64,000 nucleotides of DNA from an uncultured Caldisericales bacterium (lineage in GTDB: Bacteria > Caldisericota > Caldisericia > JAAYUI01), in assembly GCA_964639885.1 (NCBI GenBank), contig CAZXEH010000001.1, positions 151,205 through 215,204 of the forward strand. The letters run 5' to 3'. A program made the position numbers and the translations under genes. The notes beneath the pieces were generated by a model. The model ran no database searches. It had not been told where the DNA came from and saw only the letters and a program-made list of their open reading frames with translations. Every line of letters starts with the position of its first letter. Positions within the stretch are counted from its first letter, which is position 1. Shown piece by piece: positions 1 to 64,000 of the stretch.

Positions 1-123
1 CTGCCGTATTATGAGGAATATTCGAAGGATTGCATTCCAAAACCGATCATGCTTCAGATTTCAGACGACCAGGAAACCAAACCTGAAACCACGGAAAACA
101 ACGATATCAACCCGAACTTGTAA
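1..123 (+). CDS. 3' end of an unidentified upstream ORF (partial; ends TAA at 121-123)
   Basis: Frame 1 reads through from the window start to a TAA stop. No recognisable motif. Confidence 0.25.
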   Translation: MPYYEEYSKDCIPKPIMLQISDDQETKPETTENNDINPNL

Positions 124-141
124 GCTCTTTGCGGAGGATAA

Positions 142-1017
142 ATGAAGAAGGCATTCAACTCACTCGGTGCACTGTTTTCAAAAGACCCTGCAGGATTCTA
201 CACGTTTGTTGTGTCGAACCTTGCCCTGCTGGTTCTGGTTTTTCTGCCTGTTTTGTTCACATCGTTTGGCAACGATCCATATGTTGGTGGTTTGTTCAGG
301 AAAAGTCCAGACATTGATTCCCGATATGTCCTCAGCTTTTTTGGCCTCAGCATCTTCTTCTATTTCATGTACAGCATCTTCATCAAACCGATCCAGTGGG
401 GTTTTTATATCGGTCTGGCCAACTCGGGCAATGCCAAAGAGGCCTGGACAAAAGCCACTGGCAATTATGGAAGAATGCTTGGTCTGACAGTCCTTCGCCT
501 CGTTGCATATTTTGCAAGCTCCACAACCATTGGATTCATTTTTTACATAATCCTCATAATCCCGCTAGCCTTCCTTGCAATTGGCGGTGTGACCGGCATA
601 TCTGCATACTCGATCATTCTTGGGCTGATGATACTGGTTGTTTTTTGTGCAGTGGTTTATTTCATTGATGTAACAGTCATCCTGTGCTTGTTTGACGCTG
701 TCAACACGAAGGAAACGGTTGTTAACATCATCGAAAAAACCATCAAGCACGGGCAGGTGGCAAGATTTCCTATTTTCCTCATCTATACCGCAACAAAGCT
801 GTTGCTGTGGGCGATGGTTGTCGTGGCCAGCATTTTCCTGTACAATTTCTTCTACATTCCTGTGCTTATAGCCACCCTAGCGTTTCTCTTCTTCCCGATC
901 ATTGTGGTCGGACTTTCACAGCCATTTTTCCTCGATTATCGCAAGGTTGTGGAAGGGTTAACAATCGCCACTTCGCAACCAGTCTCGCCAGTGGATGTAA
1001 CACCTCCGACACCATAA
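142..1017 (+). CDS. Polytopic integral membrane protein, uncharacterised family (paralog 1 of 3 in tandem)
   Basis: 291-aa ORF with a GGAGG site 5 nt upstream. It contains multiple long hydrophobic segments. The architecture matches that of the next two ORFs. Confidence 0.6.
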   Translation: MKKAFNSLGALFSKDPAGFYTFVVSNLALLVLVFLPVLFTSFGNDPYVGGLFRKSPDIDSRYVLSFFGLSIFFYFMYSIFIKPIQWGFYIGLANSGNAKEAWTKATGNYGRMLGLTVLRLVAYFASSTTIGFIFYIILIIPLAFLAIGGVTGISAYSIILGLMILVVFCAVVYFIDVTVILCLFDAVNTKETVVNIIEKTIKHGQVARFPIFLIYTATKLLLWAMVVVASIFLYNFFYIPVLIATLAFLFFPIIVVGLSQPFFLDYRKVVEGLTIATSQPVSPVDVTPPTP

Positions 1018-1067
1018 AAAGTCCGGTTTATTTGATTTGAATCATGGTGGGGATATAATCCATCCCT

Positions 1068-1847
1068 ATGGAAGACATCATCAGGGGATGGAAAAAGCTT
1101 GTCCAAGCAGCCAGAAACAGACCGACCGCTTTTGTGTTGTTTGTGCTGGCTTCGCTTGCCGTTGCCTTCATTGCTAATCTTCCGGTTCTGATCCTCAACC
1201 ACTCGTGGCTTGATGGTTCCGTTTTCATTAAGAGCTTCTACAACGCAGCGTCCTCAAATGTCAATTCCGGTGCAGATATGATTCAGGCTCTTCAACTTGA
1301 TCCTCTTGGGAGTGCAGGCTTGTGGGTGTTTTTCGGATCGTTTTGGAAATACCTGATTTTGATTCCGTTTCAAATCGTCTTTTTCCTCCCATTTCTGAGC
1401 GGGAAAGGCAAGTCAGTCTGGACGAGCCTGAAAAAGTTCCCTGCAGTGCTTGGAATTCAGATTTTCTCCGGTCTTGCAGTTGTTGTTCTGGCTGCAATCG
1501 GAATTGCACTCACAATTGCCCTTTTTGCTGGTGCAGCTGCGCCTTTCTTCATGATCATTGTTATGATAGCCGTTCTTTTCCTGATTATAATACTGATCCT
1601 TGCTCCATTTGGCTATGTTGTCGATGACATGCCGGTGGTCAAGTCGGTGACGAATTCTTTGAACCACTCGCTGAAGTTTGGATGGACAATCTTTCTTGTG
1701 CTGATAATTCCATCGATTGCTGGCTCCATGATTGACGGATGGCTTGGAAACATCGGTGTTGTTGGTGATCTGATCGCTTTGGCCTTCTTCCTGCCACAGT
1801 ACAGTGCCCTTCTGGCAGTCTACGAAAGGATGGCTGCAAATGTTTGA
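1068..1847 (+). CDS. Polytopic integral membrane protein, same family (paralog 2)
   Basis: 259-aa ORF with an amphipathic N-terminus followed by TM helices. It lies tandem to its neighbours. Confidence 0.6.
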   Translation: MEDIIRGWKKLVQAARNRPTAFVLFVLASLAVAFIANLPVLILNHSWLDGSVFIKSFYNAASSNVNSGADMIQALQLDPLGSAGLWVFFGSFWKYLILIPFQIVFFLPFLSGKGKSVWTSLKKFPAVLGIQIFSGLAVVVLAAIGIALTIALFAGAAAPFFMIIVMIAVLFLIIILILAPFGYVVDDMPVVKSVTNSLNHSLKFGWTIFLVLIIPSIAGSMIDGWLGNIGVVGDLIALAFFLPQYSALLAVYERMAANV

Positions 1848-2721
1848 GATGATGTTGCAGACATACAGGACAGTTTTCAAACTCATAAAGCAAACCTGGG
1901 TCAAGATGCTTATTCTGTGGGTTATCATTACGGCTGCAGCCCTGGCCATAAACCTTCTGATCCCAAGACTTTCTGCACTCATCATTGGTCACGGGTTTGA
2001 TCCGCTTCAGGCTCCGTCGTTCACCTGGTCACAGAGCCTTGCCAGATTGCTCAACGAAGGCACAACAGTTTTTAAAACAATCGGAATCGCCAGCTTCTTT
2101 TTCCAGGGACTCTACGGAGCATTTGAATTCATAGTCCATAACTCACTCCTGTCGCTTTTTGCCGGTTTCTACACGTTCTACGCCCTTGGAGCGCTCAGGG
2201 AGAATGACTTTGGACTGAGATCGATGGTCAAGGGGTTGAGGCCGTCAGCAAGGTACATGGTTGGAATGTGGTTCATCATCCTCATTCTTATTTTTGCCGG
2301 TGGAATCGGTTCCATTGAGCAGGCTTTCTACAACACCCAGCCAGGTGGTGATGCGATGTCAATGCTGGCTGCCTGGACGATTGTCGGTTCTGTGGCTGTT
2401 TTTGGTCTTTGTGTACTTTTCATCAGACTCTCGCTGCTTCCTTATGTCAGGTGCGTTTCAACAGAGAGATTCTCTGATTCAGTCAGGTTTACATTCCATC
2501 TCACCTCCGGCAGTTTCTGGGTGATCATTGTGGTCATGATACCGATTGTGCTGTGCTCCTATGCATTGTTTTACTATACCCGCTCGATTGAATATCTTGG
2601 AACCGTATGCCAGCAGATCGGCATCATCACGGTTGTGATATTCGAGGCGTCATTGTTCCACACACTCACTGAGAAAAAAGAACAGAAAAACACATCTGTT
2701 GCAACCGAACGACTCGGCTGA
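1840..2721 (+). CDS. Polytopic integral membrane protein, same family (paralog 3)
   Basis: The ATG at 1840 overlaps the stop of the previous gene (ATGTTTGA), suggesting translational coupling. The ORF track starts at 1804. The product is hydrophobic and multi-TM. Confidence 0.55.
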   Translation: MFEMMLQTYRTVFKLIKQTWVKMLILWVIITAAALAINLLIPRLSALIIGHGFDPLQAPSFTWSQSLARLLNEGTTVFKTIGIASFFFQGLYGAFEFIVHNSLLSLFAGFYTFYALGALRENDFGLRSMVKGLRPSARYMVGMWFIILILIFAGGIGSIEQAFYNTQPGGDAMSMLAAWTIVGSVAVFGLCVLFIRLSLLPYVRCVSTERFSDSVRFTFHLTSGSFWVIIVVMIPIVLCSYALFYYTRSIEYLGTVCQQIGIITVVIFEASLFHTLTEKKEQKNTSVATERLG

Positions 2722-2761
2722 TTTGACACGGTGATGGCCAGTTCATAAAATCAGTGAGTAC

Positions 2762-4516
2762 ATGAGTTTATGGACTAGACTTTTTTTGACATTCGTTCTC
2801 TGTCTCCTGATCACCCTGATTTTCCTTGGTGTCTACCTGACCATCAACCTCAGGCATTTCCAGCTTGAGGAGACATCGGCGTGGCTGACGATCCAGGCGA
2901 GGGTTCTGGAGCCAAAGATCAGATCGTATATGACAGTTGAACCGCCGAGGTTTTCCCTTACCAATCAGCTTGACGATGAACTTGGCGGATACAGCAGATT
3001 CATGGGCATAACCCTGCTTGATCCGTCTGGAAAACTGGTTTGGAGCACCATAACAAATGATACAGCCGACTGGTCTGACAAACCAGAAGTTGTTGCAGTC
3101 AGGGACAGACGGGAGAATGGCTCGGACACCAGAGATTTCCTTGAACATAATAATCTTTTCATCGCAATCCCGATTGTTTCTTACAGCTCAAGCGCAAAAA
3201 TCATAGGAATCATTGATGTCAACTACTCACTGGTCAACGTCGAGGAACAGACCAGGCAGTCAGTGAGGTTCATTTTTGCAACATTCCTCATAGCAATGCT
3301 TATCGGCGCCCTTTTCATATACAACGTCGTCCAGTTCCAGATTCAGCCGCTCCGCAACCTGATTCTTGTTGCGTCAGCAATCTCGGCTGGTGAATATGAA
3401 AAGCAGTTTGAAGTTCATGGCTCAGATGAGGTTGGACAGCTTGCCAGAGCTCTACAGGTTATGGTGGCCAAACTGAAGTCCGCCCTTTCGATTGCTGCCA
3501 ATGAGAGATCGACCCTGCAAGGTGTTTTCGAAGGCGTTGTTGACGGTTTGATTCTTGTCGATCCCCAGGGCAGGGTGCAGCTTGCCAATCTGGCTGCCTT
3601 GACGATGTTTGGTCTCAGTGACACAAGCATTGAGGGCAAACTGATTGAAGACACCGATTTTCCTCCTGACCTGACAGAGTTTCTCAAAACCACAAAAACA
3701 AACGCTGAGACCGAAATCAAGTTCAATAAGCCCCAAAGAAGGTTTGTCAGGGTTAGAGCCACTCCTGTCAATCAGGATGAATCGGTTCTGGGGTTGCTGG
3801 CAATCTGTGAAGATGTAACCAGGATGAGACTTCTTGAAGCCAACGAGAAAGAATTCACCCAGTACATCAGCCATGAGCTCAAGACTCCGCTTGCATCGTT
3901 GTCTGCATCGGTTGAAACCCTCCAGACTTCGGCAAAAAACGATCCAAAGGCTCAGGTTCATTTCCTGAACAACATAAACGAGGATATTGTCAGACTGACA
4001 AAACTTGTCAACTCACTGCTCACTTACCAGAGGATTCAGGCAACGCCCGATGAGATGAACAGATTTGGTTCGGTGGAGCTGATACTGGAGATTCACTCCA
4101 AGTTCCTGGCCTATGCGAACAAAAAGGGCATTCTGCTGGATCTTGATGTCCCTGATGATGAATACGACGTTATCGCTTCCAGAGACAGAATCATTCAGGT
4201 TCTCCTCAACCTTGTTGACAACGCCCTGAGATTCACCAAAAAGGGCGGAACGGTCTGTCTCAAGCTCCAGGCTGAGACTAAACGTGTAAAAATATCCGTC
4301 ATCGATACCGGTGTTGGCATCCCGAAAGACTTTGTCGACAGAATGGGCGAAAGGTTCATCAAGATTCCAAGAAAGGATCACCAGTTCGACACAAATGTCG
4401 GTCTCGGAGTCGCCATCTGCAAGGAAATCCTGAAACGTCACGGATCGACGCTGGAGATTGAGTCGGAAGAAGGCCAGGGAACCACTTTCAGCTTCCATCT
4501 CAGACGAGCAAGCTGA
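2762..4516 (+). CDS. Membrane sensor histidine kinase (two TM segments flanking a periplasmic domain, HAMP, PAS, HisKA, HATPase_c). No response regulator lies next to it.
   Basis: N-terminal TM helix and a second TM near residue 170. HAMP-like segment (QPLRNLILVASAISAGEYEK...). H-box ISHELKTPLASL. N/G boxes LLNLVDNALRFT and DTGVGIP...GLGVAICKEI. Confidence 0.85.
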   Translation: MSLWTRLFLTFVLCLLITLIFLGVYLTINLRHFQLEETSAWLTIQARVLEPKIRSYMTVEPPRFSLTNQLDDELGGYSRFMGITLLDPSGKLVWSTITNDTADWSDKPEVVAVRDRRENGSDTRDFLEHNNLFIAIPIVSYSSSAKIIGIIDVNYSLVNVEEQTRQSVRFIFATFLIAMLIGALFIYNVVQFQIQPLRNLILVASAISAGEYEKQFEVHGSDEVGQLARALQVMVAKLKSALSIAANERSTLQGVFEGVVDGLILVDPQGRVQLANLAALTMFGLSDTSIEGKLIEDTDFPPDLTEFLKTTKTNAETEIKFNKPQRRFVRVRATPVNQDESVLGLLAICEDVTRMRLLEANEKEFTQYISHELKTPLASLSASVETLQTSAKNDPKAQVHFLNNINEDIVRLTKLVNSLLTYQRIQATPDEMNRFGSVELILEIHSKFLAYANKKGILLDLDVPDDEYDVIASRDRIIQVLLNLVDNALRFTKKGGTVCLKLQAETKRVKISVIDTGVGIPKDFVDRMGERFIKIPRKDHQFDTNVGLGVAICKEILKRHGSTLEIESEEGQGTTFSFHLRRAS

Positions 4517-4536
4517 TCGCTTAATCTTTTCATAAA

Positions 4537-4564
4537 TTGACTTCAATTGTCATGAATATAGAAT
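4537..4564 (+). promoter_or_regulatory. Candidate sigma70 promoter for rpsB-tsf (TTGACT-16-TAGAAT)
   Basis: TTGACT at 4537-4542 and TAGAAT at 4559-4564. An ~80-nt leader contains an imperfect inverted repeat (CACTGCGG...CCTGCAGTG) and an AAGGAG site before the ATG at 4644. Confidence 0.4.
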
Positions 4565-4643
4565 TTATTGGATTACGCACACTGCGGGAGCTTTCGGTGA
4601 AAGTTAATAAACCTGCAGTGGAGGAAGAACCGGAAGGAGAAAC

Positions 4644-5477
4644 ATGAGCGTAGTAAACATGAAGCACCTGCTCGAGGCAGGCGTACATTTTGGCCACCAG
4701 ACCAAGAGGTGGAACCCGAGGATGAGACAGTTCATTTTCACAGCAAGGAACGGCATCCACATCATCGACCTCCGCATCACAGCTGAAAAGTGCGAAGAGG
4801 CATACGCAAGAGTCAGGGACATCGCTTCAAGAGGCGGAAACATTATCTTCGTCGGAACAAAGAAACAAGCCCAGGACATCGTGAAGGAAGAGGCAAAGCG
4901 TTGTGGTGCCCATTATGTAAACCAGAGATGGTTCGGTGGCACCCTCACAAACTTCACAACAATCCACACAAGAATCGAAAAACTCCGCGACCTTGAGGAA
5001 AGGGAAGTCACAGGCGAACTCAAGAGACTCCCGATCAAGGAATACATGAGGATCAAGAACCTCCGCGACAAGCTCACAAAGTTCCTCGATGGCCTCAAGC
5101 ACATGGACACTCTTCCAGAGGCAATCTTTGTCACAGACACAATCAAGGATCACGCAGCCGTCATTGAAGCAAGGAAGATTGGCATCACAGTCATCGGCAT
5201 CACTGACACAAACTCAGACCCAGAAGAAGTCGATATCCCAATCCCTGGAAACGACGACGCAATCAGATCAATAAAGTTCTTCACCCAGCTGATCGCAAAC
5301 GCAATGATCGAAGGCAGGGAAGGCGTTGACCAGGTTCCAGCTGAAACACACAGCAAGGTAGAGGAAACCGAAGACATCGAGCCAGAAGAGGCAATGAAGG
5401 AAATTGAAAATATTCCGGCCGACACAATTCTTCACGAAGCTGAAGAAAAGTGGGCTGAATACGATGAGGAGGCATAA
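4644..5477 (+). CDS. rpsB: 30S ribosomal protein S2 with an acidic C-terminal extension
   Basis: Hallmark N-terminus MSVVNMKHLLEAGVHFGHQTKRWNPRM. AAGGAG ribosome-binding site. Confidence 0.97.
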   Translation: MSVVNMKHLLEAGVHFGHQTKRWNPRMRQFIFTARNGIHIIDLRITAEKCEEAYARVRDIASRGGNIIFVGTKKQAQDIVKEEAKRCGAHYVNQRWFGGTLTNFTTIHTRIEKLRDLEEREVTGELKRLPIKEYMRIKNLRDKLTKFLDGLKHMDTLPEAIFVTDTIKDHAAVIEARKIGITVIGITDTNSDPEEVDIPIPGNDDAIRSIKFFTQLIANAMIEGREGVDQVPAETHSKVEETEDIEPEEAMKEIENIPADTILHEAEEKWAEYDEEA

Positions 5478-5480
5478 GCC

Positions 5481-6332
5481 ATGTCGACAGAACTTGTTAA
5501 GCAGCTCAGAGAAGTAACCGGTGCAGGCATTCTCGAATGCAAAAAGGCACTTGAAGAAGCTGGAAACGACCTGGAAAAAGCCATTGACATCCTCAAGCAG
5601 AAGGGTGTTGTCAAGGCAGCAAAGAAAGCCGATAGGGACACAACTGAAGGCAGAATCGGCGTCGCAATCAGCTCAGACAGGAAGAAGCTGGTCCTTGTGA
5701 AGCTCGGATGCGAAACAGACTTTGTAGCCAAGAACTCCGAATTTATCGCACTTGCCGACAAGGTTGCTGCTGTTGCAATGGATAAGAACATCACATCGGT
5801 TGAACCGCTCCTTACAGAGAAGACGGCTGATGGAACAGTTGATGACACCGTCAAGGCAGCAATCGCCAAGATCGGTGAAAACATCAAAATCAACGACGTC
5901 CAGTTTGTGAAGGCCGACAAGGGCATCCTCGACGTATACCAGCACCAGGGTTCAAAGCTCGTGGTAGTGGTTGAAATCCTTGGCGATGAGTCGAAGAAGG
6001 ACAACCTTGTCAAGCTCGCCCATGAACTCGCACTCCAGATTGCAATGGACAATCCGGAATTCGTTTGCAGGGAACAGGTTCCGGCAGACGTTGTCCAGCG
6101 CGAGAAGGACAATCTCATGGTTACCCCGGAAATCCAGTCCAAGCCGGAAGGCGTAAGGGGCAAGGTTGTTGAAGGCAAGCTCAGCGCATTCTTTGAAACA
6201 TGCTGCCTTCTTGATCTTCCGTACATCAGGGAACAGAAAAGGAAAGTGCACGAAGTCGTCGCCGATACTGCAAAAGAAGTCGGCTCAAAAGTTGAAGTCG
6301 TGTGCTTCAAGAGAGTCTCCATCGGCAAATAA
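5481..6332 (+). CDS. tsf: Elongation factor Ts
   Basis: The N-terminal UBA-like motif LVKQLREVTGAGILECKKALEEAGNDLEKAIDILKQKG matches EF-Ts. It follows rpsB, as is typical. Confidence 0.95.
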   Translation: MSTELVKQLREVTGAGILECKKALEEAGNDLEKAIDILKQKGVVKAAKKADRDTTEGRIGVAISSDRKKLVLVKLGCETDFVAKNSEFIALADKVAAVAMDKNITSVEPLLTEKTADGTVDDTVKAAIAKIGENIKINDVQFVKADKGILDVYQHQGSKLVVVVEILGDESKKDNLVKLAHELALQIAMDNPEFVCREQVPADVVQREKDNLMVTPEIQSKPEGVRGKVVEGKLSAFFETCCLLDLPYIREQKRKVHEVVADTAKEVGSKVEVVCFKRVSIGK

Positions 6333-6341
6333 CAGGCAGGC

Positions 6342-7079
6342 TTGCACCTGCCAGGCGGAGGAAATGTGCCTCGTTACAACAGGATACTGTTAAAACTTTC
6401 AGGCGAATCGCTGCTTGGTGAAAAGGGCTTCGGAATTGATGTAGATTTCATCACCAAAGTCGCCCAGGTGCTTGTCGAACTCCACAAAATGAACATCCAG
6501 ATAGCCATCGTCGTTGGCGGTGGCAACATCTGGAGGGGAAAAGACGGAGTGGCGCTTGGCATGGACAAGGTCAATGCCGACTACATGGGAATGCTGGCAA
6601 CGTGCATGAACGGACTGGCTCTCCAGACCGTAATAGAGAAGATGGGTGTTCCAACCCGCCTTCAGTCGGCAATTGCCATGCACCAGCTTGCAGAACCGTT
6701 TATCCAAAGAAGAGCAATCCGGCACCTGGAAAAGGGCCGGATTGTCATTTTTGCGGCAGGCACCGGAAATCCTTTCTTCTCAACCGATACCTCGGCAGCT
6801 TTGCGTGCTGCAGAAGTCAAGGCTGAATGCCTGCTAAAAGCCACAAAAATAGACGGTATCTACACCGATGATCCTGCAAAAAATCACGACAGCAAAAAGC
6901 TTGAACGTGTCACCTACACCGACATTCTGGCAAAAAACCTTCAGGTTATGGATGGTGCAGCTGTGGCTATCTGTCGTGAAAACGACATTCCAATAATTGT
7001 TTTCTCCCTTGTTGACCCCATGAATATAATAAAGGTTGTCAATGGAGAAAATATCGGTTCGACTGTGTATGGAGGTTAG
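6342..7079 (+). CDS. pyrH: UMP kinase. The likely true start is the GTG at about 6365, which follows a GGAGG site.
   Basis: ILLKLSGESL and VVGGGNIWRG motifs of the amino-acid kinase family. Confidence 0.9.
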   Translation: MHLPGGGNVPRYNRILLKLSGESLLGEKGFGIDVDFITKVAQVLVELHKMNIQIAIVVGGGNIWRGKDGVALGMDKVNADYMGMLATCMNGLALQTVIEKMGVPTRLQSAIAMHQLAEPFIQRRAIRHLEKGRIVIFAAGTGNPFFSTDTSAALRAAEVKAECLLKATKIDGIYTDDPAKNHDSKKLERVTYTDILAKNLQVMDGAAVAICRENDIPIIVFSLVDPMNIIKVVNGENIGSTVYGG

Positions 7080-7080
7080 A

Positions 7081-7629
7081 ATGGACACAAAGGCAATTGA
7101 ACAGAAGATGGAAAAGACCATCCAGTCCCTTCAGCAGAATTTTGTAGGTCTGCGGGCTGGCAGAGTCACACCGGCAATCGTTGCAAAAGTCACAATCGAC
7201 GCCTACGGATCACAGATGCCACTGCCGCAGGTTGGCAACGTCGGCTGCCCGGATGGTAGAACCATTATCATTGAACCATGGGACAAAGGATTGATCAAGG
7301 AAGTCGTCACCGCCCTCCAGAAAGCAAACCTTGGTGCAAACCCGATTTCAGATGGTAATCTTGTTCGTCTCCCATTCCCGCCGCTTTCTCAGGAACGCAG
7401 GCAGGAACTGGCGAAAATGGTGAAAAAATACGGCGAGGAAGCCAAAGTCGCAATCAGAAACATCCGTCGTGACCTCATCGAGGACGCAAAGAAATCCGAA
7501 AAAAACAAGGAAATCTCCGAGGACGAACGCTTCAAAAGAGAAGACGAAATCTCAAAATGCGCCGACAAGTTCACAAAAGAGATAGACAAACTCATTCTCG
7601 CAAAAGAGAAGGAGATTCTTGAGAGCTGA
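7081..7629 (+). CDS. frr: Ribosome recycling factor
   Basis: The ATG at 7081 follows GGAGGT. The ORF track gives a longer frame from 7036 that overlaps pyrH. RRF-like sequence (VRAGRVTPAIVAKVTIDAYGSQMPL...). Confidence 0.9.
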   Translation: MDTKAIEQKMEKTIQSLQQNFVGLRAGRVTPAIVAKVTIDAYGSQMPLPQVGNVGCPDGRTIIIEPWDKGLIKEVVTALQKANLGANPISDGNLVRLPFPPLSQERRQELAKMVKKYGEEAKVAIRNIRRDLIEDAKKSEKNKEISEDERFKREDEISKCADKFTKEIDKLILAKEKEILES

Positions 7630-8314
7630 CCCGAAGTTGCCAGAACACGTAGCCATCATAATGGATGGTAATGGGAGATGGGCGGTTGGCAGAGGGTTGC
7701 AGAGGGTTGCTGGCCACAAGCGTGGTGTACTCTCGGTCAGATCAACAGTTGAGAAAGCTGCGCAAGTTGGCATCAAGGTATTAACGCTCTATTGCTTTTC
7801 AACGGAGAACTGGAAGCGCGATCCGGCCGAAGTTGAATTTCTGATGAACACGTTCCTTGAAACCCTATTTGAGGAACGTCCAATGATACTAAATAACAAC
7901 ATCCGTTTCAGACTTATCGGCGACAGGTCAAAACTCTCGGAAGCTCTCGTTAAGGCAGCTGAAAATTTGGAGATAGAGTCGTCTGTCAATTCTGGCATGT
8001 GGCTTTTGCTTGCCATAAACTATGGGGGCAGGAACGAGTTACTTTCGGCGTTCAAGCAGATTGTATCTGAAGGGGTAAAGTCCGAGGAGATCACAGGGCA
8101 GATAATCTCAGACCATCTCTACACGAAAGGGATTCCAGACCCGGACATTGTCATAAGAACTTCAGGCGAGATGAGGATTTCTAACTTTCTCATCTGGCAG
8201 TCGGCGTATTCAGAACTCATTTTCTTTAAGAAATACTGGCCTGATTTTTCTGGTGCAGACCTCATGAAAGCCATAAAAATATATCAAAACCGCAACAGGA
8301 GGTTTGGAGGATAA
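7619..8314 (+). CDS. uppS: Undecaprenyl diphosphate synthase (cis-prenyltransferase)
   Basis: HVAIIMDGNGRWA, FSTENWKR and RTSGEMRISNFLIWQSAYSE motifs. Confidence 0.92.
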   Translation: MRADPKLPEHVAIIMDGNGRWAVGRGLQRVAGHKRGVLSVRSTVEKAAQVGIKVLTLYCFSTENWKRDPAEVEFLMNTFLETLFEERPMILNNNIRFRLIGDRSKLSEALVKAAENLEIESSVNSGMWLLLAINYGGRNELLSAFKQIVSEGVKSEEITGQIISDHLYTKGIPDPDIVIRTSGEMRISNFLIWQSAYSELIFFKKYWPDFSGADLMKAIKIYQNRNRRFGG

Positions 8315-9146
8315 AATGTCAAGAGTGGTTGTTGCACTGATTCTAGCGCCGGTTGTGCTTGCTCTGACGTATCTTTCGGGCTGGCCTTTTCTTGTAATGG
8401 TCTGTGTTTTTTCGACGCTGGTGGTTTTCGAGGCTGCAAAGGTCATCAAAAAAACCGGCTCAAAACCAGAGATTCTTTTGCTTGTTCCGGCAAACCTTGC
8501 CATCCAGATTGCCGTCTATTTTCAATACTGGAAACTGATACCTTTCGTGGTTTTTGTATTCATCTCAATCCTGTTCATCATCGAAATCATCAAGGGAAAT
8601 ATAACAGGAGCAAGCGGCAGGATAGGAGCCAATCTCGTGGCCCTGGCAATCGGTAGTCTGCTTGCTTTCCTCACTGTCATTGAATTTGTAGGTGCAACAC
8701 CTGGTGAAAAAGCGCCTGGCTGGAGGCTTTTGTTTACACTCTTCTCCGGTGTATGGAGCTTTGACATCTTCAGCTATTATGGCGGAATCTTGGCCGGTAA
8801 ACACAAACTCGTTCCAAAGGTCTCGCCGGGCAAAACCTGGGAAGGACTCATAATTGGTTTTATCCTCGGATTGGCCGTCACAATCACCGTCGGCCTCTTT
8901 CTGATAATCGTAAACAGGGATGTTTTCCCAAACTTCGACCTTGTGAGGCTGATCGCTGGAGGAATTGTCATCATTGGAGCATCACTGGTCGGCGACCTGA
9001 GCGAGTCGGTTCTCAAAAGGGATGCCAACATGAAAGACTCCGGCAAGATTCTCATCGGTCACGGCGGCGTTCTGGACAGGCTCGATTCAATCCTCTTCGC
9101 TGCCCCTGCATTCTATTTCTTCCTGGAGAAGGTTGTTCTTCCTTGA
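8304..9146 (+). CDS. cdsA: Phosphatidate cytidylyltransferase
   Basis: C-terminal signature SVLKRDANMKDSGKILIGHGGVLDRLDS. Multi-TM protein. Confidence 0.9.
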   Translation: MEDKMSRVVVALILAPVVLALTYLSGWPFLVMVCVFSTLVVFEAAKVIKKTGSKPEILLLVPANLAIQIAVYFQYWKLIPFVVFVFISILFIIEIIKGNITGASGRIGANLVALAIGSLLAFLTVIEFVGATPGEKAPGWRLLFTLFSGVWSFDIFSYYGGILAGKHKLVPKVSPGKTWEGLIIGFILGLAVTITVGLFLIIVNRDVFPNFDLVRLIAGGIVIIGASLVGDLSESVLKRDANMKDSGKILIGHGGVLDRLDSILFAAPAFYFFLEKVVLP

Positions 9147-10294
9147 AACAGATTGCAATCATCGGAGCAACGGGATCAATCGGCAGGCAAACTCTTGAGG
9201 TTGTCGAACAGAATTTCTCGAGCTTCAAAGTGGTTGCGCTTACGGCTGACCGGTCTGATGAGCTGCTTGCTCAGCAGGCAACGAGGTTTGGCGTAAAAAC
9301 CCTTTGCATGTACGATAGGGACGGCGCATCCAGACTAGCCACCAGAATCAAGGACGGAGCGATCCTTTACGGCGATGACGGCCTGAAAAGCATTGCAGAA
9401 CTCGATCTCGATCTTCTCATCGTTGCCGGTAATGGCGCAGCCTGCATCGAACCAACATTTCTGGCTCTCTCAAAGGGAATTCCGGTGGCGCTGGCAACAA
9501 AAGAAGTTCTGGTCTGCGCTGGGCACCTTATAGACCGCCAAACCTATGATAACCTTGTAATCCCAATCGATTCTGAACCGTCAGCCATTTTCCAGTCACT
9601 GATTGGCGAAGACAAATTCAGAATAAAAGAAATTCTTTTGACAGCCTCTGGTGGCCCGTTCTTCTCAAAGGGTCTCAATTGGTCTGAACTCAGCCTCGTG
9701 AAACCGGAAGAAGCGCTGGCCCACCCAAGATGGAAAATGGGTCGGAAGATAACAATCGATTCTTCGACGCTCGTAAACAAAGCCCTTGAGATGATCGAAA
9801 TCTCTTACATGTTCGGAATTGATCCCGGAATCATAAGGATCATGCTGCACAGGGAGTCGGAGATTCACTCAGGTGTGACCTTTGTTGATGGATCAATAAA
9901 GCTTCAAGCCTCACCGCCTGACATGCGATTGCCGATTTCGTACGCTTTAAACTACCCGGCACGCAATCTCACAACATTCCCCGGATTGAAGTTCCCCGTT
10001 CGCTGGGTGATGGAGGAGATGCCTGAAATCATGTCTCGGGCAATTGACCTTGGCAGACGTGCATGGAAAGCTGGCGCCTCGGGACTGATTTCACTGTGCG
10101 CCTCGGACGAGGCTGCCGTTGAGCTCTTTCTTGCAAAGAAACTGCCGTTCCACCTCATCCCAGAAATAATCGCAAAAACCCTTGCAGCAAACCAAACATT
10201 TGACACATCAACACCAAAAGCCTGCGTAGATTCATTCAGACAGGCAAAACAAACCGCAATGGAGATTGGAAAACGCTTATGTCTATCGTATTGA
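9143..10294 (+). CDS. dxr: 1-deoxy-D-xylulose 5-phosphate reductoisomerase
   Basis: AIIGATGSIG Rossmann N-terminus and a conserved DXR core. Confidence 0.93.
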   Translation: MKQIAIIGATGSIGRQTLEVVEQNFSSFKVVALTADRSDELLAQQATRFGVKTLCMYDRDGASRLATRIKDGAILYGDDGLKSIAELDLDLLIVAGNGAACIEPTFLALSKGIPVALATKEVLVCAGHLIDRQTYDNLVIPIDSEPSAIFQSLIGEDKFRIKEILLTASGGPFFSKGLNWSELSLVKPEEALAHPRWKMGRKITIDSSTLVNKALEMIEISYMFGIDPGIIRIMLHRESEIHSGVTFVDGSIKLQASPPDMRLPISYALNYPARNLTTFPGLKFPVRWVMEEMPEIMSRAIDLGRRAWKAGASGLISLCASDEAAVELFLAKKLPFHLIPEIIAKTLAANQTFDTSTPKACVDSFRQAKQTAMEIGKRLCLSY

Positions 10295-11577
10295 GCATTC
10301 TGCTGACACTTTTGATATTGAGCATCCTTGTTCTCGTCCACGAAATTGGACACTTTTTTGCCGCAAGGTCGATCGGTGTTCCGGTTGAGAGCTTCTCGAT
10401 CGGCATGGGGCCGGTTGTCAAGCGCTGGAAATGGGCGAGATACGGCGACACTGAATTCAGGCTCTCGGCCGTTCCGTTTGGCGGATACGTCATGGTTGCC
10501 GGTGAAAGCGAAGTCAGCGACGATCCAAACAATTTCTATTCCAAAACTCCGTGGCAGCGCATCTGGTTTGCCGGCGCAGGCGTTATGATGAATGTTTTGC
10601 TGGCTGTAGTTATCTTTGTCTCTGGCTCATTGCTGGTGGGAGACGTTGGGATTCCTTACAATCAGGTTGGTATGCTCCAGCCTGGAGCGGCAAGAAACGC
10701 CGGAATAAAGCAGGGTGAATGGATTCTTCGTGTGAACGGCGTCGAAACGCCCCAGTGGATCGACATTCCTACTGAGATCAGAAAGCATCCAAACCAGGAA
10801 ATAACCCTTCTTGTCGGCAAGGACACCGGTGAGGAGACAGTCACCGTTGTCGAATCAACAACATCAAAAATCTTCGGTCAAAATGAAGGTGCGTTCTCGC
10901 ACATCGTCTGGCCTGCAGAAAAAGACCTTCAGGGCAACACGTTCTTGGTCATCGACGGCAAGTATTACCACCTGGATACAATCACAAAGATTGGCGAAAA
11001 GACAGTTGGCAACTGGTCTGAAACGGTTGAAGCCCTCAAGGCAATCGTTGCGCCAACCGAGCTGACATTTGGAAAAACGGTTGAAACGAGGGAAGTCAAG
11101 CTCACAACCGGAATCGGGCACGACGAGGAAGGTAAGGAAATAGGCTTAATAGGCGCTATCCCAACCGGATCAACTGTAAGACTGCCTTTCTTTGAAGCCA
11201 TCTGGTTTGGCCTTCAGAAGTTCTGGTACACAATTGTCGGAGTCATTGCAGCAATAGGAAACCTGTTCAAAGGCAACTTTGAAAACATTGGCGGAGTCAT
11301 AGCAATCGGTGACATGGTCGGACAATCTGCAAATCTTGGTCTCAGCTGGGTGTTCAACCTTGCCGGGCAACTCTCGGTCGCTCTTGCCATCTTCAACATT
11401 ATCCCATTCCCAGGGCTTGATGGCAGCAGGATTTTCTTCAGCCTCATCGAGGGCATCACAAAGAAAAAACTCCCACGAGCGGTTGAAAACATCATTCACG
11501 GAGTAGGTTTCATAATACTAATGGTGCTCCTCGTAGCGCTCATCGGACGTGACCTGTTCCTGAGACTGTTTAAATGA
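10279..11577 (+). CDS. rseP: Site-2 (RIP) zinc metalloprotease RseP
   Basis: HEIGHF zincin motif in TM1, a PDZ region, and a C-terminal LDG motif (FPGLDGSRI). Confidence 0.9.
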   Translation: MSIVLSILLTLLILSILVLVHEIGHFFAARSIGVPVESFSIGMGPVVKRWKWARYGDTEFRLSAVPFGGYVMVAGESEVSDDPNNFYSKTPWQRIWFAGAGVMMNVLLAVVIFVSGSLLVGDVGIPYNQVGMLQPGAARNAGIKQGEWILRVNGVETPQWIDIPTEIRKHPNQEITLLVGKDTGEETVTVVESTTSKIFGQNEGAFSHIVWPAEKDLQGNTFLVIDGKYYHLDTITKIGEKTVGNWSETVEALKAIVAPTELTFGKTVETREVKLTTGIGHDEEGKEIGLIGAIPTGSTVRLPFFEAIWFGLQKFWYTIVGVIAAIGNLFKGNFENIGGVIAIGDMVGQSANLGLSWVFNLAGQLSVALAIFNIIPFPGLDGSRIFFSLIEGITKKKLPRAVENIIHGVGFIILMVLLVALIGRDLFLRLFK

Positions 11578-12626
11578 CAAAACCCGTCGCTGTCGGAAAA
11601 CTGGTCATTGGAGGCGGGGCACCTGTTGCCGTGCAGTCAATGACGAAAACCGACACGAGGGATGCAAAGGCAACAACAGAACAAATAAACCGGCTTGCAA
11701 GACTCGGCTGCGAGCTGGTGAGGTGTGCGGTTCCAGACATGGAAGCTGCACAGTCGCTTAAAGAAATAGTTAAATCGAGTCCAATTCCAGTGTGTGCCGA
11801 CATTCATTTCGATGGCAGGCTGGCGTTGGCTTCTCTCGATGCAGGAGTGCAGAAACTCAGGCTGAACCCGGGAAATATCCGCGACAAGGACATGGTCAGG
11901 GTCATCGCCAGGGAGTGCTTGCAAAGAGGGGTCCCAATCCGTATAGGTGTTAATGCAGGCTCCCTTCCCCACGGTGGAGACGTCGCCAAGGCGCTCGTCG
12001 ATGCCGCAATCAAAGAGGCAGGGATTTTGGAGGACGCAGGATGTGGATCTATCTTAATCTCGGTGAAAACCTCTGATATAGAGGCAACCATCAGAGCCAA
12101 CAGGCTCCTGGCACAATCCTGCAATTATCCTTTGCACATTGGTCTGACTGAAGCCGGCACACTGGTTTCGGGACTGATTCGATCAGCAAAAGCCCTGATG
12201 CCGCTCTTGGAAGAAGGCATCGGTGACACGATAAGGGTCTCATTGACTGAAGACCCTGAACAAGAGGTAAACGCAGCGTGGGAACTGCTTGAAGTGACAG
12301 GCAGGCGTCATGCAAGACCAATAATCATCTCTTGCCCCACATGCGGAAGGACTCACGGAAAGCTAAGGGAGAGAGTGCAGGAAGTCCAGCAGTCGCTCAC
12401 AGGCATAACAGGCATCACCGTTGCAGTCATGGGCTGCGAGGTCAACGGACCGGGTGAGGCGAAGGATGCCGACTGTGGGATAGCGTTTGGTGAGTCGAAG
12501 GCGATGGTGGTTGAGGAAGGCAATATCGTTGGGGTTTATCCACACGAAAAAGCCATTGAAACACTCACTCAAATCGCAAGGAGATTGTATGAATCAAAAA
12601 ATATATTGCGTGGGGCTAAGGCTTAA
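11574..12626 (+). CDS. ispG: 4-hydroxy-3-methylbut-2-enyl diphosphate synthase (GcpE)
   Basis: IspG-like sequence with a C-terminal CPTCGR cluster motif. It sits in the conserved dxr-rseP-ispG synteny. Confidence 0.92.
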   Translation: MTKPVAVGKLVIGGGAPVAVQSMTKTDTRDAKATTEQINRLARLGCELVRCAVPDMEAAQSLKEIVKSSPIPVCADIHFDGRLALASLDAGVQKLRLNPGNIRDKDMVRVIARECLQRGVPIRIGVNAGSLPHGGDVAKALVDAAIKEAGILEDAGCGSILISVKTSDIEATIRANRLLAQSCNYPLHIGLTEAGTLVSGLIRSAKALMPLLEEGIGDTIRVSLTEDPEQEVNAAWELLEVTGRRHARPIIISCPTCGRTHGKLRERVQEVQQSLTGITGITVAVMGCEVNGPGEAKDADCGIAFGESKAMVVEEGNIVGVYPHEKAIETLTQIARRLYESKNILRGAKA

Positions 12627-13668
12627 AGAGGACGACCAGCAGGAGGCGATGGAATCGTTTCGCGAGCTTGTTTCGCTTGCCCAGACGCTTGACTACACAA
12701 TTGTCGGCCAGAATTTCCAGGTAATCAGGGAGCCAAACCATTCCCATTTTATCGGCAAGGGCAAGGTGACCGAGATTGGGCTGGAAGTGACACAACTTAA
12801 GCCTGATGTTGTTTTTGTCGACTATCACCTCACACCGCTTCAGAGCCGAAACCTCGAGGAGGACTGGAATGTTCCGGTCATCGACCGGTCGGGGCTGATC
12901 ATTGAAGTGTTCAGAAAACACGCCACGACAAACGAAGGAAAGCTTCAGGTGGAGCTTGCCAAACTGAGGTACCAGCTTCCAAGGCTGACCCAGAAGAATC
13001 TGGCTTACGACCAGCAGGTTGGCGGTGGCGCTGTCACCAGAGGCTCCGGCGAAAGAGCCATCGAACTTGAAAAAAGGCATCTCAAGGAACGCATCAGGAA
13101 GCTCGAAGGCAGAATCAAGGTGCTCGCAAAAAACAGGCAGACACGGTCGAAGCAAAGGCTTAAAACGAATCTTCCGATTGTCGCACTAGTTGGTTACACG
13201 AACGCCGGAAAATCGACGCTCATGAACGCTCTGACCGGTGCAAACGTACTCATTGAAAACAAGCTGTTTTCGACGCTCGACACGACTGTCAGGCAGAGGA
13301 TGATCGGTGAAAGAAAAGTTCTTTTCGTCGATACGGTCGGTTTTATCAGGAACCTCCCGCACGAGCTGATTGCAGCGTTCAAATCAACGCTTGAGGAAGT
13401 CCTCTCCGCCTGGCTCATCGTCCATGTTTTCGACAGCTCTGACCTGGACTACGAAAGGCATATAGAGATCACCGAGAACGTTCTTGCCGATCTTGGGGCG
13501 GATTGCATTCCCAAGATGCTGGTGGCGAATAAATCTGATCTGATTGGTAGCGAACAAAGACAGCAAATTGAATCGATGGTTAAACCGGACATATTCATAA
13601 GCGCTTCAGAAAAATCCGGCACTGACGTACTGCTTGACATGGTTTCAAACCAGCTTGACGAACTTTGA
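12589..13668 (+). CDS. hflX: GTPase HflX
   Basis: G1 motif GYTNAGKSTL and an HflX-type N-terminal domain. The ORF track starts at 12487. The ATG at 12589 overlaps the ispG 3' end by 38 nt. Confidence 0.85.
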   Translation: MNQKIYCVGLRLKEDDQQEAMESFRELVSLAQTLDYTIVGQNFQVIREPNHSHFIGKGKVTEIGLEVTQLKPDVVFVDYHLTPLQSRNLEEDWNVPVIDRSGLIIEVFRKHATTNEGKLQVELAKLRYQLPRLTQKNLAYDQQVGGGAVTRGSGERAIELEKRHLKERIRKLEGRIKVLAKNRQTRSKQRLKTNLPIVALVGYTNAGKSTLMNALTGANVLIENKLFSTLDTTVRQRMIGERKVLFVDTVGFIRNLPHELIAAFKSTLEEVLSAWLIVHVFDSSDLDYERHIEITENVLADLGADCIPKMLVANKSDLIGSEQRQQIESMVKPDIFISASEKSGTDVLLDMVSNQLDEL

Positions 13669-13672
13669 ACTT

Positions 13673-13701
13673 AAGGCCTGTTTACCAAAAAAACAGGCCT
13701 T
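13673..13701. terminator. Hairpin AAGGCCTGTTT-N7-AAACAGGCCTT downstream of hflX; a weak or bidirectional terminator candidate
   Basis: Perfect 11-bp inverted repeat with no strong trailing T-run. Confidence 0.35.
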
Positions 13702-13737
13702 CCATTGTATAATCGTACAAAAGGAGATCGCATAACG

Positions 13738-16700
13738 ATGAAAAAAAGACTCTTGATGTTAATGGTTCTGCTCATGGTTTTCTCGCTTCTTCCCGGAATG
13801 TCTGGAAAGAGCGCAGCCAAAGTCACATTCTTCCAGCCTGATGTATCAGACAAGATTATAAACAGCTTCATTGATATTGACGCAAACAAGCTGGTTGATG
13901 TTGTCATCTGGGCCAACAGGCCAATTGACAGCGAACTGGGCACACTTTCCCAGTCGTTTACCAGCCACCCCAAATTTGGCTGTTACGTCGCCAAAGTCAC
14001 GAAATCAGAATTCGAATCACTCCAGCAGCTTCCGGGAGTGTCAAGGATAACTGAAAACTACAAGATTTCTGCTCCACAGGTCAAAGTCTCTGAACCTGAA
14101 GAAGCAACCAACAACTGGGGTCTTGATGATCTTGGAGTCAGGAAACTCTGGGAAAAGGGCATTACAGGCAAGGGCGTAACCGTTGGCCTTCTCGATACCG
14201 GTATTGATGCAGAACATCCTGCCCTCAAGAGAAAGGTTGAAAAGTTCGTCATGTTCCAGCTTGACGGCACAAAGGTTGACAGCAAGCCGTTTGACAATGT
14301 TGGTCATGGAACACACTGCGCCGGAATCATCTGCGGTTCAGACCCGAAGACAAAAAATGGTCCGGGTGTTGCTCCTGATGCAAAGCTCATCGTCGGTTCA
14401 GTCCTCCCAAACGGCAACGGTATGTTCGCCCAGGTTCTTGGAGGCATGGAATGGATTCTCGATCCTGACGGCGATCCGAAAACAGATGACGCTCCACCAA
14501 TCGTCTCAATGTCACTTGGCGGCATTCCCGACCCGGACATGACAAAAATTGCCGACATGTTCCAGAGACAGGGAGTGTTGCTGGTCTCATCAATTGGAAA
14601 CGACGGAGTTGGAGTCATGGGCTCACCGGGTTCAATCCCATCAGTCTTCTCGGTCGGTTCGTACGACAAGGACAGAAAGATTGCCTACTCTTCAGGTGGC
14701 GGAATCATCGACTGGGAGATGGATCCTTATCATGACATCTCAGTCACAAAACCAGACATTGCAGCACCAGGCGTTGATGTTTACTCATGCTTCCCGGGTG
14801 GTGAATATGTCGAGCTTTCTGGCACGTCGATGGCCTGCCCGCATGTTGCAGGCTCCTCTGCGCTGCTTCTGTCGGCAAACAAAGACCTCACAAACAATGA
14901 CATTGCCAATGTCCTCGCAAAATCAGCAGATGATCTAGGCAAAAAGGGCTGGGATCAGCGTTGGGGCAATGGCGCAATCAATGTAAACAGGGCATTCGAC
15001 AACCTTACAAAGCTTGCAAGACTCAAGGTCAATGTCAGCGAAAAACCGGAAGAACCGGTTGTCATCAAGATCAACGACAGCATTTACAGAACCGACAGGT
15101 CAACCGAGTTCATGCTCGATCCAGGCGATGTCAACGTTACTGTCACCTCATTCGGCTGCGCAACAGTCGACAAGAAGGTTACGCTCAAGGCCGGAACTCC
15201 CCAGACACTCTCGTTTGATGCCTCAAAGCTTCCGACCGTGACTTACAAGGGAACACTCGTTGGTGCCAACGGTGAAAACGCAATCGGTACAATCAAGATT
15301 CCGGGTGCCCCGAAGGTCTACACAACAGATGAGGAAGGCGATTTCGAGATCACACTTCCCAAGATGCAGTTCAATGCTGAATTCTGGGCGATTGGCTTCA
15401 AAACTTTGAAAGCTTCCATCGATCTTACGACAAACTACGAAAAAGTGATCAAGCTCAAACCGGCCAAGATTCTTGTTGCCACATCCCAGCTTGTCACTCC
15501 AAACTCATCGTTCAACCGCAGGTTTGACAAGTATTGCTACAGGGCGATGGATGACCTTGGACTCGATTATTGTTCGGTGAATCCGCGCGATTTCAAAGTC
15601 ACTTATGACATGATCAAGGGTTTCGACAGGGTTTATTGGTTTGCCGGTGAAGCCTCGCTTAAAGTCAACGATGCAAACACTCTTCACAAATATCTTCTCA
15701 ATGGAGGCAAGCTGCTTCTCTCTGGCAGAAACCTGCTTTATTACGAAGTCTACAGACGTGACCACAACTTCACCCAGTACCATTTCCAGGTCAGGGCTTT
15801 CCCTGATGACACCTACACAACAACTTCTGTTGGAATTCCAAAAGATGAGTTGGGCGACGGTCTCGCACTCTCACTTTCAGGCGGTGACGGCGCAACAAAC
15901 CAGATCGGTTATGACACCTTCAATGTTGCAAGCCCAGCTAAAAACGTGATTCCCTTCATGGCAGTCCTGACTCCAAGCGACAGGACTCTTGGCGACTACG
16001 GTTATTCTGGTGTCAGGATAATCTCGCCGACCTACCTTGGAGTTTATCTTTCATTCGGAATTGAAGGCATCGGAAACAATGCCGGCAGGAAAACCCTCCT
16101 CCAGAGAATTGATCAGTGGTTCAATTCGTATGGTGGCGTGAATGCTTCATTTGTTGATGACAAGGGCAAGCCGGTTTTTGCGAAGGTTTCAATCGAAGGA
16201 CTCCCCGACAACACAACCGACGACAATGGAAACCTCACCCTTTATTACCTTCCAAAGGGACAGGTTACGCTGAAGGTGAGTGCTGTTGGTTACGATGATC
16301 AGACCTTCAAGGCCGACATTGCAGAAGGCAAGATAAACAAAGTGCAGTTCCAGCTTGCAAACCCAAAGACCATCACAATCTCCGGCCAGGTCACAGACGC
16401 TGATGCAAAATCGCCGATGTCATGCCAGATAAAGGTTTATGGTAAGGATTCCCAGACCTTCAAGACGGACGATCAAGGAAAGTTCTCGATCACCCTTCCA
16501 AAGTTTGCCTACTCATTCAAGTTCTATAAAAAAGGCTATATCAACATCAATCAGCAGTACACAGATGATAACAGCAAGGTTGCCATCCAGATGGTCAAGT
16601 CGCCCAACTCTGTGGCATTTGTACAGCAGGTTTCACCAAGCTGGGAACCCATGGCTTTTGCGGGAATCACACAAACATATGAGAGGATTGCAAGAGAATC

Positions 16701-17244
16701 AGGGTACAACCTTGAAAGCATCTCCATCAGACCAGACCAGAAAATTGAAGCAGAAGACCTTGAACAGTACCAGAGCCTCATCTGGTACTGTGGTTTCAAC
16801 GATGAAGTTGGCGGTGACTGGTGGTTTGACGCAATCACAAAGTATGTCAAGGGTGGCGGAAAACTTGCCTTGATTGGCTCCTATGTTCCGACAGCGCTCA
16901 ATGACAGGCCTGAACTTGCAAAACTCCTTGGACTCGAACTAGACACCGATGACACCCAGATCTATACGGTCATGGGTGTTGATGGTGACCCGATCAGCGA
17001 TGGATTGCTGTATTCGCTCTGGCATCCATACCTCAGACAGGGCTTCATTGCCCAGTCACCATCGATGAAGCCTGTTGGCAATGGCATCTCTTGCTTCAAT
17101 CTGCCAGGTTCTTCATCGGCTGCCATAAGAGTCAAGACCGACAAGCAGACAACACTCGTCATGGCGTTTGGATTTGAGCAACTCTTCACATCCCGTGCCG
17201 AAGACAACACCCTGTTCAAGAGAATTGTCGACTACCTCAAATAA
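13738..17244 (+). CDS. Large secreted subtilisin-like serine protease (S8 family) with extended C-terminal beta-rich domains
   Basis: AAGGAG site and a signal peptide. Catalytic triad motifs VGLLDTGID, HGTHCAGI and GTSMACPHVAG. 1169 aa from the ATG at 13738. Confidence 0.9.
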   Translation: MKKRLLMLMVLLMVFSLLPGMSGKSAAKVTFFQPDVSDKIINSFIDIDANKLVDVVIWANRPIDSELGTLSQSFTSHPKFGCYVAKVTKSEFESLQQLPGVSRITENYKISAPQVKVSEPEEATNNWGLDDLGVRKLWEKGITGKGVTVGLLDTGIDAEHPALKRKVEKFVMFQLDGTKVDSKPFDNVGHGTHCAGIICGSDPKTKNGPGVAPDAKLIVGSVLPNGNGMFAQVLGGMEWILDPDGDPKTDDAPPIVSMSLGGIPDPDMTKIADMFQRQGVLLVSSIGNDGVGVMGSPGSIPSVFSVGSYDKDRKIAYSSGGGIIDWEMDPYHDISVTKPDIAAPGVDVYSCFPGGEYVELSGTSMACPHVAGSSALLLSANKDLTNNDIANVLAKSADDLGKKGWDQRWGNGAINVNRAFDNLTKLARLKVNVSEKPEEPVVIKINDSIYRTDRSTEFMLDPGDVNVTVTSFGCATVDKKVTLKAGTPQTLSFDASKLPTVTYKGTLVGANGENAIGTIKIPGAPKVYTTDEEGDFEITLPKMQFNAEFWAIGFKTLKASIDLTTNYEKVIKLKPAKILVATSQLVTPNSSFNRRFDKYCYRAMDDLGLDYCSVNPRDFKVTYDMIKGFDRVYWFAGEASLKVNDANTLHKYLLNGGKLLLSGRNLLYYEVYRRDHNFTQYHFQVRAFPDDTYTTTSVGIPKDELGDGLALSLSGGDGATNQIGYDTFNVASPAKNVIPFMAVLTPSDRTLGDYGYSGVRIISPTYLGVYLSFGIEGIGNNAGRKTLLQRIDQWFNSYGGVNASFVDDKGKPVFAKVSIEGLPDNTTDDNGNLTLYYLPKGQVTLKVSAVGYDDQTFKADIAEGKINKVQFQLANPKTITISGQVTDADAKSPMSCQIKVYGKDSQTFKTDDQGKFSITLPKFAYSFKFYKKGYININQQYTDDNSKVAIQMVKSPNSVAFVQQVSPSWEPMAFAGITQTYERIARESGYNLESISIRPDQKIEAEDLEQYQSLIWYCGFNDEVGGDWWFDAITKYVKGGGKLALIGSYVPTALNDRPELAKLLGLELDTDDTQIYTVMGVDGDPISDGLLYSLWHPYLRQGFIAQSPSMKPVGNGISCFNLPGSSSAAIRVKTDKQTTLVMAFGFEQLFTSRAEDNTLFKRIVDYLK

Positions 17245-17265
17245 ACACTGAATTTAACTACAAAA

Positions 17266-17296
17266 GCCCCTTCCAGCGGAAGGGGCTTTTCTTTTT
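17266..17296 (+). terminator. Rho-independent terminator of the protease gene
   Basis: GCCCCTTCC-AGC-GGAAGGGGC stem followed by TTTTCTTTTT. Confidence 0.85.
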
Positions 17297-17311
17297 CGGA
17301 TACTGATCAAT

Positions 17312-17339
17312 AAAAAAGCCCCTGAGGTTACCCAGGGGC
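17312..17339 (-). terminator. Rho-independent terminator of the pckA operon (minus strand)
   Basis: GCCCCTG...CAGGGGC stem followed by a T6 run on the minus strand. Confidence 0.8.
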
Positions 17340-17360
17340 TTTGGGATTCCGGTGAGAAAC

Positions 17361-18845
17361 TCAGATTGTGTCTGTGATTGCCTTGTCGAGAACCGGGTAC
17401 TTGGAAAGCCAGGCTCTTCTCTCTTCCCTGAGTTTGTCGTTCATGACCTTGATCTGGTCTGCGCTGTAGTAGTTGGCTGGATCAAATCGTTTCATGTCAA
17501 CGCCTGGAACTTCTGCTGGCACTTCGTATCCCCAGTATTCGTCCTTGCGCCACTTGACGTTGTCCTTTGCGATGTTTGTGAGGAACGATGCTGAGTCAAC
17601 AACCGTGATTTTTTCCTTGCCACCGATTTTTCCGGTGTTGAGGAGGTAGCACTTCATGTGAGGGTTTGCCTTGAGGATATTCATGATGTAGTTGCCTTCA
17701 TCGTCGCATGGGCCGACAATAAACGGGTTTGTTCCGACTTCGCGCTTGCTCTGGCCAGCCTTTGTCGGGTCACCGGCTGAGGTTTCGATGGATTCACCGA
17801 GCATGAAGAATGCAGCGCCCTGTTCCGGTGTGAGTCTTACCAGTGGAGGGATGATGTCTTCACGACGTGTGATGAAAACCATGAGGTCGCATCTTGGAAT
17901 ATCGATCTGGTTGTCGGTGTACATGACATCGGATCTCTGGACGATTCCACGACCGTTTGAGGTGAGCTGTGCGTTGTCAAAGTCCACCGATCCGTCATCA
18001 TTGACCCAGACGTTTTCAAGAACTGCGTTTGGTGATGTGGCTGCCTTGTAAAGAACTGGCTGTCCCTTTGGCTCGAGACCCTCTGTTTTGATGTAGTAGC
18101 TGTTCTCGGTTCCGATGCACCTTGTGTCAGGATACATGAAGACCACGTCGTCTTGGCGTATTACTACGCCTTCTTCGCCCTGAAGGAAGTGGTGGTGACA
18201 TGTGAGGGTGGTTTTGCCGGTGCCTGAGAGTCCGAAAAGGATCATGCCTTTTTCAACGATCTTGCCGTTGTTGTCTTTGATGCGGAGAATCTTTGAACCG
18301 GCGTGGAGGCCAAGCCCGCCCTTCATCTTCGTGCGATACATGCCCATCCTGAGGAATGATTTTTTCACTTCGCCGAAATAGTCAGTGCCAAGGATGTACG
18401 TCACGCCATCAATTGGATCGATAATAATCTTTCTCTCAGGCCATTCCGGGATGTCAACTGATGTGAGCGGTTTTTCTGTGAGGTTCTTTTCCTGTGGAAG
18501 GAAGAGGTTTGACCACATGAATGGGAGTCTCGGGAAGGCAACCGTTGTGTAGAGATTGCATGGAATCTTGTAACCGTCTGTCATGCAAAGCTGTCTCTGG
18601 GTCAGGATCACTTCCCTGTCCTTGAGATACTCCCTGACCTTGAGCAGTGTCTGAACCTGGTCTGCCGTCGGTTCGATGCCTGTCACTTCCGTGTTTTTGG
18701 CTGAACGGTTTTTCACCTTCGAGGTGTACATCGGTGAGCCAAAAACGGTTGTCTTTTCATCTGCCTTGCCCATCTTCCTGAGTTCGTCAGTTGACAGGTT
18801 CACGAGGAGCTTTCCAGCTTCAATCGGTTTTGTAAAAATGTCCAT
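17361..18845 (-). CDS. pckA: Phosphoenolpyruvate carboxykinase (ATP-dependent type)
   Basis: Kinase-1a motif GLSGTGKTTL. GGAGG site. It lies 12 nt downstream of the B12-subunit gene. Confidence 0.85.
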   Translation of the reverse strand: MDIFTKPIEAGKLLVNLSTDELRKMGKADEKTTVFGSPMYTSKVKNRSAKNTEVTGIEPTADQVQTLLKVREYLKDREVILTQRQLCMTDGYKIPCNLYTTVAFPRLPFMWSNLFLPQEKNLTEKPLTSVDIPEWPERKIIIDPIDGVTYILGTDYFGEVKKSFLRMGMYRTKMKGGLGLHAGSKILRIKDNNGKIVEKGMILFGLSGTGKTTLTCHHHFLQGEEGVVIRQDDVVFMYPDTRCIGTENSYYIKTEGLEPKGQPVLYKAATSPNAVLENVWVNDDGSVDFDNAQLTSNGRGIVQRSDVMYTDNQIDIPRCDLMVFITRREDIIPPLVRLTPEQGAAFFMLGESIETSAGDPTKAGQSKREVGTNPFIVGPCDDEGNYIMNILKANPHMKCYLLNTGKIGGKEKITVVDSASFLTNIAKDNVKWRKDEYWGYEVPAEVPGVDMKRFDPANYYSADQIKVMNDKLREERRAWLSKYPVLDKAITDTI

Positions 18846-18857
18846 TCTTCCTCCTAG

Positions 18858-19244
18858 TTATTGCCCTACAGATTTTTTTATAAATTCGACAACCTGTCCG
18901 GTTGGGGTGCCAGGGCCAAAAACTTCAGAAACGCCGAGTTTTTTAAGCTCCACTGCATCCTCTTCCGGTATGATCCCGCCTACGAAGAGCGTTTTTGATA
19001 CGCCATTTTCTTTGAGTTTTTCGATGATCTTTGGAACGATGGTCATATGTGCACCAGAGAGGATTGAGATGCCAATAACGTCAACATTCTCCTGGATTGC
19101 AGTTCTGACGATCATTTCCGGCGTCTGGTGGAGGCCCGTGTAGACGACTTCCATTCCAGCATCCCTGAGAGCCTGCGCGATAACCTTTGCGCCTCTGTCA
19201 TGTCCATCAAGACCCGGTTTGGCAACCAACACTTTTATTTGCAT
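18858..19244 (-). CDS. Methylmalonyl-CoA mutase-type small subunit (cobalamin-binding domain only)
   Basis: B12-binding signature [12 protein letters not shown] (DxHxxG). The start at MQIKV is preceded by GGAGGAAGG. Confidence 0.85.
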
Positions 19245-20185
19245 TTTCCTTCCTCCAATACTTCCAACCAAAGATTTCTGGCAACTTCCCACGGAGGTTG
19301 TCCAAGCTCAATGGCTTTTTCTGATATTTTTTCTTTCAATGGTTCATAAGAGCTGCCAAAGATGTTGCTGATAAGCCAGAAATCAACCTCTGACTGGTAT
19401 CGCTCGCGAATTTTGGCCGCACGCTCGTTTGTTTTGATCATGAACTCCATGTGATTCTTTATCTGCTCGAAGAGTTCAGCGATTCCCTTGTCTTCTTTGG
19501 CGACTGTTCTGACAATTGGCGGTATCCAGGGCTTTCTCCAAAGTGAAACTGCAAACTGAAGCTCTGCCTCCAGTTGTTCCGTCCCGATTTTTTCTGACTT
19601 GTTGATGCAGAATATGTCTGCACCTTCCAGGAGTCCGGCTTTCATCATCTGGATCGAATCGCCTGAATCGGGTGTCATTACGACCACAACCGTGTCTGAT
19701 TTGGTTACCACATCAACCTCGGTTTGGCCTACACCAACGGTCTCGATGATGATGACCGGGTAGCCGCAGATGTCGAGGAAATCAGCCACAATCGATGATT
19801 TGGGAGCCATTCCGCCCAGATGTCCGCGAGTTGCCATTGATCTGATGAAAACGCCGTTGTCGGTAAAATGTTGTGCCATTCTGGTCCTGTCACCAAGCAA
19901 GGCACCGTGGGTGTATGGTGAGCTCGGATCACAGGCGATGATGGCCACTCGTTTGTCCTGTCTTCTGACAACAGAGATCAGCCTTGAAATAAGCGTGCTT
20001 TTCCCTGCGCCAGGTGAACCTGTGATTCCGATTCTGTGTGCTTTTCCTATTTTGTGGTAATTTCCACCGAAAACGATGTCAGGGTCTCCGCCATTCTCAA
20101 GATATGATATTACTTCAGCCTGAGCGCCATGATGACCCTCAAGCGCATATCTTACTGTTTCAGAACTCAACGCCCTGCCTGGCAT
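19235..20185 (-). CDS. meaB: Methylmalonyl-CoA mutase-associated G-protein chaperone (MeaB/ArgK)
   Basis: P-loop [13 protein letters not shown] and ArgK-family architecture. Confidence 0.9.
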
Positions 20186-20687
20186 CCAACCCCTCGGTAT
20201 TGAAATAGTGTTTTATTTCTTTCATTTCAGTTACAAGATCGGCTGCATCGATGAGCTCCGGTGCAGCGTACCTGCCAGTGAAAACCAGCTCTGTTTTTGC
20301 ATTTCTGACAGCAACAGTCTGAAGAACATCGGTCAGTTCAAGGAGTCCGAACTTGAGAGCAACGTTTATCTCGTCGGCAATGACCATGTCCCAATCACCG
20401 GAAATGACGGCTTCATGAAGTTCATCCAGCCCTTTTCTGGCGATGTCGAAGTCTGCCTGTGTGGGTTTTGTTGGATTGATGAAGCCGGGTCTGCCAAACT
20501 GCATGATTGTTATACCAAGTTTCTTTGCACTGATTATCTCCCCGTACTCCAACGATCCCTTCATGAACTGGATGATCAGAACCTTCATCCCCTGTCCGGC
20601 ACAACGCATGGCCAATCCGAAGGAAGCAGTGGATTTTCCCTTGCCATTTCCAGTATAAATCTGAAATTTGCCGTTGTTCACGTTCAA
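20160..20687 (-). CDS. cobO: ATP:cob(I)alamin adenosyltransferase (CobA/CobO/BtuR family); probable TTG start
   Basis: YTGNGKGKSTASFG P-loop typical of CobA. Confidence 0.85.
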   Translation of the reverse strand: MNVNNGKFQIYTGNGKGKSTASFGLAMRCAGQGMKVLIIQFMKGSLEYGEIISAKKLGITIMQFGRPGFINPTKPTQADFDIARKGLDELHEAVISGDWDMVIADEINVALKFGLLELTDVLQTVAVRNAKTELVFTGRYAAPELIDAADLVTEMKEIKHYFNTEGLDARQGVEF

Positions 20688-20718
20688 ATAATAAATGTGG
20701 CAATGGCAATGTCAACTG

Positions 20719-20746
20719 TTGATTAGATTTAGACCGGTAATATAAT
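20719..20746 (+). promoter_or_regulatory. Sigma70-like promoter TTGATT-16-TATAAT placed 6 nt before the ATG at 20753 (leaderless transcript)
   Basis: Hexamers at 20719-20724 and 20741-20746. No SD sequence. Confidence 0.5.
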
Positions 20747-20752
20747 GTTGGC

Positions 20753-21160
20753 ATGCCGGGCAAAGGATACAAGGTCAGAAGAGCAATTCTAAGGATTATG
20801 CTTTTTCTTTGCTTTTTAGTGGTTTTTTACTTTCTTGTCAGGCCATTGGCCGTTATTGATCACAAAATTGCCGGACTTCTGGAGGAAAATGTCAGGTTAA
20901 AGGCTGAAAAGAAACGTATCGAGGCAGACCTGTCGAAACTGGATACTGAAATTGAAAAAGGAAAAACACTTGCAGGTTTTGAGCTAAAGGCAAGAGAACG
21001 CCTGCAGATGGTTTATGAAGGTGAACAGATCTATATTTGCAAAGACCCAAATGGCATGGACCTCAAACCCGATAACGAAATCAACCTGATCCAGACTGAC
21101 ATAAAGGAAAAATCAGTTTTTGCGAAGGTCTGGGATATGATCCTCAGCATCTTCAGATGA
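20753..21160 (+). CDS. FtsB/DivIC-like septum-formation initiator family protein
   Basis: N-terminal TM anchor followed by a coiled-coil (ENVRLKAEKKRIEADLSKLDTEIEKG). Confidence 0.55.
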   Translation: MPGKGYKVRRAILRIMLFLCFLVVFYFLVRPLAVIDHKIAGLLEENVRLKAEKKRIEADLSKLDTEIEKGKTLAGFELKARERLQMVYEGEQIYICKDPNGMDLKPDNEINLIQTDIKEKSVFAKVWDMILSIFR

Positions 21161-21280
21161 TAGCAGACTGTTAATTATAGAGTAGATAAATAAATTCATG
21201 TTTTTACTACGGCCTCGTTCATTAAATCGTTTATGTTGAAACTTTGGGGAATTGGTGTAAACTTCTGAAAACTTCAAGAC

Positions 21281-21353
21281 GGCGAGGTAGCTCAGTGGTC
21301 AGAGCACGCGGCTCATACCCGCGGTGTCGTGGGTTCAAATCCCTCCCTCGCCA
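21281..21353 (+). tRNA. tRNA with anticodon CAT (elongator Met or lysidine-Ile type). CCA is not encoded.
   Basis: Cloverleaf: acceptor GGCGAGG/CCTCGCC, D-arm GCTC-AGTGGTC-AGAGC, anticodon arm CGCGG-CTCATAC-CCGCG, T-loop TTCAAAT. The G1-C72 pair argues against an initiator tRNA. Confidence 0.85.
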
Positions 21354-21567
21354 TTTTTATTTGGTCTCATCAACAATTATTCAAATCAACATTTAACCAT
21401 ATAGTCAGCTAATTTACACGAATATTTTCCGAAAATTTCACGTGATGTTTAAAAATGTAAAGTCGTTATAAGAAATGAAAACTAACAGAAAATATGAATA
21501 TTATTATATTAATTTGAATATTAAAAAATGCTATTGAAAAAGAAAATTATTATGCAAAAATATTAGT

Positions 21568-21948
21568 ATGAGCAGACAGGTATCGACACTAGGCGACTTT
21601 TTAAACCAGAGAAGGCTTTCCAAGAAAGTGACATTTTCACAGCTTGCAAAAGCCTGCAAGATGGCGACCCCGACCATCTGGAAGGTGATCAAGGACAGGG
21701 CAAAACCAAAAGATTTGACCCTCCAGGCCCTTTCCGAAGCCCTCGATGTCTCCGTCTCAGAGCTGTTCGAAATGAGGGACAAGACCCCTTATAAGACAAG
21801 CAAAAGGCGTCCAGGCAGACCACCCAAAATGAGGGAGGCTGTAACTGAAACGCAGATTGATAAGGGGAAGCTTATCGAAACCATCAAGAATTCGAAGCTT
21901 TCAGACCAGACGATCGAAGCGTTGTATTATCTTGTTTCAACTCTCTGA
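21568..21948 (+). CDS. XRE/Cro-C1-type helix-turn-helix DNA-binding protein
   Basis: The HTH region LGDFLNQRRLSKKVTFSQLAKACKMATPTIWKVIKD is preceded by a ~200-bp AT-rich region. Confidence 0.55.
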   Translation: MSRQVSTLGDFLNQRRLSKKVTFSQLAKACKMATPTIWKVIKDRAKPKDLTLQALSEALDVSVSELFEMRDKTPYKTSKRRPGRPPKMREAVTETQIDKGKLIETIKNSKLSDQTIEALYYLVSTL

Positions 21949-22037
21949 TTCAGAGCGTTGTTCAGGATAAGTTGTTTAAATCTTAAGGTACCCTTTTGGA
22001 GAGGTGATCTTTCAATGATCATTTCTCCTTTTTAAAT

Positions 22038-25000
22038 TTATTGGAGATTATTCTGAATCTCCTGGTCAAGTTTTTCCAGATTATTTCTTAACTCAACCAA
22101 ATCAATAAATGATGCTGTTTTGTCTTGTCTCCTTAGTGTTCCCTCCAGCTTGACGATCGATTTGTGAAGGTCTTCAACATATGCCATTCCTTTGATTGTG
22201 TGTGTTATCTTCAAGGCTTGTGTGAATTCTCCAGTATTGATGAGCTCTTCCAGGTCTCCAAGCGACTTGATGCTTGTTTGAACAAAGTTGCCAAGGAATT
22301 CTCTGAGCTTTTCAGGATCGATGAGCAGACGTTCAGCAAGCTTTTCAATGACACCCTTCTGGCTGTCAAGATGTGATTTGTAGATCGCTTTTGAAAGTGC
22401 TGTCAGAAGATCGCCCATTTTGAACGGTTTTGCCACGAAGTCGTCCATGCCGGCGTTTAGACACCGTTCCCTGTCTTCCTTTGTAGCATAGGCTGTCAGA
22501 GCGATGATTGGAAGCCTCGTCCGAGTCGAGGTTTCTTCGAAATATCTCATCTGCATGGTGGCATCAAGTCCAGAGAGGTCTGGCATCTGCACGTCCATCA
22601 GACAGGCATCAAGCTCACCCTGTTTCATGATGTCGACAGCTTCGATTCCGCTTGTTGAAACCAGAACCTGGCAGCCCATTCTCACCAAAATATCTCGCAA
22701 AAGCACTATATTGAGCTGATTGTCCTCAACAATCAGTACTTTTTTGCCAGCCAGGTTCAGGAATGCCAACTCTGGTTCCTCAGGGAAGAGTTTTGAAATC
22801 GCAGTGATTATTGTGTTTCGCTCAAGAGGCCTCTTGACTCCTGCAATCTTTTGCCCTTCAGTTTCTGTCCCGACTACTATGACCGGTATCTGGTCAGACA
22901 ATTCTTTGTGCTTGCATTCCTCAAACAATTCCGCTTCGGTGACGATCAATTTCAGGAACTTGATGTTTTCAGGTAAACTGTCAGCTATGTGAATGTTCAA
23001 GGTGGTATGAAACAGAACTGATTTGACAATTTCGACTTCTTCAGGATTCTTCAGACAGACGACAACATCTTTGGATTTTGCGATTCTGATTGACTGACTC
23101 ATGACTCGTTCGAGATCAAAGACTATCCTGAACAGCGTTCCAGGATTTTTTTTGTCGATTATCCTTATTGAACCATTCATTTTTTCGATCAGACCCCTGA
23201 CGATCGCCAGACCGAGACCGGTTCCGCCAAACTTCCTTGTGGCCGAACTGTCAACTTGCATGAATGGCTCGAAGACAGTGTCCCTCATTTCTGGTGGAAT
23301 TCCAATGCCGGTGTCATCGACATCTATTGTCACTGAATCGTGCGATCCCTCTCCCCTTTGGATTTTGAGGGTTACGGTTATTACACCATTTTTTGTGAAT
23401 TTTACGGCGTTGCCAAGCAGATTGATCATGATCTGCTTGAATCTGTCAGGATCAATCATGTAAACGGAAGGTTCGTTTGAGAAGTTGAAAACAATTGTGT
23501 TTTGAAGCTCCTGGCTGTGTGGTTCGGTCAGCAGGATGCTGTCCCTGATCAGGTTTGCGATGTCTTGTGCTGACTGATCAATGACAATTTTACCGGCTTC
23601 AATTTTTGAAATATCTAGCAGGCTTGCCGTCATAGAGTTCAAAGCCTGGGCTGCTGTTTCAATTGCACTTATGTACTGCCTTTGTTTTTCGTCCTTTACA
23701 TCTCCAGAAAGCAGCTGGACGAATCCGAGCAACGCGTTGAGAGGGGTTCTGATCTCGTGGGACATGTTTGCCAGGAATTCAGACTTGGCCGATGATGCAG
23801 ATTGAGCCTGACTGATTGCCTGCTTCAGTTCAAACTCGACCATCTTTGTGATGGTGATGTCTTCAAAGATCAGCTGAATTCTGTGAATTGCACCGTTCTC
23901 ATCGTGGAACGGTGTGGCATAGACGACAACATAAATCTGGGACTCGTTTATATTTACCTGCCGTTCAGAAATAAGAGTCTCGTTCTCAGATATACACTTT
24001 GAAATGTCCTCGGTTATCTCCGATTTTGAGAACAATTGATTGGCGAGCATGTTCAGACCGATGATATCGTCGCTTTCCTCAAAGCCAAACATCTGTAGAA
24101 AAGCTTTGTTTGCACTGACAACCTTGCCGTCACGTTCAATGAACAGTGTGCCCAGGGGTGAGTTTTCCACCAACAATCTGTATCTTTCCTCCGACTCCAT
24201 GATTGCCTTGTTGGCAAGCTTGAGTGGCGTAATGTCCTGGAGTGAGGCAAAAGCGCAGTCTTTCCCGGAGAATTTTATTGTCTTGAACGAATAGAGTATG
24301 TCAATGGCAGGGTCTTTTTTGGGGGTGTATGTAGCGATCCTGTCCCTGATCACTCCATATTCCTTCAAATCAGAGATGAGAATTGAATAGCTTGTGTCAT
24401 CAAAAAGACCGATCGACTGAACCGAGGCGTTAGGCAAATTCTCAGCACCAAGGCCCAGCATCTTGTCCAGCTGGTCGTTGGAAAGGATGATTTTTCCTGT
24501 TGAAAGCTCGAAGATCGCTGAAGGGTATGTGGAGTTTACTACGACGTTTTTGAAACGTTCATCTGATTCCGAAAGTTCCCTTCTGATGTTTGAGAGCTCG
24601 GTGACATCGGTGAACTGGACGATATGCGCGTCGTCACCGCCAAGTTTGATGCGGCTTGAGCTTACAACTATGTTTCTTGGCAATCCCTTCAGATCTTTTA
24701 TCACAATTTCGGTATTGGAAGTGTTGCCGTTTCTTGAGATGATATCGAAGAGTTCTGTGAGTTCATGGTTGTTTCTGAATAGTGTCAGAGATTTGTATGG
24801 CTCGCCAACCAGATTTTCACCGGTCAAACCTGAGAGTTTCACAAACTCATTGTTGCAGTCGGCGATACGCTCGAATTCTTTATCAACAATAACGATTCCT
24901 TGAGGAGACATGTTGAATATCGTGTGGAACTTGTTCTTTGTTCCTTCGAGCAGCCTTTCGGATGTCCTGAATGTTGTTATGTCCTGGAAAACAAAGATCA

Positions 25001-26984
25001 GTTGTCTGTTTTCTGTAATTGATATTCTTGATGTAAAAGTTTTTTTTATTCCGCTGAGTTCAGCGTCAAATTCGAATGACTGGCATTTACCGCTGGTTTT
25101 GACATGGTCGACAGCCTCCCGGGTCTGTTTCTTTATTGTCTCCGGAAGGAAAATGGTGAGGCTTTTGCCGCAAAGCTCCTTTTGGTCAACTTTTGAGGTA
25201 AGGGCTAACCCGTTCTCAGCGTCTATGATGATTCCGTCAAGATCGGTGATGATAATATACTCCGGCAGGGAACGGATGATGGCACGGCTCAGCTCCTCAC
25301 TGATTCTGAGCTTCTGCTGGGCATGTTTCATTTCAGAAACATCCTGTGCTGTTGTTATTGCTAGTCTTTCGTTACGGGCGAAAACGGCTTCACCAGAGAG
25401 GAGAACATCCTTGTTTTCGCCTGTCTTGGTTACGATAGTTGTTTCGAAACCGATAATCCTCCCGTTTCTGATGATCTTGTCAATAAATTCCTTTCTGTTC
25501 TCAGGGTTTTCATAAAGCTCGATTTCTGTTGAGCTTTTCCCGATGACCTCATCTGCCCTCCAGCCGGTCAGAAGCGTGAACCCATTGCTTGTTTCGAGGA
25601 ATTCTCCGGTTTTCAGGGAAATGACAGCCATCGAAATTGGTGATTCTTTTATGAAAAGCTTGTAGTTTTCGATGTCATTTTCGACCTTGTCACGAGTTTC
25701 GTTGCCAATTGCTGTGCCAACAGCCATTTCACCAAAGATCGAAAGTTGTCTGAGCTGGGTTTGGGTCAGGTTTATCTCTTTTTTTGCACTCTCGCAGCTT
25801 ATAAAGCCCCAGAATGTGCCCTTTGTGAAAACCGGTGAAAGGTATGCAAAACGCAGACCTGTTTCAAAAAGACCCTCAAAAAAGCCGTTTATGGTTGAAC
25901 CGTTTTTGATTCCAGGAATGACAAGCCTGAACGGGCTATTGTTGTAGTCAAACATCTGGTTGTCGGGGTCTGTAAGCCATTGCCTGAAAACAACAAGCTC
26001 TTCAACAAGTCCGTCGGAATCACACCTGACCTCGACAAGGCTTAACCTGTCGGCTTTTATGAAATTTCCGATGTCCGAGAGTGCCATGTCGATGCCTTCA
26101 AGCACCATTGGCTCTATGCTTATCCTGTGGATTCCGGAGAGGACTTTGTGGGCAAACGTCGCCTGTCTGGCCTCTTCCCTTGCTTTCTCGGCTGAGATGG
26201 CGCTTTCAGGCTGAAAAATGTGATGGTAGAGAACAGTTTGACCGGCTGTGAACTTGTCTGAGGAAAACACTATGTTTGTTGGCTGTGCACCTTCCGGTTG
26301 GAAAGCAAAAGATTCAGTTATTGGTCCTGATGATTTTTCGAGCATCTCCAGATGAGCGGCAACTGTGGATTTTACATTTGCCAGAAAATCGAGGTCAGCA
26401 AGTTTCTTGCCTGATTGCAGCCCTGAATTCGTGCCGATTATTTCGTCGAACTCCTCGTTTGACTCAATTATTGTGCCATCCTTGTCGGTGATGATGACTC
26501 CGGCGATGGCGCTTTTCTTTGGTTTAATCAGAAGAGTTGTGGGTTTTCTTACACGCCTGAGAATCATCTCAAGCATCGAGGAAATCATGCTCGAGCAGCA
26601 TTCCAGCTGATAAAGCGCCTTGTCGGTGAAATCATGCCTTTTTCTGTCAGGAAAAACAAAGGCGCCGGCAAGATTCATGCCCATCACAACCGGTACGATC
26701 ACCAGGCTTTTATAGCCAATTCTCGCAATCTCCCCCCAAGGGGCAGGGAGAGTGTCATTGATTACAAGAACATTCTTTGGAAGTGTTTTCAAAACTATTG
26801 ATTCTATTGCTTTGAGCTGACGTTCAGGGATGTTGCCCAAAACTTCCGGCAATTCAGTTGAGCGCGACATGAAGCCTGCTAGGGGAAACGTAAAAAAATC
26901 GTTAAGCAGCTTTATGGTTTCTTTGATATAGTCAGTAGTTTTAAAATCCTTGTCAAGTTGAGCCAGAGCTTTGACTATATCCAA
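22038..26984 (-). CDS. Cytoplasmic hybrid sensor histidine kinase (GAF + multiple PAS + HisKA + HATPase_c + receiver + Hpt), 1648 aa
   Basis: H-box MSHEIRTPLNALLGF. G-box GGTGLGLAIVRGL. Receiver KVLIVEDNQLN...LMDVQMPDLSGLDAT. Hpt motif HTIKGMAYVEDL. No TM segments. Confidence 0.88.
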   Translation of the reverse strand: MDIVKALAQLDKDFKTTDYIKETIKLLNDFFTFPLAGFMSRSTELPEVLGNIPERQLKAIESIVLKTLPKNVLVINDTLPAPWGEIARIGYKSLVIVPVVMGMNLAGAFVFPDRKRHDFTDKALYQLECCSSMISSMLEMILRRVRKPTTLLIKPKKSAIAGVIITDKDGTIIESNEEFDEIIGTNSGLQSGKKLADLDFLANVKSTVAAHLEMLEKSSGPITESFAFQPEGAQPTNIVFSSDKFTAGQTVLYHHIFQPESAISAEKAREEARQATFAHKVLSGIHRISIEPMVLEGIDMALSDIGNFIKADRLSLVEVRCDSDGLVEELVVFRQWLTDPDNQMFDYNNSPFRLVIPGIKNGSTINGFFEGLFETGLRFAYLSPVFTKGTFWGFISCESAKKEINLTQTQLRQLSIFGEMAVGTAIGNETRDKVENDIENYKLFIKESPISMAVISLKTGEFLETSNGFTLLTGWRADEVIGKSSTEIELYENPENRKEFIDKIIRNGRIIGFETTIVTKTGENKDVLLSGEAVFARNERLAITTAQDVSEMKHAQQKLRISEELSRAIIRSLPEYIIITDLDGIIIDAENGLALTSKVDQKELCGKSLTIFLPETIKKQTREAVDHVKTSGKCQSFEFDAELSGIKKTFTSRISITENRQLIFVFQDITTFRTSERLLEGTKNKFHTIFNMSPQGIVIVDKEFERIADCNNEFVKLSGLTGENLVGEPYKSLTLFRNNHELTELFDIISRNGNTSNTEIVIKDLKGLPRNIVVSSSRIKLGGDDAHIVQFTDVTELSNIRRELSESDERFKNVVVNSTYPSAIFELSTGKIILSNDQLDKMLGLGAENLPNASVQSIGLFDDTSYSILISDLKEYGVIRDRIATYTPKKDPAIDILYSFKTIKFSGKDCAFASLQDITPLKLANKAIMESEERYRLLVENSPLGTLFIERDGKVVSANKAFLQMFGFEESDDIIGLNMLANQLFSKSEITEDISKCISENETLISERQVNINESQIYVVVYATPFHDENGAIHRIQLIFEDITITKMVEFELKQAISQAQSASSAKSEFLANMSHEIRTPLNALLGFVQLLSGDVKDEKQRQYISAIETAAQALNSMTASLLDISKIEAGKIVIDQSAQDIANLIRDSILLTEPHSQELQNTIVFNFSNEPSVYMIDPDRFKQIMINLLGNAVKFTKNGVITVTLKIQRGEGSHDSVTIDVDDTGIGIPPEMRDTVFEPFMQVDSSATRKFGGTGLGLAIVRGLIEKMNGSIRIIDKKNPGTLFRIVFDLERVMSQSIRIAKSKDVVVCLKNPEEVEIVKSVLFHTTLNIHIADSLPENIKFLKLIVTEAELFEECKHKELSDQIPVIVVGTETEGQKIAGVKRPLERNTIITAISKLFPEEPELAFLNLAGKKVLIVEDNQLNIVLLRDILVRMGCQVLVSTSGIEAVDIMKQGELDACLMDVQMPDLSGLDATMQMRYFEETSTRTRLPIIALTAYATKEDRERCLNAGMDDFVAKPFKMGDLLTALSKAIYKSHLDSQKGVIEKLAERLLIDPEKLREFLGNFVQTSIKSLGDLEELINTGEFTQALKITHTIKGMAYVEDLHKSIVKLEGTLRRQDKTASFIDLVELRNNLEKLDQEIQNNLQ

Positions 26985-26992
26985 GTTCCCTC

Positions 26993-29488
26993 CTAATATT
27001 TCGTGCCTGTTACAAAAATAATCTTTGCCTGTTTTGTCGTTGCATCCCAGTTGACAGACGCACCAAGGAGTGTTGAGGCATCACGGAGAGGAATCAGCGT
27101 CCTACCTGAAACGATAACCGGTGAGCTGCTCATGTCAATATCCTTGCTGTCAACTACTGCCTTGCTGGAGCCAACGACCAGCTTGACGGAGTGATTTAGA
27201 ACCTCGCACGTTACAGTCTTTGTTGCTTGTTCCCATGAGACAGTTCCCAAAAGTGGTTCGATGAGATATTTTGCCGGAATGAAGGTTCTACCGGAAATTA
27301 CAGTCGGTTCGACAGTCATTAGCTGTTCTTTTCTGTCAAAGGTGAATTTCTTTGAGCCAAGAGTGAAAATTGTCGAGTGAGTGTTTTGAATGGGTTCAAC
27401 TTTTTTTCCGCCCAAAACCCAGTCCAGATATTGCATTCCTCTGTTCCAGAACTCGTCCTGCCATTTTGGCGTGCAGTACATGAGTGTGTTTCTTGAGTTG
27501 GCTCTTGTCGGGATATGAGAGAGGAAGCTGCCGGTTTTTGCAGTGTCCCTGGATAAAAGTTCGAGCAAGCCCCAGTCGTACAGACCCAGCCTCAGACACT
27601 CCCACCTGATTGATGGCGTGAGGGTGTAGGACTCGTCGGGATAAATCATTGTCAAATCGCCTGGAGTGTAGGAACCGTCGCCAAGCCTCTGGTCAAAATC
27701 ATCATAAGGATTTCCATAAACCGACTGATAGTCGGAGATTGCCAGAATTGCAGGTTTTCTCTGCTGGTTGAAGATGCCGGCAATGGTTTTGGCGAAACCA
27801 TGACCACCCCAGTGAGGGCGTGGTTCCCAGGAGAGCATGGGCGCATCTGTGGCAGTATACTTCCAGTCAAAATCGCCAAAGTCAAAAATCTGCCTGGTAA
27901 CAGGGCTGTGATCTCCAATTTCCTTGAATGTTGCTGCCGTGTCCGGCTTTCCAACCGCCTTGTTCAGGAGGTCGAGCAGATTCAGCTGGAGTACATCAAA
28001 TTCGCCAATATCCCTACCTATGAAATATACTGGTGTGAAGCCGTTTTCTGCGAGTATTCCGCTTGTGTCGTTAATTGACTTGAGAAATTCTGCATCACCT
28101 TTTTTTGCATCAAGCATGCAATACATCCATGCCTTGCTGATGTCGACGTAAATTTCTTTTATTCCTGCTTTAGCTGCTATACCAACAAGCTTTGTAAAGT
28201 TCGGTGCATCCACGATGTAGCTGGGTCTGTCAATGCAAAACAGTGGCAGACAGATGCTTTTTATACCATGATCGACAATGTCTGCAAAATCCTTCTCGTA
28301 CCTGCCCCAGGCTTGCTCCATGTCCTTTTTGCCTGATTTGGCTTCAAGAAAATGGTTTCTGGAGTGGAAGATCATTAGATTTTCAGGTTTTGGCAGCGAC
28401 ACATCTTTCACGTCAATGCTCAGTTTTATCTCGTAATCGCTGCTGTTGTCGGTTCGGATTCGAAGAGTGGTTGTGTATTTTCCCGGTTTGGCATCGTCAG
28501 GAACGATTGTGTCGATCCAGAAAAACTCTGTTTTACCCATTGTTATGACTGTTGTATTGCCTGGCTTGAGGCATTCTGGCACTTCGGTTTTGAGGTCAAC
28601 GGATGCATCCCTGAACCAGCGCTTCTTCATGAAGCTGACGGTTGAAACGTTGGTTTTCAAAACATTGGAGCCGTTTTTCAAGGGGTTGTCGATGTTGAGC
28701 GTTACTTTGCCAAGGTCAAGGCCACCTGTGATTGCAAGCACAAACGGCATTCGCATCCCTTTTGTGCACACGAGATCAACATTTTTTACCAATTTGTCAA
28801 GTGGTGGAACCATCGTCCTGTCAAATTTTTCAGTGACCGGAACAATCCACGGGAGAACCTTTTCTGGATTGTCAACAGGCAGTCCCGGTCGTAATGGCCT
28901 GTTTCTGTTCTGTGGTTCGTAGGTTCCATCACCGAGGTAGATCGCATCCAGCCTCATCTTAAACGGTTTCAACGCCTCGATGAGCACAATCAGCTTGTAC
29001 GTTGTCGGTTGGGCATAACGGAGGTTTGACGGCACACTGAAGCATTCCCATCTGTATGATACATCACCATAGCCAAGCCCACGCTTGATGTAGGTGTCGG
29101 TGGGTTTTGCGTCAGGATTGCTGAAGCTGTCAAGGTTTTCGCCCATGAAAGCAAGTAATGGCCTTCTTCCGTCAACGGCTGACCACGAAATCCACAGCTG
29201 GGTGAACTTCACGCCGTAATCGTCCCTGAAAGTGAATTCCACAGGCAGATAGCGGTTGTCATAAAGCTTGTAGCTGTCCCTGTCCGGGTCAAATTCGATG
29301 TTCAGGTACGATGAGTCAGAGGCTTCCTTGTCATAGCCGGAAGTGTAGGCTCCGTAAAGCTTTTGAAGACCTATCCAGCTGAACTCGTTGTCTTCAAGCC
29401 AGATGCCATGCCTGTCCAGAAAGTTCTGAAAACCTGAGATAGGAGCGATAAACATCAGTAACGTCAGTAAAAAAGCCAATTTTTTCAT
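26993..29488 (-). CDS. Secreted 831-aa protein with C-terminal copper-amine-oxidase-N-terminal-like (stalk) repeats; N-terminal catalytic-like domain of unknown family
   Basis: Signal peptide MKKLAFLLTLLMFIAPISG. Two C-terminal repeats of the VSGRTxIP...VxWxxxTKxxxI type. Confidence 0.55.
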   Translation of the reverse strand: MKKLAFLLTLLMFIAPISGFQNFLDRHGIWLEDNEFSWIGLQKLYGAYTSGYDKEASDSSYLNIEFDPDRDSYKLYDNRYLPVEFTFRDDYGVKFTQLWISWSAVDGRRPLLAFMGENLDSFSNPDAKPTDTYIKRGLGYGDVSYRWECFSVPSNLRYAQPTTYKLIVLIEALKPFKMRLDAIYLGDGTYEPQNRNRPLRPGLPVDNPEKVLPWIVPVTEKFDRTMVPPLDKLVKNVDLVCTKGMRMPFVLAITGGLDLGKVTLNIDNPLKNGSNVLKTNVSTVSFMKKRWFRDASVDLKTEVPECLKPGNTTVITMGKTEFFWIDTIVPDDAKPGKYTTTLRIRTDNSSDYEIKLSIDVKDVSLPKPENLMIFHSRNHFLEAKSGKKDMEQAWGRYEKDFADIVDHGIKSICLPLFCIDRPSYIVDAPNFTKLVGIAAKAGIKEIYVDISKAWMYCMLDAKKGDAEFLKSINDTSGILAENGFTPVYFIGRDIGEFDVLQLNLLDLLNKAVGKPDTAATFKEIGDHSPVTRQIFDFGDFDWKYTATDAPMLSWEPRPHWGGHGFAKTIAGIFNQQRKPAILAISDYQSVYGNPYDDFDQRLGDGSYTPGDLTMIYPDESYTLTPSIRWECLRLGLYDWGLLELLSRDTAKTGSFLSHIPTRANSRNTLMYCTPKWQDEFWNRGMQYLDWVLGGKKVEPIQNTHSTIFTLGSKKFTFDRKEQLMTVEPTVISGRTFIPAKYLIEPLLGTVSWEQATKTVTCEVLNHSVKLVVGSSKAVVDSKDIDMSSSPVIVSGRTLIPLRDASTLLGASVNWDATTKQAKIIFVTGTKY

Positions 29489-30273
29489 TGTTTCAACCTG
29501 CCAAAAAGAATCATTCTGGGCACCTCAAGGCCATAAGCCTTGCCGTCCCAGTCTCCATAAACCTGGTTAAATTCGATCCCAACCGATTTTCCCATCACCA
29601 ACATCTCAGTTAGGGTAAACAGCCTTATTTCACGGTTATAGGTGGTTCTGGTGCCATCAGGGTGAACGAATGTCCGGTGGCATCTGTTGACTGATGTAGC
29701 GGGGTCAAAATGGTTACGCTCAAGGATGAGGAAGCCCTCCTTGTCCTTGTACCGGTCAACGATGAAGTGCCTGATTATGTATTCCCGGTTTTCTATGTCG
29801 ATGACAACCTGGCCGTTCGGTTTCAAGGATCTTGCAATCTGGCTCAATATTTTCGTGTTTGTTGCATCGTCGAAGTAGCCAAAACTCGTCCAAAGGCTGG
29901 TCACGAGATCAAACTTTGCTGTTTCGCTGAATTTTCTGGAATCCTGGCATACAAAGCTTGCGTTTTCAAGGTTCGCTTGCTCTGCAGTTTCTCTGGCTTT
30001 CAAGATGTAAGTTTCGTTGAAGTCGTAGCCGGTTGCCTCAAAACCTCTTCTGGCGAACTCAAGCATGTGTCTTCCCAGCCCGCAGCCAAGATCGGCAACG
30101 ACAGAACCTTTTTCAAGCCCGGTTTTCCCAATGATTAAAGACACCTGTTCAGACGTGCGTTTTTCGTCCAGATTCTCAAGGAAAAATCTGGCATAAAGAT
30201 CATCAAAGTATTTTGCAGTCCAATCCATGCTGATATAGTTGTACCAATATCTGTTGTTTATTTCAACTTCCAT
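29485..30273 (-). CDS. Class I SAM-dependent methyltransferase
   Basis: Motif I VVADLGCGLGRHMLEFARRG. The ORF track extends to a GTG at 30312. The first ATG is at 30273. Confidence 0.8.
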   Translation of the reverse strand: MEVEINNRYWYNYISMDWTAKYFDDLYARFFLENLDEKRTSEQVSLIIGKTGLEKGSVVADLGCGLGRHMLEFARRGFEATGYDFNETYILKARETAEQANLENASFVCQDSRKFSETAKFDLVTSLWTSFGYFDDATNTKILSQIARSLKPNGQVVIDIENREYIIRHFIVDRYKDKEGFLILERNHFDPATSVNRCHRTFVHPDGTRTTYNREIRLFTLTEMLVMGKSVGIEFNQVYGDWDGKAYGLEVPRMILFGRLKQ

Positions 30274-30276
30274 GCT

Positions 30277-30305
30277 TTGCAAAAACAAAGGTTTGATGCT
30301 ATCAT
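30277..30305 (+). promoter_or_regulatory. Sigma70-like promoter TTGCAA-17-TATCAT placed 7 nt before the dnaB ATG at 30313 (leaderless candidate)
   Basis: Hexamers at 30277-30282 and 30300-30305. No SD. Confidence 0.45.
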
Positions 30306-30312
30306 CTGTCAC

Positions 30313-31656
30313 ATGCCGGAAACAAGAATTCCTCCGTTTTCAATTGAAGCCGAACAGGCAACCCTTGGCGGGTTGCTGGTCGACCCCGATGGTTTTGTGA
30401 AGATCAAGTCGTCAATTGCGGGCGACGATTTTTATGAACCAAGGCACCGCATAATTTTTTCAGCCATGATGGTTTTGTACGAATCAGGTAAGCCTGTCGA
30501 CCTTCTCACTGTCACCGAGGCGCTAAAGAATTCGGGTCAGCTTGAAAAAGCAGGAGGAACCAGCTATCTCATGGATCTCACGGCAGCAACCCCAACATCA
30601 GCAAACATTGCCTATTACAGCGAAATTGTCGTTGAAAAATCAGTTCTGCGAAGGGTCATAGACACCGGTGGAACCATCGCCAAACTCGCCTATGAGGAAG
30701 GCGCAAACGCCGATGAGGTGCTTGACGAGGCCGAAAAAGCAATCTTTTCAATCTCAAGCTCAAACGCCAGAACCGGTTTTGTTCAGGTTCGTGAGTTGCT
30801 TTCTCCGGTTTTCAACCGAATCGAGGAGATAAACAAAAATAAATCAGGAATAACCGGCGTTCCAACCGGCTACTACGACCTGGACAAGATGACAGCCGGA
30901 TTTCAAAAGTCAGACCTCATCATTTTGGCAGCCAGGCCATCTGTTGGAAAATCCTCATTTGGTCTCAACATTGCCTGCAACATCGCTTTGCGGGAGAAGA
31001 AACCGGTTGCCATATTCAGCCTTGAAATGTCGAAAGAGTCGCTTGTTGAGCGCATGATGGCCTCTGAAGCCAGAGTCAACGCGCAGGATATGAGGCGAGG
31101 AACCCTGAGCGACGACTCATGGCCAAAGATCAGCCATTGTATCGGTGAACTCTATAATGCACCAATATTTGTCGACGACACCCCGGAGCTTTCAGCACTT
31201 GAATTGAGGGCAAAAGCAAGAAAACTTGCCATGGAAAAAGGCCTGTCGCTTGTCATTATCGACTATCTGCAGCTCATGCACACAAAAATGAAGGTTGAAA
31301 ACAGGGTTCAGGAAGTTTCGCAGATAACAAGATCGCTCAAGGCTCTGGCAAGGGAATTGAGCGTGCCCATCATCGTCCAGTCCCAGCTTTCACGAACCAT
31401 TGAACAGCGCACGGATCACAAGCCTGTTCTTTCGGACTTGAGGGAATCAGGGTCAATCGAACAGGATGCCGACGTTGTAATGTTCCTCTCACCGCCTGGC
31501 TCCGAAAAGGACAGGCAGCTTGGCATCATCGACCTGATCCTGGCAAAACAGAGGAATGGCCCTGTTGGCACCATCAGACTCAAATTCATGCGCCAGTTCA
31601 CCCGTTTTGAAAACATGACAGCTGGTGACGATGACGCGGTTGCGGTGGACTTCTGA
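30313..31656 (+). CDS. dnaB: Replicative DNA helicase DnaB
   Basis: N-terminal PPFSIEAEQATLGGLL. Walker A ARPSVGKSSF. RecA-like C-terminal domain. The ORF track starts at a TTG at 30277. Confidence 0.92.
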   Translation: MPETRIPPFSIEAEQATLGGLLVDPDGFVKIKSSIAGDDFYEPRHRIIFSAMMVLYESGKPVDLLTVTEALKNSGQLEKAGGTSYLMDLTAATPTSANIAYYSEIVVEKSVLRRVIDTGGTIAKLAYEEGANADEVLDEAEKAIFSISSSNARTGFVQVRELLSPVFNRIEEINKNKSGITGVPTGYYDLDKMTAGFQKSDLIILAARPSVGKSSFGLNIACNIALREKKPVAIFSLEMSKESLVERMMASEARVNAQDMRRGTLSDDSWPKISHCIGELYNAPIFVDDTPELSALELRAKARKLAMEKGLSLVIIDYLQLMHTKMKVENRVQEVSQITRSLKALARELSVPIIVQSQLSRTIEQRTDHKPVLSDLRESGSIEQDADVVMFLSPPGSEKDRQLGIIDLILAKQRNGPVGTIRLKFMRQFTRFENMTAGDDDAVAVDF

Positions 31657-31683
31657 ACCAAAACGGCACCCTGACCGTCTCTG

Positions 31684-32193
31684 ATGGTGGTGAAGGTGTT
31701 GGATGAAAATGAGCTTGTCAGGCTCGCAGCCTCAGGTGATGAAGAGGCTTTCATGATGCTTGCCTCATTATGCAAGGACACAATAGGCCGTGTCGCCTAT
31801 TTCATAGCAAGAAATCGTGATGAGGCTGACGATATTGCATCGGAAGCATTCCTTCGAGCCTGGGTGCACATAAAGTCAAAAAAACCTGACATACCCTTCA
31901 GAATCTGGGTGGCGCGAATTGCAAAAAATCTTGCAATTGACAAATACAGGAGGAACAGACAGAATCTTCCCCAGGAGGAATGGTTTGAGCCGGATTTGCC
32001 AGCAGAGGTTATTGATGTGAGAAAGGCTCTGATTGATCTGCCTGTTGACCAAAGAATGGCAGTTACACTGATGTATTTTGATGACATGAGCGTTTCCGAT
32101 ATAGCCAAGGTGATGGGAATACCTGAAGGAACTGTAAAATCCAGGGTGTTTCTTGCCAAGGAAAAGATGAGAAAGAGGCTTGGAGATGATTGA
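31684..32193 (+). CDS. ECF-type sigma-70 family RNA polymerase sigma factor
   Basis: Region 2 (FLRAWVHIKSKK...WVARIAKNLAIDKYRR) and region 4 HTH (MSVSDIAKVMGIPEGTVKSRVFLAKEKMRKRL). Confidence 0.85.
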   Translation: MVVKVLDENELVRLAASGDEEAFMMLASLCKDTIGRVAYFIARNRDEADDIASEAFLRAWVHIKSKKPDIPFRIWVARIAKNLAIDKYRRNRQNLPQEEWFEPDLPAEVIDVRKALIDLPVDQRMAVTLMYFDDMSVSDIAKVMGIPEGTVKSRVFLAKEKMRKRLGDD

Positions 32194-32428
32194 GAACAGA
32201 CTGAGAATGGCCAGACCTGAAGGGGTGCTCAGGGATGATTTCCTCGATCGCCTGAGAGTGGCTGTGAAAAATGCTGGACAGGCCGCAATTGCCAATCCCT
32301 TTGCCAGCGCTGCGGGATGGACGCTCGCAGGAATGGCTGCGTGCTTCACGCTCCTTGCGGCTGTTGGCAGACTTGATCTCTTGCCAGACATCGTCTCAAA
32401 GCTCGTTCGCTTCGTTGGGGGATCATGA
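32180..32428 (+). CDS. Small putative anti-sigma factor (single TM)
   Basis: Overlaps the sigma gene by 14 nt. One hydrophobic helix. Its position is typical of an anti-sigma. Confidence 0.4.
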   Translation: MEMIENRLRMARPEGVLRDDFLDRLRVAVKNAGQAAIANPFASAAGWTLAGMAACFTLLAAVGRLDLLPDIVSKLVRFVGGS

Positions 32429-33012
32429 AGGCGGTTCTTGACCAGCTGAGGCTGCTTTTTGTCAAGCCTTCACAGGCGGTGGACAGTAATCCTTCAATCA
32501 TCGGATCGGTCAGCTGGACAGCCATCTTATTGTTTGCCACGTTTCTCCTCCTCTTCAAAAATGCTCTCAATCCAAGCATCGTAAGCGTTTCTCCGGTTCA
32601 GCTGTTTACAAGCGACAAAATCCTTGAATCGTTTCTGGAAAATGTCAGCGCTCAATTTCTGCTCCTTTGCATCCCGTTTGCGGTTGTTCTCGGTGCAGAT
32701 GGTTTCAGGAAACTGCTCTCAAACCTGGCAATCCTGCAGATTCCGGCGCTCATCATGGCGGTTTTTGGTTTCCTGTACGAAACAGCATTCTGGCCACTCT
32801 ACAAAACGCTTCCAATCTCAGGACTTCAGGCAAAGGCTGCCTTTGATGCCATATTCCTTCTTTATCCTGCGCTTTTGATGCTGTTCTATCGTTATGTAAT
32901 CATCTGGATCGTGGCTGTCAAAGCCGGCGCAAACGGGAAGAAGGTGTTCCTGATGATTCTCATCCACGCTGCCCTTTGTGCCTGTTTGTTTTTCCTTGGA
33001 GGATTGATATGA
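32425..33012 (+). CDS. Multi-TM membrane protein of unknown function
   Basis: 195-aa hydrophobic ORF, translationally coupled on both sides. Confidence 0.5.
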   Translation: MKAVLDQLRLLFVKPSQAVDSNPSIIGSVSWTAILLFATFLLLFKNALNPSIVSVSPVQLFTSDKILESFLENVSAQFLLLCIPFAVVLGADGFRKLLSNLAILQIPALIMAVFGFLYETAFWPLYKTLPISGLQAKAAFDAIFLLYPALLMLFYRYVIIWIVAVKAGANGKKVFLMILIHAALCACLFFLGGLI

Positions 33013-34433
33013 AGCGTGCATGGATATGGATTCTGGTTGGTCTTGTAGTTTTTGCCGGCATCTATGCCCTTGTCTTTCCGCAAAGCCAGATGCCGGTTCG
33101 GATTTCCCTTCAAAAGCTGGATGTAAAGTACACGCCTGCCGATGATTACTATGTTGACAATGAAAAGCTGATAACTTCAAAAGGTGAAACAATTCCACTT
33201 CCAGAACCTTATGGTTTGCTACCTACTGGATTGTCCTGGGATGTACCAAAAATTGATGGTTACGAGGAAAAAGACGGCAAGGTTTATGTTTCCTTTGGTG
33301 GCAATCCGTATCTTTGGGACGGAAGCTGGCAAACAACCGATTACAAACCCAAACCACACGATGACTATGTTCAAAAGGACTATTCAACCTACAATTTCAA
33401 AGGCATCGAAAACGGGAATCTGATGCTCGAGTCGGTTGAAGGAGAAAAACTCCGGTTTGATCTTGAAAAAAATCTCTCCACGGGTGATTTCAAACCAGTG
33501 GTCAACTCTGTCGGTGCCAATGGCGTAAAGGTCAATGACAGTTTCTATTTTCCAACCGAACCCAACGACGGTCGCATTGAAAAGGTAAAAGATGGCGAAC
33601 TGGTGGCAAAACTCGACCGATCAAGGCTTGATGTGCAAGCTGTCCCTATGTTCGTTACTTCTGACGGCAAATCCATCTTTACCGCCATCTGGTACATAGG
33701 AAGCCAGGAAAAACCAATGTCATCCATCCAGGTTTACGACCCTGATCTCAAATACATAACCGAATTTGGTGATTACAGGTTTGGTAAAAAAATAAGGGGT
33801 TTCGGGTACTCCAACTCAATGGTTCTGGCGCTTTGGGATGATGGTTTGCTCGAGGGCTTTTCAACCAGCGGTTTCCTGATGTTTTCTCAAAAAATTGCCG
33901 ACGAATGCACTGGAATGATGATCGCAGGCGAAAGGATATTTGTTAAAGGAAACACCTGGATTGGTTTGCTTGGAATAACCGTTGTCAAGCCGGAAACACC
34001 GGTTTGGCCGAGGATTTTGGACGTTGGGCTGATCAACCGTGAAACCACACAGACCGTTACCATCATAACAAAAGCCGAACCAGAGCTTCAAATCAAGGGT
34101 TCAAACGTATCAATCATCGGCAATTCCAAACTTGGTGATGCCTGGAGAATTCAACTGCTGCTAAACCCCGTAGGATTGAAGGCTTTCGAAGAACACTCGT
34201 GCGAGTTGATTGTTGACATGGGCAAGATTCATGAGATAGTGCCGATCACTTTCACGCCATATCAGAAGGCCAGAAGATTCTACTGGATCGGCGAGTCTGC
34301 CGTTGATTCGGAGACCGGCGAAAGGCTTGATGCAAAAGCACTCGATAAGATTCCAGGCAAGAAGATCGAGAACCGGTTTTCAAAAGAGATAATCATTCTT
34401 TCACCGGAACCTGGGGCAGTGGTTGTCAAATGA
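33009..34433 (+). CDS. N-terminally anchored extracytoplasmic protein of unknown function
   Basis: The ATG at 33009 follows GGAGG and forms an ATGA overlap with the upstream gene. The ORF track starts at 32976. It has a TM anchor and a large soluble domain with no recognised motifs. Confidence 0.5.
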   Translation: MKRAWIWILVGLVVFAGIYALVFPQSQMPVRISLQKLDVKYTPADDYYVDNEKLITSKGETIPLPEPYGLLPTGLSWDVPKIDGYEEKDGKVYVSFGGNPYLWDGSWQTTDYKPKPHDDYVQKDYSTYNFKGIENGNLMLESVEGEKLRFDLEKNLSTGDFKPVVNSVGANGVKVNDSFYFPTEPNDGRIEKVKDGELVAKLDRSRLDVQAVPMFVTSDGKSIFTAIWYIGSQEKPMSSIQVYDPDLKYITEFGDYRFGKKIRGFGYSNSMVLALWDDGLLEGFSTSGFLMFSQKIADECTGMMIAGERIFVKGNTWIGLLGITVVKPETPVWPRILDVGLINRETTQTVTIITKAEPELQIKGSNVSIIGNSKLGDAWRIQLLLNPVGLKAFEEHSCELIVDMGKIHEIVPITFTPYQKARRFYWIGESAVDSETGERLDAKALDKIPGKKIENRFSKEIIILSPEPGAVVVK

Positions 34434-35309
34434 CAGCACTGGGCCACGTTTCTGGCTGGACGTATGAGGTGCGGTGACGTCCATGACCAGATGGGTCTCC
34501 TCGTTGTTTATACCCATCATCGTGGCTTTTCTGCATAGCGGCAGGCTTTTTTTGCTTTTTGGATAGTCGTTGATTACGGTGAATTCCCATTTGGATTTTG
34601 GTGGAGCCGTAAGGCAGCAGGCTTTTGCCCTGTTTTCGAATATGAATACCGGCTGTTCCGGGGTGTTTGGCAACTCAGATGACGAAACAGGTAGCGACTT
34701 TGGCTGGTACAGCCCTCCCTTGCCGTCGACTATGGCTGGATAATACGCTTCAAGCGCATAGAGGTATCTGAACGGATTCTTGGAGGCATAGGATTCATAG
34801 ATGGTCGAGACTGTTTTGCCGCTGCTGTGGAAGAATGTCTGCATCAGGAAACTGTAGACTTTGTGTGTCGTGAAGAGTGCGTTGACAGCAATCCCGTTTT
34901 TGTAACTTGTCATGAATGGGCCGAGGTTGCACTGGCTCCGTTTGAGATCGAATGAGGTTGGAAAGTAGCGATGTCTGTTGATTTTCGAGCCGGAAGGCAG
35001 AAAGACGGCAAGCGTGAACTCAAGGCCGTCTTTCTGTGAAAGTCTTGTTCTTATGTTCCAGCTTTCCCCGCGGTAAAAATGCACCGTTCCCCAACGATTG
35101 CAATGATCACCCAGCAGGTTTCCCTTCACCGTCTGGGCAAGATTCTGGTTTTTCAGTTTCTCGAGCGTTTCCATGGACGTGCAGAGCGTGCCGTCTATGG
35201 GATCAGTTGCCAGAGCATCGACCATAAACCTTGCGACAGCCGGCGAAAGCCTCCCATATACAATCTCTTCAATAGTATCTATCTGTGGCAGATTTCTCAC
35301 GTCCGACAT
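34401..35309 (-). CDS. Hypothetical protein
   Basis: The ORF runs to a GTG at 35330. The first ATG is at 35309. No recognised motif. Confidence 0.4.
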   Translation of the reverse strand: MSDVRNLPQIDTIEEIVYGRLSPAVARFMVDALATDPIDGTLCTSMETLEKLKNQNLAQTVKGNLLGDHCNRWGTVHFYRGESWNIRTRLSQKDGLEFTLAVFLPSGSKINRHRYFPTSFDLKRSQCNLGPFMTSYKNGIAVNALFTTHKVYSFLMQTFFHSSGKTVSTIYESYASKNPFRYLYALEAYYPAIVDGKGGLYQPKSLPVSSSELPNTPEQPVFIFENRAKACCLTAPPKSKWEFTVINDYPKSKKSLPLCRKATMMGINNEETHLVMDVTAPHTSSQKRGPVLSFDNHCPRFR

Positions 35310-35323
35310 TGTATATAAGGGGT

Positions 35324-35341
35324 GTGACACCTATTTGTCAC
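35324..35341. promoter_or_regulatory. Perfect palindrome GTGACA-N6-TGTCAC in an AT-rich intergenic region, at the 5' end of the gene at 34401-35309
   Basis: 6-6-6 inverted repeat at 35324-35329 and 35336-35341. It resembles a CRP/FNR-class operator. Confidence 0.35.
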
Positions 35342-35564
35342 TACATATTTTGTTTATTTTACATAGTTTTATTTAGCCCAAGAAATTTAGTATCAGACAT
35401 CAAAAAGAAGCTATTTTTTTGCGATTAGGAAAAATATGTTGATTTTTTCAACGAAGTTTTAGGTTAAGAAATATTATATACTATAGGGTATAGTTATGTC
35501 AGTTAGCTAATACTAATTTAGAATACAAAATAGTTATAGACCAATAGATGACATTAATTCAATC

Positions 35565-36017
35565 TTAAAGTTCTCTATTTGCGATCTCGTCTATTATCGC
35601 CGATAGATTTTCGCTGACTTCCTTTGTCATTTCCAGCCCAAAGGTCAGAACTTCCTTTACTTCAACGGCATAAATCCTGAAATTCCTCGGTACTTTGACG
35701 CCCATTTCTTCACCCATCTTGATGGCTGTGGCGAAGTTGATGTCGTGGACGTTGCTGGCGTGGCTGGTTTCCTTGAAGTTTTCAGGCGTCAGTATCGCCA
35801 GTGAACCGATCGGGAACTGACCGGAGAATATAGAATCAACCAGCACTGCTTCATCATAACCATCGGATACGTCAACAATTGTCATGCCACCTGAGCTGAG
35901 TCTGACAAAATGGATGTCCGGGTTTGTGTTTCTTTTCTCAAGTTCATCGAGAATCAGGAGTCCAACGCGATCATCGGAGAGTATTGGGTTTCCAAGGCCA
36001 ATAATAACTTTTTTCAC
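35565..36017 (-). CDS. Hydrogenase maturation endopeptidase (HycI/HybD/FrhD family)
   Basis: MKKVIIGLGNPILSDDRVGL N-terminus. It is the last gene of the hydrogenase cluster. Confidence 0.8.
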   Translation of the reverse strand: MKKVIIGLGNPILSDDRVGLLILDELEKRNTNPDIHFVRLSSGGMTIVDVSDGYDEAVLVDSIFSGQFPIGSLAILTPENFKETSHASNVHDINFATAIKMGEEMGVKVPRNFRIYAVEVKEVLTFGLEMTKEVSENLSAIIDEIANREL

Positions 36018-36080
36018 ATTTCACCTTCGTAATAAAAAGAGCCGCTGATTTTGTCAGCGGCTCTTGTGATAGCTGGGTGC

Positions 36081-37586
36081 CTACCTGTTTGAAAGGGTCT
36101 GGACGACGTTGCCGTCTCTGGTCTTAAGCTCGATCTCCATCGGCATTGAGCCCGGGAGCGAGTGTGTGGCACAGGAGAAGCACGGGTCATAAGCCCTGAA
36201 GACCATTTCGATGAGGTTGAAGATACCATCGGAAACCTGGCCGTCCTTGATGAAAGCCTTTGCGGTTTTGGCGGTTTCGAAGCAGATGGCTCCGTGGTTG
36301 AAGGCTGTTGCAACGATCATGTTGGCCTTTGTTACAAAGCCGTTGTCGTCGCATTCGTAGTGGTGAACGATTGTTCCGCGTGGCGCCTCGATTGAACCCA
36401 TACCGAACTTCTTGTTTGTTTTTGGCATTGTTCTGACGTTTGGATCGAGGATCTGCGGATCGTTCATCAGTTCCTGAAGCCTTTCAGAGGCATAGAGGAG
36501 TTCAATGAGTCTTGCCCAGTGGTTGCCAAGCGAGAACTGAACCGGTCTTGGGCCGACTGTCTTCATGAAGCGATCCCATTCGGCGTTGGCAAGCGGTGTT
36601 GCCATTCCGTCCGAGACGTTGATTCTTGAGAGCGGAGCGACTCTTACGAGGCCTGACTTTGGGCCATCGGTGATGCCGTTCCAGCCCACTTTTTTGAGGT
36701 ACGGGAACTTGAGATAGCTCCACGGAAGAACCTGCTCACCGATGTAGTCGAGGTAGTCCTTTGCGTGGAAATTTGCAACTTCCTTGCCAGCCTGATCCAT
36801 GATTCTCATGTTGCCGGAGTAGAAGTTTGCATGATTTTTTTCATCAACCATGCCCATGTGGTAGCTGTCGCACTGGTACAGGTCTTTGTTTGTGATGATG
36901 TCGACGTATGCTTTGTTTCCAAGCACTACCTGGTTGAAGATGTCAATTGTCTTCTTTGAGAAGGCAATGAAATCCTTTGAGAGCTCGAGGATTTCTTTCT
37001 GCTGTGCCTTTGTGATCGGCTTGCTGATTCCGCCTGGGAGGCCAAACACCGGGTGGGTTGCCCTTCCACCGATGATTTCCTGAATCTTCTGGGCAAGAAC
37101 CCTCATGTGGAGGACTTCCTTGACCAGATCAGCACCGACGGCACCGATGAGGCCGATTACGTTTCTTTCGGCAACAGGTGCGCCTGGGCCAAGAACAAAG
37201 TCTGGAGCTGCAAGGGCGTAGAAATGGAGGATGTGTGAGTGGATCATGTGGGCGGCGTAGGCTGCTTCCCTGAGCATGTGGGCTGTCTTTGGTGGTTCGG
37301 CATCAAACATCATGTCCAGAACCTTGGATGAGGCGAGGTGGTGTGCCCACGGGCAGATGCCACACAGGGCGGTTACGATTCTTGGCATTTCTTCGACTGG
37401 TCTGCCTTTGCAGAATTCCTCGAAACCCCTGAGTTCGACTACCTGGAAATATGCTTCATCAACATTTCCCTTGTCATCGAGGAAGATTTCGATTTTTGCG
37501 TGGCCGTCAAGCCTCGAAACCGGCGAGACGGTCAGGTGGTTTGATTCCGCCTTGTGTGTCTTGTCAAAAATGATTGGTTCTGCCAT
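36081..37586 (-). CDS. mvhA: [NiFe] hydrogenase large subunit, MvhA-type (methyl-viologen-reducing / F420-non-reducing)
   Basis: N-terminal RxCGxC-like motif ALCGICPWAHH. C-terminal DPCFSCATH Ni-Fe ligand motif. Confidence 0.9.
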   Translation of the reverse strand: MAEPIIFDKTHKAESNHLTVSPVSRLDGHAKIEIFLDDKGNVDEAYFQVVELRGFEEFCKGRPVEEMPRIVTALCGICPWAHHLASSKVLDMMFDAEPPKTAHMLREAAYAAHMIHSHILHFYALAAPDFVLGPGAPVAERNVIGLIGAVGADLVKEVLHMRVLAQKIQEIIGGRATHPVFGLPGGISKPITKAQQKEILELSKDFIAFSKKTIDIFNQVVLGNKAYVDIITNKDLYQCDSYHMGMVDEKNHANFYSGNMRIMDQAGKEVANFHAKDYLDYIGEQVLPWSYLKFPYLKKVGWNGITDGPKSGLVRVAPLSRINVSDGMATPLANAEWDRFMKTVGPRPVQFSLGNHWARLIELLYASERLQELMNDPQILDPNVRTMPKTNKKFGMGSIEAPRGTIVHHYECDDNGFVTKANMIVATAFNHGAICFETAKTAKAFIKDGQVSDGIFNLIEMVFRAYDPCFSCATHSLPGSMPMEIELKTRDGNVVQTLSNR

Positions 37587-37588
37587 CT

Positions 37589-38605
37589 TTATTCCTCCAC
37601 ATCTTCCACAACTTCGTTGACCAGAGCCGAACCGAAGCTGTAGCGGTAGAATGTTCCGAGCGGGTCTGGAACCATTGCTGCGATTTTGTCGACTTCGTTC
37701 TCTTCCAGGTTGAGTTCGTCATCCCTGTAGTCGAGAACCGAGGCCAGACCGGAGAGGGTTGAGAGACCCTGATCCATGACGTGACCGGTTGGGCCATAAC
37801 ATCCCCTGCATGGCATGTTGCCGATGTTTGTGCACTGTGCACCACAACCGGCTCTTGTTGCTATGCCCGAGCAGATGATGCCCTGATCAAGGAAGCACTT
37901 TTCCTCATCAAGTGGAACCATGTGTGGTCTGTTGATCTTCTTGATGTTGTAACGGTCTGATTTCTTCCTCTTGCACTCATCGCACAGCGACTTCTCCGAG
38001 GCGATGATTGTGCCTTTTGGCGGAAGCGGTTTGCCGGCTGTTACAAAGCCGTGGACTGCCATGATAAGTGCTGTGATGGTCGGAACTGACGGCGGGCAGC
38101 CTGGAAGATAGTAGTCAACGTCGACGATCTCGTCCATCCTGACGATCTTCTGGTTTGCCTTTGGAAGGGTGAGGATGTTGCCCTTTGGGGTTTTCCACTC
38201 GTAGTTCGGGCGTTCGCCCTTTTCGTTTGTGGTTGAGGCTGTTTCTCCGTAAACGGTGTCCCAGATGGTCTTCATTCCACCCTTTACCGAGTTGGCAAGT
38301 GACGGGATGCCTCCAAATGCGGCACAGGCACCAAAAGCAACCATGAGGGCTGATTTCTTTCTGAGGAGTTTGACCATGTGGACGTTTTCCTCGTCCCTCA
38401 TGCAGCCGTGTACGAGGGTTGCAGTGATGTAACCGTCTGGCATGGCTTCAACGTCTTTGTATTTTGCGTCCATGTATGTCGGGCCGAATGCAAGATCGGC
38501 GATGCCGAAGAGGTCGAGCAGGAGTGAGTCGATGTCGAGCAACGCCATGTCGCAGCCGTCGCAGGTTGCAGATCTGTTGACAGCAATTCTAATTTTATCA
38601 GACAT
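37589..38605 (-). CDS. mvhG: [NiFe] hydrogenase small subunit, MvhG-type; cytoplasmic, with no Tat signal
   Basis: N-terminus SATCDGCDM. Multiple Cys clusters for three FeS centres. No twin-arginine leader. Confidence 0.88.
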   Translation of the reverse strand: MSDKIRIAVNRSATCDGCDMALLDIDSLLLDLFGIADLAFGPTYMDAKYKDVEAMPDGYITATLVHGCMRDEENVHMVKLLRKKSALMVAFGACAAFGGIPSLANSVKGGMKTIWDTVYGETASTTNEKGERPNYEWKTPKGNILTLPKANQKIVRMDEIVDVDYYLPGCPPSVPTITALIMAVHGFVTAGKPLPPKGTIIASEKSLCDECKRKKSDRYNIKKINRPHMVPLDEEKCFLDQGIICSGIATRAGCGAQCTNIGNMPCRGCYGPTGHVMDQGLSTLSGLASVLDYRDDELNLEENEVDKIAAMVPDPLGTFYRYSFGSALVNEVVEDVEE

Positions 38606-39053
38606 GAGCTTCCTCCTTCTTGTTCTTTGCCTCGATGAGTTTTTTCCTGATCGGGGAGATGCCCAGTTTGTCGATTTCCTTTGAGAATTCTCTCATCGTG
38701 TCGGCGAACTTCTGGCCTTCTGAGGCTGATATCCACTCAAGCCTGAAACGCTTTGAGGAAATTCCGAGCTGTTTGATCATCCTTTCAAGGAGGGCGATTC
38801 TGCGCCTTTCCCTGTAGTTGCCGGAGATGTAGTGGCAGTCGCCTGGGTGGCAGCCTGCAACGATGACTCCGTCTGCGCCCTTTGAGAAGGCTCTCAGGAC
38901 GATTTCAGGATCGATTCTGGCTGAACACATTGTTCTGATCATCCTGAAGTTTGCAGGCATCTGGAATCTTGACACACCGGCAAGGTCTGCACCGGCGTAA
39001 GTGCACCAGTTGCATGAAAGAACTACAATGAGCGGTTTTCTCTCTTCACTCAC
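38598..39053 (-). CDS. mvhD: MvhD, the [2Fe-2S] hydrogenase delta subunit that links hydrogenase to HdrA
   Basis: LIVVLSCNWCTYAGADLAG...CSARID...GADGVIVAGCHPGDCHY, the typical MvhD pattern. Confidence 0.85.
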   Translation of the reverse strand: MSEERKPLIVVLSCNWCTYAGADLAGVSRFQMPANFRMIRTMCSARIDPEIVLRAFSKGADGVIVAGCHPGDCHYISGNYRERRRIALLERMIKQLGISSKRFRLEWISASEGQKFADTMREFSKEIDKLGISPIRKKLIEAKNKKEEAHV

Positions 39054-42000
39054 AGAGCCACCTCCTCCAACACGGCATCAACCATGTTGACAAGCTGTTT
39101 TGTTGTGAATCCGTACTGTTCCATGGCACCGGATGGACAAGCACCGGCACAGGCACCGCAACCCTTGCAGAGAGCCTCGTCAACCTTGACTCTTCCGCGT
39201 TCGGTTTCCTTGTCGATGATTTCGAGCGAGAGCGCCTGGTATGGGCACATCGGGATGCAAATTCTGCAACCGTCGCAGACATCTGGATTGACCGTTGCGA
39301 TTGCCGCTTCAGCCATGAGGGTGTCCTTGCTGATGATTGTGAGGGCTCTTGCCGATGCAGCCGATGCCTGGGCGATTGTCTCGTCGAGCATCCTCGGGTG
39401 GTATGCCATGCCTGCAAGGAAGATGCCTTCTGTTGCAAAGTCGACCGGTCTGAGTTTGACGTGCGCTTCAAGGAAGAAGCCTTCGTCGTTGGTCGGAACC
39501 TTGAGGAATGTTGACAGAATCTTGTTGTCCGGGTTGGCTTCAACGCCTGCCGAAAGAACAACCATGTCTGCCGGAATCTCAAGCCAGCCATGAAGAACCG
39601 GGTCATGGGTTCTGACTACCAGCTTGCCGTCTTTTTCGATGACTTCCGGCTGGTTCTCGGGATCCCATCTTGAGAAGATGACGCCTTTTTCACGAGCCTT
39701 GTTGTAATAGTGTTCCCTGAAGCCGTAGGTTCTGACGTCTCTGTAAAGGACAAACACTTCAGCCTTCGGGAAGTCTTCCTTGAGAAGGTTTGCGTTTGCC
39801 ATTGCCGTTGAGCAGCAAATCCTTGAACAGTAGGGGTGTTCGTCGTTTCTTGAACCAACGCACTGGATCATTACCACAGTCTTGATGTCTTTTGGAAGTT
39901 CTTTTTTGATGAGCTTTTCCTCAAGCTCGATCTGGGTGATGACCTTTGGATTCTTGCCGTAGAGATATTCTTTTGGCTTGTGCTGGTTGGCGCCGGTTGC
40001 AACGATGATTGAGCCGACCGAGAGTTCCTTTTTCTCGTTGGTTTTTGTGTTCTTGATGACCGGCACAAAGTTTCCAACCGAACCTGAAAGGTCTGAAAGG
40101 ACGGTGTTCTTGAGAACGGTGATGTTTTTGTTTCTCTCAACCTCGAAAATCAAGCTCTTGAGGTATGCCTGCATGTCGCCAACTTCGTTTGTGTAGTAGG
40201 AGTGGTTGAGGTTTCCACCGAGTTTTTCATCTCTCTCGATGACTGTGACCGGGAAGCCGTTCTTTGCGATGTCGAGTGCGGCATTGAGTCCGGCAGCTCC
40301 GCCACCGATGACAAGCGCAGACTGGGTAACCGGAAGCGATGCCCTCTTGAGCGGTTGGAGCATTCTGGTCTTTGCGATTGCAACCCTGACAAGGTCTTTT
40401 GCTTTCTGTGTGGCTTCAGCCGGGGACTGCTGGTGAATCCATGAGCAGTGTTCGCGGATGTTTGCCATTTCGACAAGGTACGGGTTGAGGCCGGTTTCTC
40501 TCAGGGTTTCCTGGAAGAGCGGCTCGTGCGTCCTTGGGGTGCAGGAGGCAATGACCACGCGGTTGAGGTTGTTTTCCTTGATCATCTTGGAGATGAGGCT
40601 CTGTGTGTCCTGTGAGCAGGTGTAGAGGTTGTGCTCTGCGATGATGACGTTCGGAAGTGTTCTTGCATAGTTCATTACGTCGACAACGTCGACCGTGTTT
40701 GCAATGTTGATGCCGCAGTGGCAGACAAAGACGCCAATCCTCGGCTCTTCACCGGCAACGTCTTTTTCTGGCGGATATTCCTTTGCCACAAGGGCTGTCC
40801 TTCTGCCTTCCGCACAGTCGGCGCCGGCTTTTGCTGCTGCACCGATTGCCTGGGCGACTGTTTCAGGAATGTCCTTCGGGCCTTCAAACACGCCGGCAAC
40901 GTAGATTCCCTGACGGCTTGTCTGGAGCGGGTTGGTGTAGTCGGTCTTTGCAAAACCGTCTTCAGTGAGGTCGAGTCCGAGATCGTCGGCAAGTTTTTTC
41001 ACCGATTCGGAAATCTGGAGTCCGACGCTCAGGATGACGAGGTCAAACATCTCGGTCTTTTCAGAGCCGTCTTCGTCCTCGTACCTGATGATGACATTGT
41101 GGCTGTTCGGGTCTTCCATGACTTCTGCGATGCGGTTTCTGATGTAGCGGATTCCCCACTCGCCTTTTGCCCTGTTGTAGTACTGTTCAAAGCCCTTGCC
41201 AACCGCCCTCATGTCCATGATGAAGATGGTTGATTCAATGTCTGGAACGTGTTCCCTGGTCATGATGGCTTCTTTGGTCGCGTACATGCAGCATACGCCT
41301 GAGCAGTAGGGTTTGTTGATCTTTGGATCCCTTGAGCCAACGCACTGAATCCAGGCAATCTTCTTTGGCACCTTGCCATCTGACGGCCTGAGCACGTGTC
41401 CCTGATATGGGCCTGAGGCGTTGAGGATTCTCTCGTACTGGATCGAGCTCAATACATTGGGGAATCTGCCGTAGCCGTATTCCTGCTTGAGTGTCGGGTC
41501 GAATTCCTCGAATCCCGGGCAAAGAATGACCGAGCCGATGTCCAGAGTTTTCTCGGTTTCGGCGTCGTCATACTTTACCGCCTTGGCGAGGCAGACGTTT
41601 TCGCACATCTGGCATCCGATGCAGGCTTCGCGGTCGATTGTGGCAACCAGCGGAATGGCCTGTGGGAATTCGATGTAGATCGCTTTCCTGTTGACAAGCG
41701 ATTCGTTGAATGCGGATTCTCTTTCGATCGGGCAGTAGACCATACAGGTTCCACAGCCGGTGCAAAGCGATCTGTCAACAAATCTTGGGTGCACCTTGAC
41801 TGTTGCCTTGAAATCACCTGGTCTGCCGGTGATCTTTGAGACCTCGGCGTTCGGGATGATGTCGATGTTCTGGTTTCTGCCGCAAGCAACGAGCTTGGGT
41901 GACAGGATGCACATGGAGCAGTCGTTGGTTGGGAATGTCTTGTCGAGCTGCGCCATTACACCGCCGATTGCGGGAGATTTTTCAACCATGTAAACATGGA

Positions 42001-42100
42001 AGCCGGCTTCCACCAGGTCGAGCGATGTCTGGATTCCTCCGATGCCACCGCCGACAACCAGGACTGAACCAGCGCCTTTTACGTTCTTTTTAGTGTCCAT
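39050..42100 (-). CDS. hdrA: Extended HdrA-like flavoprotein (1016 aa): tandem duplicated FAD/thioredoxin-reductase-like HdrA modules plus multiple 4Fe-4S ferredoxin domains
   Basis: Two dinucleotide-binding motifs (VLVVGGGIGG and LVIGGGAAGLNAALDIA). HdrA-type Cys clusters including a C-terminal 2x[4Fe-4S] CDGCRICIPMCP / CKGCGACAGACP. Confidence 0.85.
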   Translation of the reverse strand: MDTKKNVKGAGSVLVVGGGIGGIQTSLDLVEAGFHVYMVEKSPAIGGVMAQLDKTFPTNDCSMCILSPKLVACGRNQNIDIIPNAEVSKITGRPGDFKATVKVHPRFVDRSLCTGCGTCMVYCPIERESAFNESLVNRKAIYIEFPQAIPLVATIDREACIGCQMCENVCLAKAVKYDDAETEKTLDIGSVILCPGFEEFDPTLKQEYGYGRFPNVLSSIQYERILNASGPYQGHVLRPSDGKVPKKIAWIQCVGSRDPKINKPYCSGVCCMYATKEAIMTREHVPDIESTIFIMDMRAVGKGFEQYYNRAKGEWGIRYIRNRIAEVMEDPNSHNVIIRYEDEDGSEKTEMFDLVILSVGLQISESVKKLADDLGLDLTEDGFAKTDYTNPLQTSRQGIYVAGVFEGPKDIPETVAQAIGAAAKAGADCAEGRRTALVAKEYPPEKDVAGEEPRIGVFVCHCGINIANTVDVVDVMNYARTLPNVIIAEHNLYTCSQDTQSLISKMIKENNLNRVVIASCTPRTHEPLFQETLRETGLNPYLVEMANIREHCSWIHQQSPAEATQKAKDLVRVAIAKTRMLQPLKRASLPVTQSALVIGGGAAGLNAALDIAKNGFPVTVIERDEKLGGNLNHSYYTNEVGDMQAYLKSLIFEVERNKNITVLKNTVLSDLSGSVGNFVPVIKNTKTNEKKELSVGSIIVATGANQHKPKEYLYGKNPKVITQIELEEKLIKKELPKDIKTVVMIQCVGSRNDEHPYCSRICCSTAMANANLLKEDFPKAEVFVLYRDVRTYGFREHYYNKAREKGVIFSRWDPENQPEVIEKDGKLVVRTHDPVLHGWLEIPADMVVLSAGVEANPDNKILSTFLKVPTNDEGFFLEAHVKLRPVDFATEGIFLAGMAYHPRMLDETIAQASAASARALTIISKDTLMAEAAIATVNPDVCDGCRICIPMCPYQALSLEIIDKETERGRVKVDEALCKGCGACAGACPSGAMEQYGFTTKQLVNMVDAVLEEVAL

Positions 42101-42116
42101 CTAGTCCCAGCTCCTT

Positions 42117-42893
42117 TCAGGCCTGAATGTACTGGAAGTATCTGCCGGACATGCCAGCCTCATGGACCATTCCCTTATGCTCGAGAAGCTGAACAAGACT
42201 GAACACCTTTGGTTCAGGCATGCCAGCCTGGGTAGCAATCTGCGGTATGGTCATCGGAACTTTTTCAATTGTTGAGAGGACGTGGTAGAGGTTGTATTTG
42301 TCCTCGATTGAATTGAGGATCATCTCATCAAACTGCTCTGCTGAAATGGTCTCGTTGTAAGTGTTGCCAGAGATCGTGAGCTTTGGTTCCTTGCCGACCA
42401 ACCAGCCGATTTCGGGATCGTTGGTGACTTTTCTGGCACAGCAGATGCGGTGTCTTGTCTCTTCAGGGGTGAGGGCTTCAGACGCTGCGGTTCCCAATGG
42501 ACCCAGTGAGAAGACCTTGTTCCTGAACTTGTCCAACGGATCGGCGATCAGCTGGAGGAAGCCGAGAGAGAGTTCAACCCTGCCTGGATCAAAACCTGCA
42601 AAACTGAGGAGGTTCTGGGCAAAGTGAACGCGTCTCTGGGCGATGAGGTTGCCTGTCCTGTAGTTGCACTCAAGCGGAGAGCATCCGGCTACGAAAACGC
42701 CGTCGGCTCCCATCTCAAGGGCTTCAAGGATGTTGTCGGCAAGGATTCTGCCTGAGCAGATGACCCTGACGATCTTGGAGATTCCCTTGTAGGGTGTTCT
42801 GACCGGGCCCACGAGGTCGCCTGAGGCCGAGGAGCACCAGTTGCAGACAAACGCCACTACTTTTGGTACATATCTTTTTTTAGTATCTGCCAT
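42117..42893 (-). CDS. MvhD/FlxD-like domain fused to a C-terminal winged-helix-like domain
   Basis: N-terminus VVAFVCNWCSSASGD...CSGRI...GADGVFVAGCSPLECNY (MvhD fold). The C-terminal ~100 aa carries the HTH-like LYHVLSTIEKVPMTIPQIATQAGMPEPKVFSLVQLLEHKGMV. Confidence 0.65.
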   Translation of the reverse strand: MADTKKRYVPKVVAFVCNWCSSASGDLVGPVRTPYKGISKIVRVICSGRILADNILEALEMGADGVFVAGCSPLECNYRTGNLIAQRRVHFAQNLLSFAGFDPGRVELSLGFLQLIADPLDKFRNKVFSLGPLGTAASEALTPEETRHRICCARKVTNDPEIGWLVGKEPKLTISGNTYNETISAEQFDEMILNSIEDKYNLYHVLSTIEKVPMTIPQIATQAGMPEPKVFSLVQLLEHKGMVHEAGMSGRYFQYIQA

Positions 42894-42902
42894 CTGTCCT
42901 CC

Positions 42903-43562
42903 TTAAAAGCTCTCAATGACTTCCCTGACGTGGTCGGTCAGCTTGTCGGTGGTGTGGAAGTTCATGAAGATCGCACCATACGGGCAGGAGGTTGCACAAA
43001 GTGAGCATCCCCTGCACAGATCACGGTTTGTTCTCGACTTGAGACCGCGTTCTGTCTGAACCATTGTGATGGCCGTAAATGGGCAGACTTCGACACAGAG
43101 GCCACAACCAACGCAAAGGTTGTCGTCTCTCATCTCGACTTCTTCGAAAATGAGGGCGTCCTTCGGGCAGGCATCAACACAAGCCGGTACATCGAGGTCA
43201 AGGCAGCGGTCGCACTTGAGAACGTGTGTGTAGTCTTCGTTTGGAAGGACTCCGCCGTACGGGCAGTTCATTACACACATCCAGCAGGCGATGCACTTGT
43301 CGTAGTCAATGTTGACCATGCCGGTTTCAGTGTCATAGTGCATTGCTCCTGTCATGCAGGCGGTGACGCACGGGGCATCATCGCAGTGACGGCAGCGGAG
43401 CGGATATGGCCTCGTTCCGGCAAGTTCGACGTGAACCCTCTGTTTTGTGAGTTCCTTCTCTATGCCGTCACCGTTGGTGTCGGCCGAGTGCTTCTTGAGG
43501 CATGCCCTTTCGCAGAGCCTGCATCCAACGCACTTTTCAAAATCCACTAGGATAGTTTTCAT
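42903..43562 (-). CDS. Polyferredoxin (multiple 4Fe-4S dicluster domains), FlxB/C- or MvhB-like
   Basis: At least four CxxCxxCxxxCP-type motifs (CVGCRLCERAC, CIACWMCVMNCP, CVGCGLCVEVCP, CRGCSLCATSCP). Confidence 0.8.
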   Translation of the reverse strand: MKTILVDFEKCVGCRLCERACLKKHSADTNGDGIEKELTKQRVHVELAGTRPYPLRCRHCDDAPCVTACMTGAMHYDTETGMVNIDYDKCIACWMCVMNCPYGGVLPNEDYTHVLKCDRCLDLDVPACVDACPKDALIFEEVEMRDDNLCVGCGLCVEVCPFTAITMVQTERGLKSRTNRDLCRGCSLCATSCPYGAIFMNFHTTDKLTDHVREVIESF

Positions 43563-43575
43563 TTCTCCAAGCCTC

Positions 43576-44811
43576 CTAGAAGATCAGAAGTGCGAGTTTG
43601 TCTTCAAGCACTTCTTCCTTGTGTCCTTTTATTGTGATCTGCTTTTTGACCAAACCGTTGATGGTTCCGATTGTGGCGATCTTTCCAACGAAGAGGGCGC
43701 CGGCAATCCTGTCATTCTGGATGACAACCTTGCGGTAAAGACCATCCTTGATGTTCTGTGAAATCATTACTTCGTGGGTTCCGCCTGTTGGTCTCACATC
43801 TCCGATGCTGATGCAGGAGAGGCCGTAGAACTGGAACGAGTTCATCCAGAACCAACCGCGGTATTCTTTTGGAATGCCGACCATGTTGAGTCCGGCAACC
43901 TGTCCCTGTTCGGAAGCCCTTGGCCAGACCAGGTTTGTTGTCGATCTACCAAACGATTCCTCGTAGGTCTCGGTGCAGTCGCCTGCTGCCCAGACATTTG
44001 GAATGTTTGTTCTCATGTGCTTGTCAACGACAATGCCTGATCCGCACTTGATTTCTGTGCCTCTAACGTATTTGAGGTCTGGGGCTACGCCTTTTGCCAG
44101 AACGACGATGTCTGTTTCGTGTTCGTCGCCTGATTCGAGAACCACGCCTTCAACCTTGCCGTTGCCGGTGATTGCGGTAACAGAAGTGTTTAGGATGATC
44201 CTGATTCCCTTGCGGTCGAGTCTCCTCTTGACGATTGATGCTGCTGTTTCGTCAAGGAGCTGGCTCATTATCTGTCCTGATGCGATTACACATGTTACAT
44301 CGACGCCAGCATCAACGAGACCCTGACAGGCCTTGAGACCGACTAGTCCGCCACCGACCACGACAGCCCTTTTGACCTGACCTTTTTTGATCATTTCCAT
44401 GATCTCAAGTGTCGGCCCAAGGTGTGTGAAGGTGAAGACGCCAGGAAGGTTTGCGCCTGGTGTGTCTGGGATTTGTGTCTTTCCGCCTGTTGCGATGAGG
44501 AGCTTCTCATAAGCGATTTCAGTTCCGTCGTTTAGGGCGAGTTTATTTTCAATCGGCATGTACTTGATGACAGGCTGACCGAGCATGAGCTTTATGTTTC
44601 TCTTGTCGTACCAGTCTTTTTCGTGGTAGTACATCTTGTCCTGAGTGGTCTCTCCGCCGATGAGATAGGAGATAAGCGGTCTGGAGTAGCTGAGATAAGG
44701 CTCTTCGGAGATGATCAGGATTTGGTTTTCCTTGTCGTGGAGGCGGATGGTGTCGGCGGCCCTGAGTCCGGCGATTCCATTACCTACGATGACATATTTG
44801 TATTTTTCCAT
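43576..44811 (-). CDS. FAD-dependent pyridine nucleotide-disulfide oxidoreductase family protein (NAD(P)H-binding flavoprotein; probable NAD(P)H input module)
   Basis: FAD motif YVIVGNGIAGLRAA. NAD motif AVVVGGGLVGLKACQGL. C-terminal WAAGDC. Confidence 0.8.
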   Translation of the reverse strand: MEKYKYVIVGNGIAGLRAADTIRLHDKENQILIISEEPYLSYSRPLISYLIGGETTQDKMYYHEKDWYDKRNIKLMLGQPVIKYMPIENKLALNDGTEIAYEKLLIATGGKTQIPDTPGANLPGVFTFTHLGPTLEIMEMIKKGQVKRAVVVGGGLVGLKACQGLVDAGVDVTCVIASGQIMSQLLDETAASIVKRRLDRKGIRIILNTSVTAITGNGKVEGVVLESGDEHETDIVVLAKGVAPDLKYVRGTEIKCGSGIVVDKHMRTNIPNVWAAGDCTETYEESFGRSTTNLVWPRASEQGQVAGLNMVGIPKEYRGWFWMNSFQFYGLSCISIGDVRPTGGTHEVMISQNIKDGLYRKVVIQNDRIAGALFVGKIATIGTINGLVKKQITIKGHKEEVLEDKLALLIF

Positions 44812-44819
44812 CGCCCCTC

Positions 44820-45728
44820 CTACTGTGCCGCGGCTGCCGGAGCCGGAGCGAACTTTTCAAGCAATGATTTCGGCTTGATCTTGTGCTGTGAGAAGCCGAG
44901 ATCGGCATCGGGAATGCCAAGTGCGAGTCCAAGAATCTGCGGGAGGAAGAGAACCGGAATGTCAATTGCTTTTCCGGTGTCACGCTCGAGCTTTTTCTGG
45001 TGGGCTTCGTACTGGATGTTGCAGAACGGGCAGTGGAGAACGAGTCCGTCAACGTCGCCTGCATACTGTTTGATTCTGTCGAGTTTGCCGGCTGCGATTG
45101 AAACGGCCGTGTTTTCCTTGATGCCAAGGATACCGCCGCCGCAGCACTCGTTCGGGTTGGCGATTGTCTTGACGGTTGCGCCTGTTGCCTTGATGAGTTC
45201 ATTGAGAGTGGCAGGAGCTTCCGGATTGTCAAACTTGCCAAACACTTCTGACGGCTTGAGATAGTGGCAGCCGGAGTGGGTGACGAAGGTTGCGCCCTTG
45301 AGCGGTTTTACAACCTTTTTCTTGATGCCTGCCGGGCCAATTTTTTCAGCCAGGAGCTTTGTGAAATGGATGACTTTTGCTTCGCCCTTGTAGCCTTTTT
45401 TACCAATCTTGGCAAGTTCGGCGTTGATTTTTTCACGTTCGGCCTTGTCGTGTCTGAGGTGTTCAGAAACTTCCGAGAGGGTTGAGTTGCAGGCGGAGCA
45501 GAGAGTGACTATGTCGAGACCCATCTCTTCAGCCTGTGCCAGCGCTCCGGCGGACATGACCATTGAGGCGTGCCTGTTGACGTTGACCATTGGCATTCCG
45601 CAGCATGAGGCGCCTGGCATGTCGACAAGTTCTATTCCGAGCTTCTCAGCGACTTTCCTTGCAGAAAGCTCATAGTGGAGAGCGCGTGCTGGTATGGTGC
45701 AACCTAGAAAGAGAGCGTACTTCATCAC
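44820..45728 (-). CDS. hdrB: Heterodisulfide reductase subunit B (two CCG domains)
   Basis: Cys-rich CCG motifs (ASCCGMP...TLCSACN and ECCGGGILG...LHCPFCN). Confidence 0.88.
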   Translation of the reverse strand: MMKYALFLGCTIPARALHYELSARKVAEKLGIELVDMPGASCCGMPMVNVNRHASMVMSAGALAQAEEMGLDIVTLCSACNSTLSEVSEHLRHDKAEREKINAELAKIGKKGYKGEAKVIHFTKLLAEKIGPAGIKKKVVKPLKGATFVTHSGCHYLKPSEVFGKFDNPEAPATLNELIKATGATVKTIANPNECCGGGILGIKENTAVSIAAGKLDRIKQYAGDVDGLVLHCPFCNIQYEAHQKKLERDTGKAIDIPVLFLPQILGLALGIPDADLGFSQHKIKPKSLLEKFAPAPAAAAQ

Positions 45729-46237
45729 TTGGCCTCCTTCTTAAGATCGTTTGATACAAGAACCGCCTCGATGAATTCCTTCTTGTTTTCGAGGGCTGGA
45801 AGTCCCATTTTTGCTCTCTTTTTGTTGTCGAAATCGGAGACCTCGTACATCCTGCCAAAGTTTGCCAGCACGTCTATCTGTGGAGTGTATGAAGGATGCA
45901 TGTGACCCTCGCGTGTTGCCAGATTTTTGAGCGCAAACATAAGGTCTGTAATCCCGACATCCTGTGGACAGCGTTCCTGGCAGGTGTAGCAATAGGTACA
46001 CAACCAGATGGGTTCATTGCCCAGCACTTCGTCTCTCATGCCCAAAAGCACCATTCTGATGATTTTTCTTGGATTGTAACTCTCATCGGTTGCTCTTACC
46101 GGACAGGAGGCTGTGCAGGTACCGCACTGGAAACAGCTTTTGATGCGTTCACCACCGGCAAGGCCAGCAACCTCGTACTTGAAGTTGGGGTTCAGGCTTT
46201 TTACCGGGATGGTGGCGGCGTCTTTCTGCTCACTCAC
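45725..46237 (-). CDS. hdrC: Heterodisulfide reductase subunit C (2x[4Fe-4S])
   Basis: CFQCGTCTASCP and CTYCYTCQERCP motifs. Overlaps the hdrB start. Confidence 0.88.
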   Translation of the reverse strand: MSEQKDAATIPVKSLNPNFKYEVAGLAGGERIKSCFQCGTCTASCPVRATDESYNPRKIIRMVLLGMRDEVLGNEPIWLCTYCYTCQERCPQDVGITDLMFALKNLATREGHMHPSYTPQIDVLANFGRMYEVSDFDNKKRAKMGLPALENKKEFIEAVLVSNDLKKEAK

Positions 46238-46411
46238 AAAATCACCCCTTTCAACAAATAATAATTGTCAATCTTTTTTAGAAAAAATGCTTTACACACA
46301 AACAAGATTGTATTTTCTAAAAAACTAGCAGTCAAGTGGAAATCGAAGGGTTTCAACGGTTAAAATAGGGTAAATGATCCAACCAAATTTTTGTCAATGC
46401 TGTATTCCTGT

Positions 46412-46429
46412 TTGTCAAGGCTTGACCAA
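46412..46429. promoter_or_regulatory. Palindrome TTGTCAAG-G-CTTGACCA in the divergent hdrC/46457 promoter region
   Basis: GTCAAG-G-CTTGAC is perfect at 46414-46426. Further TTGTCAA copies lie at about 46263 and 46391. It overlaps the -35 of the plus-strand promoter. Confidence 0.35.
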
Positions 46430-46450
46430 TAGAGATGGTTTCTATAGAAT
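46422..46450 (+). promoter_or_regulatory. Sigma70-like promoter TTGACC-17-TAGAAT placed 6 nt before the ATG at 46457 (leaderless candidate)
   Basis: Hexamers at 46422-46427 and 46445-46450. No SD. Confidence 0.5.
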
Positions 46451-46456
46451 CTGCAC

Positions 46457-46873
46457 ATGAACGAGATAGATAAAACCACTGCCCAGCAACCAGCACCAAG
46501 ACCGGAAATCAACGAAGATTCCAGACTTTTTTCAGTCCTTTCACATGCCACGATGGGGCTTGTCGGACTGCTAGTAATGTTCGGAGTGTTTGAACCAGTC
46601 AGGGGAAACCGATTTGCCGGCAAGCACGCAGTGTCATCGGTGATAAATGGAGCTATCATGGCCGTTGTTTTGCTGCTGTGGTACCTGATATATCAGGGTG
46701 TTGGCCAGTTCACTGGACCACAGAATGTTTTCTTCGTCTACCAGTATGGCCTGATGGGCATGCTGGTTATGTTCTATGGAACCGCCTTCTGGAGCGCAAT
46801 CAAGGCAAACAAGGGTGGCTATGCCAACATCATCTGGGTATCCCCAATAGTTAACAGGATTTTCAGAGGCTAA
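46457..46873 (+). CDS. Small integral membrane protein (DUF4870-like guess)
   Basis: 138 aa with three hydrophobic helices after a polar N-terminal tail. Confidence 0.45.
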   Translation: MNEIDKTTAQQPAPRPEINEDSRLFSVLSHATMGLVGLLVMFGVFEPVRGNRFAGKHAVSSVINGAIMAVVLLLWYLIYQGVGQFTGPQNVFFVYQYGLMGMLVMFYGTAFWSAIKANKGGYANIIWVSPIVNRIFRG

Positions 46874-46898
46874 CGCAAGCATTTCATTTGGGGGGTAT

Positions 46899-48134
46899 AT
46901 GAAAAAGTTCGTATCGATGGCAATTGTCGCGTTGTTGGTGGTTCTGGCAGATTGCCAGTCGATGGAAACAAAGGTATTTGTTGAGAAATTTTCATTAAAC
47001 TCTCAGCAATCCGATGGTTTTTCATTTACAAAACCTCAGATGTCAGCATACGATGGGTATTTTGTTGTGCATTCGCTTGGCAAGACAAAACCTCATGAAT
47101 CATCTTTCAAATGTCTTGATCTCAACAAAGGTGTTTTCACGTGGTTCCTCAATGTTGGTGTCGATGTGGTGCCAAATGAAGATTTTGATATAGGTTTCAA
47201 GGCTTTTAATGACAGACTTTACGTAAATCAGGGAGATACCTTTTGCAGGTTTGATCTCAAAACGGGCGGCCCCGTTTGGCAAACGAAAGAGAAAATAGAT
47301 TATGTGTTAAAGGCTGAACAGGACAAGATATTTTGCTTATCGCCCAAGATGACGGACAACGGGTTGGAATATCGAAAACTGCTGTGCTTCTGCTCAAATA
47401 AGGGAGAAATGTTGTGGTCTTCAAAAATACCCCAAGATTCCAATGATGTTAGAGTTGGTGAATCCGAGGTGGTGTATTTTACAAAAACACAAAAGCCGAT
47501 ATCCGTTCACGTTTTGTCAAAAGAAACAGGATCGCAGCTACAGAAGCTTCTTTCCATCACAAAAGTGATCCATAACCTCGATAACCCATCCAATTTTGGT
47601 TACATACGGGGCAATCAGATTCTAATGCATACGTCAAACAGTGAGGAAGTGTTACTGAATTTGGATAATATGCCTGTGTTGGATAAAGTAGAGTTTATTA
47701 TTGAAAACAACAGACTTTACATCGGGTCAACTGAAAAAAAACAATTTGACTGTTACACCACTGATGGCAAAAAAGTATGGTCAAGAGACCTAGGGGTAAT
47801 GGATATGATCGCCAGGACTAAATGTTTGGATTGTTTCATAACCTCGAGCTCAAAAAATGAATATCAAGTCGAGGGCATCGATCCGGTTACTGGCAAAAAG
47901 ATATGGAATGACAAGATATCTCTGGATAACCGCCCTTCAGTGGTTACGTCTGGTGATTATGCAATTTATCAAGCAGACTATTACAAAGTGTTGATTCGTC
48001 AGATTGAAACAGGCGAAGTTGTCCAAAGCCTCAAATTTTCTGAAAGAGTTAACAGTGTGTGGGGTATCCCTGGGTTTGGTATAATGGTTGCATGTGCTGA
48101 CAGCAAACTTCATTTCTTGGTAAAAACCGAATAA
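46899..48134 (+). CDS. Lipoprotein with PQQ-like beta-propeller repeats
   Basis: Signal and lipobox-like VLADC. Recurring G-x-x-W/VW repeat units (GGPVWQ, GEMLWSS, GKKVWSRDLG, GKKIWNDKI). Confidence 0.5.
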   Translation: MKKFVSMAIVALLVVLADCQSMETKVFVEKFSLNSQQSDGFSFTKPQMSAYDGYFVVHSLGKTKPHESSFKCLDLNKGVFTWFLNVGVDVVPNEDFDIGFKAFNDRLYVNQGDTFCRFDLKTGGPVWQTKEKIDYVLKAEQDKIFCLSPKMTDNGLEYRKLLCFCSNKGEMLWSSKIPQDSNDVRVGESEVVYFTKTQKPISVHVLSKETGSQLQKLLSITKVIHNLDNPSNFGYIRGNQILMHTSNSEEVLLNLDNMPVLDKVEFIIENNRLYIGSTEKKQFDCYTTDGKKVWSRDLGVMDMIARTKCLDCFITSSSKNEYQVEGIDPVTGKKIWNDKISLDNRPSVVTSGDYAIYQADYYKVLIRQIETGEVVQSLKFSERVNSVWGIPGFGIMVACADSKLHFLVKTE

Positions 48135-48140
48135 ATGAGT

Positions 48141-49565
48141 TTAAGAAGTTTGCAAACACTCCCTGACAAAATCTGCAATTGTGCCATCTCTTTGAGCCTG
48201 TTCGAGTTTGATTGCAAGCCACCTGCCAAGGGTCAGTCTTCGTCCTAAAACCCACTTGACGGCTGACTCTTTTGAGTCACAAGGGTCTTCTTCAAGAATT
48301 CGGCGTGCCCAGGTTACCGGTGAAGTAGGACGAATCGGTGACATGGTTTTGGAGAGAAAGAACCAGGCCCATTCATAAGCTTCAGGACAATCCCCCCAGC
48401 CATTTTTGGCCAGCAGTTCACTGACTGACCCAATTTGTGAAAGCACCTGCTCGATTTCCTCAAGCCGGCTTTCAAGTATCTTAAGATGTTGGGTCCATTC
48501 ACTGTCGAGTTTTCCAAGCATCTCGGCCTTCTTGAGATTCTTAAGATGCCTGCCCCACGACCGCCTTTTCTCCTCCAAATCCTGAGCGTAAGAGAGTTTT
48601 GCAAGGTCTTTCAGCTTGTCGAGGTCGAAGGTCAGCTTGTCAAAGGTGTACCCTGGTTCAATATCTTCAGGTTGTTTAACCCATGAAGTTCTGCATTTTT
48701 CAAGTATAGATTCAAGCGACGGCTCGTGATCTGGAAGAGCGTCAACAAGCCAGATGAATTCGTTGAAAGGAATAAACCTGTCGTGAATGATTTCGTCTGG
48801 AAGCATGTTTCTCTCGGTCGTCAGGATGGCCCTTTCATAACCATCCTCACCGATTGAAAAACCATTGGTAAATTTTTCTGAAACAGGGATTGATGTACAA
48901 AGGATGTGCTTCCCGCCGACGCCAAGTGAGAAAAGTATCGCTGTTGAGAGCAAATGTGCTCCCAAAGTCAGGTCTGTGGCAAACTTCCTTGTTTCACAGA
49001 AGGCATTGATTGTTGCTCCGAGAATCAGGGTTGTCCACTCCAAAATGAGCTGATGTGGAGTTTTTGACGATCCCAGCGCTTCGTCCAGTTTTTGGTAAAG
49101 GTTAAACCTTATCGCGTCGAACGTTAAGGGGTCAATTTTCTTTTTGATGCCAAAGAAGCTCTCCATCTCCATGTTGCAGGCATTTTGCTTGCCTGAGTCG
49201 GCTGGGTTTGAAGTGTCGCACCTGTCGTAGGTCTGGAGCAGTTTTTTAATCGGGTGGTCTTCCAAACCTTCACAGCCATCAGGTCCGAGACATCTTTGGC
49301 AACCGTGATGAGAGCATGCAAGTCTGGCAATTGTGACTTCAGGATGTTCTGGCCATGGATCGTTTAGAAAATACCAGAGTTTCTTGGGAATCTTTTCCTT
49401 GTCCTGCCACAAAATTTGCCCGTGAAAATCGGTGAAGGTTGTTTGCGGCTCCTTGGATTTGATGAATTCAAACGAGAGCTTGCCAATGTCGTGGATGAGT
49501 CCTGAAATGAAGGCCAGCTGGGCAGTTGTCAGAACGCCTGACCGCATTTTCTTGCTTTGCGGCAT
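48141..49565 (-). CDS. HD-domain (metal-dependent phosphohydrolase/nuclease superfamily) protein with a Cys/His-rich insert and a long helical C-terminal domain
   Basis: LIHDIGKLSF (H...HD motif) and a downstream ACSHHGCQRC...DHP. It starts just after the CPBP stop. The ORF track extends to 49643. Candidate ATGs are at 49565 and 49547. Confidence 0.55.
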   Translation of the reverse strand: MPQSKKMRSGVLTTAQLAFISGLIHDIGKLSFEFIKSKEPQTTFTDFHGQILWQDKEKIPKKLWYFLNDPWPEHPEVTIARLACSHHGCQRCLGPDGCEGLEDHPIKKLLQTYDRCDTSNPADSGKQNACNMEMESFFGIKKKIDPLTFDAIRFNLYQKLDEALGSSKTPHQLILEWTTLILGATINAFCETRKFATDLTLGAHLLSTAILFSLGVGGKHILCTSIPVSEKFTNGFSIGEDGYERAILTTERNMLPDEIIHDRFIPFNEFIWLVDALPDHEPSLESILEKCRTSWVKQPEDIEPGYTFDKLTFDLDKLKDLAKLSYAQDLEEKRRSWGRHLKNLKKAEMLGKLDSEWTQHLKILESRLEEIEQVLSQIGSVSELLAKNGWGDCPEAYEWAWFFLSKTMSPIRPTSPVTWARRILEEDPCDSKESAVKWVLGRRLTLGRWLAIKLEQAQRDGTIADFVRECLQTS

Positions 49566-50512
49566 CTTATAAACAGCAGGATTGCCATGACGATGACAAA
49601 CAGAACCGTTGCAACCATGTAATCCCAGCCACTCGAATCCCACCAGGTTTTGCCGTTCTCAATCAAGACTTTGGGGATAAGGAATTTTTGCGTGATGAAG
49701 AAATTCCATGAGGCGTGGAGAAGTGTTGATGCCAGGATTGACCGGCTGAGTTTGTAAAACATTCCCACACCAAGACCGAAAAGCATTGTAAAGAGCAGGT
49801 ACATTCCAATATAACCGAGCGGGTCGGAGCCACGGTATGTGAACAGGTAAATAACGTGGTAGAGGGCGAAAAGAACCGACTGGATGAGCAGGGCGAAGAT
49901 GAAGCCTGTCGACTGCTCAAGCTTTGTCTGGATGTACCCTCTGAAAAATATTTCCTCTGCGAAGTTTCCGAACAGGTACATCAGGAGGAAGTAGAGTGAT
50001 TCAACGTTTGCCTTCGGCAGTTCAAAGAAGATGCTGGTTGATTTGAGCCCCAGAATCATTGGCGAGATGATGTGCACAAGAGCGAAGCCTGCCCAGATGA
50101 CGGCAAAACCACCGATGAACCAGAGCAACTGTATCAAAATATTGTTGAATTTGAGGCCGAAATAGGTTGGGGATGAACGGTCGATTAGCAGGATGGCCGA
50201 GATTGAAAGTGCTATCATTCCGGCCTTTTCTGCCAGAACAAATTCCTGCCAGAAGCCCAGTATTCGCACGATCATGACGCAAACAAACAAGACCAGCACA
50301 AGCAACAGGTCTTTTTTGAACTGGCCGTTGTGGAATGGAACAGGTGTGACTTTTCTGCTTGAAAGCCAGGCAAAAAGACTAGAGAAGATTGTGATTGCGA
50401 TTATGAAGGCGACATTGATCCAGTCGACCCTTGAAAAAGTCAGTACCAGAGCGCAAACAGAGACAACGAGGAAAATAAGGAGAGTGGCTTGAAGTCGTCT
50501 GTCCCGAAACAT
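49529..50512 (-). CDS. CPBP family intramembrane metalloprotease (CAAX protease / Abi domain)
   Basis: Motif 1 EEIFFRGYIQ. Motif 2 FALYHVIY. C-terminal HASWN. Multi-TM. Confidence 0.8.
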   Translation of the reverse strand: MFRDRRLQATLLIFLVVSVCALVLTFSRVDWINVAFIIAITIFSSLFAWLSSRKVTPVPFHNGQFKKDLLLVLVLFVCVMIVRILGFWQEFVLAEKAGMIALSISAILLIDRSSPTYFGLKFNNILIQLLWFIGGFAVIWAGFALVHIISPMILGLKSTSIFFELPKANVESLYFLLMYLFGNFAEEIFFRGYIQTKLEQSTGFIFALLIQSVLFALYHVIYLFTYRGSDPLGYIGMYLLFTMLFGLGVGMFYKLSRSILASTLLHASWNFFITQKFLIPKVLIENGKTWWDSSGWDYMVATVLFVIVMAILLFIRCRKARKCGQAF

Positions 50513-51654
50513 CAGCGTTTTCTCCTGGTTGAACTTGTATTCTTTAGTGGGCGCTCAGGTTGTTTCTGGGTTTGGACTGGTTCCTGGGGGAGAACTTTTG
50601 CATTGGCGATAAGCATTCTGTTGTGGGCGTAAAGGAATCCGGCTGTAACAAGCAAAAGCATGCAAGCCAGGACGATCCACCAGTTGCGTTCCTGGACAGC
50701 TCTCCGATCGGTCAGAACATCAACCTTGTCCAGCATTATCTTGGATTTGACATCATCGCCAAGGGCGATGAAAAGTCTTGCATTTTCAATATCTTTTTCG
50801 GCATCAAGCCTGATTTTGTAGTCTGTTGAATTCCTGAAATAGAACTTGCCAGCCCAGATTCGTTCGTATCTGGCCTCGGTATCTCTGAGGATGTCGGCGA
50901 GTTTGGTGTTTGGGAGCGAGAGTTTTGCAGATCTGACAAAAGTTGCAAGATCAACTCCGGTTGACCGGACAGACGACCTGAAGCCTTCGTTAAGCACTTT
51001 GGCCATAAACTGTCTGAGATTGTCCATGTTCTCGTTTTCCATCTGGGCAAGCTTGGCTACCGAGAGCATCTGGATAGCTGGCGACAAGGGGTTGTCGCTT
51101 CTGTTCTCAAGAGGGTTTTCGTAGAGGAATTCGTTCGGATAGATGTATCTGTAAAGGCCGGCAAATTTTGGGATGTTGGCTTTGAAGTATTTCAGATTCA
51201 GGAATGTTGAAATGATGTCTGCTGACTCCATGTCTGTGTTTGGGAAGTTGAGATAAATCAATTGAGTAAAAATCGTGTTGAATTTTCCAAGGTTTGAATA
51301 GTCATCCGGCGTTTGGATAAGGTAGATCGAGTTGCCCCTGACACCTGACCTGTACATGTTGTAGCCGGGGATGTCAGTGCCGGAGAGGACAACATTTATA
51401 CTTGGAGGAATCTTGTTTTTACCCAGGTAATTTTCGTAGAAGACAATTTGTGAGATGAGTTCGTTGAGGAGAATGTTTTTTTGAAGGTCGCGGGATTGAG
51501 CTTCGAAAAGGCCGTCAGGAATGTTGAGGCTTTCAGTGTAGCCTGCTTCTGCCGTTTTGAGAAACGGTGTGGCCAGGATGACGATGGTGAGAAGGAGGGC
51601 GAGGAGTTTCCTCACCAACCCTCCCCGACAAGCTGTACAATTCTGATGATCCAT
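50512..51654 (-). CDS. Exported protein with a signal peptide and a C-terminal TM helix plus a basic tail
   Basis: LLALLLTIVILATPFLKTAEA signal. C-terminal WWIVLACMLLLVTAGFLYA followed by a hydrophilic tail ending RRKR. Confidence 0.45.
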   Translation of the reverse strand: MDHQNCTACRGGLVRKLLALLLTIVILATPFLKTAEAGYTESLNIPDGLFEAQSRDLQKNILLNELISQIVFYENYLGKNKIPPSINVVLSGTDIPGYNMYRSGVRGNSIYLIQTPDDYSNLGKFNTIFTQLIYLNFPNTDMESADIISTFLNLKYFKANIPKFAGLYRYIYPNEFLYENPLENRSDNPLSPAIQMLSVAKLAQMENENMDNLRQFMAKVLNEGFRSSVRSTGVDLATFVRSAKLSLPNTKLADILRDTEARYERIWAGKFYFRNSTDYKIRLDAEKDIENARLFIALGDDVKSKIMLDKVDVLTDRRAVQERNWWIVLACMLLLVTAGFLYAHNRMLIANAKVLPQEPVQTQKQPERPLKNTSSTRRKR

Positions 51655-52721
51655 TCTGTGGTTTTTTCGAGGTCGACCACAAGAATCTTTTCTTCGAGTG
51701 TGTGAGGATTTTCCATGCCGCAGCTGACAACGCAGGTGTCGAGACCTTTTGCATTGAAAACGTTAGCAACAGAGCCTCCGCCTGAGGTTTCAAGCCTTGG
51801 TGAAATCGAGACATCCTGGGCTGATTTTGTCAGCAGTTTGAGAAGCGGGTGCTCGTTTGTGAAGTTGTAGCCTTTGAAGACGCGCTCTTTTTCGATGGTA
51901 AACTTCGCGCCTGTTTTTGAACAGGCTTTTTCGATCTCTGCAATCATCGAGGAGGTCAAGGCGTTGAGTTTTTCTTCGGATATCGACCTTGCTTCAAAAT
52001 TGAAGAAGCATTCGGCTGCGACAATGTTTGTTGCCTTGCCACCAGTTATGGTTCCGATGTTTGATGTGGTGTCGGAATCGATCCTGCCAAGCTTCATGTT
52101 GGCAATGGCAATTGATGCCGTCTGTATGGCCGAGATTCCCTTCTCGGGGAAAATGCCTGCATGAGCCGGTTTGCCTTCGATTGTGACCTTGCAGATGTCC
52201 TGGTACGGGGCAGCCGTGATGATCCTTCCGGGTGCGCCGTCGACATCGAGGATGATGGCTTTTTTGCTTTGATATTTTGAAAGGTCGATCTGGAAAGCGC
52301 CCCTGAGACCGATTTCCTCACAGATGTCAAGTGCAAGCTCAATAGTTGGGTGTGGCTTGTCCTGATAGAAATGGAGCATCTCCAGAATGGCTGCGAGGCC
52401 TGCCTTGTCATCTGCGCCAAGGATTGTGGTTCCATCTGAAGTGATAAGGCCATCTTTGACCTGGGGTTTGATTCCCACGCCTGGAACGACTGTGTCCTGG
52501 TGCGATGAAAAGCAAATAGCTCCCGGAAGTGTTCCCGGGAGCCTTGCAACGATGTTTCCTGTGTCTGAGCCAACCTTGTTGCCGGCATCGTCTACCTCGA
52601 CTTCAAGCCCTAGTGTTTTGAGCTTTGGAACGAGGTATTCAGTTACCGGCTTCTCGTGCTGTGATTCGGAAGGAATCCTGACCAGCTCGAGGAAAGTGTC
52701 AAGCAGTCTCTGTTTATTCAT
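51612..52721 (-). CDS. M20-family metallopeptidase (peptidase T / tripeptidase-like)
   Basis: HQDTV and GADDKAG metal-binding motifs. EIGLRGA. Confidence 0.65.
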   Translation of the reverse strand: MNKQRLLDTFLELVRIPSESQHEKPVTEYLVPKLKTLGLEVEVDDAGNKVGSDTGNIVARLPGTLPGAICFSSHQDTVVPGVGIKPQVKDGLITSDGTTILGADDKAGLAAILEMLHFYQDKPHPTIELALDICEEIGLRGAFQIDLSKYQSKKAIILDVDGAPGRIITAAPYQDICKVTIEGKPAHAGIFPEKGISAIQTASIAIANMKLGRIDSDTTSNIGTITGGKATNIVAAECFFNFEARSISEEKLNALTSSMIAEIEKACSKTGAKFTIEKERVFKGYNFTNEHPLLKLLTKSAQDVSISPRLETSGGGSVANVFNAKGLDTCVVSCGMENPHTLEEKILVVDLEKTTEWIIRIVQLVGEGW

Positions 52722-53253
52722 TAAAGCTTGTGCCTGCGTCGAGGGCTTTGCAGTTTACTTCGAAGTACTTTGCCTTTGCCTCGCCGAGTTTGTGCTTGAT
52801 GGCTGCCTTTGCGGATTCTGGCTTGACGGCGTTCGAATTCTTGATGAAAACGCCAAGCATGACTATGTTTGCAGCTCTTGACATTCCGACTTTCTCTGCG
52901 ATCTCGTTTGCCGGGACGTAGTGGACGGTGATGTCTGTCCTGTTAGATTTTGTATTGATCAGCGATGCGTTTACATAAAGGTGTCCGCCTGGAGCAACCT
53001 TCGGCTCAAAGCTTGTGAATGACGGAGCGTTCATAACCACAACGTTTTTTGGGTTTGGAACGACCGGTGAGGCGATTTCTTCATCTGAGGCGATGACTGT
53101 GCAGTTTGCTGTTCCACCCCTCATAGCCGGGCCATAGGATGGGAGATATACTGCATTTCTGCCTTCAAGAACGGCTGAGTCGGCAAAGAGCATTCCGAGC
53201 ATCATGACGCCCTGACCACCAAAACCAGCGACAAGCAAATCGTGTTGTGCCAT
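52714..53253 (-). CDS. korC: 2-oxoacid:ferredoxin oxidoreductase, gamma subunit
   Basis: Typical gamma N-terminus LLVAGFGGQGVMMLGMLFA. Confidence 0.8.
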   Translation of the reverse strand: MAQHDLLVAGFGGQGVMMLGMLFADSAVLEGRNAVYLPSYGPAMRGGTANCTVIASDEEIASPVVPNPKNVVVMNAPSFTSFEPKVAPGGHLYVNASLINTKSNRTDITVHYVPANEIAEKVGMSRAANIVMLGVFIKNSNAVKPESAKAAIKHKLGEAKAKYFEVNCKALDAGTSFNE

Positions 53254-53999
53254 CAGAGTCCCTCCGCAACCTTGAATTCACCGAGTGGATAATACTTCAT
53301 TGTCTCTTCCTTGACCCTCTTGAGCGCATCCACCGGAGTGTAGCCCCAGTTCGTCGGGCAGGTGGAGAGGATTTCGACCACTGAGTAGCCAAGTCCCTTG
53401 AGCTGTGCGTTGAAGGCTTTCTTGATGGCTGCCTTGGTCTTGTTGATGCCTGGCACTGAGACAACTTCGGTTCTTGCGATGTATGCTGGACCATTGAGCT
53501 GGGCGAGCATTTCCGAGACCCTGAGGGGGAAACCGTTCCATTCGGCTTTTCTGCCGTACGGCGAGGTTTCTGTCTTCCAACCCATAAGGGTTGTTGGAGC
53601 CATCTGGCCTCCGGTCATGCCATAGATGCCATTGTTGACGAAGATTGTTGTGATGTTCTCGCCTCTGCCTGCCGCATGAACCATTTCTGCAGCGCCAATT
53701 GAGGCGTAGTCGCCGTCGCCCTGGTAGGTGAGGACGAACTTGTCTGGAAGGGCTCTCTTCACACCTGTTGCAACAGCCGGTGCCCTGCCGTGTGGCGATG
53801 AAATCGTGTCAAATTCCCAGTAGTTGACTGAAAGCGTTGAGCAGCCAACTGGAATGACGATGATCGATTTCTGCTGGAGATCCATTTCCTCAATCACTTC
53901 AGCCACAAGTCTGTGGATGACGCCGTGGGTGCAACCCGGGCAGTAGGAAACTGGATTCTTGGTCAGTGGAAGCGGGTGGTGAGTCAGTTGTTCCATCAC
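53253..53999 (-). CDS. korB: 2-oxoacid:ferredoxin oxidoreductase, beta (TPP-binding) subunit
   Basis: CPGCTHG N-terminus and GDGDYASIGAAE TPP motif. Confidence 0.85.
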   Translation of the reverse strand: MMEQLTHHPLPLTKNPVSYCPGCTHGVIHRLVAEVIEEMDLQQKSIIVIPVGCSTLSVNYWEFDTISSPHGRAPAVATGVKRALPDKFVLTYQGDGDYASIGAAEMVHAAGRGENITTIFVNNGIYGMTGGQMAPTTLMGWKTETSPYGRKAEWNGFPLRVSEMLAQLNGPAYIARTEVVSVPGINKTKAAIKKAFNAQLKGLGYSVVEILSTCPTNWGYTPVDALKRVKEETMKYYPLGEFKVAEGL

Positions 54000-55069
54000 T
54001 TTGCCTCCTTAAGGATTTTCTTGAATTCTTCTGCAATTTCACCTGGTGATGGCACCATTCCGCCCTGTCTTCCGTAGAAGTGGATCGGCTTTTTGAACTG
54101 TGTGGCGAGTTTGACATCTTCGATCATCTGACCAAAGCTGAGCTCGACGTCCATGAAGAACTTTGTCGATGGCTTTCCGGCCAGATCGAGAAGCTGCTGG
54201 TTCGGGAACGGGTACAGGGAGATCGGTCTGAAGAGGCCGACTTTGATTCCTTCGCCCCTGAGCTGCTTTATGACTGTCTTGATGATTCTTGCGACTGTTC
54301 CGTATGCAACGAAGATGTACTCGGCGTCGTCTGTGTTGACGGCTTCGAACCTGACTTCGTCACGCTCGATGACCGGATACTTTGACCACAGTGCCCTGTT
54401 CATCTTCTCAAGACCTTCCGGAAGGAGGTCGAACGAGTTGACGACGTTCTTGCCGCGTTTTCCCTGCATTCCGTCAGTTGCCCAGCTCTTGTGCGGGAGC
54501 GAAGCAGGATCCTTCATTTCAGGGAATTCGATGGCTTCCATCATCTGGCCAAGGAGACCGTCTGAGAGCATCATGACTGGATTTCTGTACTTGTCGGCCA
54601 GATCGAACGCCAGTGGCATGAGGTTGACGCTTTCCTGGATGGTTGACGGTGCAAGGACGATGAGGTGATAGTCACCGTGTCCGCCGCCTTTTACAGCCTG
54701 GAAGTAGTCGCACTGTGCCGGAGCGATGTCGCCAAGTCCAGGGCCACCGCGAACGACGTTGACCACGACCACGGGGATTTCTGCGCCGGCGATGTAGGAA
54801 AGACCTTCCTGCATCAGCGAGATGCCTGGCGAGCTTGAGGTTGTGATTACCCTTTTTCCAGTTGCTGCGCAGCCGTAGAGCATGTTGATGGCTGCCACTT
54901 CGGACTCAGCCTGAAGGAAGACTCCGTTTACTTCCGGCATCCTTCTGCTCATGTACTGTGGTGATTCGTTCTGCGGTGTGATCGGATAGCCGAAAAAGTG
55001 TCTGCATCCAGCCCTGATTGCGGCTTCACCGATTGCCTCCGCGCCTTTCATTAAAATCTTTTCGCCCAT
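53996..55069 (-). CDS. korA: 2-oxoacid:ferredoxin oxidoreductase, alpha subunit
   Basis: POR/KOR alpha domain I/II sequence (MKGAEAIGEAAIRAGC...YPITP). GGAGG site. Confidence 0.85.
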   Translation of the reverse strand: MGEKILMKGAEAIGEAAIRAGCRHFFGYPITPQNESPQYMSRRMPEVNGVFLQAESEVAAINMLYGCAATGKRVITTSSSPGISLMQEGLSYIAGAEIPVVVVNVVRGGPGLGDIAPAQCDYFQAVKGGGHGDYHLIVLAPSTIQESVNLMPLAFDLADKYRNPVMMLSDGLLGQMMEAIEFPEMKDPASLPHKSWATDGMQGKRGKNVVNSFDLLPEGLEKMNRALWSKYPVIERDEVRFEAVNTDDAEYIFVAYGTVARIIKTVIKQLRGEGIKVGLFRPISLYPFPNQQLLDLAGKPSTKFFMDVELSFGQMIEDVKLATQFKKPIHFYGRQGGMVPSPGEIAEEFKKILKEAK

Positions 55070-55078
55070 TTATTTATC

Positions 55079-56107
55079 CTACTTTCCTACGAATTGTAGA
55101 GTTAATGCATCGGCTGTATAAACGTGACCGGCAGCGTTCTGGTTGTCAAAGAGTGAGACGCCGAACATGTAATTGGCATCTTCCGCCTGGTCGTGTGAGA
55201 ACTGAACCTGGAGTGGGTTTGAGGTTCTGAGTGATCTCTTCATCTCAAGTGTCCATTCCTTTTTTTCTTCGTTGTATGTTGCCTTTGCTTCAACGGCGCC
55301 CTGACCGGCGAGCTTGATGTAGTACGGTGCCTTTGCATCCGGGCCAAGTGTTTTTGGATCGGCCGGTGCCGGTGTCATGAATTCCATTTCGCCGATTGTG
55401 TGATTGTCATAGAGGAGTCCCTGCTGAAGCACATAGAGGGGTGAACGTGTGTCTCTCTTGTTCTGGATGAGTGCGCCTGGCATGTAGTGGTAACCGGCTT
55501 TGACTTCCATTGTTGCTGTATCGAGTTTTGGGTTCGGGTAGCTAACGACGTAGTTGTTTGCAATTGCAAGCTGTGCTGATTCAGCGGCCATCCATGTCCA
55601 GGTGTCGAGTGCTTCGCCCGGCTTGTTTGTGTACATTGCCTTGCTGTCGTGGCAGATCACGGCACAACCCTGCTTGTCAAATTCTGCAATCTTGCCCGAA
55701 ACAAAGCCGATGGAGAACATGTCCTGCTTTGTAAGTGTGATTGCTGATCCCCATTTTTCGCCCTTCATTTCCCATGGTTTGCCTGACATATCCATTGACT
55801 CGTCGGCCCATGTGAACTGGAGGTAAACGTTTTCGGCATCGTAACAAGCCTTTGCCATTGCTGTGTTTGTTTCACCGACTTTGATCTCGACCGGTGCTGC
55901 GTTTGCCCATGCCTCTTCGGCTGGATCGATCGCACCGTCGATGAGCGGTGCAATTTCTGAGTATTCTGCTGAAAGAATGGTTGCTGTAGGAGCTTCGTAC
56001 ATGGAAGGGGTAACTGACTTTTCAACAACGGCAGAGCCGCCACCGCAGCCTGCAAGCACCAATAATGACATGACAACAGCGATGAAAACTGATTTCTTCA
56101 TTCCCAT
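55079..56107 (-). CDS. Lipoprotein of unknown function (possible EB_dh/DMSO-reductase heme-b-subunit-like fold; tentative)
   Basis: Lipobox LVLAGCGG. Soluble ~320-aa domain. The family assignment is weak. Confidence 0.4.
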   Translation of the reverse strand: MGMKKSVFIAVVMSLLVLAGCGGGSAVVEKSVTPSMYEAPTATILSAEYSEIAPLIDGAIDPAEEAWANAAPVEIKVGETNTAMAKACYDAENVYLQFTWADESMDMSGKPWEMKGEKWGSAITLTKQDMFSIGFVSGKIAEFDKQGCAVICHDSKAMYTNKPGEALDTWTWMAAESAQLAIANNYVVSYPNPKLDTATMEVKAGYHYMPGALIQNKRDTRSPLYVLQQGLLYDNHTIGEMEFMTPAPADPKTLGPDAKAPYYIKLAGQGAVEAKATYNEEKKEWTLEMKRSLRTSNPLQVQFSHDQAEDANYMFGVSLFDNQNAAGHVYTADALTLQFVGK

Positions 56108-56205
56108 ACTCCTTCTTTATAGTAATGATTACTAACTATATCAAGATGTGTTGTTTCACTATTTTTTCGGCACACGGTCAAATCCTAACATCACGAAAAT
56201 AAAGA

Positions 56206-56251
56206 GTCAAGAAATCGTAAATCTTGACTGGATTAAGACTCCATGTAATCT
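56206..56251 (+). promoter_or_regulatory. Inverted repeat GTCAAGA-N9-TCTTGAC overlapping a TTGACT-16-TAATCT promoter for the gene at 56269
   Basis: IR at 56206-56212 and 56222-56228. -35 at 56224-56229. -10 at 56246-56251. GGAGG before the ATG. Confidence 0.35.
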
Positions 56252-56268
56252 TGATGCGGAGGTTTGCT

Positions 56269-57576
56269 ATGAAACCGATGTTTTGTGTGCTTGCAGTCGT
56301 GATGCTTTTCAGTTTTGCAGGATGTGGCCAGAAGGAATCGAAGCCTGTTGTTGCGCTCTGGCAGGGCGCTGGATTGGATTCCTGGCATACAGGATCAAGC
56401 AAAGAGCCGTTACTTGCACCGTTTGGAAAGGAATGGAATGCTGAACTGGCTGGCCTTGGTTTTGGAGCAACAGTCGTTGTCGACGTTCCTGACATCGATC
56501 TCAAGAGCAAAAAGCTAGTCAACAGACTTGTAATCACCTCAACAAATGATGGCGCTGTTTATGCTTTTGACTGGGATACTGGAGAAAACATCTGGAAGCA
56601 GAAATTCGGTGGAGCAATGGGTGATCCGCTGTTTGTTGACAGCAAGATTGTCGTTACCTGTTCGGATGGCTCGATAAACACTATTTCGGCGTGGGATGGC
56701 TCACCTGTCTGGTCTGCAAGGTTCAGGGCTACAACGGCAATTGTTGACCCAATCTGGAATGGAAGACCGGAAAATGCAGCTCTTGTCACAGATGGGAAGA
56801 TTGTTTACTCGGTTCACTCATCAAAAACCGCCAATGCATATAACGTCGTTGATGGCACCGAGCTGTGGAGATTTGATTTCGAGGATGCAGTCATGGCTTC
56901 TCCGGTCCTTGTTGATGGAAAGCTCATTGTTGCAGACTATTCCATGAAACTGACAGCCCTCAAAACCGAAAACGGCAAGCGTGCCTGGGAATCGGCTCTG
57001 GATGACAGGGTGACCACAAGCCTTGTCTCAGATGGGAAAAATGTTTATGTGCCAGGTTCATTTGGCAAAGTTGGTGCATACTCGGCAGCAGACGGCAAAA
57101 AGGTCTGGACGCTTGATATTGGTGGAACAATTGCTGTTGCACCGTGCATTGCCGGCCAGTTCCTGGCAATCGCCGACACGACCAAGAACGACATTTTGTT
57201 TGTTACTACAGACACCGGAATGGTTAAGAACAAGATTGAGCTGAAGAATTTAGTGCCAAAATCAGCGCTTGTTTCATGCCAGAACTATGTATGCTTCGGA
57301 ACTGTCGATGGAAAAGTAATCGCTGTAGACCTTGAAAAGTATTCGTTTACGACTGGTTTTGAGTTTGATTCGGCAAAAATTGCAAACGCAAACAGAATTT
57401 ATGGAAGCCCGGCCGTTCTTGAGGGAAGACTCCTAATTTCTGACGGAATCTCAACATATTATCTGCTTGCACCAAAAGCAATCCTCGACAGCTACCAGCA
57501 GCAACAGCAGCAATCAACACCGGTTCAGAAACCACCGACAGATAACAAGGGAACAGAAAAACCGAAAAATCCGTGA
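56269..57576 (+). CDS. PQQ-repeat beta-propeller lipoprotein (BamB-like fold)
   Basis: The ATG at 56269 follows GGAGG. The ORF track starts at 56224. Lipobox FAGCGQ. Repeated DG..VW / DGK.VW motifs (NGAVYAFDW, DGSPVWSA, DGTELWRF, NGKRAWES, DGKKVWTL). Confidence 0.7.
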   Translation: MKPMFCVLAVVMLFSFAGCGQKESKPVVALWQGAGLDSWHTGSSKEPLLAPFGKEWNAELAGLGFGATVVVDVPDIDLKSKKLVNRLVITSTNDGAVYAFDWDTGENIWKQKFGGAMGDPLFVDSKIVVTCSDGSINTISAWDGSPVWSARFRATTAIVDPIWNGRPENAALVTDGKIVYSVHSSKTANAYNVVDGTELWRFDFEDAVMASPVLVDGKLIVADYSMKLTALKTENGKRAWESALDDRVTTSLVSDGKNVYVPGSFGKVGAYSAADGKKVWTLDIGGTIAVAPCIAGQFLAIADTTKNDILFVTTDTGMVKNKIELKNLVPKSALVSCQNYVCFGTVDGKVIAVDLEKYSFTTGFEFDSAKIANANRIYGSPAVLEGRLLISDGISTYYLLAPKAILDSYQQQQQQSTPVQKPPTDNKGTEKPKNP

Positions 57577-57621
57577 AGTTCAAGATAATTCAACAAAGGC
57601 CGGGGCTTGTTCCCGGCTTTT

Positions 57622-58287
57622 TTATTTCTGGTACCTGGCTTTTTTGGAGACCTCATCGAGTTTCTGTCTTGGGCCGATTGCGATGACGAGATCAGACTCA
57701 GTGAGTGGCATATTCGGATCAGGAGGCATTATAACCTGAAGGTCCTTTCTGAGTGCCACAACCATGATCCCTTTTTCTTCCCTGAGACAGAGTTCGGAAA
57801 TCTTCTTGCCAACCCATTCGTTGGGCGTTGGGAACTCGGTGATGGCGTACTGGTCTGAAATTTCGATGAAATCAAGGAAGTTTGTGCCTGTGATCCTGTT
57901 GACAAGTCTTATGGCCATGTCCTCTTCAGGTGAAAAGATGTCGTCGGCACCAATTTTTTGAAGTATCTTTGCATGGGCGTGAGATTCAGCCCTTGAGATG
58001 ACGTATGGCACTCCAAGCTCCTTGAGCATGGCGGTCAGAAGGATGTTGTTTTCGATGTTCTTGCCGAACGCAACCACTGCAACTTCACAATCGAGCACCC
58101 CTGTAGTCTTGAGCCCCTCCTCGTCGAAATGCCTCATGACGATGACCTTGTCAATTGAATTTCTTACACGCTCGATCTTATCGCGCTCCATGTCAATGGC
58201 AAGGACGCTGTACCCTTTTTCTGCAAGCTCGACGGCAAGGGTCATTCCAAGCCTGCCAAGCCCGAACACTGCAATCTGAAGTGGCAT
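57622..58287 (-). CDS. trkA: TrkA-family K+ transport regulatory protein (RCK N and C domains)
   Basis: Rossmann IAVFGLGRLG. TrkA-C like C-terminus. Confidence 0.8.
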   Translation of the reverse strand: MPLQIAVFGLGRLGMTLAVELAEKGYSVLAIDMERDKIERVRNSIDKVIVMRHFDEEGLKTTGVLDCEVAVVAFGKNIENNILLTAMLKELGVPYVISRAESHAHAKILQKIGADDIFSPEEDMAIRLVNRITGTNFLDFIEISDQYAITEFPTPNEWVGKKISELCLREEKGIMVVALRKDLQVIMPPDPNMPLTESDLVIAIGPRQKLDEVSKKARYQK

Positions 58288-58371
58288 CGGTTCAACACCT
58301 CCACAACAACTATAACTGGTTTCCTTGACTGCCAGTTATTGATTGGTAAAATTCCGCTTCGGAGGTTTGAA

Positions 58372-58533
58372 ATGACGATCAGGATCATAGTCAGAAAACC
58401 GGCAGTTTGCTCTATCGATGACGAAAAATGCAGAGAGTGCCAGACACCATGCAAGTCAGCGGCAAAGACTGCAAACACAACCGGCAACCAGGTCTGCGAA
58501 CTCAAAGGCGAGAACTCACCCTGGATACTGTAA
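58372..58533 (+). CDS. scfA: SCIFF-like cysteine-rich ranthipeptide precursor (53 aa)
   Basis: GGAGG 6 nt before the ATG. Sequence MTIRIIVRKPAVCSIDDEKCRECQTPCKSAAKTANTTGNQVCELKGENSPWIL. It matches the SCIFF core pattern C.ECQT.C.SA.KT...NQ.CE. A radical-SAM/SPASM gene follows immediately. Confidence 0.75.
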   Translation: MTIRIIVRKPAVCSIDDEKCRECQTPCKSAAKTANTTGNQVCELKGENSPWIL

Positions 58534-59852
58534 GCAAAATCCACGTTTTCAAAGTAAACGGAGAGACCCTGTCATTCGATGTTGCGACAGGGTCTCTTCT
58601 TTTTCTGGATGAAGAATCAGCCGATTCGCTCGATAAATTTCGTTCGGATCGTGGACTAACACTTCCCACCGAGATTGCCGACCTTGTAAAGGACGGGGTG
58701 CTTTTCGGGAACGCTAAAATTCCCCCACCACAAAAGCTTTCACCAAAATCGCTGTGCCTAATTGTTTCCCATGCCTGCAACCTGAACTGCTCCTATTGCT
58801 CGCTCGGTTCCGTGACCGGCCAAGGCAAAGTGATGTCCATTAAGACAGCCAGAAAAACGTTGGATTGGCTGATACCGAACGCACCTGGCAAGAAAATAGA
58901 CATCGATTTTTTTGGCGGTGAACCTTTGCTAGCTTGGGAAACAGTGAAGGACGCAGTGCTTTATGGCAACGAACTTGCCAAAACCCACGACAAGAACTTG
59001 AGATGGTCGATGTCAACCAACGCCGTGGGGTTGACTGACGATATACTTGATTTTTGTGACAAATACTACATTTCTTTGGTTCTTAGTCTTGATGGAACAC
59101 GGGAAATCAATGACGCCTACAGGAAAACTCCTGCCAATGAAGGCTCTTTTGATGCCGTTCTCAGCAATATTTTAAAAGTGGTCAAGCGAAGAGAGCGTGG
59201 ATATTACGTCCGTGGAACCTATACCGGCAAAACCATTCATTTTGCCGATCAGGTCATAGCCCTTCACAAGCTTGGCATCGGTTCGCTGGCTTTTGAGCCT
59301 GTCGTGACAACCGATCCTGAACTGGCCATCACTGAAAAACATTTGCCAGTCCTTAGGCAGGAATATGAAAAGCTTGCGAAATATTATGTTGAACAAAAGA
59401 TTTCAGGCAATCCGTTCAGATTCTACCATTTCGAAATGAACCTCGAGCAAGGGCCGTGTGTGAGAAAAAGTGCTGGAGGATGCGGAGCCGGTTGTGAGTA
59501 TCTTGCTGTCGATCCTGACGGGCAGTTTTTTGTGTGCCACCAACTTGATGGGAACAGCGATTTCTGGATGGGTAACCTCAAAACACCACCAGTTCAAAGT
59601 GATTTCGACAGGTGGACAAACAACAACCACCTTTTGACCAAACTAGAATGTCTTGACTGCTGGGCGATGTTCCTCTGTTCCGGCGGGTGTCTTGCAGCAA
59701 ACCAAACAATAAAGGGCGACTTCAAGTCGCTGCATACGATTGGATGCGAGATCCAAAAGATGAGGCTTGAGGCCGCCCTCTGGGTTTATGCCTATTTGAG
59801 GATTTCAGAAGCCAATCCTTCAAGCTCGCTCAATGATTTTTCGAGTTCGTAG
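58428..59852 (+). CDS. scfB: Radical SAM/SPASM peptide maturase (SCIFF-maturase/CteB-like thioether synthase). The true start is uncertain.
   Basis: CNLNCSYC (Cx3Cx2C) and SPASM Cys clusters (GGCGAGCEY...VCHQ; CLDCWAMFLCSGGC). Conserved sequence begins near SKIHVFKVNGE (~58533). The only in-frame ATGs (58428, 58449) lie inside the precursor gene. Confidence 0.8.
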   Translation: MQRVPDTMQVSGKDCKHNRQPGLRTQRRELTLDTVSKIHVFKVNGETLSFDVATGSLLFLDEESADSLDKFRSDRGLTLPTEIADLVKDGVLFGNAKIPPPQKLSPKSLCLIVSHACNLNCSYCSLGSVTGQGKVMSIKTARKTLDWLIPNAPGKKIDIDFFGGEPLLAWETVKDAVLYGNELAKTHDKNLRWSMSTNAVGLTDDILDFCDKYYISLVLSLDGTREINDAYRKTPANEGSFDAVLSNILKVVKRRERGYYVRGTYTGKTIHFADQVIALHKLGIGSLAFEPVVTTDPELAITEKHLPVLRQEYEKLAKYYVEQKISGNPFRFYHFEMNLEQGPCVRKSAGGCGAGCEYLAVDPDGQFFVCHQLDGNSDFWMGNLKTPPVQSDFDRWTNNNHLLTKLECLDCWAMFLCSGGCLAANQTIKGDFKSLHTIGCEIQKMRLEAALWVYAYLRISEANPSSSLNDFSSS

Positions 59853-60178
59853 GTTGTTGCTCCTGTAACTTTTGCTGTTGGACTCCAAAGCTGGTTGCGC
59901 CTTGCAACCCAGTTTTTCTCGAAGTAATTGATAAGCGATTTCGCTCTGCCAATCTTTTCAAGGTCAGCGTTGGGATACTTGTCTGCCATAGCGCCGTTCA
60001 TCTGCTTGATGATGTCCAGATCGCCTTCGATTGCCAGATAGCGCCTGTCAAGCTCGGTGAGTTTTCCGGCTCTGTCGCGTGCTGCTGCCTCGATGGTTTT
60101 CCTGTTTGCAAAAACAACGGCTACACCGACACCGATTCCGATGACAACCGCAACGAGAAGCAAAATGATGATTGTCAC
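59792..60178 (-). CDS. Small N-terminally anchored membrane protein encoded downstream of pspA
   Basis: TM helix MTIIILLLVAVVIGIGVGVAVVF. Its 3' end overlaps the converging rSAM gene by 60 nt. Confidence 0.45.
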   Translation of the reverse strand: MTIIILLLVAVVIGIGVGVAVVFANRKTIEAAARDRAGKLTELDRRYLAIEGDLDIIKQMNGAMADKYPNADLEKIGRAKSLINYFEKNWVARRNQLWSPTAKVTGATTYELEKSLSELEGLASEILK

Positions 60179-60180
60179 GA

Positions 60181-60840
60181 TCAGGCGCCTTTCAGCCTCA
60201 GAAGCCTCTGTTCGATCTCATCCTTTTTTGAGTTCTTTGCTATCTCGTCATCGAGTGAATCAGCGATTGAACCGATTTCTGCAAGAGCCTGAACCTTCTG
60301 CTCCCTCTTGATGACTCTCTGCTCGAGTTCGTCAAAGGTGGTTCCGATGTCCGGGGTTGCAATGCCTGACATTGTTTTTACAACCTTTTCCTGAGCCTTG
60401 GATGCCTTGTCCCTTGCCACAAGCTCGTCGAGTTTCATTGATGCTTCCTCGATCTTTGCCTTGAGGGCATCGAGAACCTGTCTGATCTTGACGTTTGTCT
60501 GTTCCTGTGTTGTGAGCGATTTTTCGGCTGTGGTTTCCTGACCTTCAAGGGTTACGACCCTGGCAAGGCACTTTCTGGCAAGCTCCTCGTTGCCCGAATC
60601 CATTGCGTTCTTTGCGGCTGTGTTGTACTTTGTGAGGTCTGACCTGACTTCGCTGAGTCTGATCTCTGTTGTCTTGGCCGATGCCATCGATTCTGCAAGG
60701 GCATCCGCTGCCTCGGCATACTGCATTCTCATTTCATCGATCTTGAACGGAAGCATCTTTGCCGGGTCTTCCATACCCTTGAGCCAGTCGTTCACGTTGC
60801 TGTTGAGAATGTCACCTATCTTTTTCCAAAATCCTGCCAT
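60181..60840 (-). CDS. pspA: PspA/IM30 (phage-shock protein A / Vipp1) family protein
   Basis: Coiled-coil with the characteristic PspA N-terminus MAGFWKKIGDILNSNVNDWLKGMEDP. Confidence 0.8.
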   Translation of the reverse strand: MAGFWKKIGDILNSNVNDWLKGMEDPAKMLPFKIDEMRMQYAEAADALAESMASAKTTEIRLSEVRSDLTKYNTAAKNAMDSGNEELARKCLARVVTLEGQETTAEKSLTTQEQTNVKIRQVLDALKAKIEEASMKLDELVARDKASKAQEKVVKTMSGIATPDIGTTFDELEQRVIKREQKVQALAEIGSIADSLDDEIAKNSKKDEIEQRLLRLKGA

Positions 60841-60943
60841 TGTCCTAAAACCTCCTTTATGGTTGTCATTATTATTTTACCGGAACTGCGTCATTAGGCA
60901 ATATGCCTTGAAAACAGAAGTGTTTAAGCGCATAATCTGTTTC

Positions 60944-62695
60944 ATGACAGTATTCCAGTATTACGGACGTTTGCTTAGACCCTACGCCGTCCAATATATT
61001 TTTTCGCTTGTCGGACTGATTTCCTCAGTTCTTGACATGCTCATACCAAAAATTGTCATCAGCGGAAGCATCGATGCAGTGTCAAAAAAAGTGCCAAATG
61101 CTGAAGGCGTGATATTGAATCTGCTCCTCATCGGTCTGGGAATAACAGTAGTCAGGGTTGCGATATTCTTCTTCTCAAGACTTAGCATTGTAAGCGTCTC
61201 ACGCCGTGTAGGCATGGATTTGAGAAATCAGATTTATGACAAACTGTTGGTTCTTCCTGACAAATTTTTCAACAACATGGCTTCAGGCGAGGTGATGTAC
61301 AGGTGCTCTTCAGATGCAAACCAGATACAGAACTCGCTTGGTGCAAGTTCGGTTCATCTTCCTAACGCTATATTCAGGACAATTGCCGGCCTGATCCTCA
61401 TCTTCACCACTTCCTGGCAGCTGGCCATCATCATACTGGCGTTTGTGCCGTTGCTTCTGGTCATTGAGTTTGTTTTCGGAAAAAGGGTTCACAAACTCTT
61501 CTTCCTCATCCAGCAGTACTTTGACAAGATCAGCGACCGCATCAATGAAAATCTTTCAGGCTCCAGGGTCGTCAAATCATATGCCCAGGAAAAGCTTGAA
61601 GAGAAGCGTTTCAACGGAATGCTCAACAATTATGTAGACAAGGTGAGACCGCTCAACAAGACATTTGCCATCTGGTGGCCTCTGATGTACATTGTCATCA
61701 ATCTCCCTGTCATCGCAATCATCTGGGTCGGCGGTATCCTTGTAGTCAACGGATCGATCACCATCGGTGACCTCTCGGCTTTCGTTGTCTACATCTTCAT
61801 GCTTGTCTGGCCGATGATTGCGCTGGGCTGGATCATAAACATGTATCAGAGAGCGAACGTTTCAATAAAAAGGATTCTCGAGATCATTAATGCTCCGGTT
61901 GATATCCAGTCACCACCAAACGCCTACAACCCTGATTCAGTCAAAGGCGACATAGAATTTTCGGATGCAACCCTTACCTATGGTCATGAAGATAACAGGC
62001 TCAGCCATATAAACCTCAACATTCCGGCAGGCCAGATTGTTGGCATCGTTGGCCCGGTCGGTTCCGGAAAGAGTTCACTTGCCAAGTTGCTTCTCCGAAT
62101 CTGGGATTGTGACGACGGCTCAGTTCGGATTGATGGGAAAAACGTCAAGGAATGGGATCTCAAGAGACTCAGACATTCTTTTGCCTATGTTCCCCAGGAT
62201 GCATTCCTCTTCTCATCGTCCATTGCCGATAACATTGCATTTGCCAGACCTGAAGCCACACGGGAACAAATCGAGGAAGCGGCAGAACTGGTTCAGATCA
62301 AAAAAGAGATTGAGGAGTTCAACGCAAAGTTTGACACAATCATTGGCGAAAGAGGCGTGACACTTTCAGGTGGACAGAAGCAGAGAGTGGCCATCGCCAG
62401 AGCAATGCTTCAGGAAACGCCAATTATGATTTTGGATGATCCTCTCTCGGCAGTTGACACAAACACTGAAGAAGCAATTTTGACAGCCGTCGAGCCAAAA
62501 CTAAAAAACAGAACCGTAATAATCATGGCTCACAGGGTCAGCGCCCTTCGCCATTGCCAGAGGATAATCGTTTTGGATCACGGAAAGATAATTGAAGACG
62601 GAACACAGGAGGAGCTGATAGCACAAAAGGGCTATTTCGCAAAACTTGTCGAACAGCAGAAGCTGGTGTCCCAGATGGAGGAAGCCAATGCCTGA
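60944..62695 (+). CDS. ABC exporter, fused permease-ATPase (half-transporter 1)
   Basis: Six-TM domain. Walker A GPVGSGKSS. Signature LSGGQKQR. Walker B ILDDPLSAVD. The ORF track starts at 60590. The first plausible ATG is at 60944. Confidence 0.85.
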   Translation: MTVFQYYGRLLRPYAVQYIFSLVGLISSVLDMLIPKIVISGSIDAVSKKVPNAEGVILNLLLIGLGITVVRVAIFFFSRLSIVSVSRRVGMDLRNQIYDKLLVLPDKFFNNMASGEVMYRCSSDANQIQNSLGASSVHLPNAIFRTIAGLILIFTTSWQLAIIILAFVPLLLVIEFVFGKRVHKLFFLIQQYFDKISDRINENLSGSRVVKSYAQEKLEEKRFNGMLNNYVDKVRPLNKTFAIWWPLMYIVINLPVIAIIWVGGILVVNGSITIGDLSAFVVYIFMLVWPMIALGWIINMYQRANVSIKRILEIINAPVDIQSPPNAYNPDSVKGDIEFSDATLTYGHEDNRLSHINLNIPAGQIVGIVGPVGSGKSSLAKLLLRIWDCDDGSVRIDGKNVKEWDLKRLRHSFAYVPQDAFLFSSSIADNIAFARPEATREQIEEAAELVQIKKEIEEFNAKFDTIIGERGVTLSGGQKQRVAIARAMLQETPIMILDDPLSAVDTNTEEAILTAVEPKLKNRTVIIMAHRVSALRHCQRIIVLDHGKIIEDGTQEELIAQKGYFAKLVEQQKLVSQMEEANA

Positions 62696-64000
62696 GTACG
62701 TGCATGAAGAAGAGATAATCGGCAAACCCTTCGACTGGAACCTGACAATGAGGATGATGAGATTCCTCCTCCCATACAAGCCAATGGTGATCCTTTCGTT
62801 CACCATGCTGCTGCTTTGGACGGTATCATCAATGTTCCTTCCGGTGTTGATGAAGATAGCCATCGATGATATGGTGAAAAACGGCAACCTCATCGGTCTC
62901 ATGTGGGTTTGCCTCATCTATATAGGTCTGCTCCTGTTCAAGGTTGTCGCCCAGTATTTCCAGGTTCTGACCATGAGCAACACCGGCCAGCTGATGATGC
63001 GTGATATGAGAAACGCAATATTCACAAAACTTCAGGATCTCCAGCTCACTTACTACGACAAAAATCCTGTAGGTCGCATATTTACCCGTATAACGTCCGA
63101 CGTAGACTCGGTTTTTGAGTTCATCACCGACAGCGTTATCACGGTTATTGCAGATGCTATTATCATTGCCGGCACAATCGTGTTCATATTCTTTCTCGAC
63201 TGGCGTTTGTCGCTTGTGACTGTTGCCCTTTTCCCTGTAATGATTGCCCAGGGCTGGATTTTCCAGTATCTTGCAACCAAATTCTACAGAAATGCAAGAA
63301 TCAAGCAGGCAAAGGTGAACGCATTCCTCAACGAAAACATCATGGGTATGAGAACAATCCAGTGGAGCAACCGCCAGGAAGTAAACAAGGGCATGTTCCG
63401 TGGAATAAACATGGAGATGTTCAAGGCCCAGATCAAGTCGATGGTCAATTTCACGGTGTTCATGAACGGAATTGATTTCACACAGACTGTAGCCCTCATC
63501 CTCCTTGTTTATGTCGGAGCAAAACTCATCCTGACAGGAACTGTTCTTGTCGGTACTGTCATGGCTTTTGGTACATATCTCCAGAATTTCTATGGCTCGT
63601 TGCACGACATTTCAGAACACTACAACACTTTTCAGACTGCAATGGTTGGAGCAGAAAGAATAACTGAACTCCTCGACCATCCGGTGACAATCACGGACAA
63701 ACCTGGTGCAAGAGAAATAACAGAAAAGCTCAAAGGCAGAGTCGAATTCAAGGATGTTACATTCAGCTACGACGGTAAAAATGACGTTTTGAAAAACATC
63801 AGTTTCACCGTTGAGCCAGGACAGACCGTTGCAATTGTTGGCCCGACGGGTGCCGGTAAAACCTCGATCATCAGCCTTATCTCAAGGCTTTACGACATCC
63901 AAAAAGGCGACATAACAATCGACGGCATCTCCATCTTTGACATGAAGCTCGAATCGCTGCGCAAGCAGATCGCTGTCGTTTTGCAGGATCCTTTCATTTT
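62688..64000 (+). CDS. ABC exporter, fused permease-ATPase (half-transporter 2; 3' truncated by the window end)
   Basis: The ATG overlaps the upstream stop (ATGCCTGA). TM domain. Walker A GPTGAGKTS near the window end. Confidence 0.8.
   Translation, partial: MPEYVHEEEIIGKPFDWNLTMRMMRFLLPYKPMVILSFTMLLLWTVSSMFLPVLMKIAIDDMVKNGNLIGLMWVCLIYIGLLLFKVVAQYFQVLTMSNTGQLMMRDMRNAIFTKLQDLQLTYYDKNPVGRIFTRITSDVDSVFEFITDSVITVIADAIIIAGTIVFIFFLDWRLSLVTVALFPVMIAQGWIFQYLATKFYRNARIKQAKVNAFLNENIMGMRTIQWSNRQEVNKGMFRGINMEMFKAQIKSMVNFTVFMNGIDFTQTVALILLVYVGAKLILTGTVLVGTVMAFGTYLQNFYGSLHDISEHYNTFQTAMVGAERITELLDHPVTITDKPGAREITEKLKGRVEFKDVTFSYDGKNDVLKNISFTVEPGQTVAIVGPTGAGKTSIISLISRLYDIQKGDITIDGISIFDMKLESLRKQIAVVLQDPFI

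Follow-up and report, generated by a model that had tools for sequence, protein, structure and literature searches.

A ten-gene Hdr/[NiFe] hydrogenase cluster with a fused HdrA and an NAD(P)H-linked flavoprotein, a candidate two-armed electron-bifurcating complex

Analysis of a 64,000-nucleotide stretch of DNA (the window) revealed ten co-directional, tightly packed genes on the minus strand (35565-46237), which combine an Hdr core with a hydrogenase and an NAD(P)H-linked flavoprotein. Every component comes from a known family; it is the combination that appears new, and it was not found described in the literature searched. In the best explanation, held with moderate confidence as a whole, the cluster is an operon on the chromosome of an uncultured bacterium related to the Caldisericia and would encode a soluble HdrA-type flavin-based electron-bifurcating complex, in which a fused HdrA core would carry two arms, one with the hydrogenase and one for NAD(P)H, each using its own MvhD. 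We infer assembly into one complex from gene order alone.

The genes are ordered hdrC, hdrB, flavoprotein, polyferredoxin, long MvhD, HdrA, short mvhD, mvhG, mvhA, and protease. All ten open reading frames are found on the minus strand, bearing out the co-directional cluster of the initial annotation, and its gene inventory is correct, with Pfam and NCBIfam returning every domain call made earlier. The successive intergenic gaps are -4, 8, 13, 9, 16, -4, -8, 2, and 63 nt, where the short mvhD shares 4 nt with hdrA and 8 nt with mvhG and the 63 nt precede the protease gene. The hdrC gene has a GTG start with an AGGGG ribosome-binding site ahead of it, and upstream lies a sigma-70-like promoter candidate (TTGACT-17-TACAAT; 46307..46335, minus strand), which is a consensus match only (10 of 12 positions in a consensus scan). 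In the mvhA/protease gap, a terminator-like scan located a 12-bp, G+C-rich hairpin followed by TTTATT (36037..36065, minus strand), possibly a partial terminator or an mRNA-stabilizing element; as terminator-like sites in the region equal the shuffle expectation in total, this hairpin is a lead only.

The cofactor motifs of HdrB, HdrC, the [NiFe] hydrogenase, both MvhD proteins, the polyferredoxin, and the flavoprotein are intact. HdrC (170 aa, 45725-46237; TIGR03290 HdrC, 3.1e-37, below the NCBIfam model cut-off) contains two CxxCxxCxxxCP motifs for two [4Fe-4S] clusters (Cys35/38/41/45 and Cys80/83/86/90). HdrB (302 aa, 44820-45728; PDB 5odc_B, 2.9e-59) has two Pfam CCG domains (PF02754), the domains for non-cubane [4Fe-4S] clusters, with a CxxC after each CCG motif (Cys10, CC42/43, C77xxC80; Cys154, CC195/196, C233xxC236). 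The [NiFe] hydrogenase small subunit, MvhG (338 aa, 37589-38605; Pfam PF01058; VhuG model, 1.9e-56, below the NCBIfam cut-off), has 12 Cys consistent with three clusters. The large subunit, MvhA (501 aa, 36081-37586), is of the Hdr-associated MvhA type (PDB 5odc_F, MvhA, 3.1e-114; VhuA model, 6.2e-120, below the NCBIfam cut-off) and contains the RxCGxCxxxH and DPCxxCxxH motifs (R-x-C75-G-x-C78-xxx-H and D-P-C469-xx-C472-xx-H), with a 26-aa tail beyond the last His of the kind removed by a maturation protease. MvhA also matches the large subunit 7t2r_D (1.4e-106), 7t2r presumably being the NAD/ferredoxin-bifurcating NiFe-HydABCSL. The hydrogenase maturation endopeptidase (150 aa, 35565-36017; TIGR00072, 1e-25, above the cut-off of 47.45; PF01750) is encoded last, and the short MvhD (151 aa, 38598-39053; Pfam PF02662, 1.4e-53) is a [2Fe-2S] adaptor.

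HdrA (1016 aa, 39050-42100) is, judged by its sequence, a type II fused pseudo-dimer, a type widespread in bacteria and archaea. Unit 1 (residues 1-440) comprises a TrxR-like FAD domain with C61xxC64, E223, and K276 and an inserted ferredoxin domain, whereas unit 2 (445-1016) comprises an N-terminal cluster domain, a second TrxR-like FAD domain, and a C-terminal ferredoxin domain, with Ala768 where the bifurcating-FAD Lys is expected. The Lys/Glu pair that marks the bifurcating FAD (K276 and E223) is thus kept only in the N-terminal flavin site, and HdrA's N- and C-terminal domains only in the C-terminal unit. K276 is invariant (104/104 HdrA relatives); position 768 is variable, with Lys in 70/104 and Ala in 6/6 of the window/Caldisericia-type cluster. 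The N-terminal domain and Cys197 are lost in the complementary fashion described for fused HdrA (PMC9012536). The solved HdrA 8rvu_a (PDB) matches in three permuted stretches (8.1e-221) and the 5ODC HdrA chain with 1.3e-204; BamE of class II benzoyl-CoA reductase and the HdrA of Moorella MetFV-Hdr are reported to have this architecture. The resemblance to HdrA2 or HdrL proposed in the initial annotation did not hold. Identity with HdrA2, an HdrA-MvhD fusion, was rejected, with the NCBIfam HdrA2 model matching in three permuted stretches at 1022 bits, below its cut-off of 1100; HdrL is an HdrA with a GltD insert, whereas the window HdrA is type II fused. The accompanying remark that the physiology of such proteins is largely unknown is outdated for type II, which is covered by a BamE cryo-EM preprint and by Moorella MetFV-HdrABC-MvhD.

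The flavoprotein, an Fe-S protein, and an MvhD paralogue are located between hdrCB and hdrA, as was first described, and the trio was rightly called Flx-like in function with a flavoprotein of another family, Pyr_redox_2/AorC-like and not FAD_binding_6/NAD_binding_1/DHODB_Fe-S_bind. The flavoprotein (43576-44811) is an AorC/PadH-like FAD protein of the ferredoxin-reductase type (Pfam Pyr_redox_2, 4.1e-57, and Rubredoxin_C; PadH-type NCBIfam model, 1.8e-82, below cut-off). Its best PDB match, over the full length, is 8C0Z_E (1.8e-46), the AorC of Aromatoleum aromaticum AorABC (PDB 8C0Z) and the FAD subunit that reduces NAD+ in a tungsten aldehyde oxidoreductase. Two GxGxxG Rossmann motifs (GNGIAG and GGGLVG), including a second dinucleotide (NAD(P)H) motif, and YSRPLIS are present; a motif scan found no redox-active Cys pair, and the acidic residue usually specifying NADH is absent (VTCVIASGQ), AorC having an NADH-type Glu where strand beta-2 ends. 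The polyferredoxin (219 aa, 42903-43562) contains 24 Cys in six four-Cys [4Fe-4S] motifs. Residues 1-140 form a four-cluster domain homologous to AorA (PDB 8C0Z_C, 2.9e-17) and to WorS of WorABCSL (PDB 9MQX; 9MQX_E, 6.4e-23), and residues 146-219 duplicate the C-terminal ferredoxin domain of HdrA (36% identity to HdrA 940-1012, E 5e-16), mapping to positions 575-642 of the NCBIfam HdrA2 model. This extension, gained relative to AorABC and WorABCSL, is found only in Hdr-linked polyferredoxins (coverage about 1.0 vs about 0.65), and the cluster is without the tungsten catalytic subunit of AorABC and WorABCSL. The closest non-Hdr relatives of the flavoprotein/polyferredoxin pair adjoin split glutamate synthase genes, which suggests that the pair is a portable module for NAD(P)(H) and Fe-S chemistry.

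The long MvhD (258 aa, 42117-42893) is composed of an MvhD [2Fe-2S] domain (Pfam PF02662 FlpD, 1.8e-29), in which Cys17/20/46/71/76 match the five-Cys pattern of the short MvhD, and a helical extension of ~120 aa with an HTH-like motif, where residues 210-254 give weak Pfam matches to HTH_IclR (8.5e-5) and TrmB (2.8e-4). In a Foldseek comparison of its AlphaFold model (pLDDT 79.5) with MvhD 5odh_D, only the MvhD half was matched (TM 0.77 on target). The order long MvhD, fused HdrA, short MvhD recurs in many lineages, lending indirect support to the original idea that the two paralogues are two adaptors. At many loci the long MvhD is placed after another fused HdrA and may therefore belong to the upstream partner, not to the downstream HdrA.

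The same gene set surrounds HdrA relatives of 79%, 73%, and 55-58% identity, making the arrangement more than chance. Caldisericia MAGs share both the gene set and its synteny, and hydrothermal bacterial MAGs share the gene set in a rearranged order, one hydrothermal locus covering the cluster from the long MvhD onward; hdrCB are kept in every version examined. The design recurs at a Bathyarchaeia locus (L005), where the place of the AorC-like protein is taken by an unrelated, GltD-like NAD(P)H flavoprotein, which carries a homologous C-terminal ferredoxin domain, and in HdrL-like relatives a GltD module is inserted into the fused HdrA. A Chloroflexi locus (L173) encodes a protein with FAD_binding_6, NAD_binding_1, and DHODB_Fe-S_bind, which we take to be of the FlxA type.

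All six subunits of the methanogen MvhADG-HdrABC (PDB 5ODC), the H2:CoM-S-S-CoB, ferredoxin oxidoreductase, have homologues here with motifs intact, and HdrA unit 1 retains the Lys/Glu pair of the bifurcating FAD. The cluster differs in its single fused pseudo-dimer, methanogen HdrA being a homodimer, and in the added NAD(P)H-type arm and second, long MvhD, and in this comparison all NCBIfam equivalog models fall below their cut-offs for the window proteins. As the host is a bacterium, CoM-S-S-CoB is an unlikely substrate. In FlxABCD-HdrABC of Desulfovibrio, reportedly described by Ramos et al. in 2015, an NAD(P)H flavoprotein, Fe-S proteins, and an MvhD homologue are said to feed HdrABC. The logic is that of the window module, which departs from it in the Pyr_redox_2/AorC-like flavoprotein, the fused HdrA, and the Mvh hydrogenase in the same operon. 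The BamE/BamF/BamD core (bioRxiv 10.64898/2026.04.10.717634), likened here by described features and not by sequence alignment, also has a fused HdrA with Cys-x-x-Cys near residue 60 and Lys near 280, a non-Lys residue at second-FAD position 768 (Gln in BamE, Ala here), and an HTH-bearing MvhD homologue, BamF, linking an NAD(H)-dependent input module. That module is HydBC-like (BamGHI) where the cluster has an AorC/AorA-like one, the output is a fused BamD in place of free HdrB and HdrC, and Sec19 of BamF is Cys in the long MvhD; the cluster is without tungsten BamBC and adds the [NiFe] hydrogenase arm. MetFV-HdrABC-MvhD of Moorella thermoacetica has a fused two-FAD HdrA, complementary domain loss, and an NADH-linked reaction (PMC9012536), but its partner is methylene-THF reductase, and it lacks both a hydrogenase and a separate NAD(P)H flavoprotein and has one MvhD only.

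[quoted passage not shown] In the two-armed complex, arm 1 would likewise consist of MvhA, MvhG, the short MvhD, and these HdrA domains. Arm 2 would be put together from the flavoprotein, the polyferredoxin, and the long MvhD, each a protein of its own, with the polyferredoxin C-terminal domain standing in for the C-terminal ferredoxin domain missing from HdrA unit 1. The helical/HTH tail of the long MvhD would dock the flavoprotein-polyferredoxin module; its homologue BamF docks an input module via a winged HTH (bioRxiv 10.64898/2026.04.10.717634). Electron pairs from arm 1 (H2), arm 2 (NAD(P)H), or both would reach the bifurcating FAD, from where the low-potential electron would pass to ferredoxin by way of the shuttle cluster linked to Cys64 and of the inserted ferredoxin domain, and the high-potential electron through the TrxR-domain cluster, HdrC, and the HdrB non-cubane clusters to a putative disulfide. 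The reverse, confurcating direction would be equally possible. The pseudo-dimer has one canonical arm-forming domain pair, and consequently the second arm is without structural precedent. Moreover, the BamE structure contains one bifurcating and one non-bifurcating FAD, the latter considered structural (bioRxiv 10.64898/2026.04.10.717634), and here the second FAD is without the Lys, so that arm 2 would have no evident site for electron delivery. The weak HTH matches (E 1e-4) speak against docking by the long MvhD tail. The analogous designs, L005 with its non-homologous NAD(P)H flavoprotein and the GltD insert of the HdrL-like fused HdrA, would favor two arms.

A possible but unlikely alternative is an HdrA-based bifurcating/confurcating [NiFe] hydrogenase (2 H2 + Fd_ox + NAD(P)+ <-> Fd_red + NAD(P)H), which a fermenter would run toward H2 evolution, with HdrBC performing a side or regulatory thiol reaction and the NAD(P) arm acting as high-potential acceptor or donor, not as a second mid-potential donor. 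It agrees with the 2-oxoacid:ferredoxin oxidoreductase genes 6 kb away, the organism looking like a fermenter that makes reduced ferredoxin, with the physiological role of AorC in NAD+ reduction, with the similarity of MvhA to 7t2r_D, and with the NADH/H2 coupling proposed in a 2025 survey for Bathyarchaeota HdrA-GltD clusters containing mvhADG. However, the retention of hdrCB in every cluster version makes the disulfide couple appear integral, and the NAD(P) module is linked via an MvhD-type protein, whereas every solved Hdr complex has MvhD on the mid-potential input path and not on the high-potential branch of the TrxR cluster.

More doubtful is that one HdrA-HdrBC core serves two alternative complexes, Mvh-MvhD-Hdr and flavoprotein-polyferredoxin-long MvhD-Hdr, with no two-armed supercomplex. 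In Methanothermobacter, Mvh and Elp are exchangeable partners of Hdr, each paired with an MvhD homologue (MvhD and ElpC; PMC12350162), and the single N-/C-terminal domain pair of the fused HdrA would allow one canonical arm. The methanogen loci, however, are separate and nickel-regulated, whereas both modules here share one packed operon and are probably co-produced, and the polyferredoxin's own HdrA-type C-terminal domain would be redundant if the resident arm were used.

It is highly improbable that the 258-aa MvhD-HTH protein regulates the operon as a transcription factor sensing redox state through its [2Fe-2S] cluster, rather than passing electrons as an adaptor, with the flavoprotein and polyferredoxin joining HdrA directly or acting elsewhere. 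Although IclR and TrmB are DNA-binding HTH families and a relative bears the annotation "delta subunit/predicted transcriptional regulator" in one source, the gene lies in the middle of the operon, with gaps of 9 and 16 nt on its two sides, and always adjoins a fused HdrA in bacteria and archaea; relatives are found fused to large redox proteins, and the equivalent winged HTH in benzoyl-CoA reductase is a protein-protein interface. Finally, an artefact, be it two hdrA genes merged by a frameshift, a chimeric assembly, or unrelated genes adjacent by chance, has a negligible probability and is refuted, the HdrA doubling noted at the outset being genuine: two independent assemblies contain the entire cluster with an identical 1016-aa protein, more than 8000 HdrA homologues were scored, those of ~1000 aa among the matches listed (54-98% identity) have Cys sets conserved in both halves, and synteny is kept at 55-79% HdrA identity.

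The region 35565–46237 was found by ORF calling to hold ten open reading frames, all on the minus strand and separated, in order of transcription, by −4, 8, 13, 9, 16, −4, −8, 2, and 63 nt. Pfam and NCBIfam assign them, in that order, to HdrC, HdrB with two CCG domains, a Pyr_redox_2/Rubredoxin_C flavoprotein, a polyferredoxin, an MvhD (FlpD) with a weak IclR/TrmB helix-turn-helix (HTH) match at its C terminus (the long MvhD), a 1016-residue HdrA, a second (short) MvhD, the small (MvhG) and large (MvhA) subunits of a [NiFe] hydrogenase, and a hydrogenase maturation protease. All of the expected cofactor motifs were found across the cluster. HdrC contains two ferredoxin motifs with eight Cys residues, sufficient for two [4Fe-4S] motifs, both CCG domains of HdrB have complete CX(n)CCX(n)CXXC sets, MvhG has enough Cys for three clusters, and the polyferredoxin has 24 Cys in six four-Cys motifs. 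The two MvhD proteins share 33% identity across the MvhD domain, with five Cys at identical spacing kept in both. MvhA, whose top PDB match is MvhA 5odc_F (3.1e-114), carries the N-terminal RxCGxCxxxH (Cys75/78) and C-terminal DPCxxCxxH (Cys469/472) motifs, followed by a 26-residue tail of the type cut off by a maturation protease. Domains and motifs thus bear out the gene calls of the initial annotation.

The MvhA-type large subunit, two-CCG HdrB, and two-cluster HdrC all have their counterparts in MvhADG-HdrABC. The window HdrB and HdrC fall below the cut-offs of the NCBIfam equivalogs, and in a bacterial host CoM-S-S-CoB, the substrate of that enzyme, is an unlikely one. A sigma-70-like promoter candidate (46335–46307, minus strand) lies upstream of hdrC, and a 12-bp, 7-GC hairpin followed by TTTATT (36065–36037, minus strand) lies in the 63 nt that separate mvhA from the protease gene, both being no more than matches to a consensus. 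Attenuation of protease expression and stabilisation of the mRNA upstream are both possible roles of the hairpin; over the whole region, terminator-like sites are as numerous as expected from shuffled sequence. The G+C content of the cluster is 51–53% (36001–46000), compared with 42–46% in the flanks (34001–36000 and 46001–48000), and is about 52% also in the 2-oxoacid:ferredoxin oxidoreductase region at 52001–56000. The raised value could stem from horizontal acquisition or from the base composition of genes for Fe-S enzymes.

HdrA is a single 1016-residue chain in place of the homodimer of ∼650-residue, five-domain subunits found in MvhADG-HdrABC. Its length had been considered a possible annotation artefact; a frameshift or a merging of two genes is ruled out by the conserved Cys residues, the length of its homologues, and the identical cluster in two assemblies, one with a 95-kb contig (JGI metagenome 3300022666) that includes the window sequence unchanged, the other a Logan assembly that contains the cluster. 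More than 8000 HdrA homologues were scored, and among the matches listed those of ∼1000 residues (54–58% identity) come from Bathyarchaeia, Freyarchaeota, Chloroflexi, and candidate divisions. HdrA relatives are encoded in six hundred stretches of species-representative genomes, spanning Thermoplasmatota, Asgard archaea, Methanoperedens, Desulfobacterota, Bacillota, and others.

Alignment with solved HdrA chains in the PDB gives three permuted pieces: residues 13–383 match the thioredoxin-reductase (TrxR) core with its inserted ferredoxin domain, 445–616 the N-terminal cluster domain and the beginning of a second TrxR core, and 827–1015 the end of that core and the C-terminal ferredoxin domain. 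The chain consequently has two TrxR-like FAD units (two Pyr_redox_2 stretches), with single copies of the N-terminal, inserted-ferredoxin, and C-terminal-ferredoxin domains. Unit 1 (residues 1–440) lacks the N-terminal domain and keeps C61-x-x-C64, E223, and K276, where C64, E223, and K276 are equivalent to Cys197, E356, and K409 of the methanogen enzyme. Unit 2 (residues 445–1016) has the GVFVCHCGINI domain without the DCSMC motif or an equivalent Cys pair, and keeps E725 but has Ala768 at the Lys position. In a comparison of 104 fused HdrA proteins, K276 and all seven sampled sets of cluster Cys are essentially invariant, whereas position 768 is Lys in 70 and Ala in only six, all from the window or Caldisericia-type cluster.

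Judged from its sequence, the window protein is a type II (fused) HdrA (PMC12054007, PMC9012536), with two TrxR domains and complementary loss, although the K409/E356 pair expected at both sites of this type is present only in unit 1. Complementary loss, in which one unit has the N-terminal cluster domain without Cys197 and the other the reverse, is described for the fused or tandem HdrA of ANME and Moorella; in ANME HdrA3/4 the order of the units is reversed relative to the window protein (PMC9012536). BamE of class II benzoyl-CoA reductase is, according to a 2026 cryo-EM preprint, also a fused HdrA dimer, where the bifurcating FAD lies by Lys280 and Cys59-Cys62 and the non-bifurcating FAD by Gln768 (bioRxiv 10.64898/2026.04.10.717634), in a residue numbering nearly identical to that of the window HdrA. 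A resemblance to HdrA2 or HdrL, proposed earlier, was not upheld. HdrA2 is an HdrA-MvhD fusion, and the 1016-residue chain has no FlpD domain and scores 1022 bits against NF040770, below the cut-off of 1100. HdrL is a fusion of HdrA and glutamate synthase with a GltD/NfnB-like NAD(P)H domain (Fer4_20 and Pyr_redox_2) in the chain (PMC2702500), and the window HdrA gives no PF14691 (Fer4_20) match and so is without the GltD insert, unlike a 1495-residue relative (P0048) in which such an insert is present. Across loci L003–L082, the motif DKTFPTxDCxx(C/U) has an in-frame TGA at the Cys64 position in 46 of 109 instances, mostly from Desulfobacterota, which suggests a putative selenocysteine as a ligand of the shuttle cluster (Cys197 position); the window HdrA has Cys at position 64.

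Between hdrCB and hdrA lie the genes of a likely NAD(P)H module. The top solved relative of the flavoprotein, over its full length, is AorC (8C0Z_E, E = 1.8e-46), the FAD subunit that enables NAD+ reduction by the tungsten aldehyde oxidoreductase of Aromatoleum, followed by NirB-family dehydrogenases, CoA-disulfide reductases, and ferredoxin or rubredoxin reductases. It has the Rossmann motifs GNGIAG and GGGLVG. A role as CoA-disulfide reductase or Nox is rejected: the SFxxC position is without a redox-active Cys, a CxxxxC pair is lacking, and the protein has the ferredoxin-reductase motif YxRPxxS and a Rubredoxin_C domain. The acidic residue by which NADH is normally selected is missing (VTCVIASGQ) and is present in AorC and in one of the two paralogues of the hydrothermal clusters (VTVVE). 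The first 140 residues of the 219-residue polyferredoxin match the four-cluster subunits WorS (9MQX_E, 6.4e-23) and AorA (8C0Z_C, 2.9e-17), so that the AorC-like and AorA/WorS-like components of AorABC both occur in the cluster; no AFOR domain, which would mark the tungsten-pterin subunit (AorB/WorL), was found in the cluster or in the scanned ORFs of the window. Residues 146–219 are 36% identical to the C-terminal ferredoxin domain of HdrA, including the trailing helix.

A metagenome scan with the flavoprotein found its nearest non-Hdr relatives at 36–44% identity, with a polyferredoxin gene preceding each. These polyferredoxins have no HdrA-like extra domain (about 65% coverage), and by this comparison the domain is specific to the Hdr-linked polyferredoxin. 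In the two loci inspected (L096 9558–14702 and L120 9591–14723), the pair adjoins split glutamate synthase genes (GATase_2, Glu_synthase with a ferredoxin domain, and GXGXG), where it apparently stands in for GltD as the NAD(P)H input. The pair thus behaves like a movable unit for electron transfer between NAD(P)(H) and Fe-S clusters. The analogy with Flx drawn in the initial annotation holds in that an FlxD-like MvhD homologue, the long MvhD, is encoded with an NAD(P)H-type module beside hdrA, as in FlxABCD. As also claimed there, the flavoprotein family differs from that of FlxA, Pyr_redox_2 and Rubredoxin_C taking the place of what we assume to be the FlxA arrangement, FAD_binding_6/NAD_binding_1 with a DHODB-type [2Fe-2S] domain.

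The whole cluster was found in two versions, recovered only through closer HdrA relatives and the metagenome scan with the flavoprotein. Type I has the gene order of the window (hdrC-hdrB-flavoprotein-polyferredoxin-long mvhD-hdrA-mvhD-mvhG-mvhA-protease) and occurs on Caldisericia-type contigs (L083–L086 and L091–L094) with HdrA 73–79% identical. Type II, a gene order and not the HdrA type of that name, runs flavoprotein-flavoprotein-polyferredoxin-long mvhD-hdrA-mvhD-mvhG-mvhA-protease-hdrC-hdrB and occurs on hydrothermal or hot-spring bacterial contigs (L087, L099, L102–L104, L106, L109–L111, and L172) with HdrA 55–58% identical; L171 has this order from the long mvhD on, the contig ending upstream. 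Type II clusters are adjoined by a gene for a membrane protein of 443–462 residues (L172 16044–17375, L171 9129–10460, and L087 2600–3988), next to hdrB in L171 and L172, with thioredoxin/glutaredoxin-like N-terminal domains and a CcdA/DsbD-like transmembrane part. This protein, a possible hint at a protein-disulfide substrate, is absent from the window.

In 80 GTDB loci with HdrA identity of 55% or less, no flavoprotein or polyferredoxin gene was found beside the fused hdrA. In these, mvhD nearly always follows the fused hdrA and a long mvhD often precedes it, with a variable gene ahead of the long mvhD, which in many archaea is another fused hdrA. Tandem fused hdrA genes with a long mvhD between them and a short one after them (L004, L006, L007, L009–L012, L014, L015, L017, L029, and L064; many archaeal, some bacterial) suggest chains of two HdrA pseudo-dimers; mvhG and mvhA follow in some. 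In a Chloroflexi locus (L173), HdrL-like and HdrA genes precede the long mvhD, and downstream lies a gene with FAD_binding_6, NAD_binding_1, and DHODB_Fe-S_bind domains, which we take to be of FlxA type. In a Bathyarchaeia locus (L005), the gene ahead of the long mvhD encodes a GltD/NfnB-like NAD(P)H flavoprotein with a C-terminal ferredoxin domain 38% identical to that of the window polyferredoxin, and the order continues long mvhD-hdrA-mvhD-hdrC-hdrB-mvhG-mvhA-protease. L005 thus has the window design with a non-homologous NAD(P)H module, and of all the comparisons it is this convergence that argues most strongly for a joint function of NAD(P)H, H2, HdrBC, and fused HdrA. Directly upstream of the GltD-like gene in L005 (5812–6414) is a GcvH-like protein of the lipoyl-carrier type, reminiscent of the lipoate-binding proteins that occur in sulfur-oxidising Hdr-like systems.

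In the canonical enzyme, a mobile arm swings the MvhD [2Fe-2S] and shuttle clusters with respect to the bifurcating FAD in the other protomer (PMC12350162). In the fused HdrA only unit 2 contributes arm domains, and the Lys/Glu signature marks the FAD of unit 1; this matches a single canonical arm (MvhAG and the short MvhD) that serves a single bifurcating flavin, the situation in BamE. What unit 1 would need for a second arm, a C-terminal ferredoxin domain of HdrA type and an MvhD, is brought by the NAD(P)H module in the form of separate proteins. On this basis we favour a two-armed asymmetric complex, the wiring of which we infer throughout. Electron pairs would enter from H2 and/or NAD(P)H, the low-potential electron would pass to ferredoxin via the inserted ferredoxin domain, and the high-potential electron would pass through HdrC and HdrB to a disulfide. 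The lack of the Lys at the second FAD in the window lineage makes that flavin a doubtful entry point for electrons from the NAD(P)H arm.

A bolder form of this proposal, offered tentatively and somewhat unlikely to hold in full, is that the fused HdrA is an asymmetric hub with the [NiFe] hydrogenase arm and the NAD(P)H arm (separate proteins with their own HdrA-type C-terminal ferredoxin domain and long MvhD) both bound, so that H2, NAD(P)H, ferredoxin, and a thiol/disulfide couple would be interconverted in one particle, an HdrA-based counterpart of the NAD-/ferredoxin-dependent confurcating hydrogenases. The order X - ferredoxin domain - long MvhD - fused HdrA - short MvhD - Y would then be a general wiring rule for two redox modules on type II HdrA in bacteria and archaea. 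The flow might also be reversed, a fermenter running the complex from NAD(P)H and reduced ferredoxin toward H2; a 2025 survey made a related NADH/H2 proposal for HdrA-GltD clusters of Bathyarchaeota. It is less probable that the two modules form alternative complexes on one shared core, as Mvh and Elp do on Hdr.

The long MvhD (258 residues) bears on a further alternative, that an MvhD-HTH protein acts as a regulator. Its AlphaFold model (pLDDT 79.5) has an MvhD fold followed by a helical extension of ∼120 residues, to which the weak Pfam HTH matches belong. A Foldseek search of the whole model against the PDB matched MvhD chains only, over the MvhD half of the model, and the benzoyl-CoA reductase structure was not among the matches. 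In that enzyme BamF, which exceeds the usual length of MvhD homologues by more than 100 residues, binds the electron-input module through a winged HTH (bioRxiv 10.64898/2026.04.10.717634), and the window protein may be a BamF-like long MvhD. Locus L023, considered as a bam-like comparator, was set aside for its unclear ORF pattern. Whereas a word-index search gave few full-length relatives, an exhaustive HMM search found 301 cluster representatives at E ≤ 1e-30, dozens of them full-length at ∼250–265 residues and several joined to large proteins. With an HMM built on the C-terminal extension, long MvhDs are found directly upstream of fused hdrA in at least 14 species-representative loci. A regulatory role, for which the HTH matches speak, is accordingly the weaker reading beside that of an adaptor in the two-armed complex.

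HdrA-type enzymes are one of four structurally characterised classes of flavin-based electron bifurcation, and fused type II HdrA is abundant in uncultured anaerobes (Bathyarchaeia, Asgard archaea, Chloroflexi, Desulfobacterota, and Caldisericia), mostly without assigned partners. The window operon names both partners, one being a hydrogenase and the other an NAD(P)H flavoprotein for which a homologue has been solved, and the separate HdrA C-terminal ferredoxin domain beside the long MvhD provides a testable rule for attachment of a second module to the asymmetric core. Each component belongs to a known family, and the fused HdrA is already classified, with BamE structurally described. In the literature searched, the coverage of which is incomplete, no description was found of Hdr joined to an NAD(P)H module of AorC/AorA type, of such a module with a complete Mvh hydrogenase in one operon, or of a relocated HdrA C-terminal ferredoxin domain beside a long MvhD, and nothing specific to this cluster in Caldisericia. 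Coupling of H2, NAD(P)H, and ferredoxin, if true, would change what is inferred about hydrogen metabolism from MvhA-type (group 3c) genes in fermentative bacteria. Exchangeable donor modules are well established for Hdr (Mvh, Fdh, Elp, Flx, and BamGHI), and a dual-donor disulfide reductase would add one to this list.

The host is a bacterium, as ECF sigma factor and DnaB genes lie nearby; the setting is a chromosomal housekeeping one (rpsB-tsf-pyrH-frr-uppS-cdsA-dxr-rseP-ispG), and the named relatives to which HdrA is closest (94 and 79% identity) are both from Caldisericia MAGs. A three-subunit 2-oxoacid:ferredoxin oxidoreductase (POR gamma, TPP-binding beta, and alpha; 52714–56107, minus strand), 6 kb from the cluster, is a likely local source of reduced ferredoxin, and its genes are preceded by one for an EB_dh (ethylbenzene-dehydrogenase-like) haem-domain protein. 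Scans for tRNA and Rfam families gave a single tRNA-Met, at a distance from the cluster. Four genes without a Pfam match separate the hdr cluster from the ECF sigma factor (window 31684–35330; L083 14570–18320), encoding proteins of 302–309 (just downstream of the protease), ∼474–505, 195, and 80–83 residues, which are kept beside the cluster in Caldisericia relatives. Further along, at 22038–29488 on the minus strand, is a gene for a 1648-residue hybrid histidine kinase (PAS, HisKA, HATPase, and receiver domains), beside which is encoded an 831-residue protein with a C-terminal domain resembling the N-terminal domain of copper amine oxidase.

Follow-up and report, generated by a model that had tools for sequence, protein, structure and literature searches.

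The hdr operon of an uncultured Caldisericales bacterium encodes an unusually long MvhD protein with a C-terminal extension that is a conserved module lacking a Pfam model, and this protein is probably an electron relay and adaptor of a multi-module, HdrA-based complex (of the flavin-based electron-bifurcating type), in which the extension would be a module for protein-protein docking or scaffolding rather than for DNA binding. The gene, which we call MvhD-L, was found in a window of 64,000 nucleotides (the whole stretch of DNA that was analysed), where it occupies positions 42117..42893 of the minus strand and, according to the list of open reading frames, starts with ATG and encodes 258 aa followed by a stop. 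A sequence-only reading of the same window had already drawn attention to this open reading frame, which does exist and whose translation does contain the peptide quoted there. It had described the product as an MvhD [2Fe-2S] domain fused to a winged-helix-like domain, and had suggested that it might be either a redox-sensing regulator or a novel docking domain linking HdrA to an NAD(P)H module. As detailed below, the description holds almost entirely, while of the two roles docking is better supported and the regulator has little in its favour.

The N-terminal part of the protein (aa 1-135, encoded by 42489..42893 on the minus strand) is an MvhD/FlpD [2Fe-2S] domain according to Pfam, alignment with solved MvhD and Foldseek. 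The Pfam FlpD/MvhD family (PF02662) matches aa 12-109 (E 1.8e-29, 102.7 bits for a cutoff of 22.3), while the last, C-terminal quarter of this profile finds no match in the sub-clade to which the window protein belongs, a region that is nevertheless modelled as the expected helix (aa 117-130). Five cysteines (Cys17, Cys20, Cys46, Cys71 and Cys76), which form CxxC, C and GCxxxxC motifs, are invariant in our alignment A1 and align with cysteines of the solved MvhD chains 5odc_D and 8rvu_F. The long MvhD aligns with both of these chains and with 7bkb_F, and a Foldseek search with the whole-protein model retrieves 5odc_D (E 1.8e-7, TM(target) 0.74) and 8rvu_F (TM(target) 0.78). Judging from its sequence, this domain would use its conserved cysteines to hold a [2Fe-2S] cluster and would relay electrons to HdrA. 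Since solved MvhD chains are 129-141 aa long and align only to aa 8-134 of the 258-aa window protein, the latter carries an extension of ~123 aa (aa 136-258). The sequence-only reading was therefore right that this protein is longer than a normal MvhD and that the extension is real, but the C-terminal part that it put at '~100' residues is larger, and only the last ~60 of them form the winged helix.

What is this tail? The whole-protein fold search was uninformative on this point because the MvhD half dominated it, and the fold of the tail was judged from a separate, tail-only AlphaFold model (computed from a 78-sequence alignment), which is confident (mean pLDDT 92.6, pTM 0.80) and shows neither disorder nor some other fold but a winged helix, as had been predicted. 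The order of its elements is three helices, a long helix, a short strand, two helices and a β-hairpin wing, which we divide into two sub-domains. The first is helical (aa 136-198, 42300..42488 on the minus strand), comprises helices at aa 143-157, 160-167 and 169-175 and a long helix from aa 185, and contains a hallmark motif delineated by column conservation in alignment A3, which reads EIGWLVGKE...GNTYNET in the window and RxRWLxGKE...GNVYGEK in the family consensus. Profile searches found for this sub-domain neither a Pfam match nor a sequence relative in the PDB. The second sub-domain is a winged helix-turn-helix (wHTH; aa 199-258, 42120..42299 on the minus strand), which consists of the end of the long helix, a strand, H2 (aa 216-223), H3 (aa 227-239) and the wing (aa 243-257), and is supported by the tail model, Foldseek, profile comparison with the PDB and Pfam. 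The best Foldseek matches of the tail model are ArsR/SmtB and MarR regulators (probability 1.00, rmsd 1.6-2.3 Å over ~60 residues, with E values that go no lower than 1e-3), and O-methyltransferase dimerisation domains are matched as well. Consistently, a profile of the tail family matches ArsR-family chains among PDB sequences (E ~1e-6, profile positions 64-120). Pfam HTH_IclR matches aa 213-244 of the window protein (22.7 bits for a cutoff of 22.0), which corresponds to the HTH part only, without the IclR effector domain, TrmB (21.1 vs 25.6) and MarR_2 (15.4 vs 27) score below their cutoffs, and other family members show weak HTH_5 or HTH_20 matches. In the model the chain stops at the second wing strand, with nothing past the wing, and the wHTH is flanked neither by the α1/α5 helices of ArsR nor by the N-/C-terminal dimerisation helices of MarR.

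The tail is not peculiar to one genome. Orthologous fusions, for which the sequence-only reading had suggested looking, were found in the form of nine full-length homologues at 60-91% identity, plus one at 32%, all of which keep the whole tail, and the closest named relative is from a Caldisericia metagenome-assembled genome (64% identity). A tail-only profile retrieves 260 cluster representatives with E<=1e-3 (93 with E<=1e-10), matched over nearly all of its 123 positions, and the tail can still be recognised in archaea and bacteria at identities of 18-30%, in hosts that include Bathyarchaeia, Thermoplasmata, Archaeoglobi, Chloroflexota, Bacillota and Desulfobacterota. Could it still be a meaningless fusion, a mis-assembly or a decaying remnant, that is, an ArsR-type gene joined to mvhD by accident and without a role? 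Only the borderline Pfam HTH score of the window protein points that way, and this idea, to which we give virtually no chance, is already contradicted by conservation, since the tail is kept at full length and at such distances, has strongly conserved motifs and a confident fold, and is encoded in an orthologous operon of the same structure (see below).

Across the family, the module keeps specific company. Among the tail-profile matches it is always immediately C-terminal of an MvhD domain, sometimes within large redox polypeptides (700-800 aa in some), with architectures such as HdrA-Fer4-MvhD-tail (P0054), Fer4-MvhD-tail (P0133, P0154, P0089 and P0168) or MvhD-tail-Fer4 followed by a GltD-like NAD(P)H flavoprotein (P0167). 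A separate ORF of ~120 aa encodes the tail in Chloroflexota. The module was never seen apart from MvhD/HdrA genes. Column conservation in alignment A3 is highest at N177 (95%), R163 (87%), E181 (81%), G167 (79%) and Y179 (78%), and its maxima coincide with the helical sub-domain (the GNVYGEK motif upstream of the wHTH) and with a P-x-Y in the wing, whereas exposed positions of H3 are poorly conserved. No cluster of Cys/His residues in the tail is conserved across the family, and Cys150 and Cys151 of the window protein are not conserved either.

As the sequence-only reading had it, the gene lies inside an hdr operon, in which hdrC, hdrB, a double hdrA and mvh genes are all on the same strand. 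This tightly packed minus-strand operon starts with a gene for an HdrC-like ferredoxin (45725..46237; Pfam Fer4_8 and Fer4_17), upstream of which there is a promoter-like site (TTGACT-17-TACAAT, 46307..46335, minus strand, a consensus match only). Then come genes for (i) an HdrB-like protein with two CCG domains (44820..45728; two stretches of Pfam CCG, and HdrB-like_C), (ii) a 411-aa PadH-like FAD/NAD(P)H oxidoreductase (43576..44811; Pfam Pyr_redox_2, E 4e-57, and Rubredoxin_C), whose NCBIfam PadH-like match (E 1.8e-82) is below cutoff, and (iii) a 219-aa PadI-like polyferredoxin with four [4Fe-4S] motifs (42903..43562; four stretches of Pfam Fer4 families), whose NCBIfam PadI-like match (E 2.5e-28) is below cutoff too. 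The PadI-like gene is directly upstream of MvhD-L, with a gap of 9 nt. The MvhD-L gene, which was identified by its ORF, its Pfam FlpD and borderline HTH matches and its full-length homologues, is followed 16 nt past its stop by the start codon of a gene for a fused double HdrA of 1016 aa (39050..42100). In this protein, two stretches of FAD/NAD-binding Pfam families are found, FAD-binding Rossmann folds start at aa ~13 and ~595, and comparison with solved HdrA gives three matched stretches (E 8e-221). Next is a canonical short MvhD of 151 aa (38598..39053), which matches Pfam FlpD over its whole length (1-123/123, E 1.4e-53) and is a separate paralogue of the long MvhD, to which it is 31% identical. 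The last two genes of the operon encode MvhG-like (37589-38605) and MvhA-like [NiFe] hydrogenase large subunit (36081-37586) proteins, and their counterparts in the orthologous locus L003 match Oxidored_q6 / NiFeSe_Hases. A terminator-like hairpin after mvhA, with a 12-bp stem and a T run (36037..36065, minus strand), is likely to be the end of the operon. The operon in L003 has the same structure as that in the window.

A broader view comes from a genome scan that was built on eight sequences and yielded 48 loci in at least ten lineages, all of which were found by one motif, [EKV]GNVYGEK, and therefore represent the family's mainstream. In 41 of 47 loci, the tail gene is followed by a gene for HdrA, and this HdrA is ~1000 aa long (a fused double HdrA) where complete. 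Among these 41 HdrA genes, 34 encode at least 750 aa, five are interrupted by a contig end and two are shorter. The same neighbourhood rule (tail gene, then HdrA) is obeyed by the window and its Caldisericia orthologue. In 16 related loci the double HdrA is followed by a short MvhD, and in the Desulfobacterota loci L059 (Desulfobacca) and L060 the long MvhD is flanked by two double HdrAs, which fits an inter-module coupler. What lies upstream of the tail gene varies, and includes Qmo/HdrA-like pairs, double HdrA, HdrA-GltD fusions and PadI-like proteins. We also considered that the tail might be specific to NAD(P)H modules, which was rejected as a general rule in view of these varying upstream partners, of Flx-type loci, where it is the short MvhD and not the long one that adjoins FlxA/B/C-like NAD(P)H genes, and of L026, where the long MvhD adjoins MvhG/A. 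Because the upstream partner varies, the constant partner of the family is the double HdrA and not NAD(P)H modules in themselves. The docking proposal made by the sequence-only reading, that of a link between HdrA and an NAD(P)H module, is to be corrected accordingly.

The alternative role suggested there was that of a redox-sensing transcription factor, whose [2Fe-2S] cluster would sense redox while its wHTH bound an operator of the hdr/mvh operon, either exclusively or as a PutA-like moonlighting activity. In favour of such a role are a genuine ArsR/MarR-like wHTH fold and a Pfam HTH_IclR match (barely over the cutoff), an H3 that ends in basic residues in part of the family, stand-alone tail ORFs in Chloroflexota, and the labels given to several members at JGI, which read 'predicted transcriptional regulator' or 'ArsR family regulator'. 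There is also a palindrome, TTGGTCAAGcCTTGACAAA (46411..46429, no strand assigned), that was proposed as its target, is unique in the window and lies in the divergent promoter region. However, this palindrome overlaps the -35 of a plus-strand promoter-like site (46422-46450) that belongs to the divergent gene and is matched by nothing upstream of hdrC in L003, the orthologous locus, and was rejected as an operator on both counts. As to the protein itself, the tail shares fold and H2-H3-wing sequence pattern with ArsR/SmtB and MarR regulators but ends after the wing, without the ArsR α5 or the MarR C-terminal dimerisation helices, has in addition a conserved sub-domain of helices that bears the GNVYGEK motif, and is obligatorily attached to MvhD, sometimes in the interior of the 700-800-aa redox proteins. 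Nor is there a conserved basic surface. In the window, the net charge is -5 for the tail and 0 for the wHTH core; in the family, the charge of the core ranges from -6 to +9 (at least +3 in about one third), with a mean of -0.15 for the wing. The strongest conservation is found outside the DNA-reading surface, and the only solved relative by architecture, BamF, has a wHTH that binds protein. All this makes a role of the long MvhD as gene regulator unlikely. Very unlikely, in our opinion, is the PutA-like dual function in its specific form, in which the wHTH would be buried in the assembled complex and the free or cluster-changed protein would bind DNA and autoregulate the operon. If it were true, complex assembly or redox state would be coupled to transcription, and a widespread and unrecognised class of Fe-S sensor-regulators would exist in anaerobic archaea and bacteria.

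Winged helices can have roles other than DNA binding. For example, the winged-helix protein DsrD activates DsrAB. The wHTH of the long MvhD might be an allosteric or ligand domain, binding a small molecule or a partner (DsrC-like, or a ferredoxin substrate) and tuning electron flow, a notion with which the action of bacterial HdrBC-like subunits on protein disulfides, the O-methyltransferase dimerisation domains among the fold matches and the highly conserved GNVYGEK loop, which resembles a functional site, would all agree. We find it rather unlikely, considering that searches of Pfam, NCBIfam and PDB sequences matched no ligand-binding family and that the tail has no Cys/His cluster conserved across the family.

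Docking is better supported, by a module that is always on MvhD, sometimes inside large redox polypeptides and almost always encoded beside a double HdrA, and by a precedent. BamF (Gmet_2083) is the MvhD-type adaptor of the class II benzoyl-CoA reductase BamBCDEFGHI of Geobacter metallireducens, and a 2026 cryo-EM preprint reports that it is >100 aa longer than the usual MvhD, that its winged HTH 'interfaces with BamI', the Fe-S subunit of the NADH module, and that it pairs with BamE, a fused dimer of HdrA (bioRxiv 10.64898/2026.04.10.717634; PDB 29QY/29RC/29RN). By architecture, and with the extensions compared through the published description, BamF appears to be the closest precedent of the long MvhD. 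Both combine an MvhD [2Fe-2S] domain with an extension of >100 residues that includes a winged helix-turn-helix, the HdrA-type partner of both is a fused dimer of ~1000 aa (BamE, and the 1016-aa HdrA in the window), and in both the adaptor would be placed between the HdrA core and an input module that oxidises NAD(P)H and has an Fe-S connector subunit. A docking long MvhD is not novel as a kind, contrary to what the sequence-only reading suggested, because BamF was labelled 'hydrogenase, delta subunit; HTH motif' already in 2007 (PMC1924859) and solved in 2026. The two systems also differ: the BamF gene comes after bamE while the window gene comes before hdrA, the input module is NuoEFG/HydBC-like (BamGHI) in one and PadH/PadI-like in the other, and the window operon, unlike the Bam system, is devoid of a tungsten AOR module but has a second, short MvhD and a [NiFe] hydrogenase. 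No Geobacter locus or bam cluster is among the 48 loci of the motif-based scan, and a homologue search with an L047-type protein reached Desulfobacca and Syntrophobacter but no Bam contexts.

A further difference is that BamF has a selenocysteine (Sec19) where the window protein has Cys throughout. The N-truncated calls that begin with 'MCSGR...' raised the possibility of a similar selenocysteine in CNWC, which was rejected for P0260, whose frame extends back through an intact CNWC and whose start was therefore miscalled. A true in-frame TGA is present at the GC(H) motif in L005, and L006, L007 and L047 have an in-frame stop at the same position.

Two observations count against docking, namely that (i) ArsR-like signatures are kept in the winged helix, with a core charge of at least +3 in the third of members mentioned above, and (ii) the stand-alone tail ORF of Chloroflexota resembles a small autoregulator.

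Two other types of MvhD adaptor can be compared. The canonical MvhD of methanogens (in MvhAGD-HdrABC, Fdh-Hdr and Elp-Hdr; PDB 5ODC, 7BKB and 8RVU) shares with the long MvhD the FlpD fold, the five cysteines and the adjacency to hdrA, but is tail-less at its 129-141 aa, and its partner is a single-length HdrA (~650 aa) that dimerises. FlxD belongs to FlxABCD-HdrABC, an NADH-dependent complex of Desulfovibrio, and resembles the window protein in that it is a bacterial MvhD-type protein connecting HdrA with a module that oxidises NAD(P)H, but FlxA (NAD_binding_1/FAD_binding_6 and Fe-S), FlxB and FlxC (Fer4_22) are replaced in the window by PadH-like Pyr_redox_2 and PadI-like polyferredoxin proteins.

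How might a docking adaptor of this type work? By homology with canonical MvhD, the N-terminal domain would relay single electrons between an upstream ferredoxin-type domain and the flavin of HdrA, while the tail would hold the adaptor in place on the fused double HdrA, on the Fe-S subunit of the adjoining input module, or on both. In the window, this input module would be made of the PadI-like polyferredoxin and the PadH-like NAD(P)H:FAD oxidoreductase. The gene after hdrA encodes the short MvhD, which may serve the [NiFe] hydrogenase MvhAG in the same way, so that a pseudo-dimeric HdrA would be wired to two different partner modules via two adaptors that are not equivalent, and HdrBC would form another branch. 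The domain architecture, the fold, the conservation throughout the family and the rule on gene neighbours are direct results, whereas we infer the binding of the cluster, the surface and partner contacted by the tail (double HdrA, PadI-like protein or both) and the direction in which electrons flow.

Electron-bifurcating complexes built on HdrA have a central place in the energy conservation of anaerobes, and structural work is actively addressing how the modules of such complexes are connected. In this context, 'MvhD plus winged helix', so far seen only in BamF, turns out to be no one-off but a large unannotated family, whose members are named 'hydrogenase iron-sulfur subunit' at NCBI and have a tail for which Pfam has no model. 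In many lineages of uncultured archaea and bacteria it is paired with genes for a fused double HdrA, and the same HdrA gene is often flanked by a long and a short MvhD. We would offer as a rule that the presence of the long adaptor indicates a complex whose pseudo-dimeric HdrA serves two partner modules of different kinds, and would advise caution with the annotation of long MvhD proteins as ArsR-type regulators, as is done in some pipelines. For the Caldisericales bacterium from which the window comes, the prediction is that [NiFe] hydrogenase, NAD(P)H module and HdrABC would form one complex.

The gene for the long MvhD (42117..42893, minus strand) is real: it opens with ATG, encodes 258 aa and contains in its translation the peptide quoted in the sequence-only reading. 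Its placement inside an hdr operon was borne out, in a tight minus-strand order of genes for HdrC-like (46237-45725) and HdrB-like (45728-44820) proteins, a PadH-like FAD/NAD(P)H oxidoreductase (44811-43576), a PadI-like four-cluster polyferredoxin (43562-42903), the long MvhD (42893-42117), a 1016-aa HdrA with two FAD-binding units (42100-39050), a canonical MvhD of 151 aa (39053-38598), and MvhG-like (38605-37589) and MvhA-like (37586-36081) proteins. Gaps of 9 and 16 nt flank the long MvhD gene, which is therefore integral to the operon. A promoter-like site lies 5' of hdrC, mvhA is followed by a strong terminator-like hairpin, and a Caldisericia orthologue belongs to the same ten-gene operon. 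Since solved HdrAs (~650 aa) match the 1016-aa HdrA in three stretches, the latter is a fused double HdrA. It is flanked by the long and short MvhD paralogues (31% identical). This triad is found again in many loci of archaea and bacteria, suggesting a pseudo-dimeric HdrA whose two adaptor sites are not equivalent. Across the 64-kb window, Rfam and ARAGORN found a single tRNA-Met (CAT; 21281-21353, plus strand), and neither rRNA nor riboswitch.

In Pfam the long MvhD matches FlpD/MvhD over aa 12-109 (E 1.8e-29) and, as a borderline case, an HTH of the IclR type over aa 213-244 (22.7 bits, cutoff 22.0), with TrmB and MarR_2 scoring under their cutoffs; NCBIfam reports MvhD-type similarity only (to VhuD and to the MvhD portion of HdrA2). 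Because solved MvhD chains (129-141 aa) align to aa 8-134 only, the protein has a ~123-aa extension, or tail. All five cysteines of the MvhD domain (C17, C20, C46, C71 and C76) align with those of solved MvhDs and are invariant in homologues. A full-length model from a 12-sequence alignment (pLDDT 79) is confident in the tail as far as the wing, and its PDB matches are mostly MvhD (5odc_D, E 1.8e-7). The tail-only model, built on 78 family sequences (pLDDT 92.6, pTM 0.80), runs through three short helices, a loop and a long helix to a short strand, a pair of helices and a β-hairpin, its latter part having the predicted fold of a classical winged helix. Its top PDB matches in Foldseek are ArsR/SmtB (NolR, SmtB, CzrA) and MarR regulators (probability 1.00, best E 1e-3; rmsd 1.6-2.3 Å across ~60 residues for several MarR entries), and the winged-helix dimerisation domains of O-methyltransferases also match. 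Searched against PDB sequences, the family profile finds ArsR-family chains (PH1932, HlyU, NolR and CzrA, E ~1e-6) that span positions ~64-120 only, the first half of the tail having no solved relative among PDB chains. The earlier guess of a winged-helix C-terminal domain is thus confirmed, since tail model, Foldseek and family profile agree.

The tail is also conserved, with orthologous fusions, as the sequence-only reading had proposed to check. Close homologues (258-261 aa, 60-91% identity) keep it whole, as does one at 32% identity that bears the JGI name 'delta subunit/predicted transcriptional regulator'. A tail-only profile searched against 1.84 billion representatives matched 260 proteins at E<=1e-3, of which 93 reach E<=1e-10, and in most of them the match spans nearly the full 123 positions. 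Every multi-domain match has the module directly C-terminal to the FlpD/MvhD domain, whether in Fer4-MvhD-tail proteins (several), in an 810-aa HdrA-Fer4-MvhD-tail protein (P0054) or in MvhD-tail-Fer4 followed by a GltD-like NAD(P)H flavoprotein (P0167). In an unrelated 788-aa protein (P0195), eight tandem repeats match the profile solely in its winged-helix half, so that half is not by itself specific to the family. Many of the shorter matches are truncated gene calls, some merely with miscalled starts. In four loci (L005, at 9917-9919, and at the same position L006, L007 and L047) an in-frame stop at the first Cys of the GC(H)xGxCHY motif has led gene callers to split the gene into pieces of 67-74 and 164-184 aa; in L005 it is a real in-frame TGA (selenocysteine), which makes this long MvhD a selenoprotein. 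The adjoining HdrA genes are broken up likewise.

Scanning species-representative genomes with one motif, [EKV]GNVYGEK, gave 48 loci, from Bathyarchaeia, Thermoplasmata/Methanomassiliicoccales, Hadarchaeota, Odinarchaeota, Archaeoglobi, Chloroflexota, Bacillota, Thermodesulfobacteriota, Syntrophobacterales and WOR-3. They hold 51 tail genes. For 47 of these a gene of the same strand lies downstream, and it encodes HdrA in 41 cases (34 of at least 750 aa, about 1000 aa where complete, five cut by contig ends and two shorter). The upstream gene is variable (Qmo/HdrA-like pairs, another double HdrA, HdrA-GltD fusions or, in L029 as in the window, a PadI-like ferredoxin), and the double HdrA is therefore the constant partner of the long MvhD, whose usual place is between two large flavoprotein modules. 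The long HdrA is followed by a short MvhD in 16 loci and by a second long MvhD in two. FlxB-, FlxC- and FlxA-like genes plus hdrCB come after the short MvhD in archaeal loci and in one 5.6-Mb genome of Desulfobacterota type. In a Thermoplasmata MAG (L026, 9611-10387 and 13521-14291) the tail is present on each of the two MvhDs that flank the double HdrA, the second of which adjoins MvhG/MvhA, so it is not confined to NAD(P)H-linked adaptors. Desulfobacca acetoxidans has its long MvhD, of a 252-aa sub-clade with >120 clusters by itself, between two double HdrAs within a metF/metV cluster (L059, 5942-15898: metF, double hdrA, long mvhD, double hdrA, a 152-aa ORF, metV-like and metF), which resembles the acetogen MetFV-Hdr-MvhD methylene-THF reductase system but has two double HdrAs.

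Of the two functions first proposed, docking between HdrA and the NAD(P)H module is favoured, the tail being probably a docking or scaffold module, whereas a regulatory or moonlighting role of the winged helix in DNA binding is quite unlikely. The fold and an ArsR-like sequence signature are kept, but conservation is directed away from the recognition helix, whose solvent-facing positions are weakly conserved. It peaks instead in the helical sub-domain (R163 87%, G167 79%, K168, N177 95%, Y179 78%, G180 and E181 81%), whose columns form the motif RxRWLxGKE...GNVYGEK; E199 and the wing P-x-Y are likewise highly conserved. The window's sub-clade deviates at conserved columns (G163, N180, K199, F253), and the paired changes of R163 (87% Arg) to Gly and E199 (80% Glu) to Lys may mark a covarying contact pair. 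Although net charge of the winged-helix core reaches at least +3 in about a third of members, it ranges from -6 to +9 across the family, the wing is neutral on average, and in the window core and tail carry 0 and -5; the tail model also lacks a dimerisation helix after the wing. The tail does occur as a stand-alone ORF, of ~120 aa with its own start, at the same position in two Chloroflexota MAGs (L024, 9986-10345; L033, 9998-10363), with a giant HdrA(-GltD)-MvhD fusion gene on one side and the double HdrA on the other; against this, it is obligatorily attached to MvhD and sometimes internal in large redox proteins. As for a target, the palindrome TTGGTCAAGcCTTGACAAA (46411-46429), unique in the window and located in the divergent intergenic region, overlaps the -35 of the promoter-like site of the divergent plus-strand gene, and no counterpart was found in the orthologous locus. 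That gene (46457-46873) encodes an apparent membrane protein of 138 aa, and TTGACAA occurs three times in the region (46260-46440). An allosteric or ligand role of the tail is unlikely.

The docking reading has a precedent in BamF (Gmet_2083), the MvhD-type adaptor of the class II benzoyl-CoA reductase (BamBCDEFGHI) of Geobacter metallireducens, listed in the 2007 genome paper as 'hydrogenase, delta subunit; HTH motif' (PMC1924859). The sole paper found linking MvhD with a winged helix, a 2026 cryo-EM preprint on this enzyme, describes BamF as the link between BamE, 'a fused HdrA dimer', and the NADH module BamGHI (bioRxiv 10.64898/2026.04.10.717634). The two proteins are alike in architecture, type of HdrA partner and place between NAD(P)H module and HdrA, the features on which they were compared. 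In the proposed mechanism, (i) the PadH-like flavoprotein would oxidise NAD(P)H, as its family suggests, (ii) the PadI-like polyferredoxin would relay electrons to the long MvhD and its [2Fe-2S] cluster, as gene order and benzoyl-CoA reductase wiring suggest, (iii) the long MvhD would in turn exchange them, in one direction or the other, with the flavin/Fe-S system of the double HdrA, (iv) the tail would anchor this branch through contacts with the double HdrA, the PadI-like subunit or both, as the observed neighbourhood rule and BamF suggest, (v) the short MvhD would link MvhAG to the other adaptor site, as in methanogen structures, and (vi) HdrBC would form the disulfide-reducing branch; the net direction of electron flow is something that sequence cannot tell. 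BamF already exemplifies the kind to which the window protein belongs, and what is added here is that this kind proves to be a large family, lacking annotation, that is linked to double HdrA.

Follow-up and report, generated by a model that had tools for sequence, protein, structure and literature searches.

A putative stand-alone relative of Csx11/Cas10 encoded at the end of a kor-pepT operon in an uncultured Caldisericales bacterium

Genes at the end of the kor-pepT operon

The window analysed here is a stretch of 64,000 nt of contig CAZXEH010000001.1 from an uncultured Caldisericales bacterium (GCA_964639885.1). On its minus strand, three translationally coupled genes form the end of an EB_dh-korABC-pepT operon. 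The operon-like string comprises the genes for an EB_dh-domain exported protein (55079-56107), korA (53996-55069), korB (53253-53999), korC (52714-53253) and a pepT-like M20 peptidase (51612-52721; TIGR01883, E 1e-112). They are followed, on the same strand, by genes for an exported, C-terminally anchored protein of 367 aa (50512-51615), a CPBP/Rce1-like glutamic intramembrane protease of 327 aa (49529-50512) and an HD-domain protein of 474 aa (48141-49565). Orthologues of all three terminal genes were present in six other related loci; the open reading frames are therefore real genes and not chance ORFs. The gene calls and translational overlaps of the first-pass annotation were recovered: the anchored-protein gene overlaps the pepT stop codon (GTGA), the anchored-protein and CPBP genes overlap in TGATG, and the CPBP and HD genes share 37 or 19 nt, depending on the start of the latter.

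The EB_dh-kor-pepT gene order was common to loci L001, L002 and L006-L009. The three terminal genes were identical to 24-65% between loci, compared to 55-93% for kor and pepT in one and the same set of loci, and are thus faster-evolving, a pattern that a conflict-related role could explain as well. The region itself is a syntenic metabolic operon and not a defence island.

The ORF of the anchored protein extends from 50512 to 51654 at its longest. The likely start is the GTG at 51615 with the Shine-Dalgarno sequence GGGGAGGG, and the protein matched a database protein of 367 aa (P0025). Hydropathy analysis gave a signal-like N-terminal segment (residues 4-22), an ectodomain of about 290 aa and a single C-terminal transmembrane (TM) segment (residues 312-330), after which the tail ends in RRKR, in agreement with the initial description. 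In the alignment, WW312-313 was invariant and was followed by the TM helix and a Lys/Arg-rich, predicted cytoplasmic tail, which is long and variable among the homologues (10-170 aa). Only nine homologues were found, all within the window's clade. No Pfam, PADLOC or PHROG family was matched, and the AF2 model was of low confidence (pLDDT 51).

The CPBP gene starts in the TGATG overlap with an AGGAGA Shine-Dalgarno sequence. Its product matched PF02517 (Rce1-like) above the gathering score (E 2e-19; 70.1 bits, cut-off 22.4) and is a multi-pass protein with about seven hydrophobic segments. The motifs EEIFFR, FALYH and HASWN were located at residues 186, 215 and 266, and the patterns EExxFR, FxLYH and HxxxN were kept in seven of seven CPBP orthologues; on these motifs the protease is predicted to be catalytically competent. 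Homologues numbered only five, again all within the window's clade. Matches to the Mrt models were weak and sub-threshold (Mrt_core, 28.8 bits with a cut-off of 100; MrtS, 35 with 130; MrtP, 25.6 with 250; MrtJ, 23.7 with 75), and a model-based assignment as an Mrt-type (myxosortase) CTERM sorting protease was rejected.

In all seven loci having either gene, the anchored-protein and CPBP genes were adjacent and overlapping. Together with the conserved WW-TM-basic tail, this is consistent with the earlier suggestion that the anchored protein is a candidate CPBP substrate, and by analogy a substrate-protease cassette is plausible. As in the CTERM Mrt systems (MrtX/MrtC/MrtP, MrtS, MrtJ) and Rce1, the three catalytic motifs are present. 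The protease adjoins a protein whose C-terminus combines the conserved WW, a TM segment and a basic tail, an arrangement expected of a dedicated protease and its substrate. The window's pair differs from them in the long and variable tail after the TM segment, compared to the short sorting signals of classical CTERM proteins, in the CPBP scores far under every Mrt cut-off, and in the number of candidate substrates: a scan of the window found no further protein with a WW-TM-basic C-terminus. The pair would be a minor addition to the candidate dedicated CPBP-substrate pairs.

The HD protein and its relation to Csx11 and Cas10

The ORF of the HD protein spans 48141-49643 at its longest, with a probable ATG start at 49565 (474 aa) and an alternative one at 49547. 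Motifs were found at residues 25 (HD), 48 (HGQ), 86 (HHG) and 114 (DRCD), which supply the residues of a Cas10-type HD domain (H25 D26, H48, H86 H87, D114/D117). The adjacent helical domain carries the motif ETR-x4-D-x2-L-x2-H, written as ETRR-x-ND-x-TL-x-DH when Csx11 is included. Four cysteines (C84-x4-C89-x2-C92-x5-C98; 49272-49316, minus strand) wrap the HHG motif and were invariant in 15 of 15 aligned members. The Csx11 consensus has no Cys at these positions, and the cysteines are a putative family-specific Zn or Fe-S site. The C-terminal half is helical according to the AF2 secondary structure (domain of about residues 265-474; 48144-48773, minus strand). It carries the family motifs HxxNL, W390, SPIRPxSP (residues 409-416) and GR (residues 447-448), and has no confident counterpart in Csx11 (hhalign P=0.014, probability 3%). 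The AF2 model of the whole protein reached a pLDDT of 84 and a pTM of 0.83. The HD motif, Cys-rich insert and long C-terminal region noted on first reading are thus present.

Profile comparison with hhalign showed the HD protein to be homologous to Csx11 over the N-terminal third of the latter (probability 99.9-100%, E 3e-32 to 3e-44), which bears out and narrows the Cas3/Cas10-type HD signature recognised at the outset. The family as a whole was aligned with a probability of 99.9% (E 3.3e-32) over residues 5-226 (48888-49553, minus strand), homologous to Csx11 residues 5-239. Long family members aligned with a probability of 100% (E 2.8e-44); here the confident part reached as far as about residue 320 of Csx11 and included the first palm-like hairpin (GN.IY.D.NG..FL.P). 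Invariant columns were common to the family and Csx11 alignments, and the confident alignment stopped near Csx11 residue 240-320. A profile search of 1.84 billion representatives yielded 294 matches, about 20 of which were full-length family members. Ten of the matches, seven of them about 1000 aa long, were scanned against NCBIfam, and all ten matched TIGR02682 Csx11 (E down to 9e-158). The same model was matched directly by six of 15 family members (best E 7.8e-22, N-terminal part only; a full-length match above the cut-off of 248.95 bits was not reached), and the window's HD protein gave no match at E<=0.1. With its AF2 model as Foldseek query, the top 26 PDB matches were all Cas10/Csm1/Cmr2 (best E 2.7e-4).

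Matches to other HD families were weaker. The cas3_HD model was matched by 14 of 15 family members, all sub-threshold, and the window's protein scored 19.8 bits against TIGR01596 Cas3'' (cut-off 43.45), with a weak PADLOC match to Cas3 (4e-6) and a weak match to TIGR02578 Csm1. It did not match PF01966 at E<=0.1; six of 15 relatives did so weakly (best E 0.0046), less well than they matched Cas3_HD. Three assignments were rejected on this basis: a generic housekeeping HD phosphohydrolase of PF01966; Cas3'', for which an adjacent helicase gene is also absent; and a full Csx11 large subunit, as the protein has 474 instead of about 1000 aa and no zinc finger, second palm or C-terminal domain. No Pfam, NCBIfam or PADLOC model covers the family, and no mention of it was found in the searchable literature. 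Judged by sequence, the HD protein is an undescribed stand-alone Cas10 relative of the Csx11 branch.

Csx11 (TIGR02682) is a large subunit of the Cas10 family that belongs to type III-like CRISPR effector modules. The HD protein shares with it an N-terminal HD domain that opens with the HD dyad and, behind it, a helical domain with the ETRR motif; long family members additionally share the first palm-like hairpin. The HD protein differs from Csx11 in its half length, in lacking the C433/C436/C448/C451 treble-clef zinc finger, in its additional Cys4 site and unrelated helical C-terminus, and in a gene that does not adjoin RAMP or cas genes or arrays. Significant structural matches were confined to Cas10/Csm1 and Cmr2 of types III-A/B (e.g. 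PDB 4uw2, 6o7b, 6mur), which aligned over 250-408 columns, although TM-scores were low (about 0.3) and identity was 10-13%. Because the GGDD cyclase palm of these proteins is absent, the HD protein is not expected to make cyclic oligoadenylate or SAM-AMP. With Cas3'' (TIGR01596/PF18019) and Cas10d of type I-D, the HD subfamily signature HDxGK ... HH ... D..D.S is shared, but a helicase partner and Cascade genes are missing and the scores lie under the curated cut-off.

Distribution and neighbourhoods of the HD gene

The HD-protein family was found at about 40 loci, and 31 GTDB species genomes carry the gene; both sets come mostly from Caldisericota. The gene upstream of HD varied by clade. At 18 loci it was a gene of the LipS1-LipS2 lipoyl synthase, LipS2 directly upstream of HD and LipS1 before LipS2 (NF053743, E 5e-101; NF053742, E 3e-81), with a LipS2/HD overlap of 23-35 nt where gene calls existed (L003/L004, L005, L038). 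Nudix-XerD-DeoB genes were upstream at five loci, with DeoB directly preceding HD. The anchored-protein and CPBP genes took this place only at the seven related loci. NUDIX genes occurred in three different contexts (L018/L022/L028, L036, L039), and RuvABC, UvrA and AsnS-type tRNA synthetase were among the housekeeping genes around HD. The pepT gene was also upstream of HD in the Nudix-XerD-DeoB clade, which suggests an old pepT...HD linkage with different genes inserted. At two loci from Vulcanimicrobiota (L011, L025), HD was preceded by genes for an M48/HtpX-like membrane protease and a 124-aa Gly-zipper C-terminally anchored protein; this unrelated protease and anchored protein could hint at a recurrent protease-HD connection.

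These housekeeping surroundings would suit a small-molecule nucleotide phosphohydrolase of nucleotide or cofactor metabolism instead of a nuclease. Such an enzyme could remove a nucleotide by-product or a signalling nucleotide, and this would account for the linkage to radical-SAM lipoyl synthase, NUDIX and phosphopentomutase genes; the PF01966 matches of some relatives point the same way. This function is nevertheless unlikely. The closest proteins by sequence and fold are Cas10/Csx11 and the Cas3 HD domains, which are nucleases and which outscored the generic HD family. In addition, the contexts come mostly from one phylum, where linkage may be inherited and not functional, and no LipS gene lies within 8 kb in the window's clade.

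The first-pass annotation had further proposed that the trio forms a processing, signalling or abortive-infection-like module. The anchored protein, CPBP and the Cas10-like HD protein might act within the clade as one envelope-to-cytoplasm sensing or abortive-infection-like system, in which, for example, proteolysis of the anchored protein releases or activates the HD nuclease. The genes are co-directional, and the HD/CPBP overlap implies that both are co-expressed in the window's clade. The trio was conserved together in seven loci with an HD identity of 42-94%, it evolves faster than the flanking metabolic genes, its HD domain belongs to the type known from the defence proteins Cas10 and Cas3, and the M48 protease/anchored protein/HD trio of L011 and L025 is loosely analogous. 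About 30 other loci, however, carry HD without CPBP or anchored protein. The CPBP-HD pairing was found in seven of about 40 loci and in one clade only, and in one of these seven (L002) a phosphofructokinase (PFK) gene separates the two. Since the pairing is confined to one clade and HD elsewhere follows unrelated genes (LipS2, DeoB, M48 protease, NUDIX), one conserved module is not supported, and lack of conservation of the CPBP-HD pairing is an outcome that the first-pass annotation had itself named as refuting. The seven loci are related, so they may simply have inherited their common order. Integrases and other defence genes are absent from the locus, which is a stable metabolic operon. A known anti-phage system of PADLOC-DB was rejected: among metabolic neighbours, only the HD domain was matched (weakly, to Cas3), CPBP and the anchored protein remained unmatched, and neither the HD nor the anchored protein matched a phage family. 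Joint action of the three proteins is accordingly judged improbable, and the initial interpretation as a whole is partly supported.

Neither a CRISPR array nor a cas gene was found in the 64-kb window, RAMP/cas Pfam families were absent among the neighbours of eight annotated loci (L001-L005, L038-L040), and no cas gene occurred within 6-8 kb at any of the roughly 40 loci, as far as Pfam or cluster data existed for them. In a control, the gene of a true Csx11 (P0054) was directly followed by a RAMP gene. Cas10 proteins without an HD domain are known, and the homology to the N-terminal third of Csx11, with a C-terminal helical domain that could dock, would allow the HD protein to serve in trans as a split-off nuclease subunit for such a Cas10, or as another accessory of a type III system whose genes lie at a different site of the genome; this is very unlikely, given the lack of cas neighbours, the normal encoding of CRISPR effector partners beside their effectors, and the family-specific Cys4 site and C-terminus, which point to an independent evolutionary path.

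Proposed origin and function

On balance, it is probable that two units of different age were joined at the 3' end of the kor-pepT operon. The older one would be the last gene, an old resident of Caldisericota and a few other phyla, encoding a cytoplasmic stand-alone relative of the type III Cas10 large subunit (Csx11 branch). This protein would have retained the HD metal site typical of Cas10 together with the neighbouring N-terminal domain; longer relatives would have kept the first palm-like beta-hairpin as well. The zinc finger, the second (GGDD) palm and the Cas10 C-terminal domain would have been lost or would never have been present, and a Cys4 metal site and a separate helical domain at the C-terminus would have been gained. 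The protein may work without crRNA, Cas7/Cas5 or a CRISPR array. Our best guess from the conserved residues is a metal-dependent nuclease or phosphodiesterase, most likely acting on single-stranded nucleic acid like the HD domain of Cas10, with the C-terminal domain serving in regulation or partner binding. The second unit, the anchored protein and CPBP, would be a clade-specific two-gene envelope cassette. The former is probably exported and held by its C-terminal WW-TM-basic tail, and CPBP, by analogy with CTERM/Mrt sorting, may cleave or mature it. We infer that the two units are functionally independent.

For the HD protein itself we tentatively favour, at somewhat less than even chances, a family of Cas10 half-proteins passed on by vertical descent (HD domain and N-terminal palm-like part, Cys4 site, novel C-terminus), with a non-CRISPR cellular role in Caldisericota and a few neighbouring phyla. 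It could be a type III large subunit exapted to housekeeping nucleic-acid or nucleotide metabolism, or a pre-CRISPR relic of the Cas10 N-terminus.

Cas10, whose origin is an open question, serves as the signature protein of type III CRISPR systems. To our knowledge, the only well-known Cas10 derivative outside CRISPR is mCpol/Panoptes, with the cyclase palm kept. mCpol retains a polymerase/cyclase palm and signals with oligonucleotides. What the HD-protein family retains is the opposite end of Cas10, with the HD nuclease part and the N-terminal domain; it has no active-looking cyclase palm and, unlike mCpol, is not encoded in a defence operon. This 'miniature Cas10' is reported to be a Cas10-derived, small stand-alone enzyme outside CRISPR-Cas (PMC12657230); to that extent the HD protein is likewise Cas10-related, stand-alone and outside CRISPR-Cas. 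The HD gene appears stable and chromosomal across a deep-branching, little-studied phylum. The family could offer a simple system, consisting of one protein, in which the Cas10 HD module can be studied by itself, and could shed light on the evolutionary assembly or dismantling of Cas10. An orthologue was found in a cultured host, Caldisericum sp. AR60 (L023), which makes the question testable.

Gene structure and the CPBP protease pair

Three co-directional open reading frames were recovered by ORF calling at 48141-51654 (reverse strand), downstream of an EB_dh-domain gene, korA, korB, korC and a gene for a pepT-like M20 peptidase (identified with Pfam and NCBIfam models). They encode an exported, C-terminally anchored protein (50512-51615, 367 aa), a CPBP intramembrane protease (49529-50512, 327 aa) and an HD-domain protein (48141-49565, 474 aa). 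The three genes of the first-pass annotation were confirmed, and its descriptions of their products were correct. The most probable start codon of the anchored-protein gene is GTG 51615, not ATG 51654, since a Shine-Dalgarno sequence (GGGGAGGG) lies just 5' of the GTG, this codon overlaps the pepT stop (GTGA), and a database protein of 367 aa (P0025) is 100% identical to the product from this start. The CPBP start, with an AGGAGA Shine-Dalgarno sequence, overlaps the anchored-protein stop (TGATG). Two candidate ATG starts (49565 and 49547) were found for the HD gene, both within the end of the CPBP gene, and aligned orthologues begin at one or the other. A repeat search of the whole window detected neither CRISPR-like nor tandem repeats, and the sole Rfam element was one tRNA (21281-21353).

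The CPBP protein clearly belongs to the Rce1-like/CPBP proteases (PF02517, E 2e-19) and has about seven hydrophobic segments, and the EExxFR, FxLYH and HxxxN motifs are intact in all seven orthologues. NCBIfam models of CTERM sorting proteases (MrtS, Mrt_core, MrtP, MrtJ, MrtC) were among its best matches, all far under their cut-offs. It is an ordinary member of its family. In the anchored protein, an N-terminus resembling a signal sequence is followed by an ectodomain of about 290 aa, an invariant WW, one transmembrane helix and a Lys/Arg-rich tail, the length of which varies from about 10 to 170 aa across orthologues. No family match was obtained for the ectodomain in Pfam, NCBIfam, PADLOC or PHROGs, and the AF2 model was unreliable (pLDDT 51, pTM 0.28). 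Homologues were few (nine for the anchored protein, five for CPBP) and came exclusively from the clade of the window; the anchored protein is an orphan specific to its lineage. The two genes are adjacent in every locus that carries either of them, and it is reasonable to regard their products as a putative dedicated protease-substrate pair. The CPBP C-terminus (49529-49660) likewise runs from a WW through a transmembrane helix to a basic tail (…GKTWWDSSGWDYMVATVLFVIVMAILLFIRCRKARKCGQAF), resembling the end of the anchored protein.

Relation of the HD protein to Cas10 and Csx11

A word-indexed search with the HD protein returned only 24 homologues, and all of them lacked a Pfam domain. The protein of the window gave sub-threshold matches only, to cas3_HD and Csm1 (NCBIfam) and to PADLOC Cas3, and PDB sequence searches with the protein and with its profile yielded nothing significant. 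The family alignment contains the invariant motifs HD, DxHGQ, CxHHGCxRC...C, DxxDxSNPxxGKQ, ETR...D..L..H, SPxRPxSP and GR.

Only Foldseek and profile searches brought out the relation to Cas10. AF2 gave a good model for the HD protein (pLDDT 84, pTM 0.83), and the 26 best PDB matches of this model were all Cas10 (Csm1/Cmr2; best E 2.7e-4), with up to 408 aligned columns at low TM-scores. A search of the family profile against 1.84 billion representatives gave 294 proteins, including about 20 full-length relatives; many of the others were about 1000 aa long and matched profile positions of approximately 4-220. All ten of these proteins that were scanned, seven of them of about 1000 aa, matched the Csx11 model TIGR02682 (E down to 9e-158). 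Profile-profile comparison aligned HD residues 5-226 with Csx11 residues 5-239 (probability 99.9%, E 3.3e-32). With the longer family members the match to Csx11 reached a probability of 100% (E 2.8e-44) and was confident through the GN.IY.D.NG..FL.P hairpin of Csx11 near residue 320. Among 15 family members, six matched the Csx11 model directly and 14 matched cas3_HD. We identify the HD protein as a stand-alone relative of Cas10/Csx11, and the first-pass suggestion that its signature is of the Cas3/Cas10 type was right.

The C-terminal helical domain had no confident match to anything by fold search or hhalign; its comparison with Csx11 gave P=0.014 at a probability of 3%. Homology to Csx11 in this half is not claimed, as two runs paired different motifs (SPIRP/PSPxR and RRPxTLGR/PSPsR). 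No sign of a phage origin was seen, since no predicted viral structure matched below E 0.8 in Foldseek and neither the HD protein nor the anchored protein had a match in PHROGs.

Csx11 has been described as a subfamily of Cas10 with an inactivated palm (PMC3150331). Unlike Csx11, the HD protein is devoid of the zinc finger, the second palm and the C-terminal domain of that family, whereas it carries around its HHG motif an invariant Cys4 site that is absent from Csx11. Compared with mCpol, which is palm-only, it is the complement, keeping the HD end of Cas10. A typical Csx11 gene used as control (P0054) is directly followed by a RAMP gene. Downstream of the HD gene lie a convergent gene for a PQQ-like beta-propeller in the window and, at many other loci, a gene for an exported protein that appears SLH-like by eye. 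The possibility of a split Csx11 gene with its remainder encoded downstream was therefore rejected.

We propose with modest confidence that the protein may be a metal-dependent nuclease or phosphodiesterase acting through its conserved HD site (H25, D26, H48, H86/H87 and D114/D117). The Cys4 site could form a metal centre of structural or redox function, and a regulatory role is suggested for the C-terminal domain. The family has no model in Pfam, NCBIfam or PADLOC, and no description was found in the searchable literature. Such an orphan Cas10 half-protein would be of interest to specialists in CRISPR evolution and could be tested in cultured Caldisericum; the orthologue of Caldisericum sp. 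AR60 is located at 8001-9509 of L023.

Distribution and changing neighbourhoods of the HD gene

The HD gene was found at 31 loci when GTDB species genomes were scanned; nearly all are in Caldisericota (Caldisericales, a Caldisericum exile MAG and Caldisericum sp. AR60), and a few are in Vulcanimicrobiota, Coprothermobacterota and Ca. Psychracetigena/Lithacetigena. The gene of the window is 94% identical to that of an uncultured Caldisericales MAG (L006). Neighbourhoods were compared by ORF calling and clustering in all loci, and the gene upstream of the HD gene was found to vary by clade. LipS2, often preceded by LipS1, was upstream in 17 loci and in L038; the LipS genes were identified with NF053743 (E 5e-101) and NF053742 (E 3e-81). 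Where gene calls were available (L003/L004, L005, L038), the HD gene overlaps the LipS2 end by 23-35 nt. PepT-Nudix-XerD-DeoB was upstream in five loci, an M48/HtpX-like protease with a small anchored protein in two loci of Vulcanimicrobiota, and NUDIX/NrtR (L039) and DUF58-DUF4129 (L040) neighboured the gene in single loci. The anchored-protein and CPBP genes preceded it in just seven related loci (window, L001, L002, L006-L009), and the CPBP and HD genes of L002 have a phosphofructokinase gene between them. As LipS2 is the commonest neighbour elsewhere, LipS1 and LipS2 were sought in the window and the six related loci; none was found. The presence of pepT upstream of the HD gene in two clades suggests that pepT and HD have long been linked, with different genes inserted between them.

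The order LipS1-LipS2-HD, in which HD directly follows the genes of a two-component lipoyl synthase, occurs in most Caldisericota (L003, L005, L012-L017, L019-L021, L023, L024, L029, L030, L038), at about 6000-8035 in each LipS-type locus. A local duplication in L005 (1598-9770) comprises, in this order, intact LipS1-LipS2, a 108-aa HD-gene fragment, a gene for a 1061-aa surface protein on the opposite strand, a second copy of LipS2, which is split, and the complete HD gene. In several Caldisericales genomes a Y1 transposase gene (PF01797, REP-associated type) lies beside or between the lipoyl synthase genes (L003 6120-6986; between LipS1 and LipS2 in L020 and L030).

No cas gene was present in any annotated HD-gene neighbourhood. 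As a derivative of Cas10 that occurs outside CRISPR, the HD protein retains the HD end.

Proposed composite organisation and other features of the window

The first-pass annotation had proposed the three genes as one processing, signalling or abortive-infection-like module. This is unsupported, since the CPBP-HD pairing is confined to one clade, with unrelated upstream genes in the others, and is interrupted once, and since HD is older than the other two genes and more widespread. We think that the region is a composite of two parts: a clade-specific envelope cassette of CPBP and its presumed substrate, and a resident, Cas10-like orphan HD enzyme whose gene would simply come last in whichever operon precedes it.

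A less likely alternative is that, in this clade, the HD protein is functionally linked to the protease pair. The best arguments for such a link are the fast evolution of all three genes and the M48 parallel in Vulcanimicrobiota. Identities within the clade are 73-93% for Kor, 55-87% for PepT, 42-65% for HD, 34-50% for CPBP and 24-46% for the anchored protein. In the two loci of Vulcanimicrobiota (L011, 6416-9600, and L025) two genes precede the HD gene, one for an M48/HtpX-like membrane protease with an HExxH motif and one for a protein of 124 aa that has a Gly-zipper membrane segment at its C-terminus; this arrangement loosely parallels that of the anchored protein and CPBP. A role as nucleotide-metabolic hydrolase, to which the LipS, NUDIX and DeoB contexts point, is likewise less likely, as is one as a trans-acting CRISPR accessory.

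The PQQ-like beta-propeller protein (46899-48134, forward strand) is exported, with a lipoprotein signal-like N-terminus (…LADC); three tandem paralogues occur in L001 (9392-13261) and L007. The exported EB_dh-domain protein (55079-56107, reverse strand; PF09459, E 1.5e-17) belongs to a family named after ethylbenzene dehydrogenase. In each of the seven related loci its gene immediately precedes korA; this is an unexpected partner for a 2-oxoacid:ferredoxin oxidoreductase operon. A heterodisulfide-reductase/Flox-like cluster (39050-46237, reverse strand) encodes a 1016-aa HdrA-like protein, FlpD/MvhD-like, 4Fe-4S, CCG/HdrB-like and HdrC-like proteins and a pyridine-nucleotide oxidoreductase; the same cluster adjoins the kor operons of L001, L002, L006 and L007. 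Very large ORFs (1179, 1648 and 831 aa) are located in 13705-17244 (forward strand) and 22038-29488 (reverse strand).
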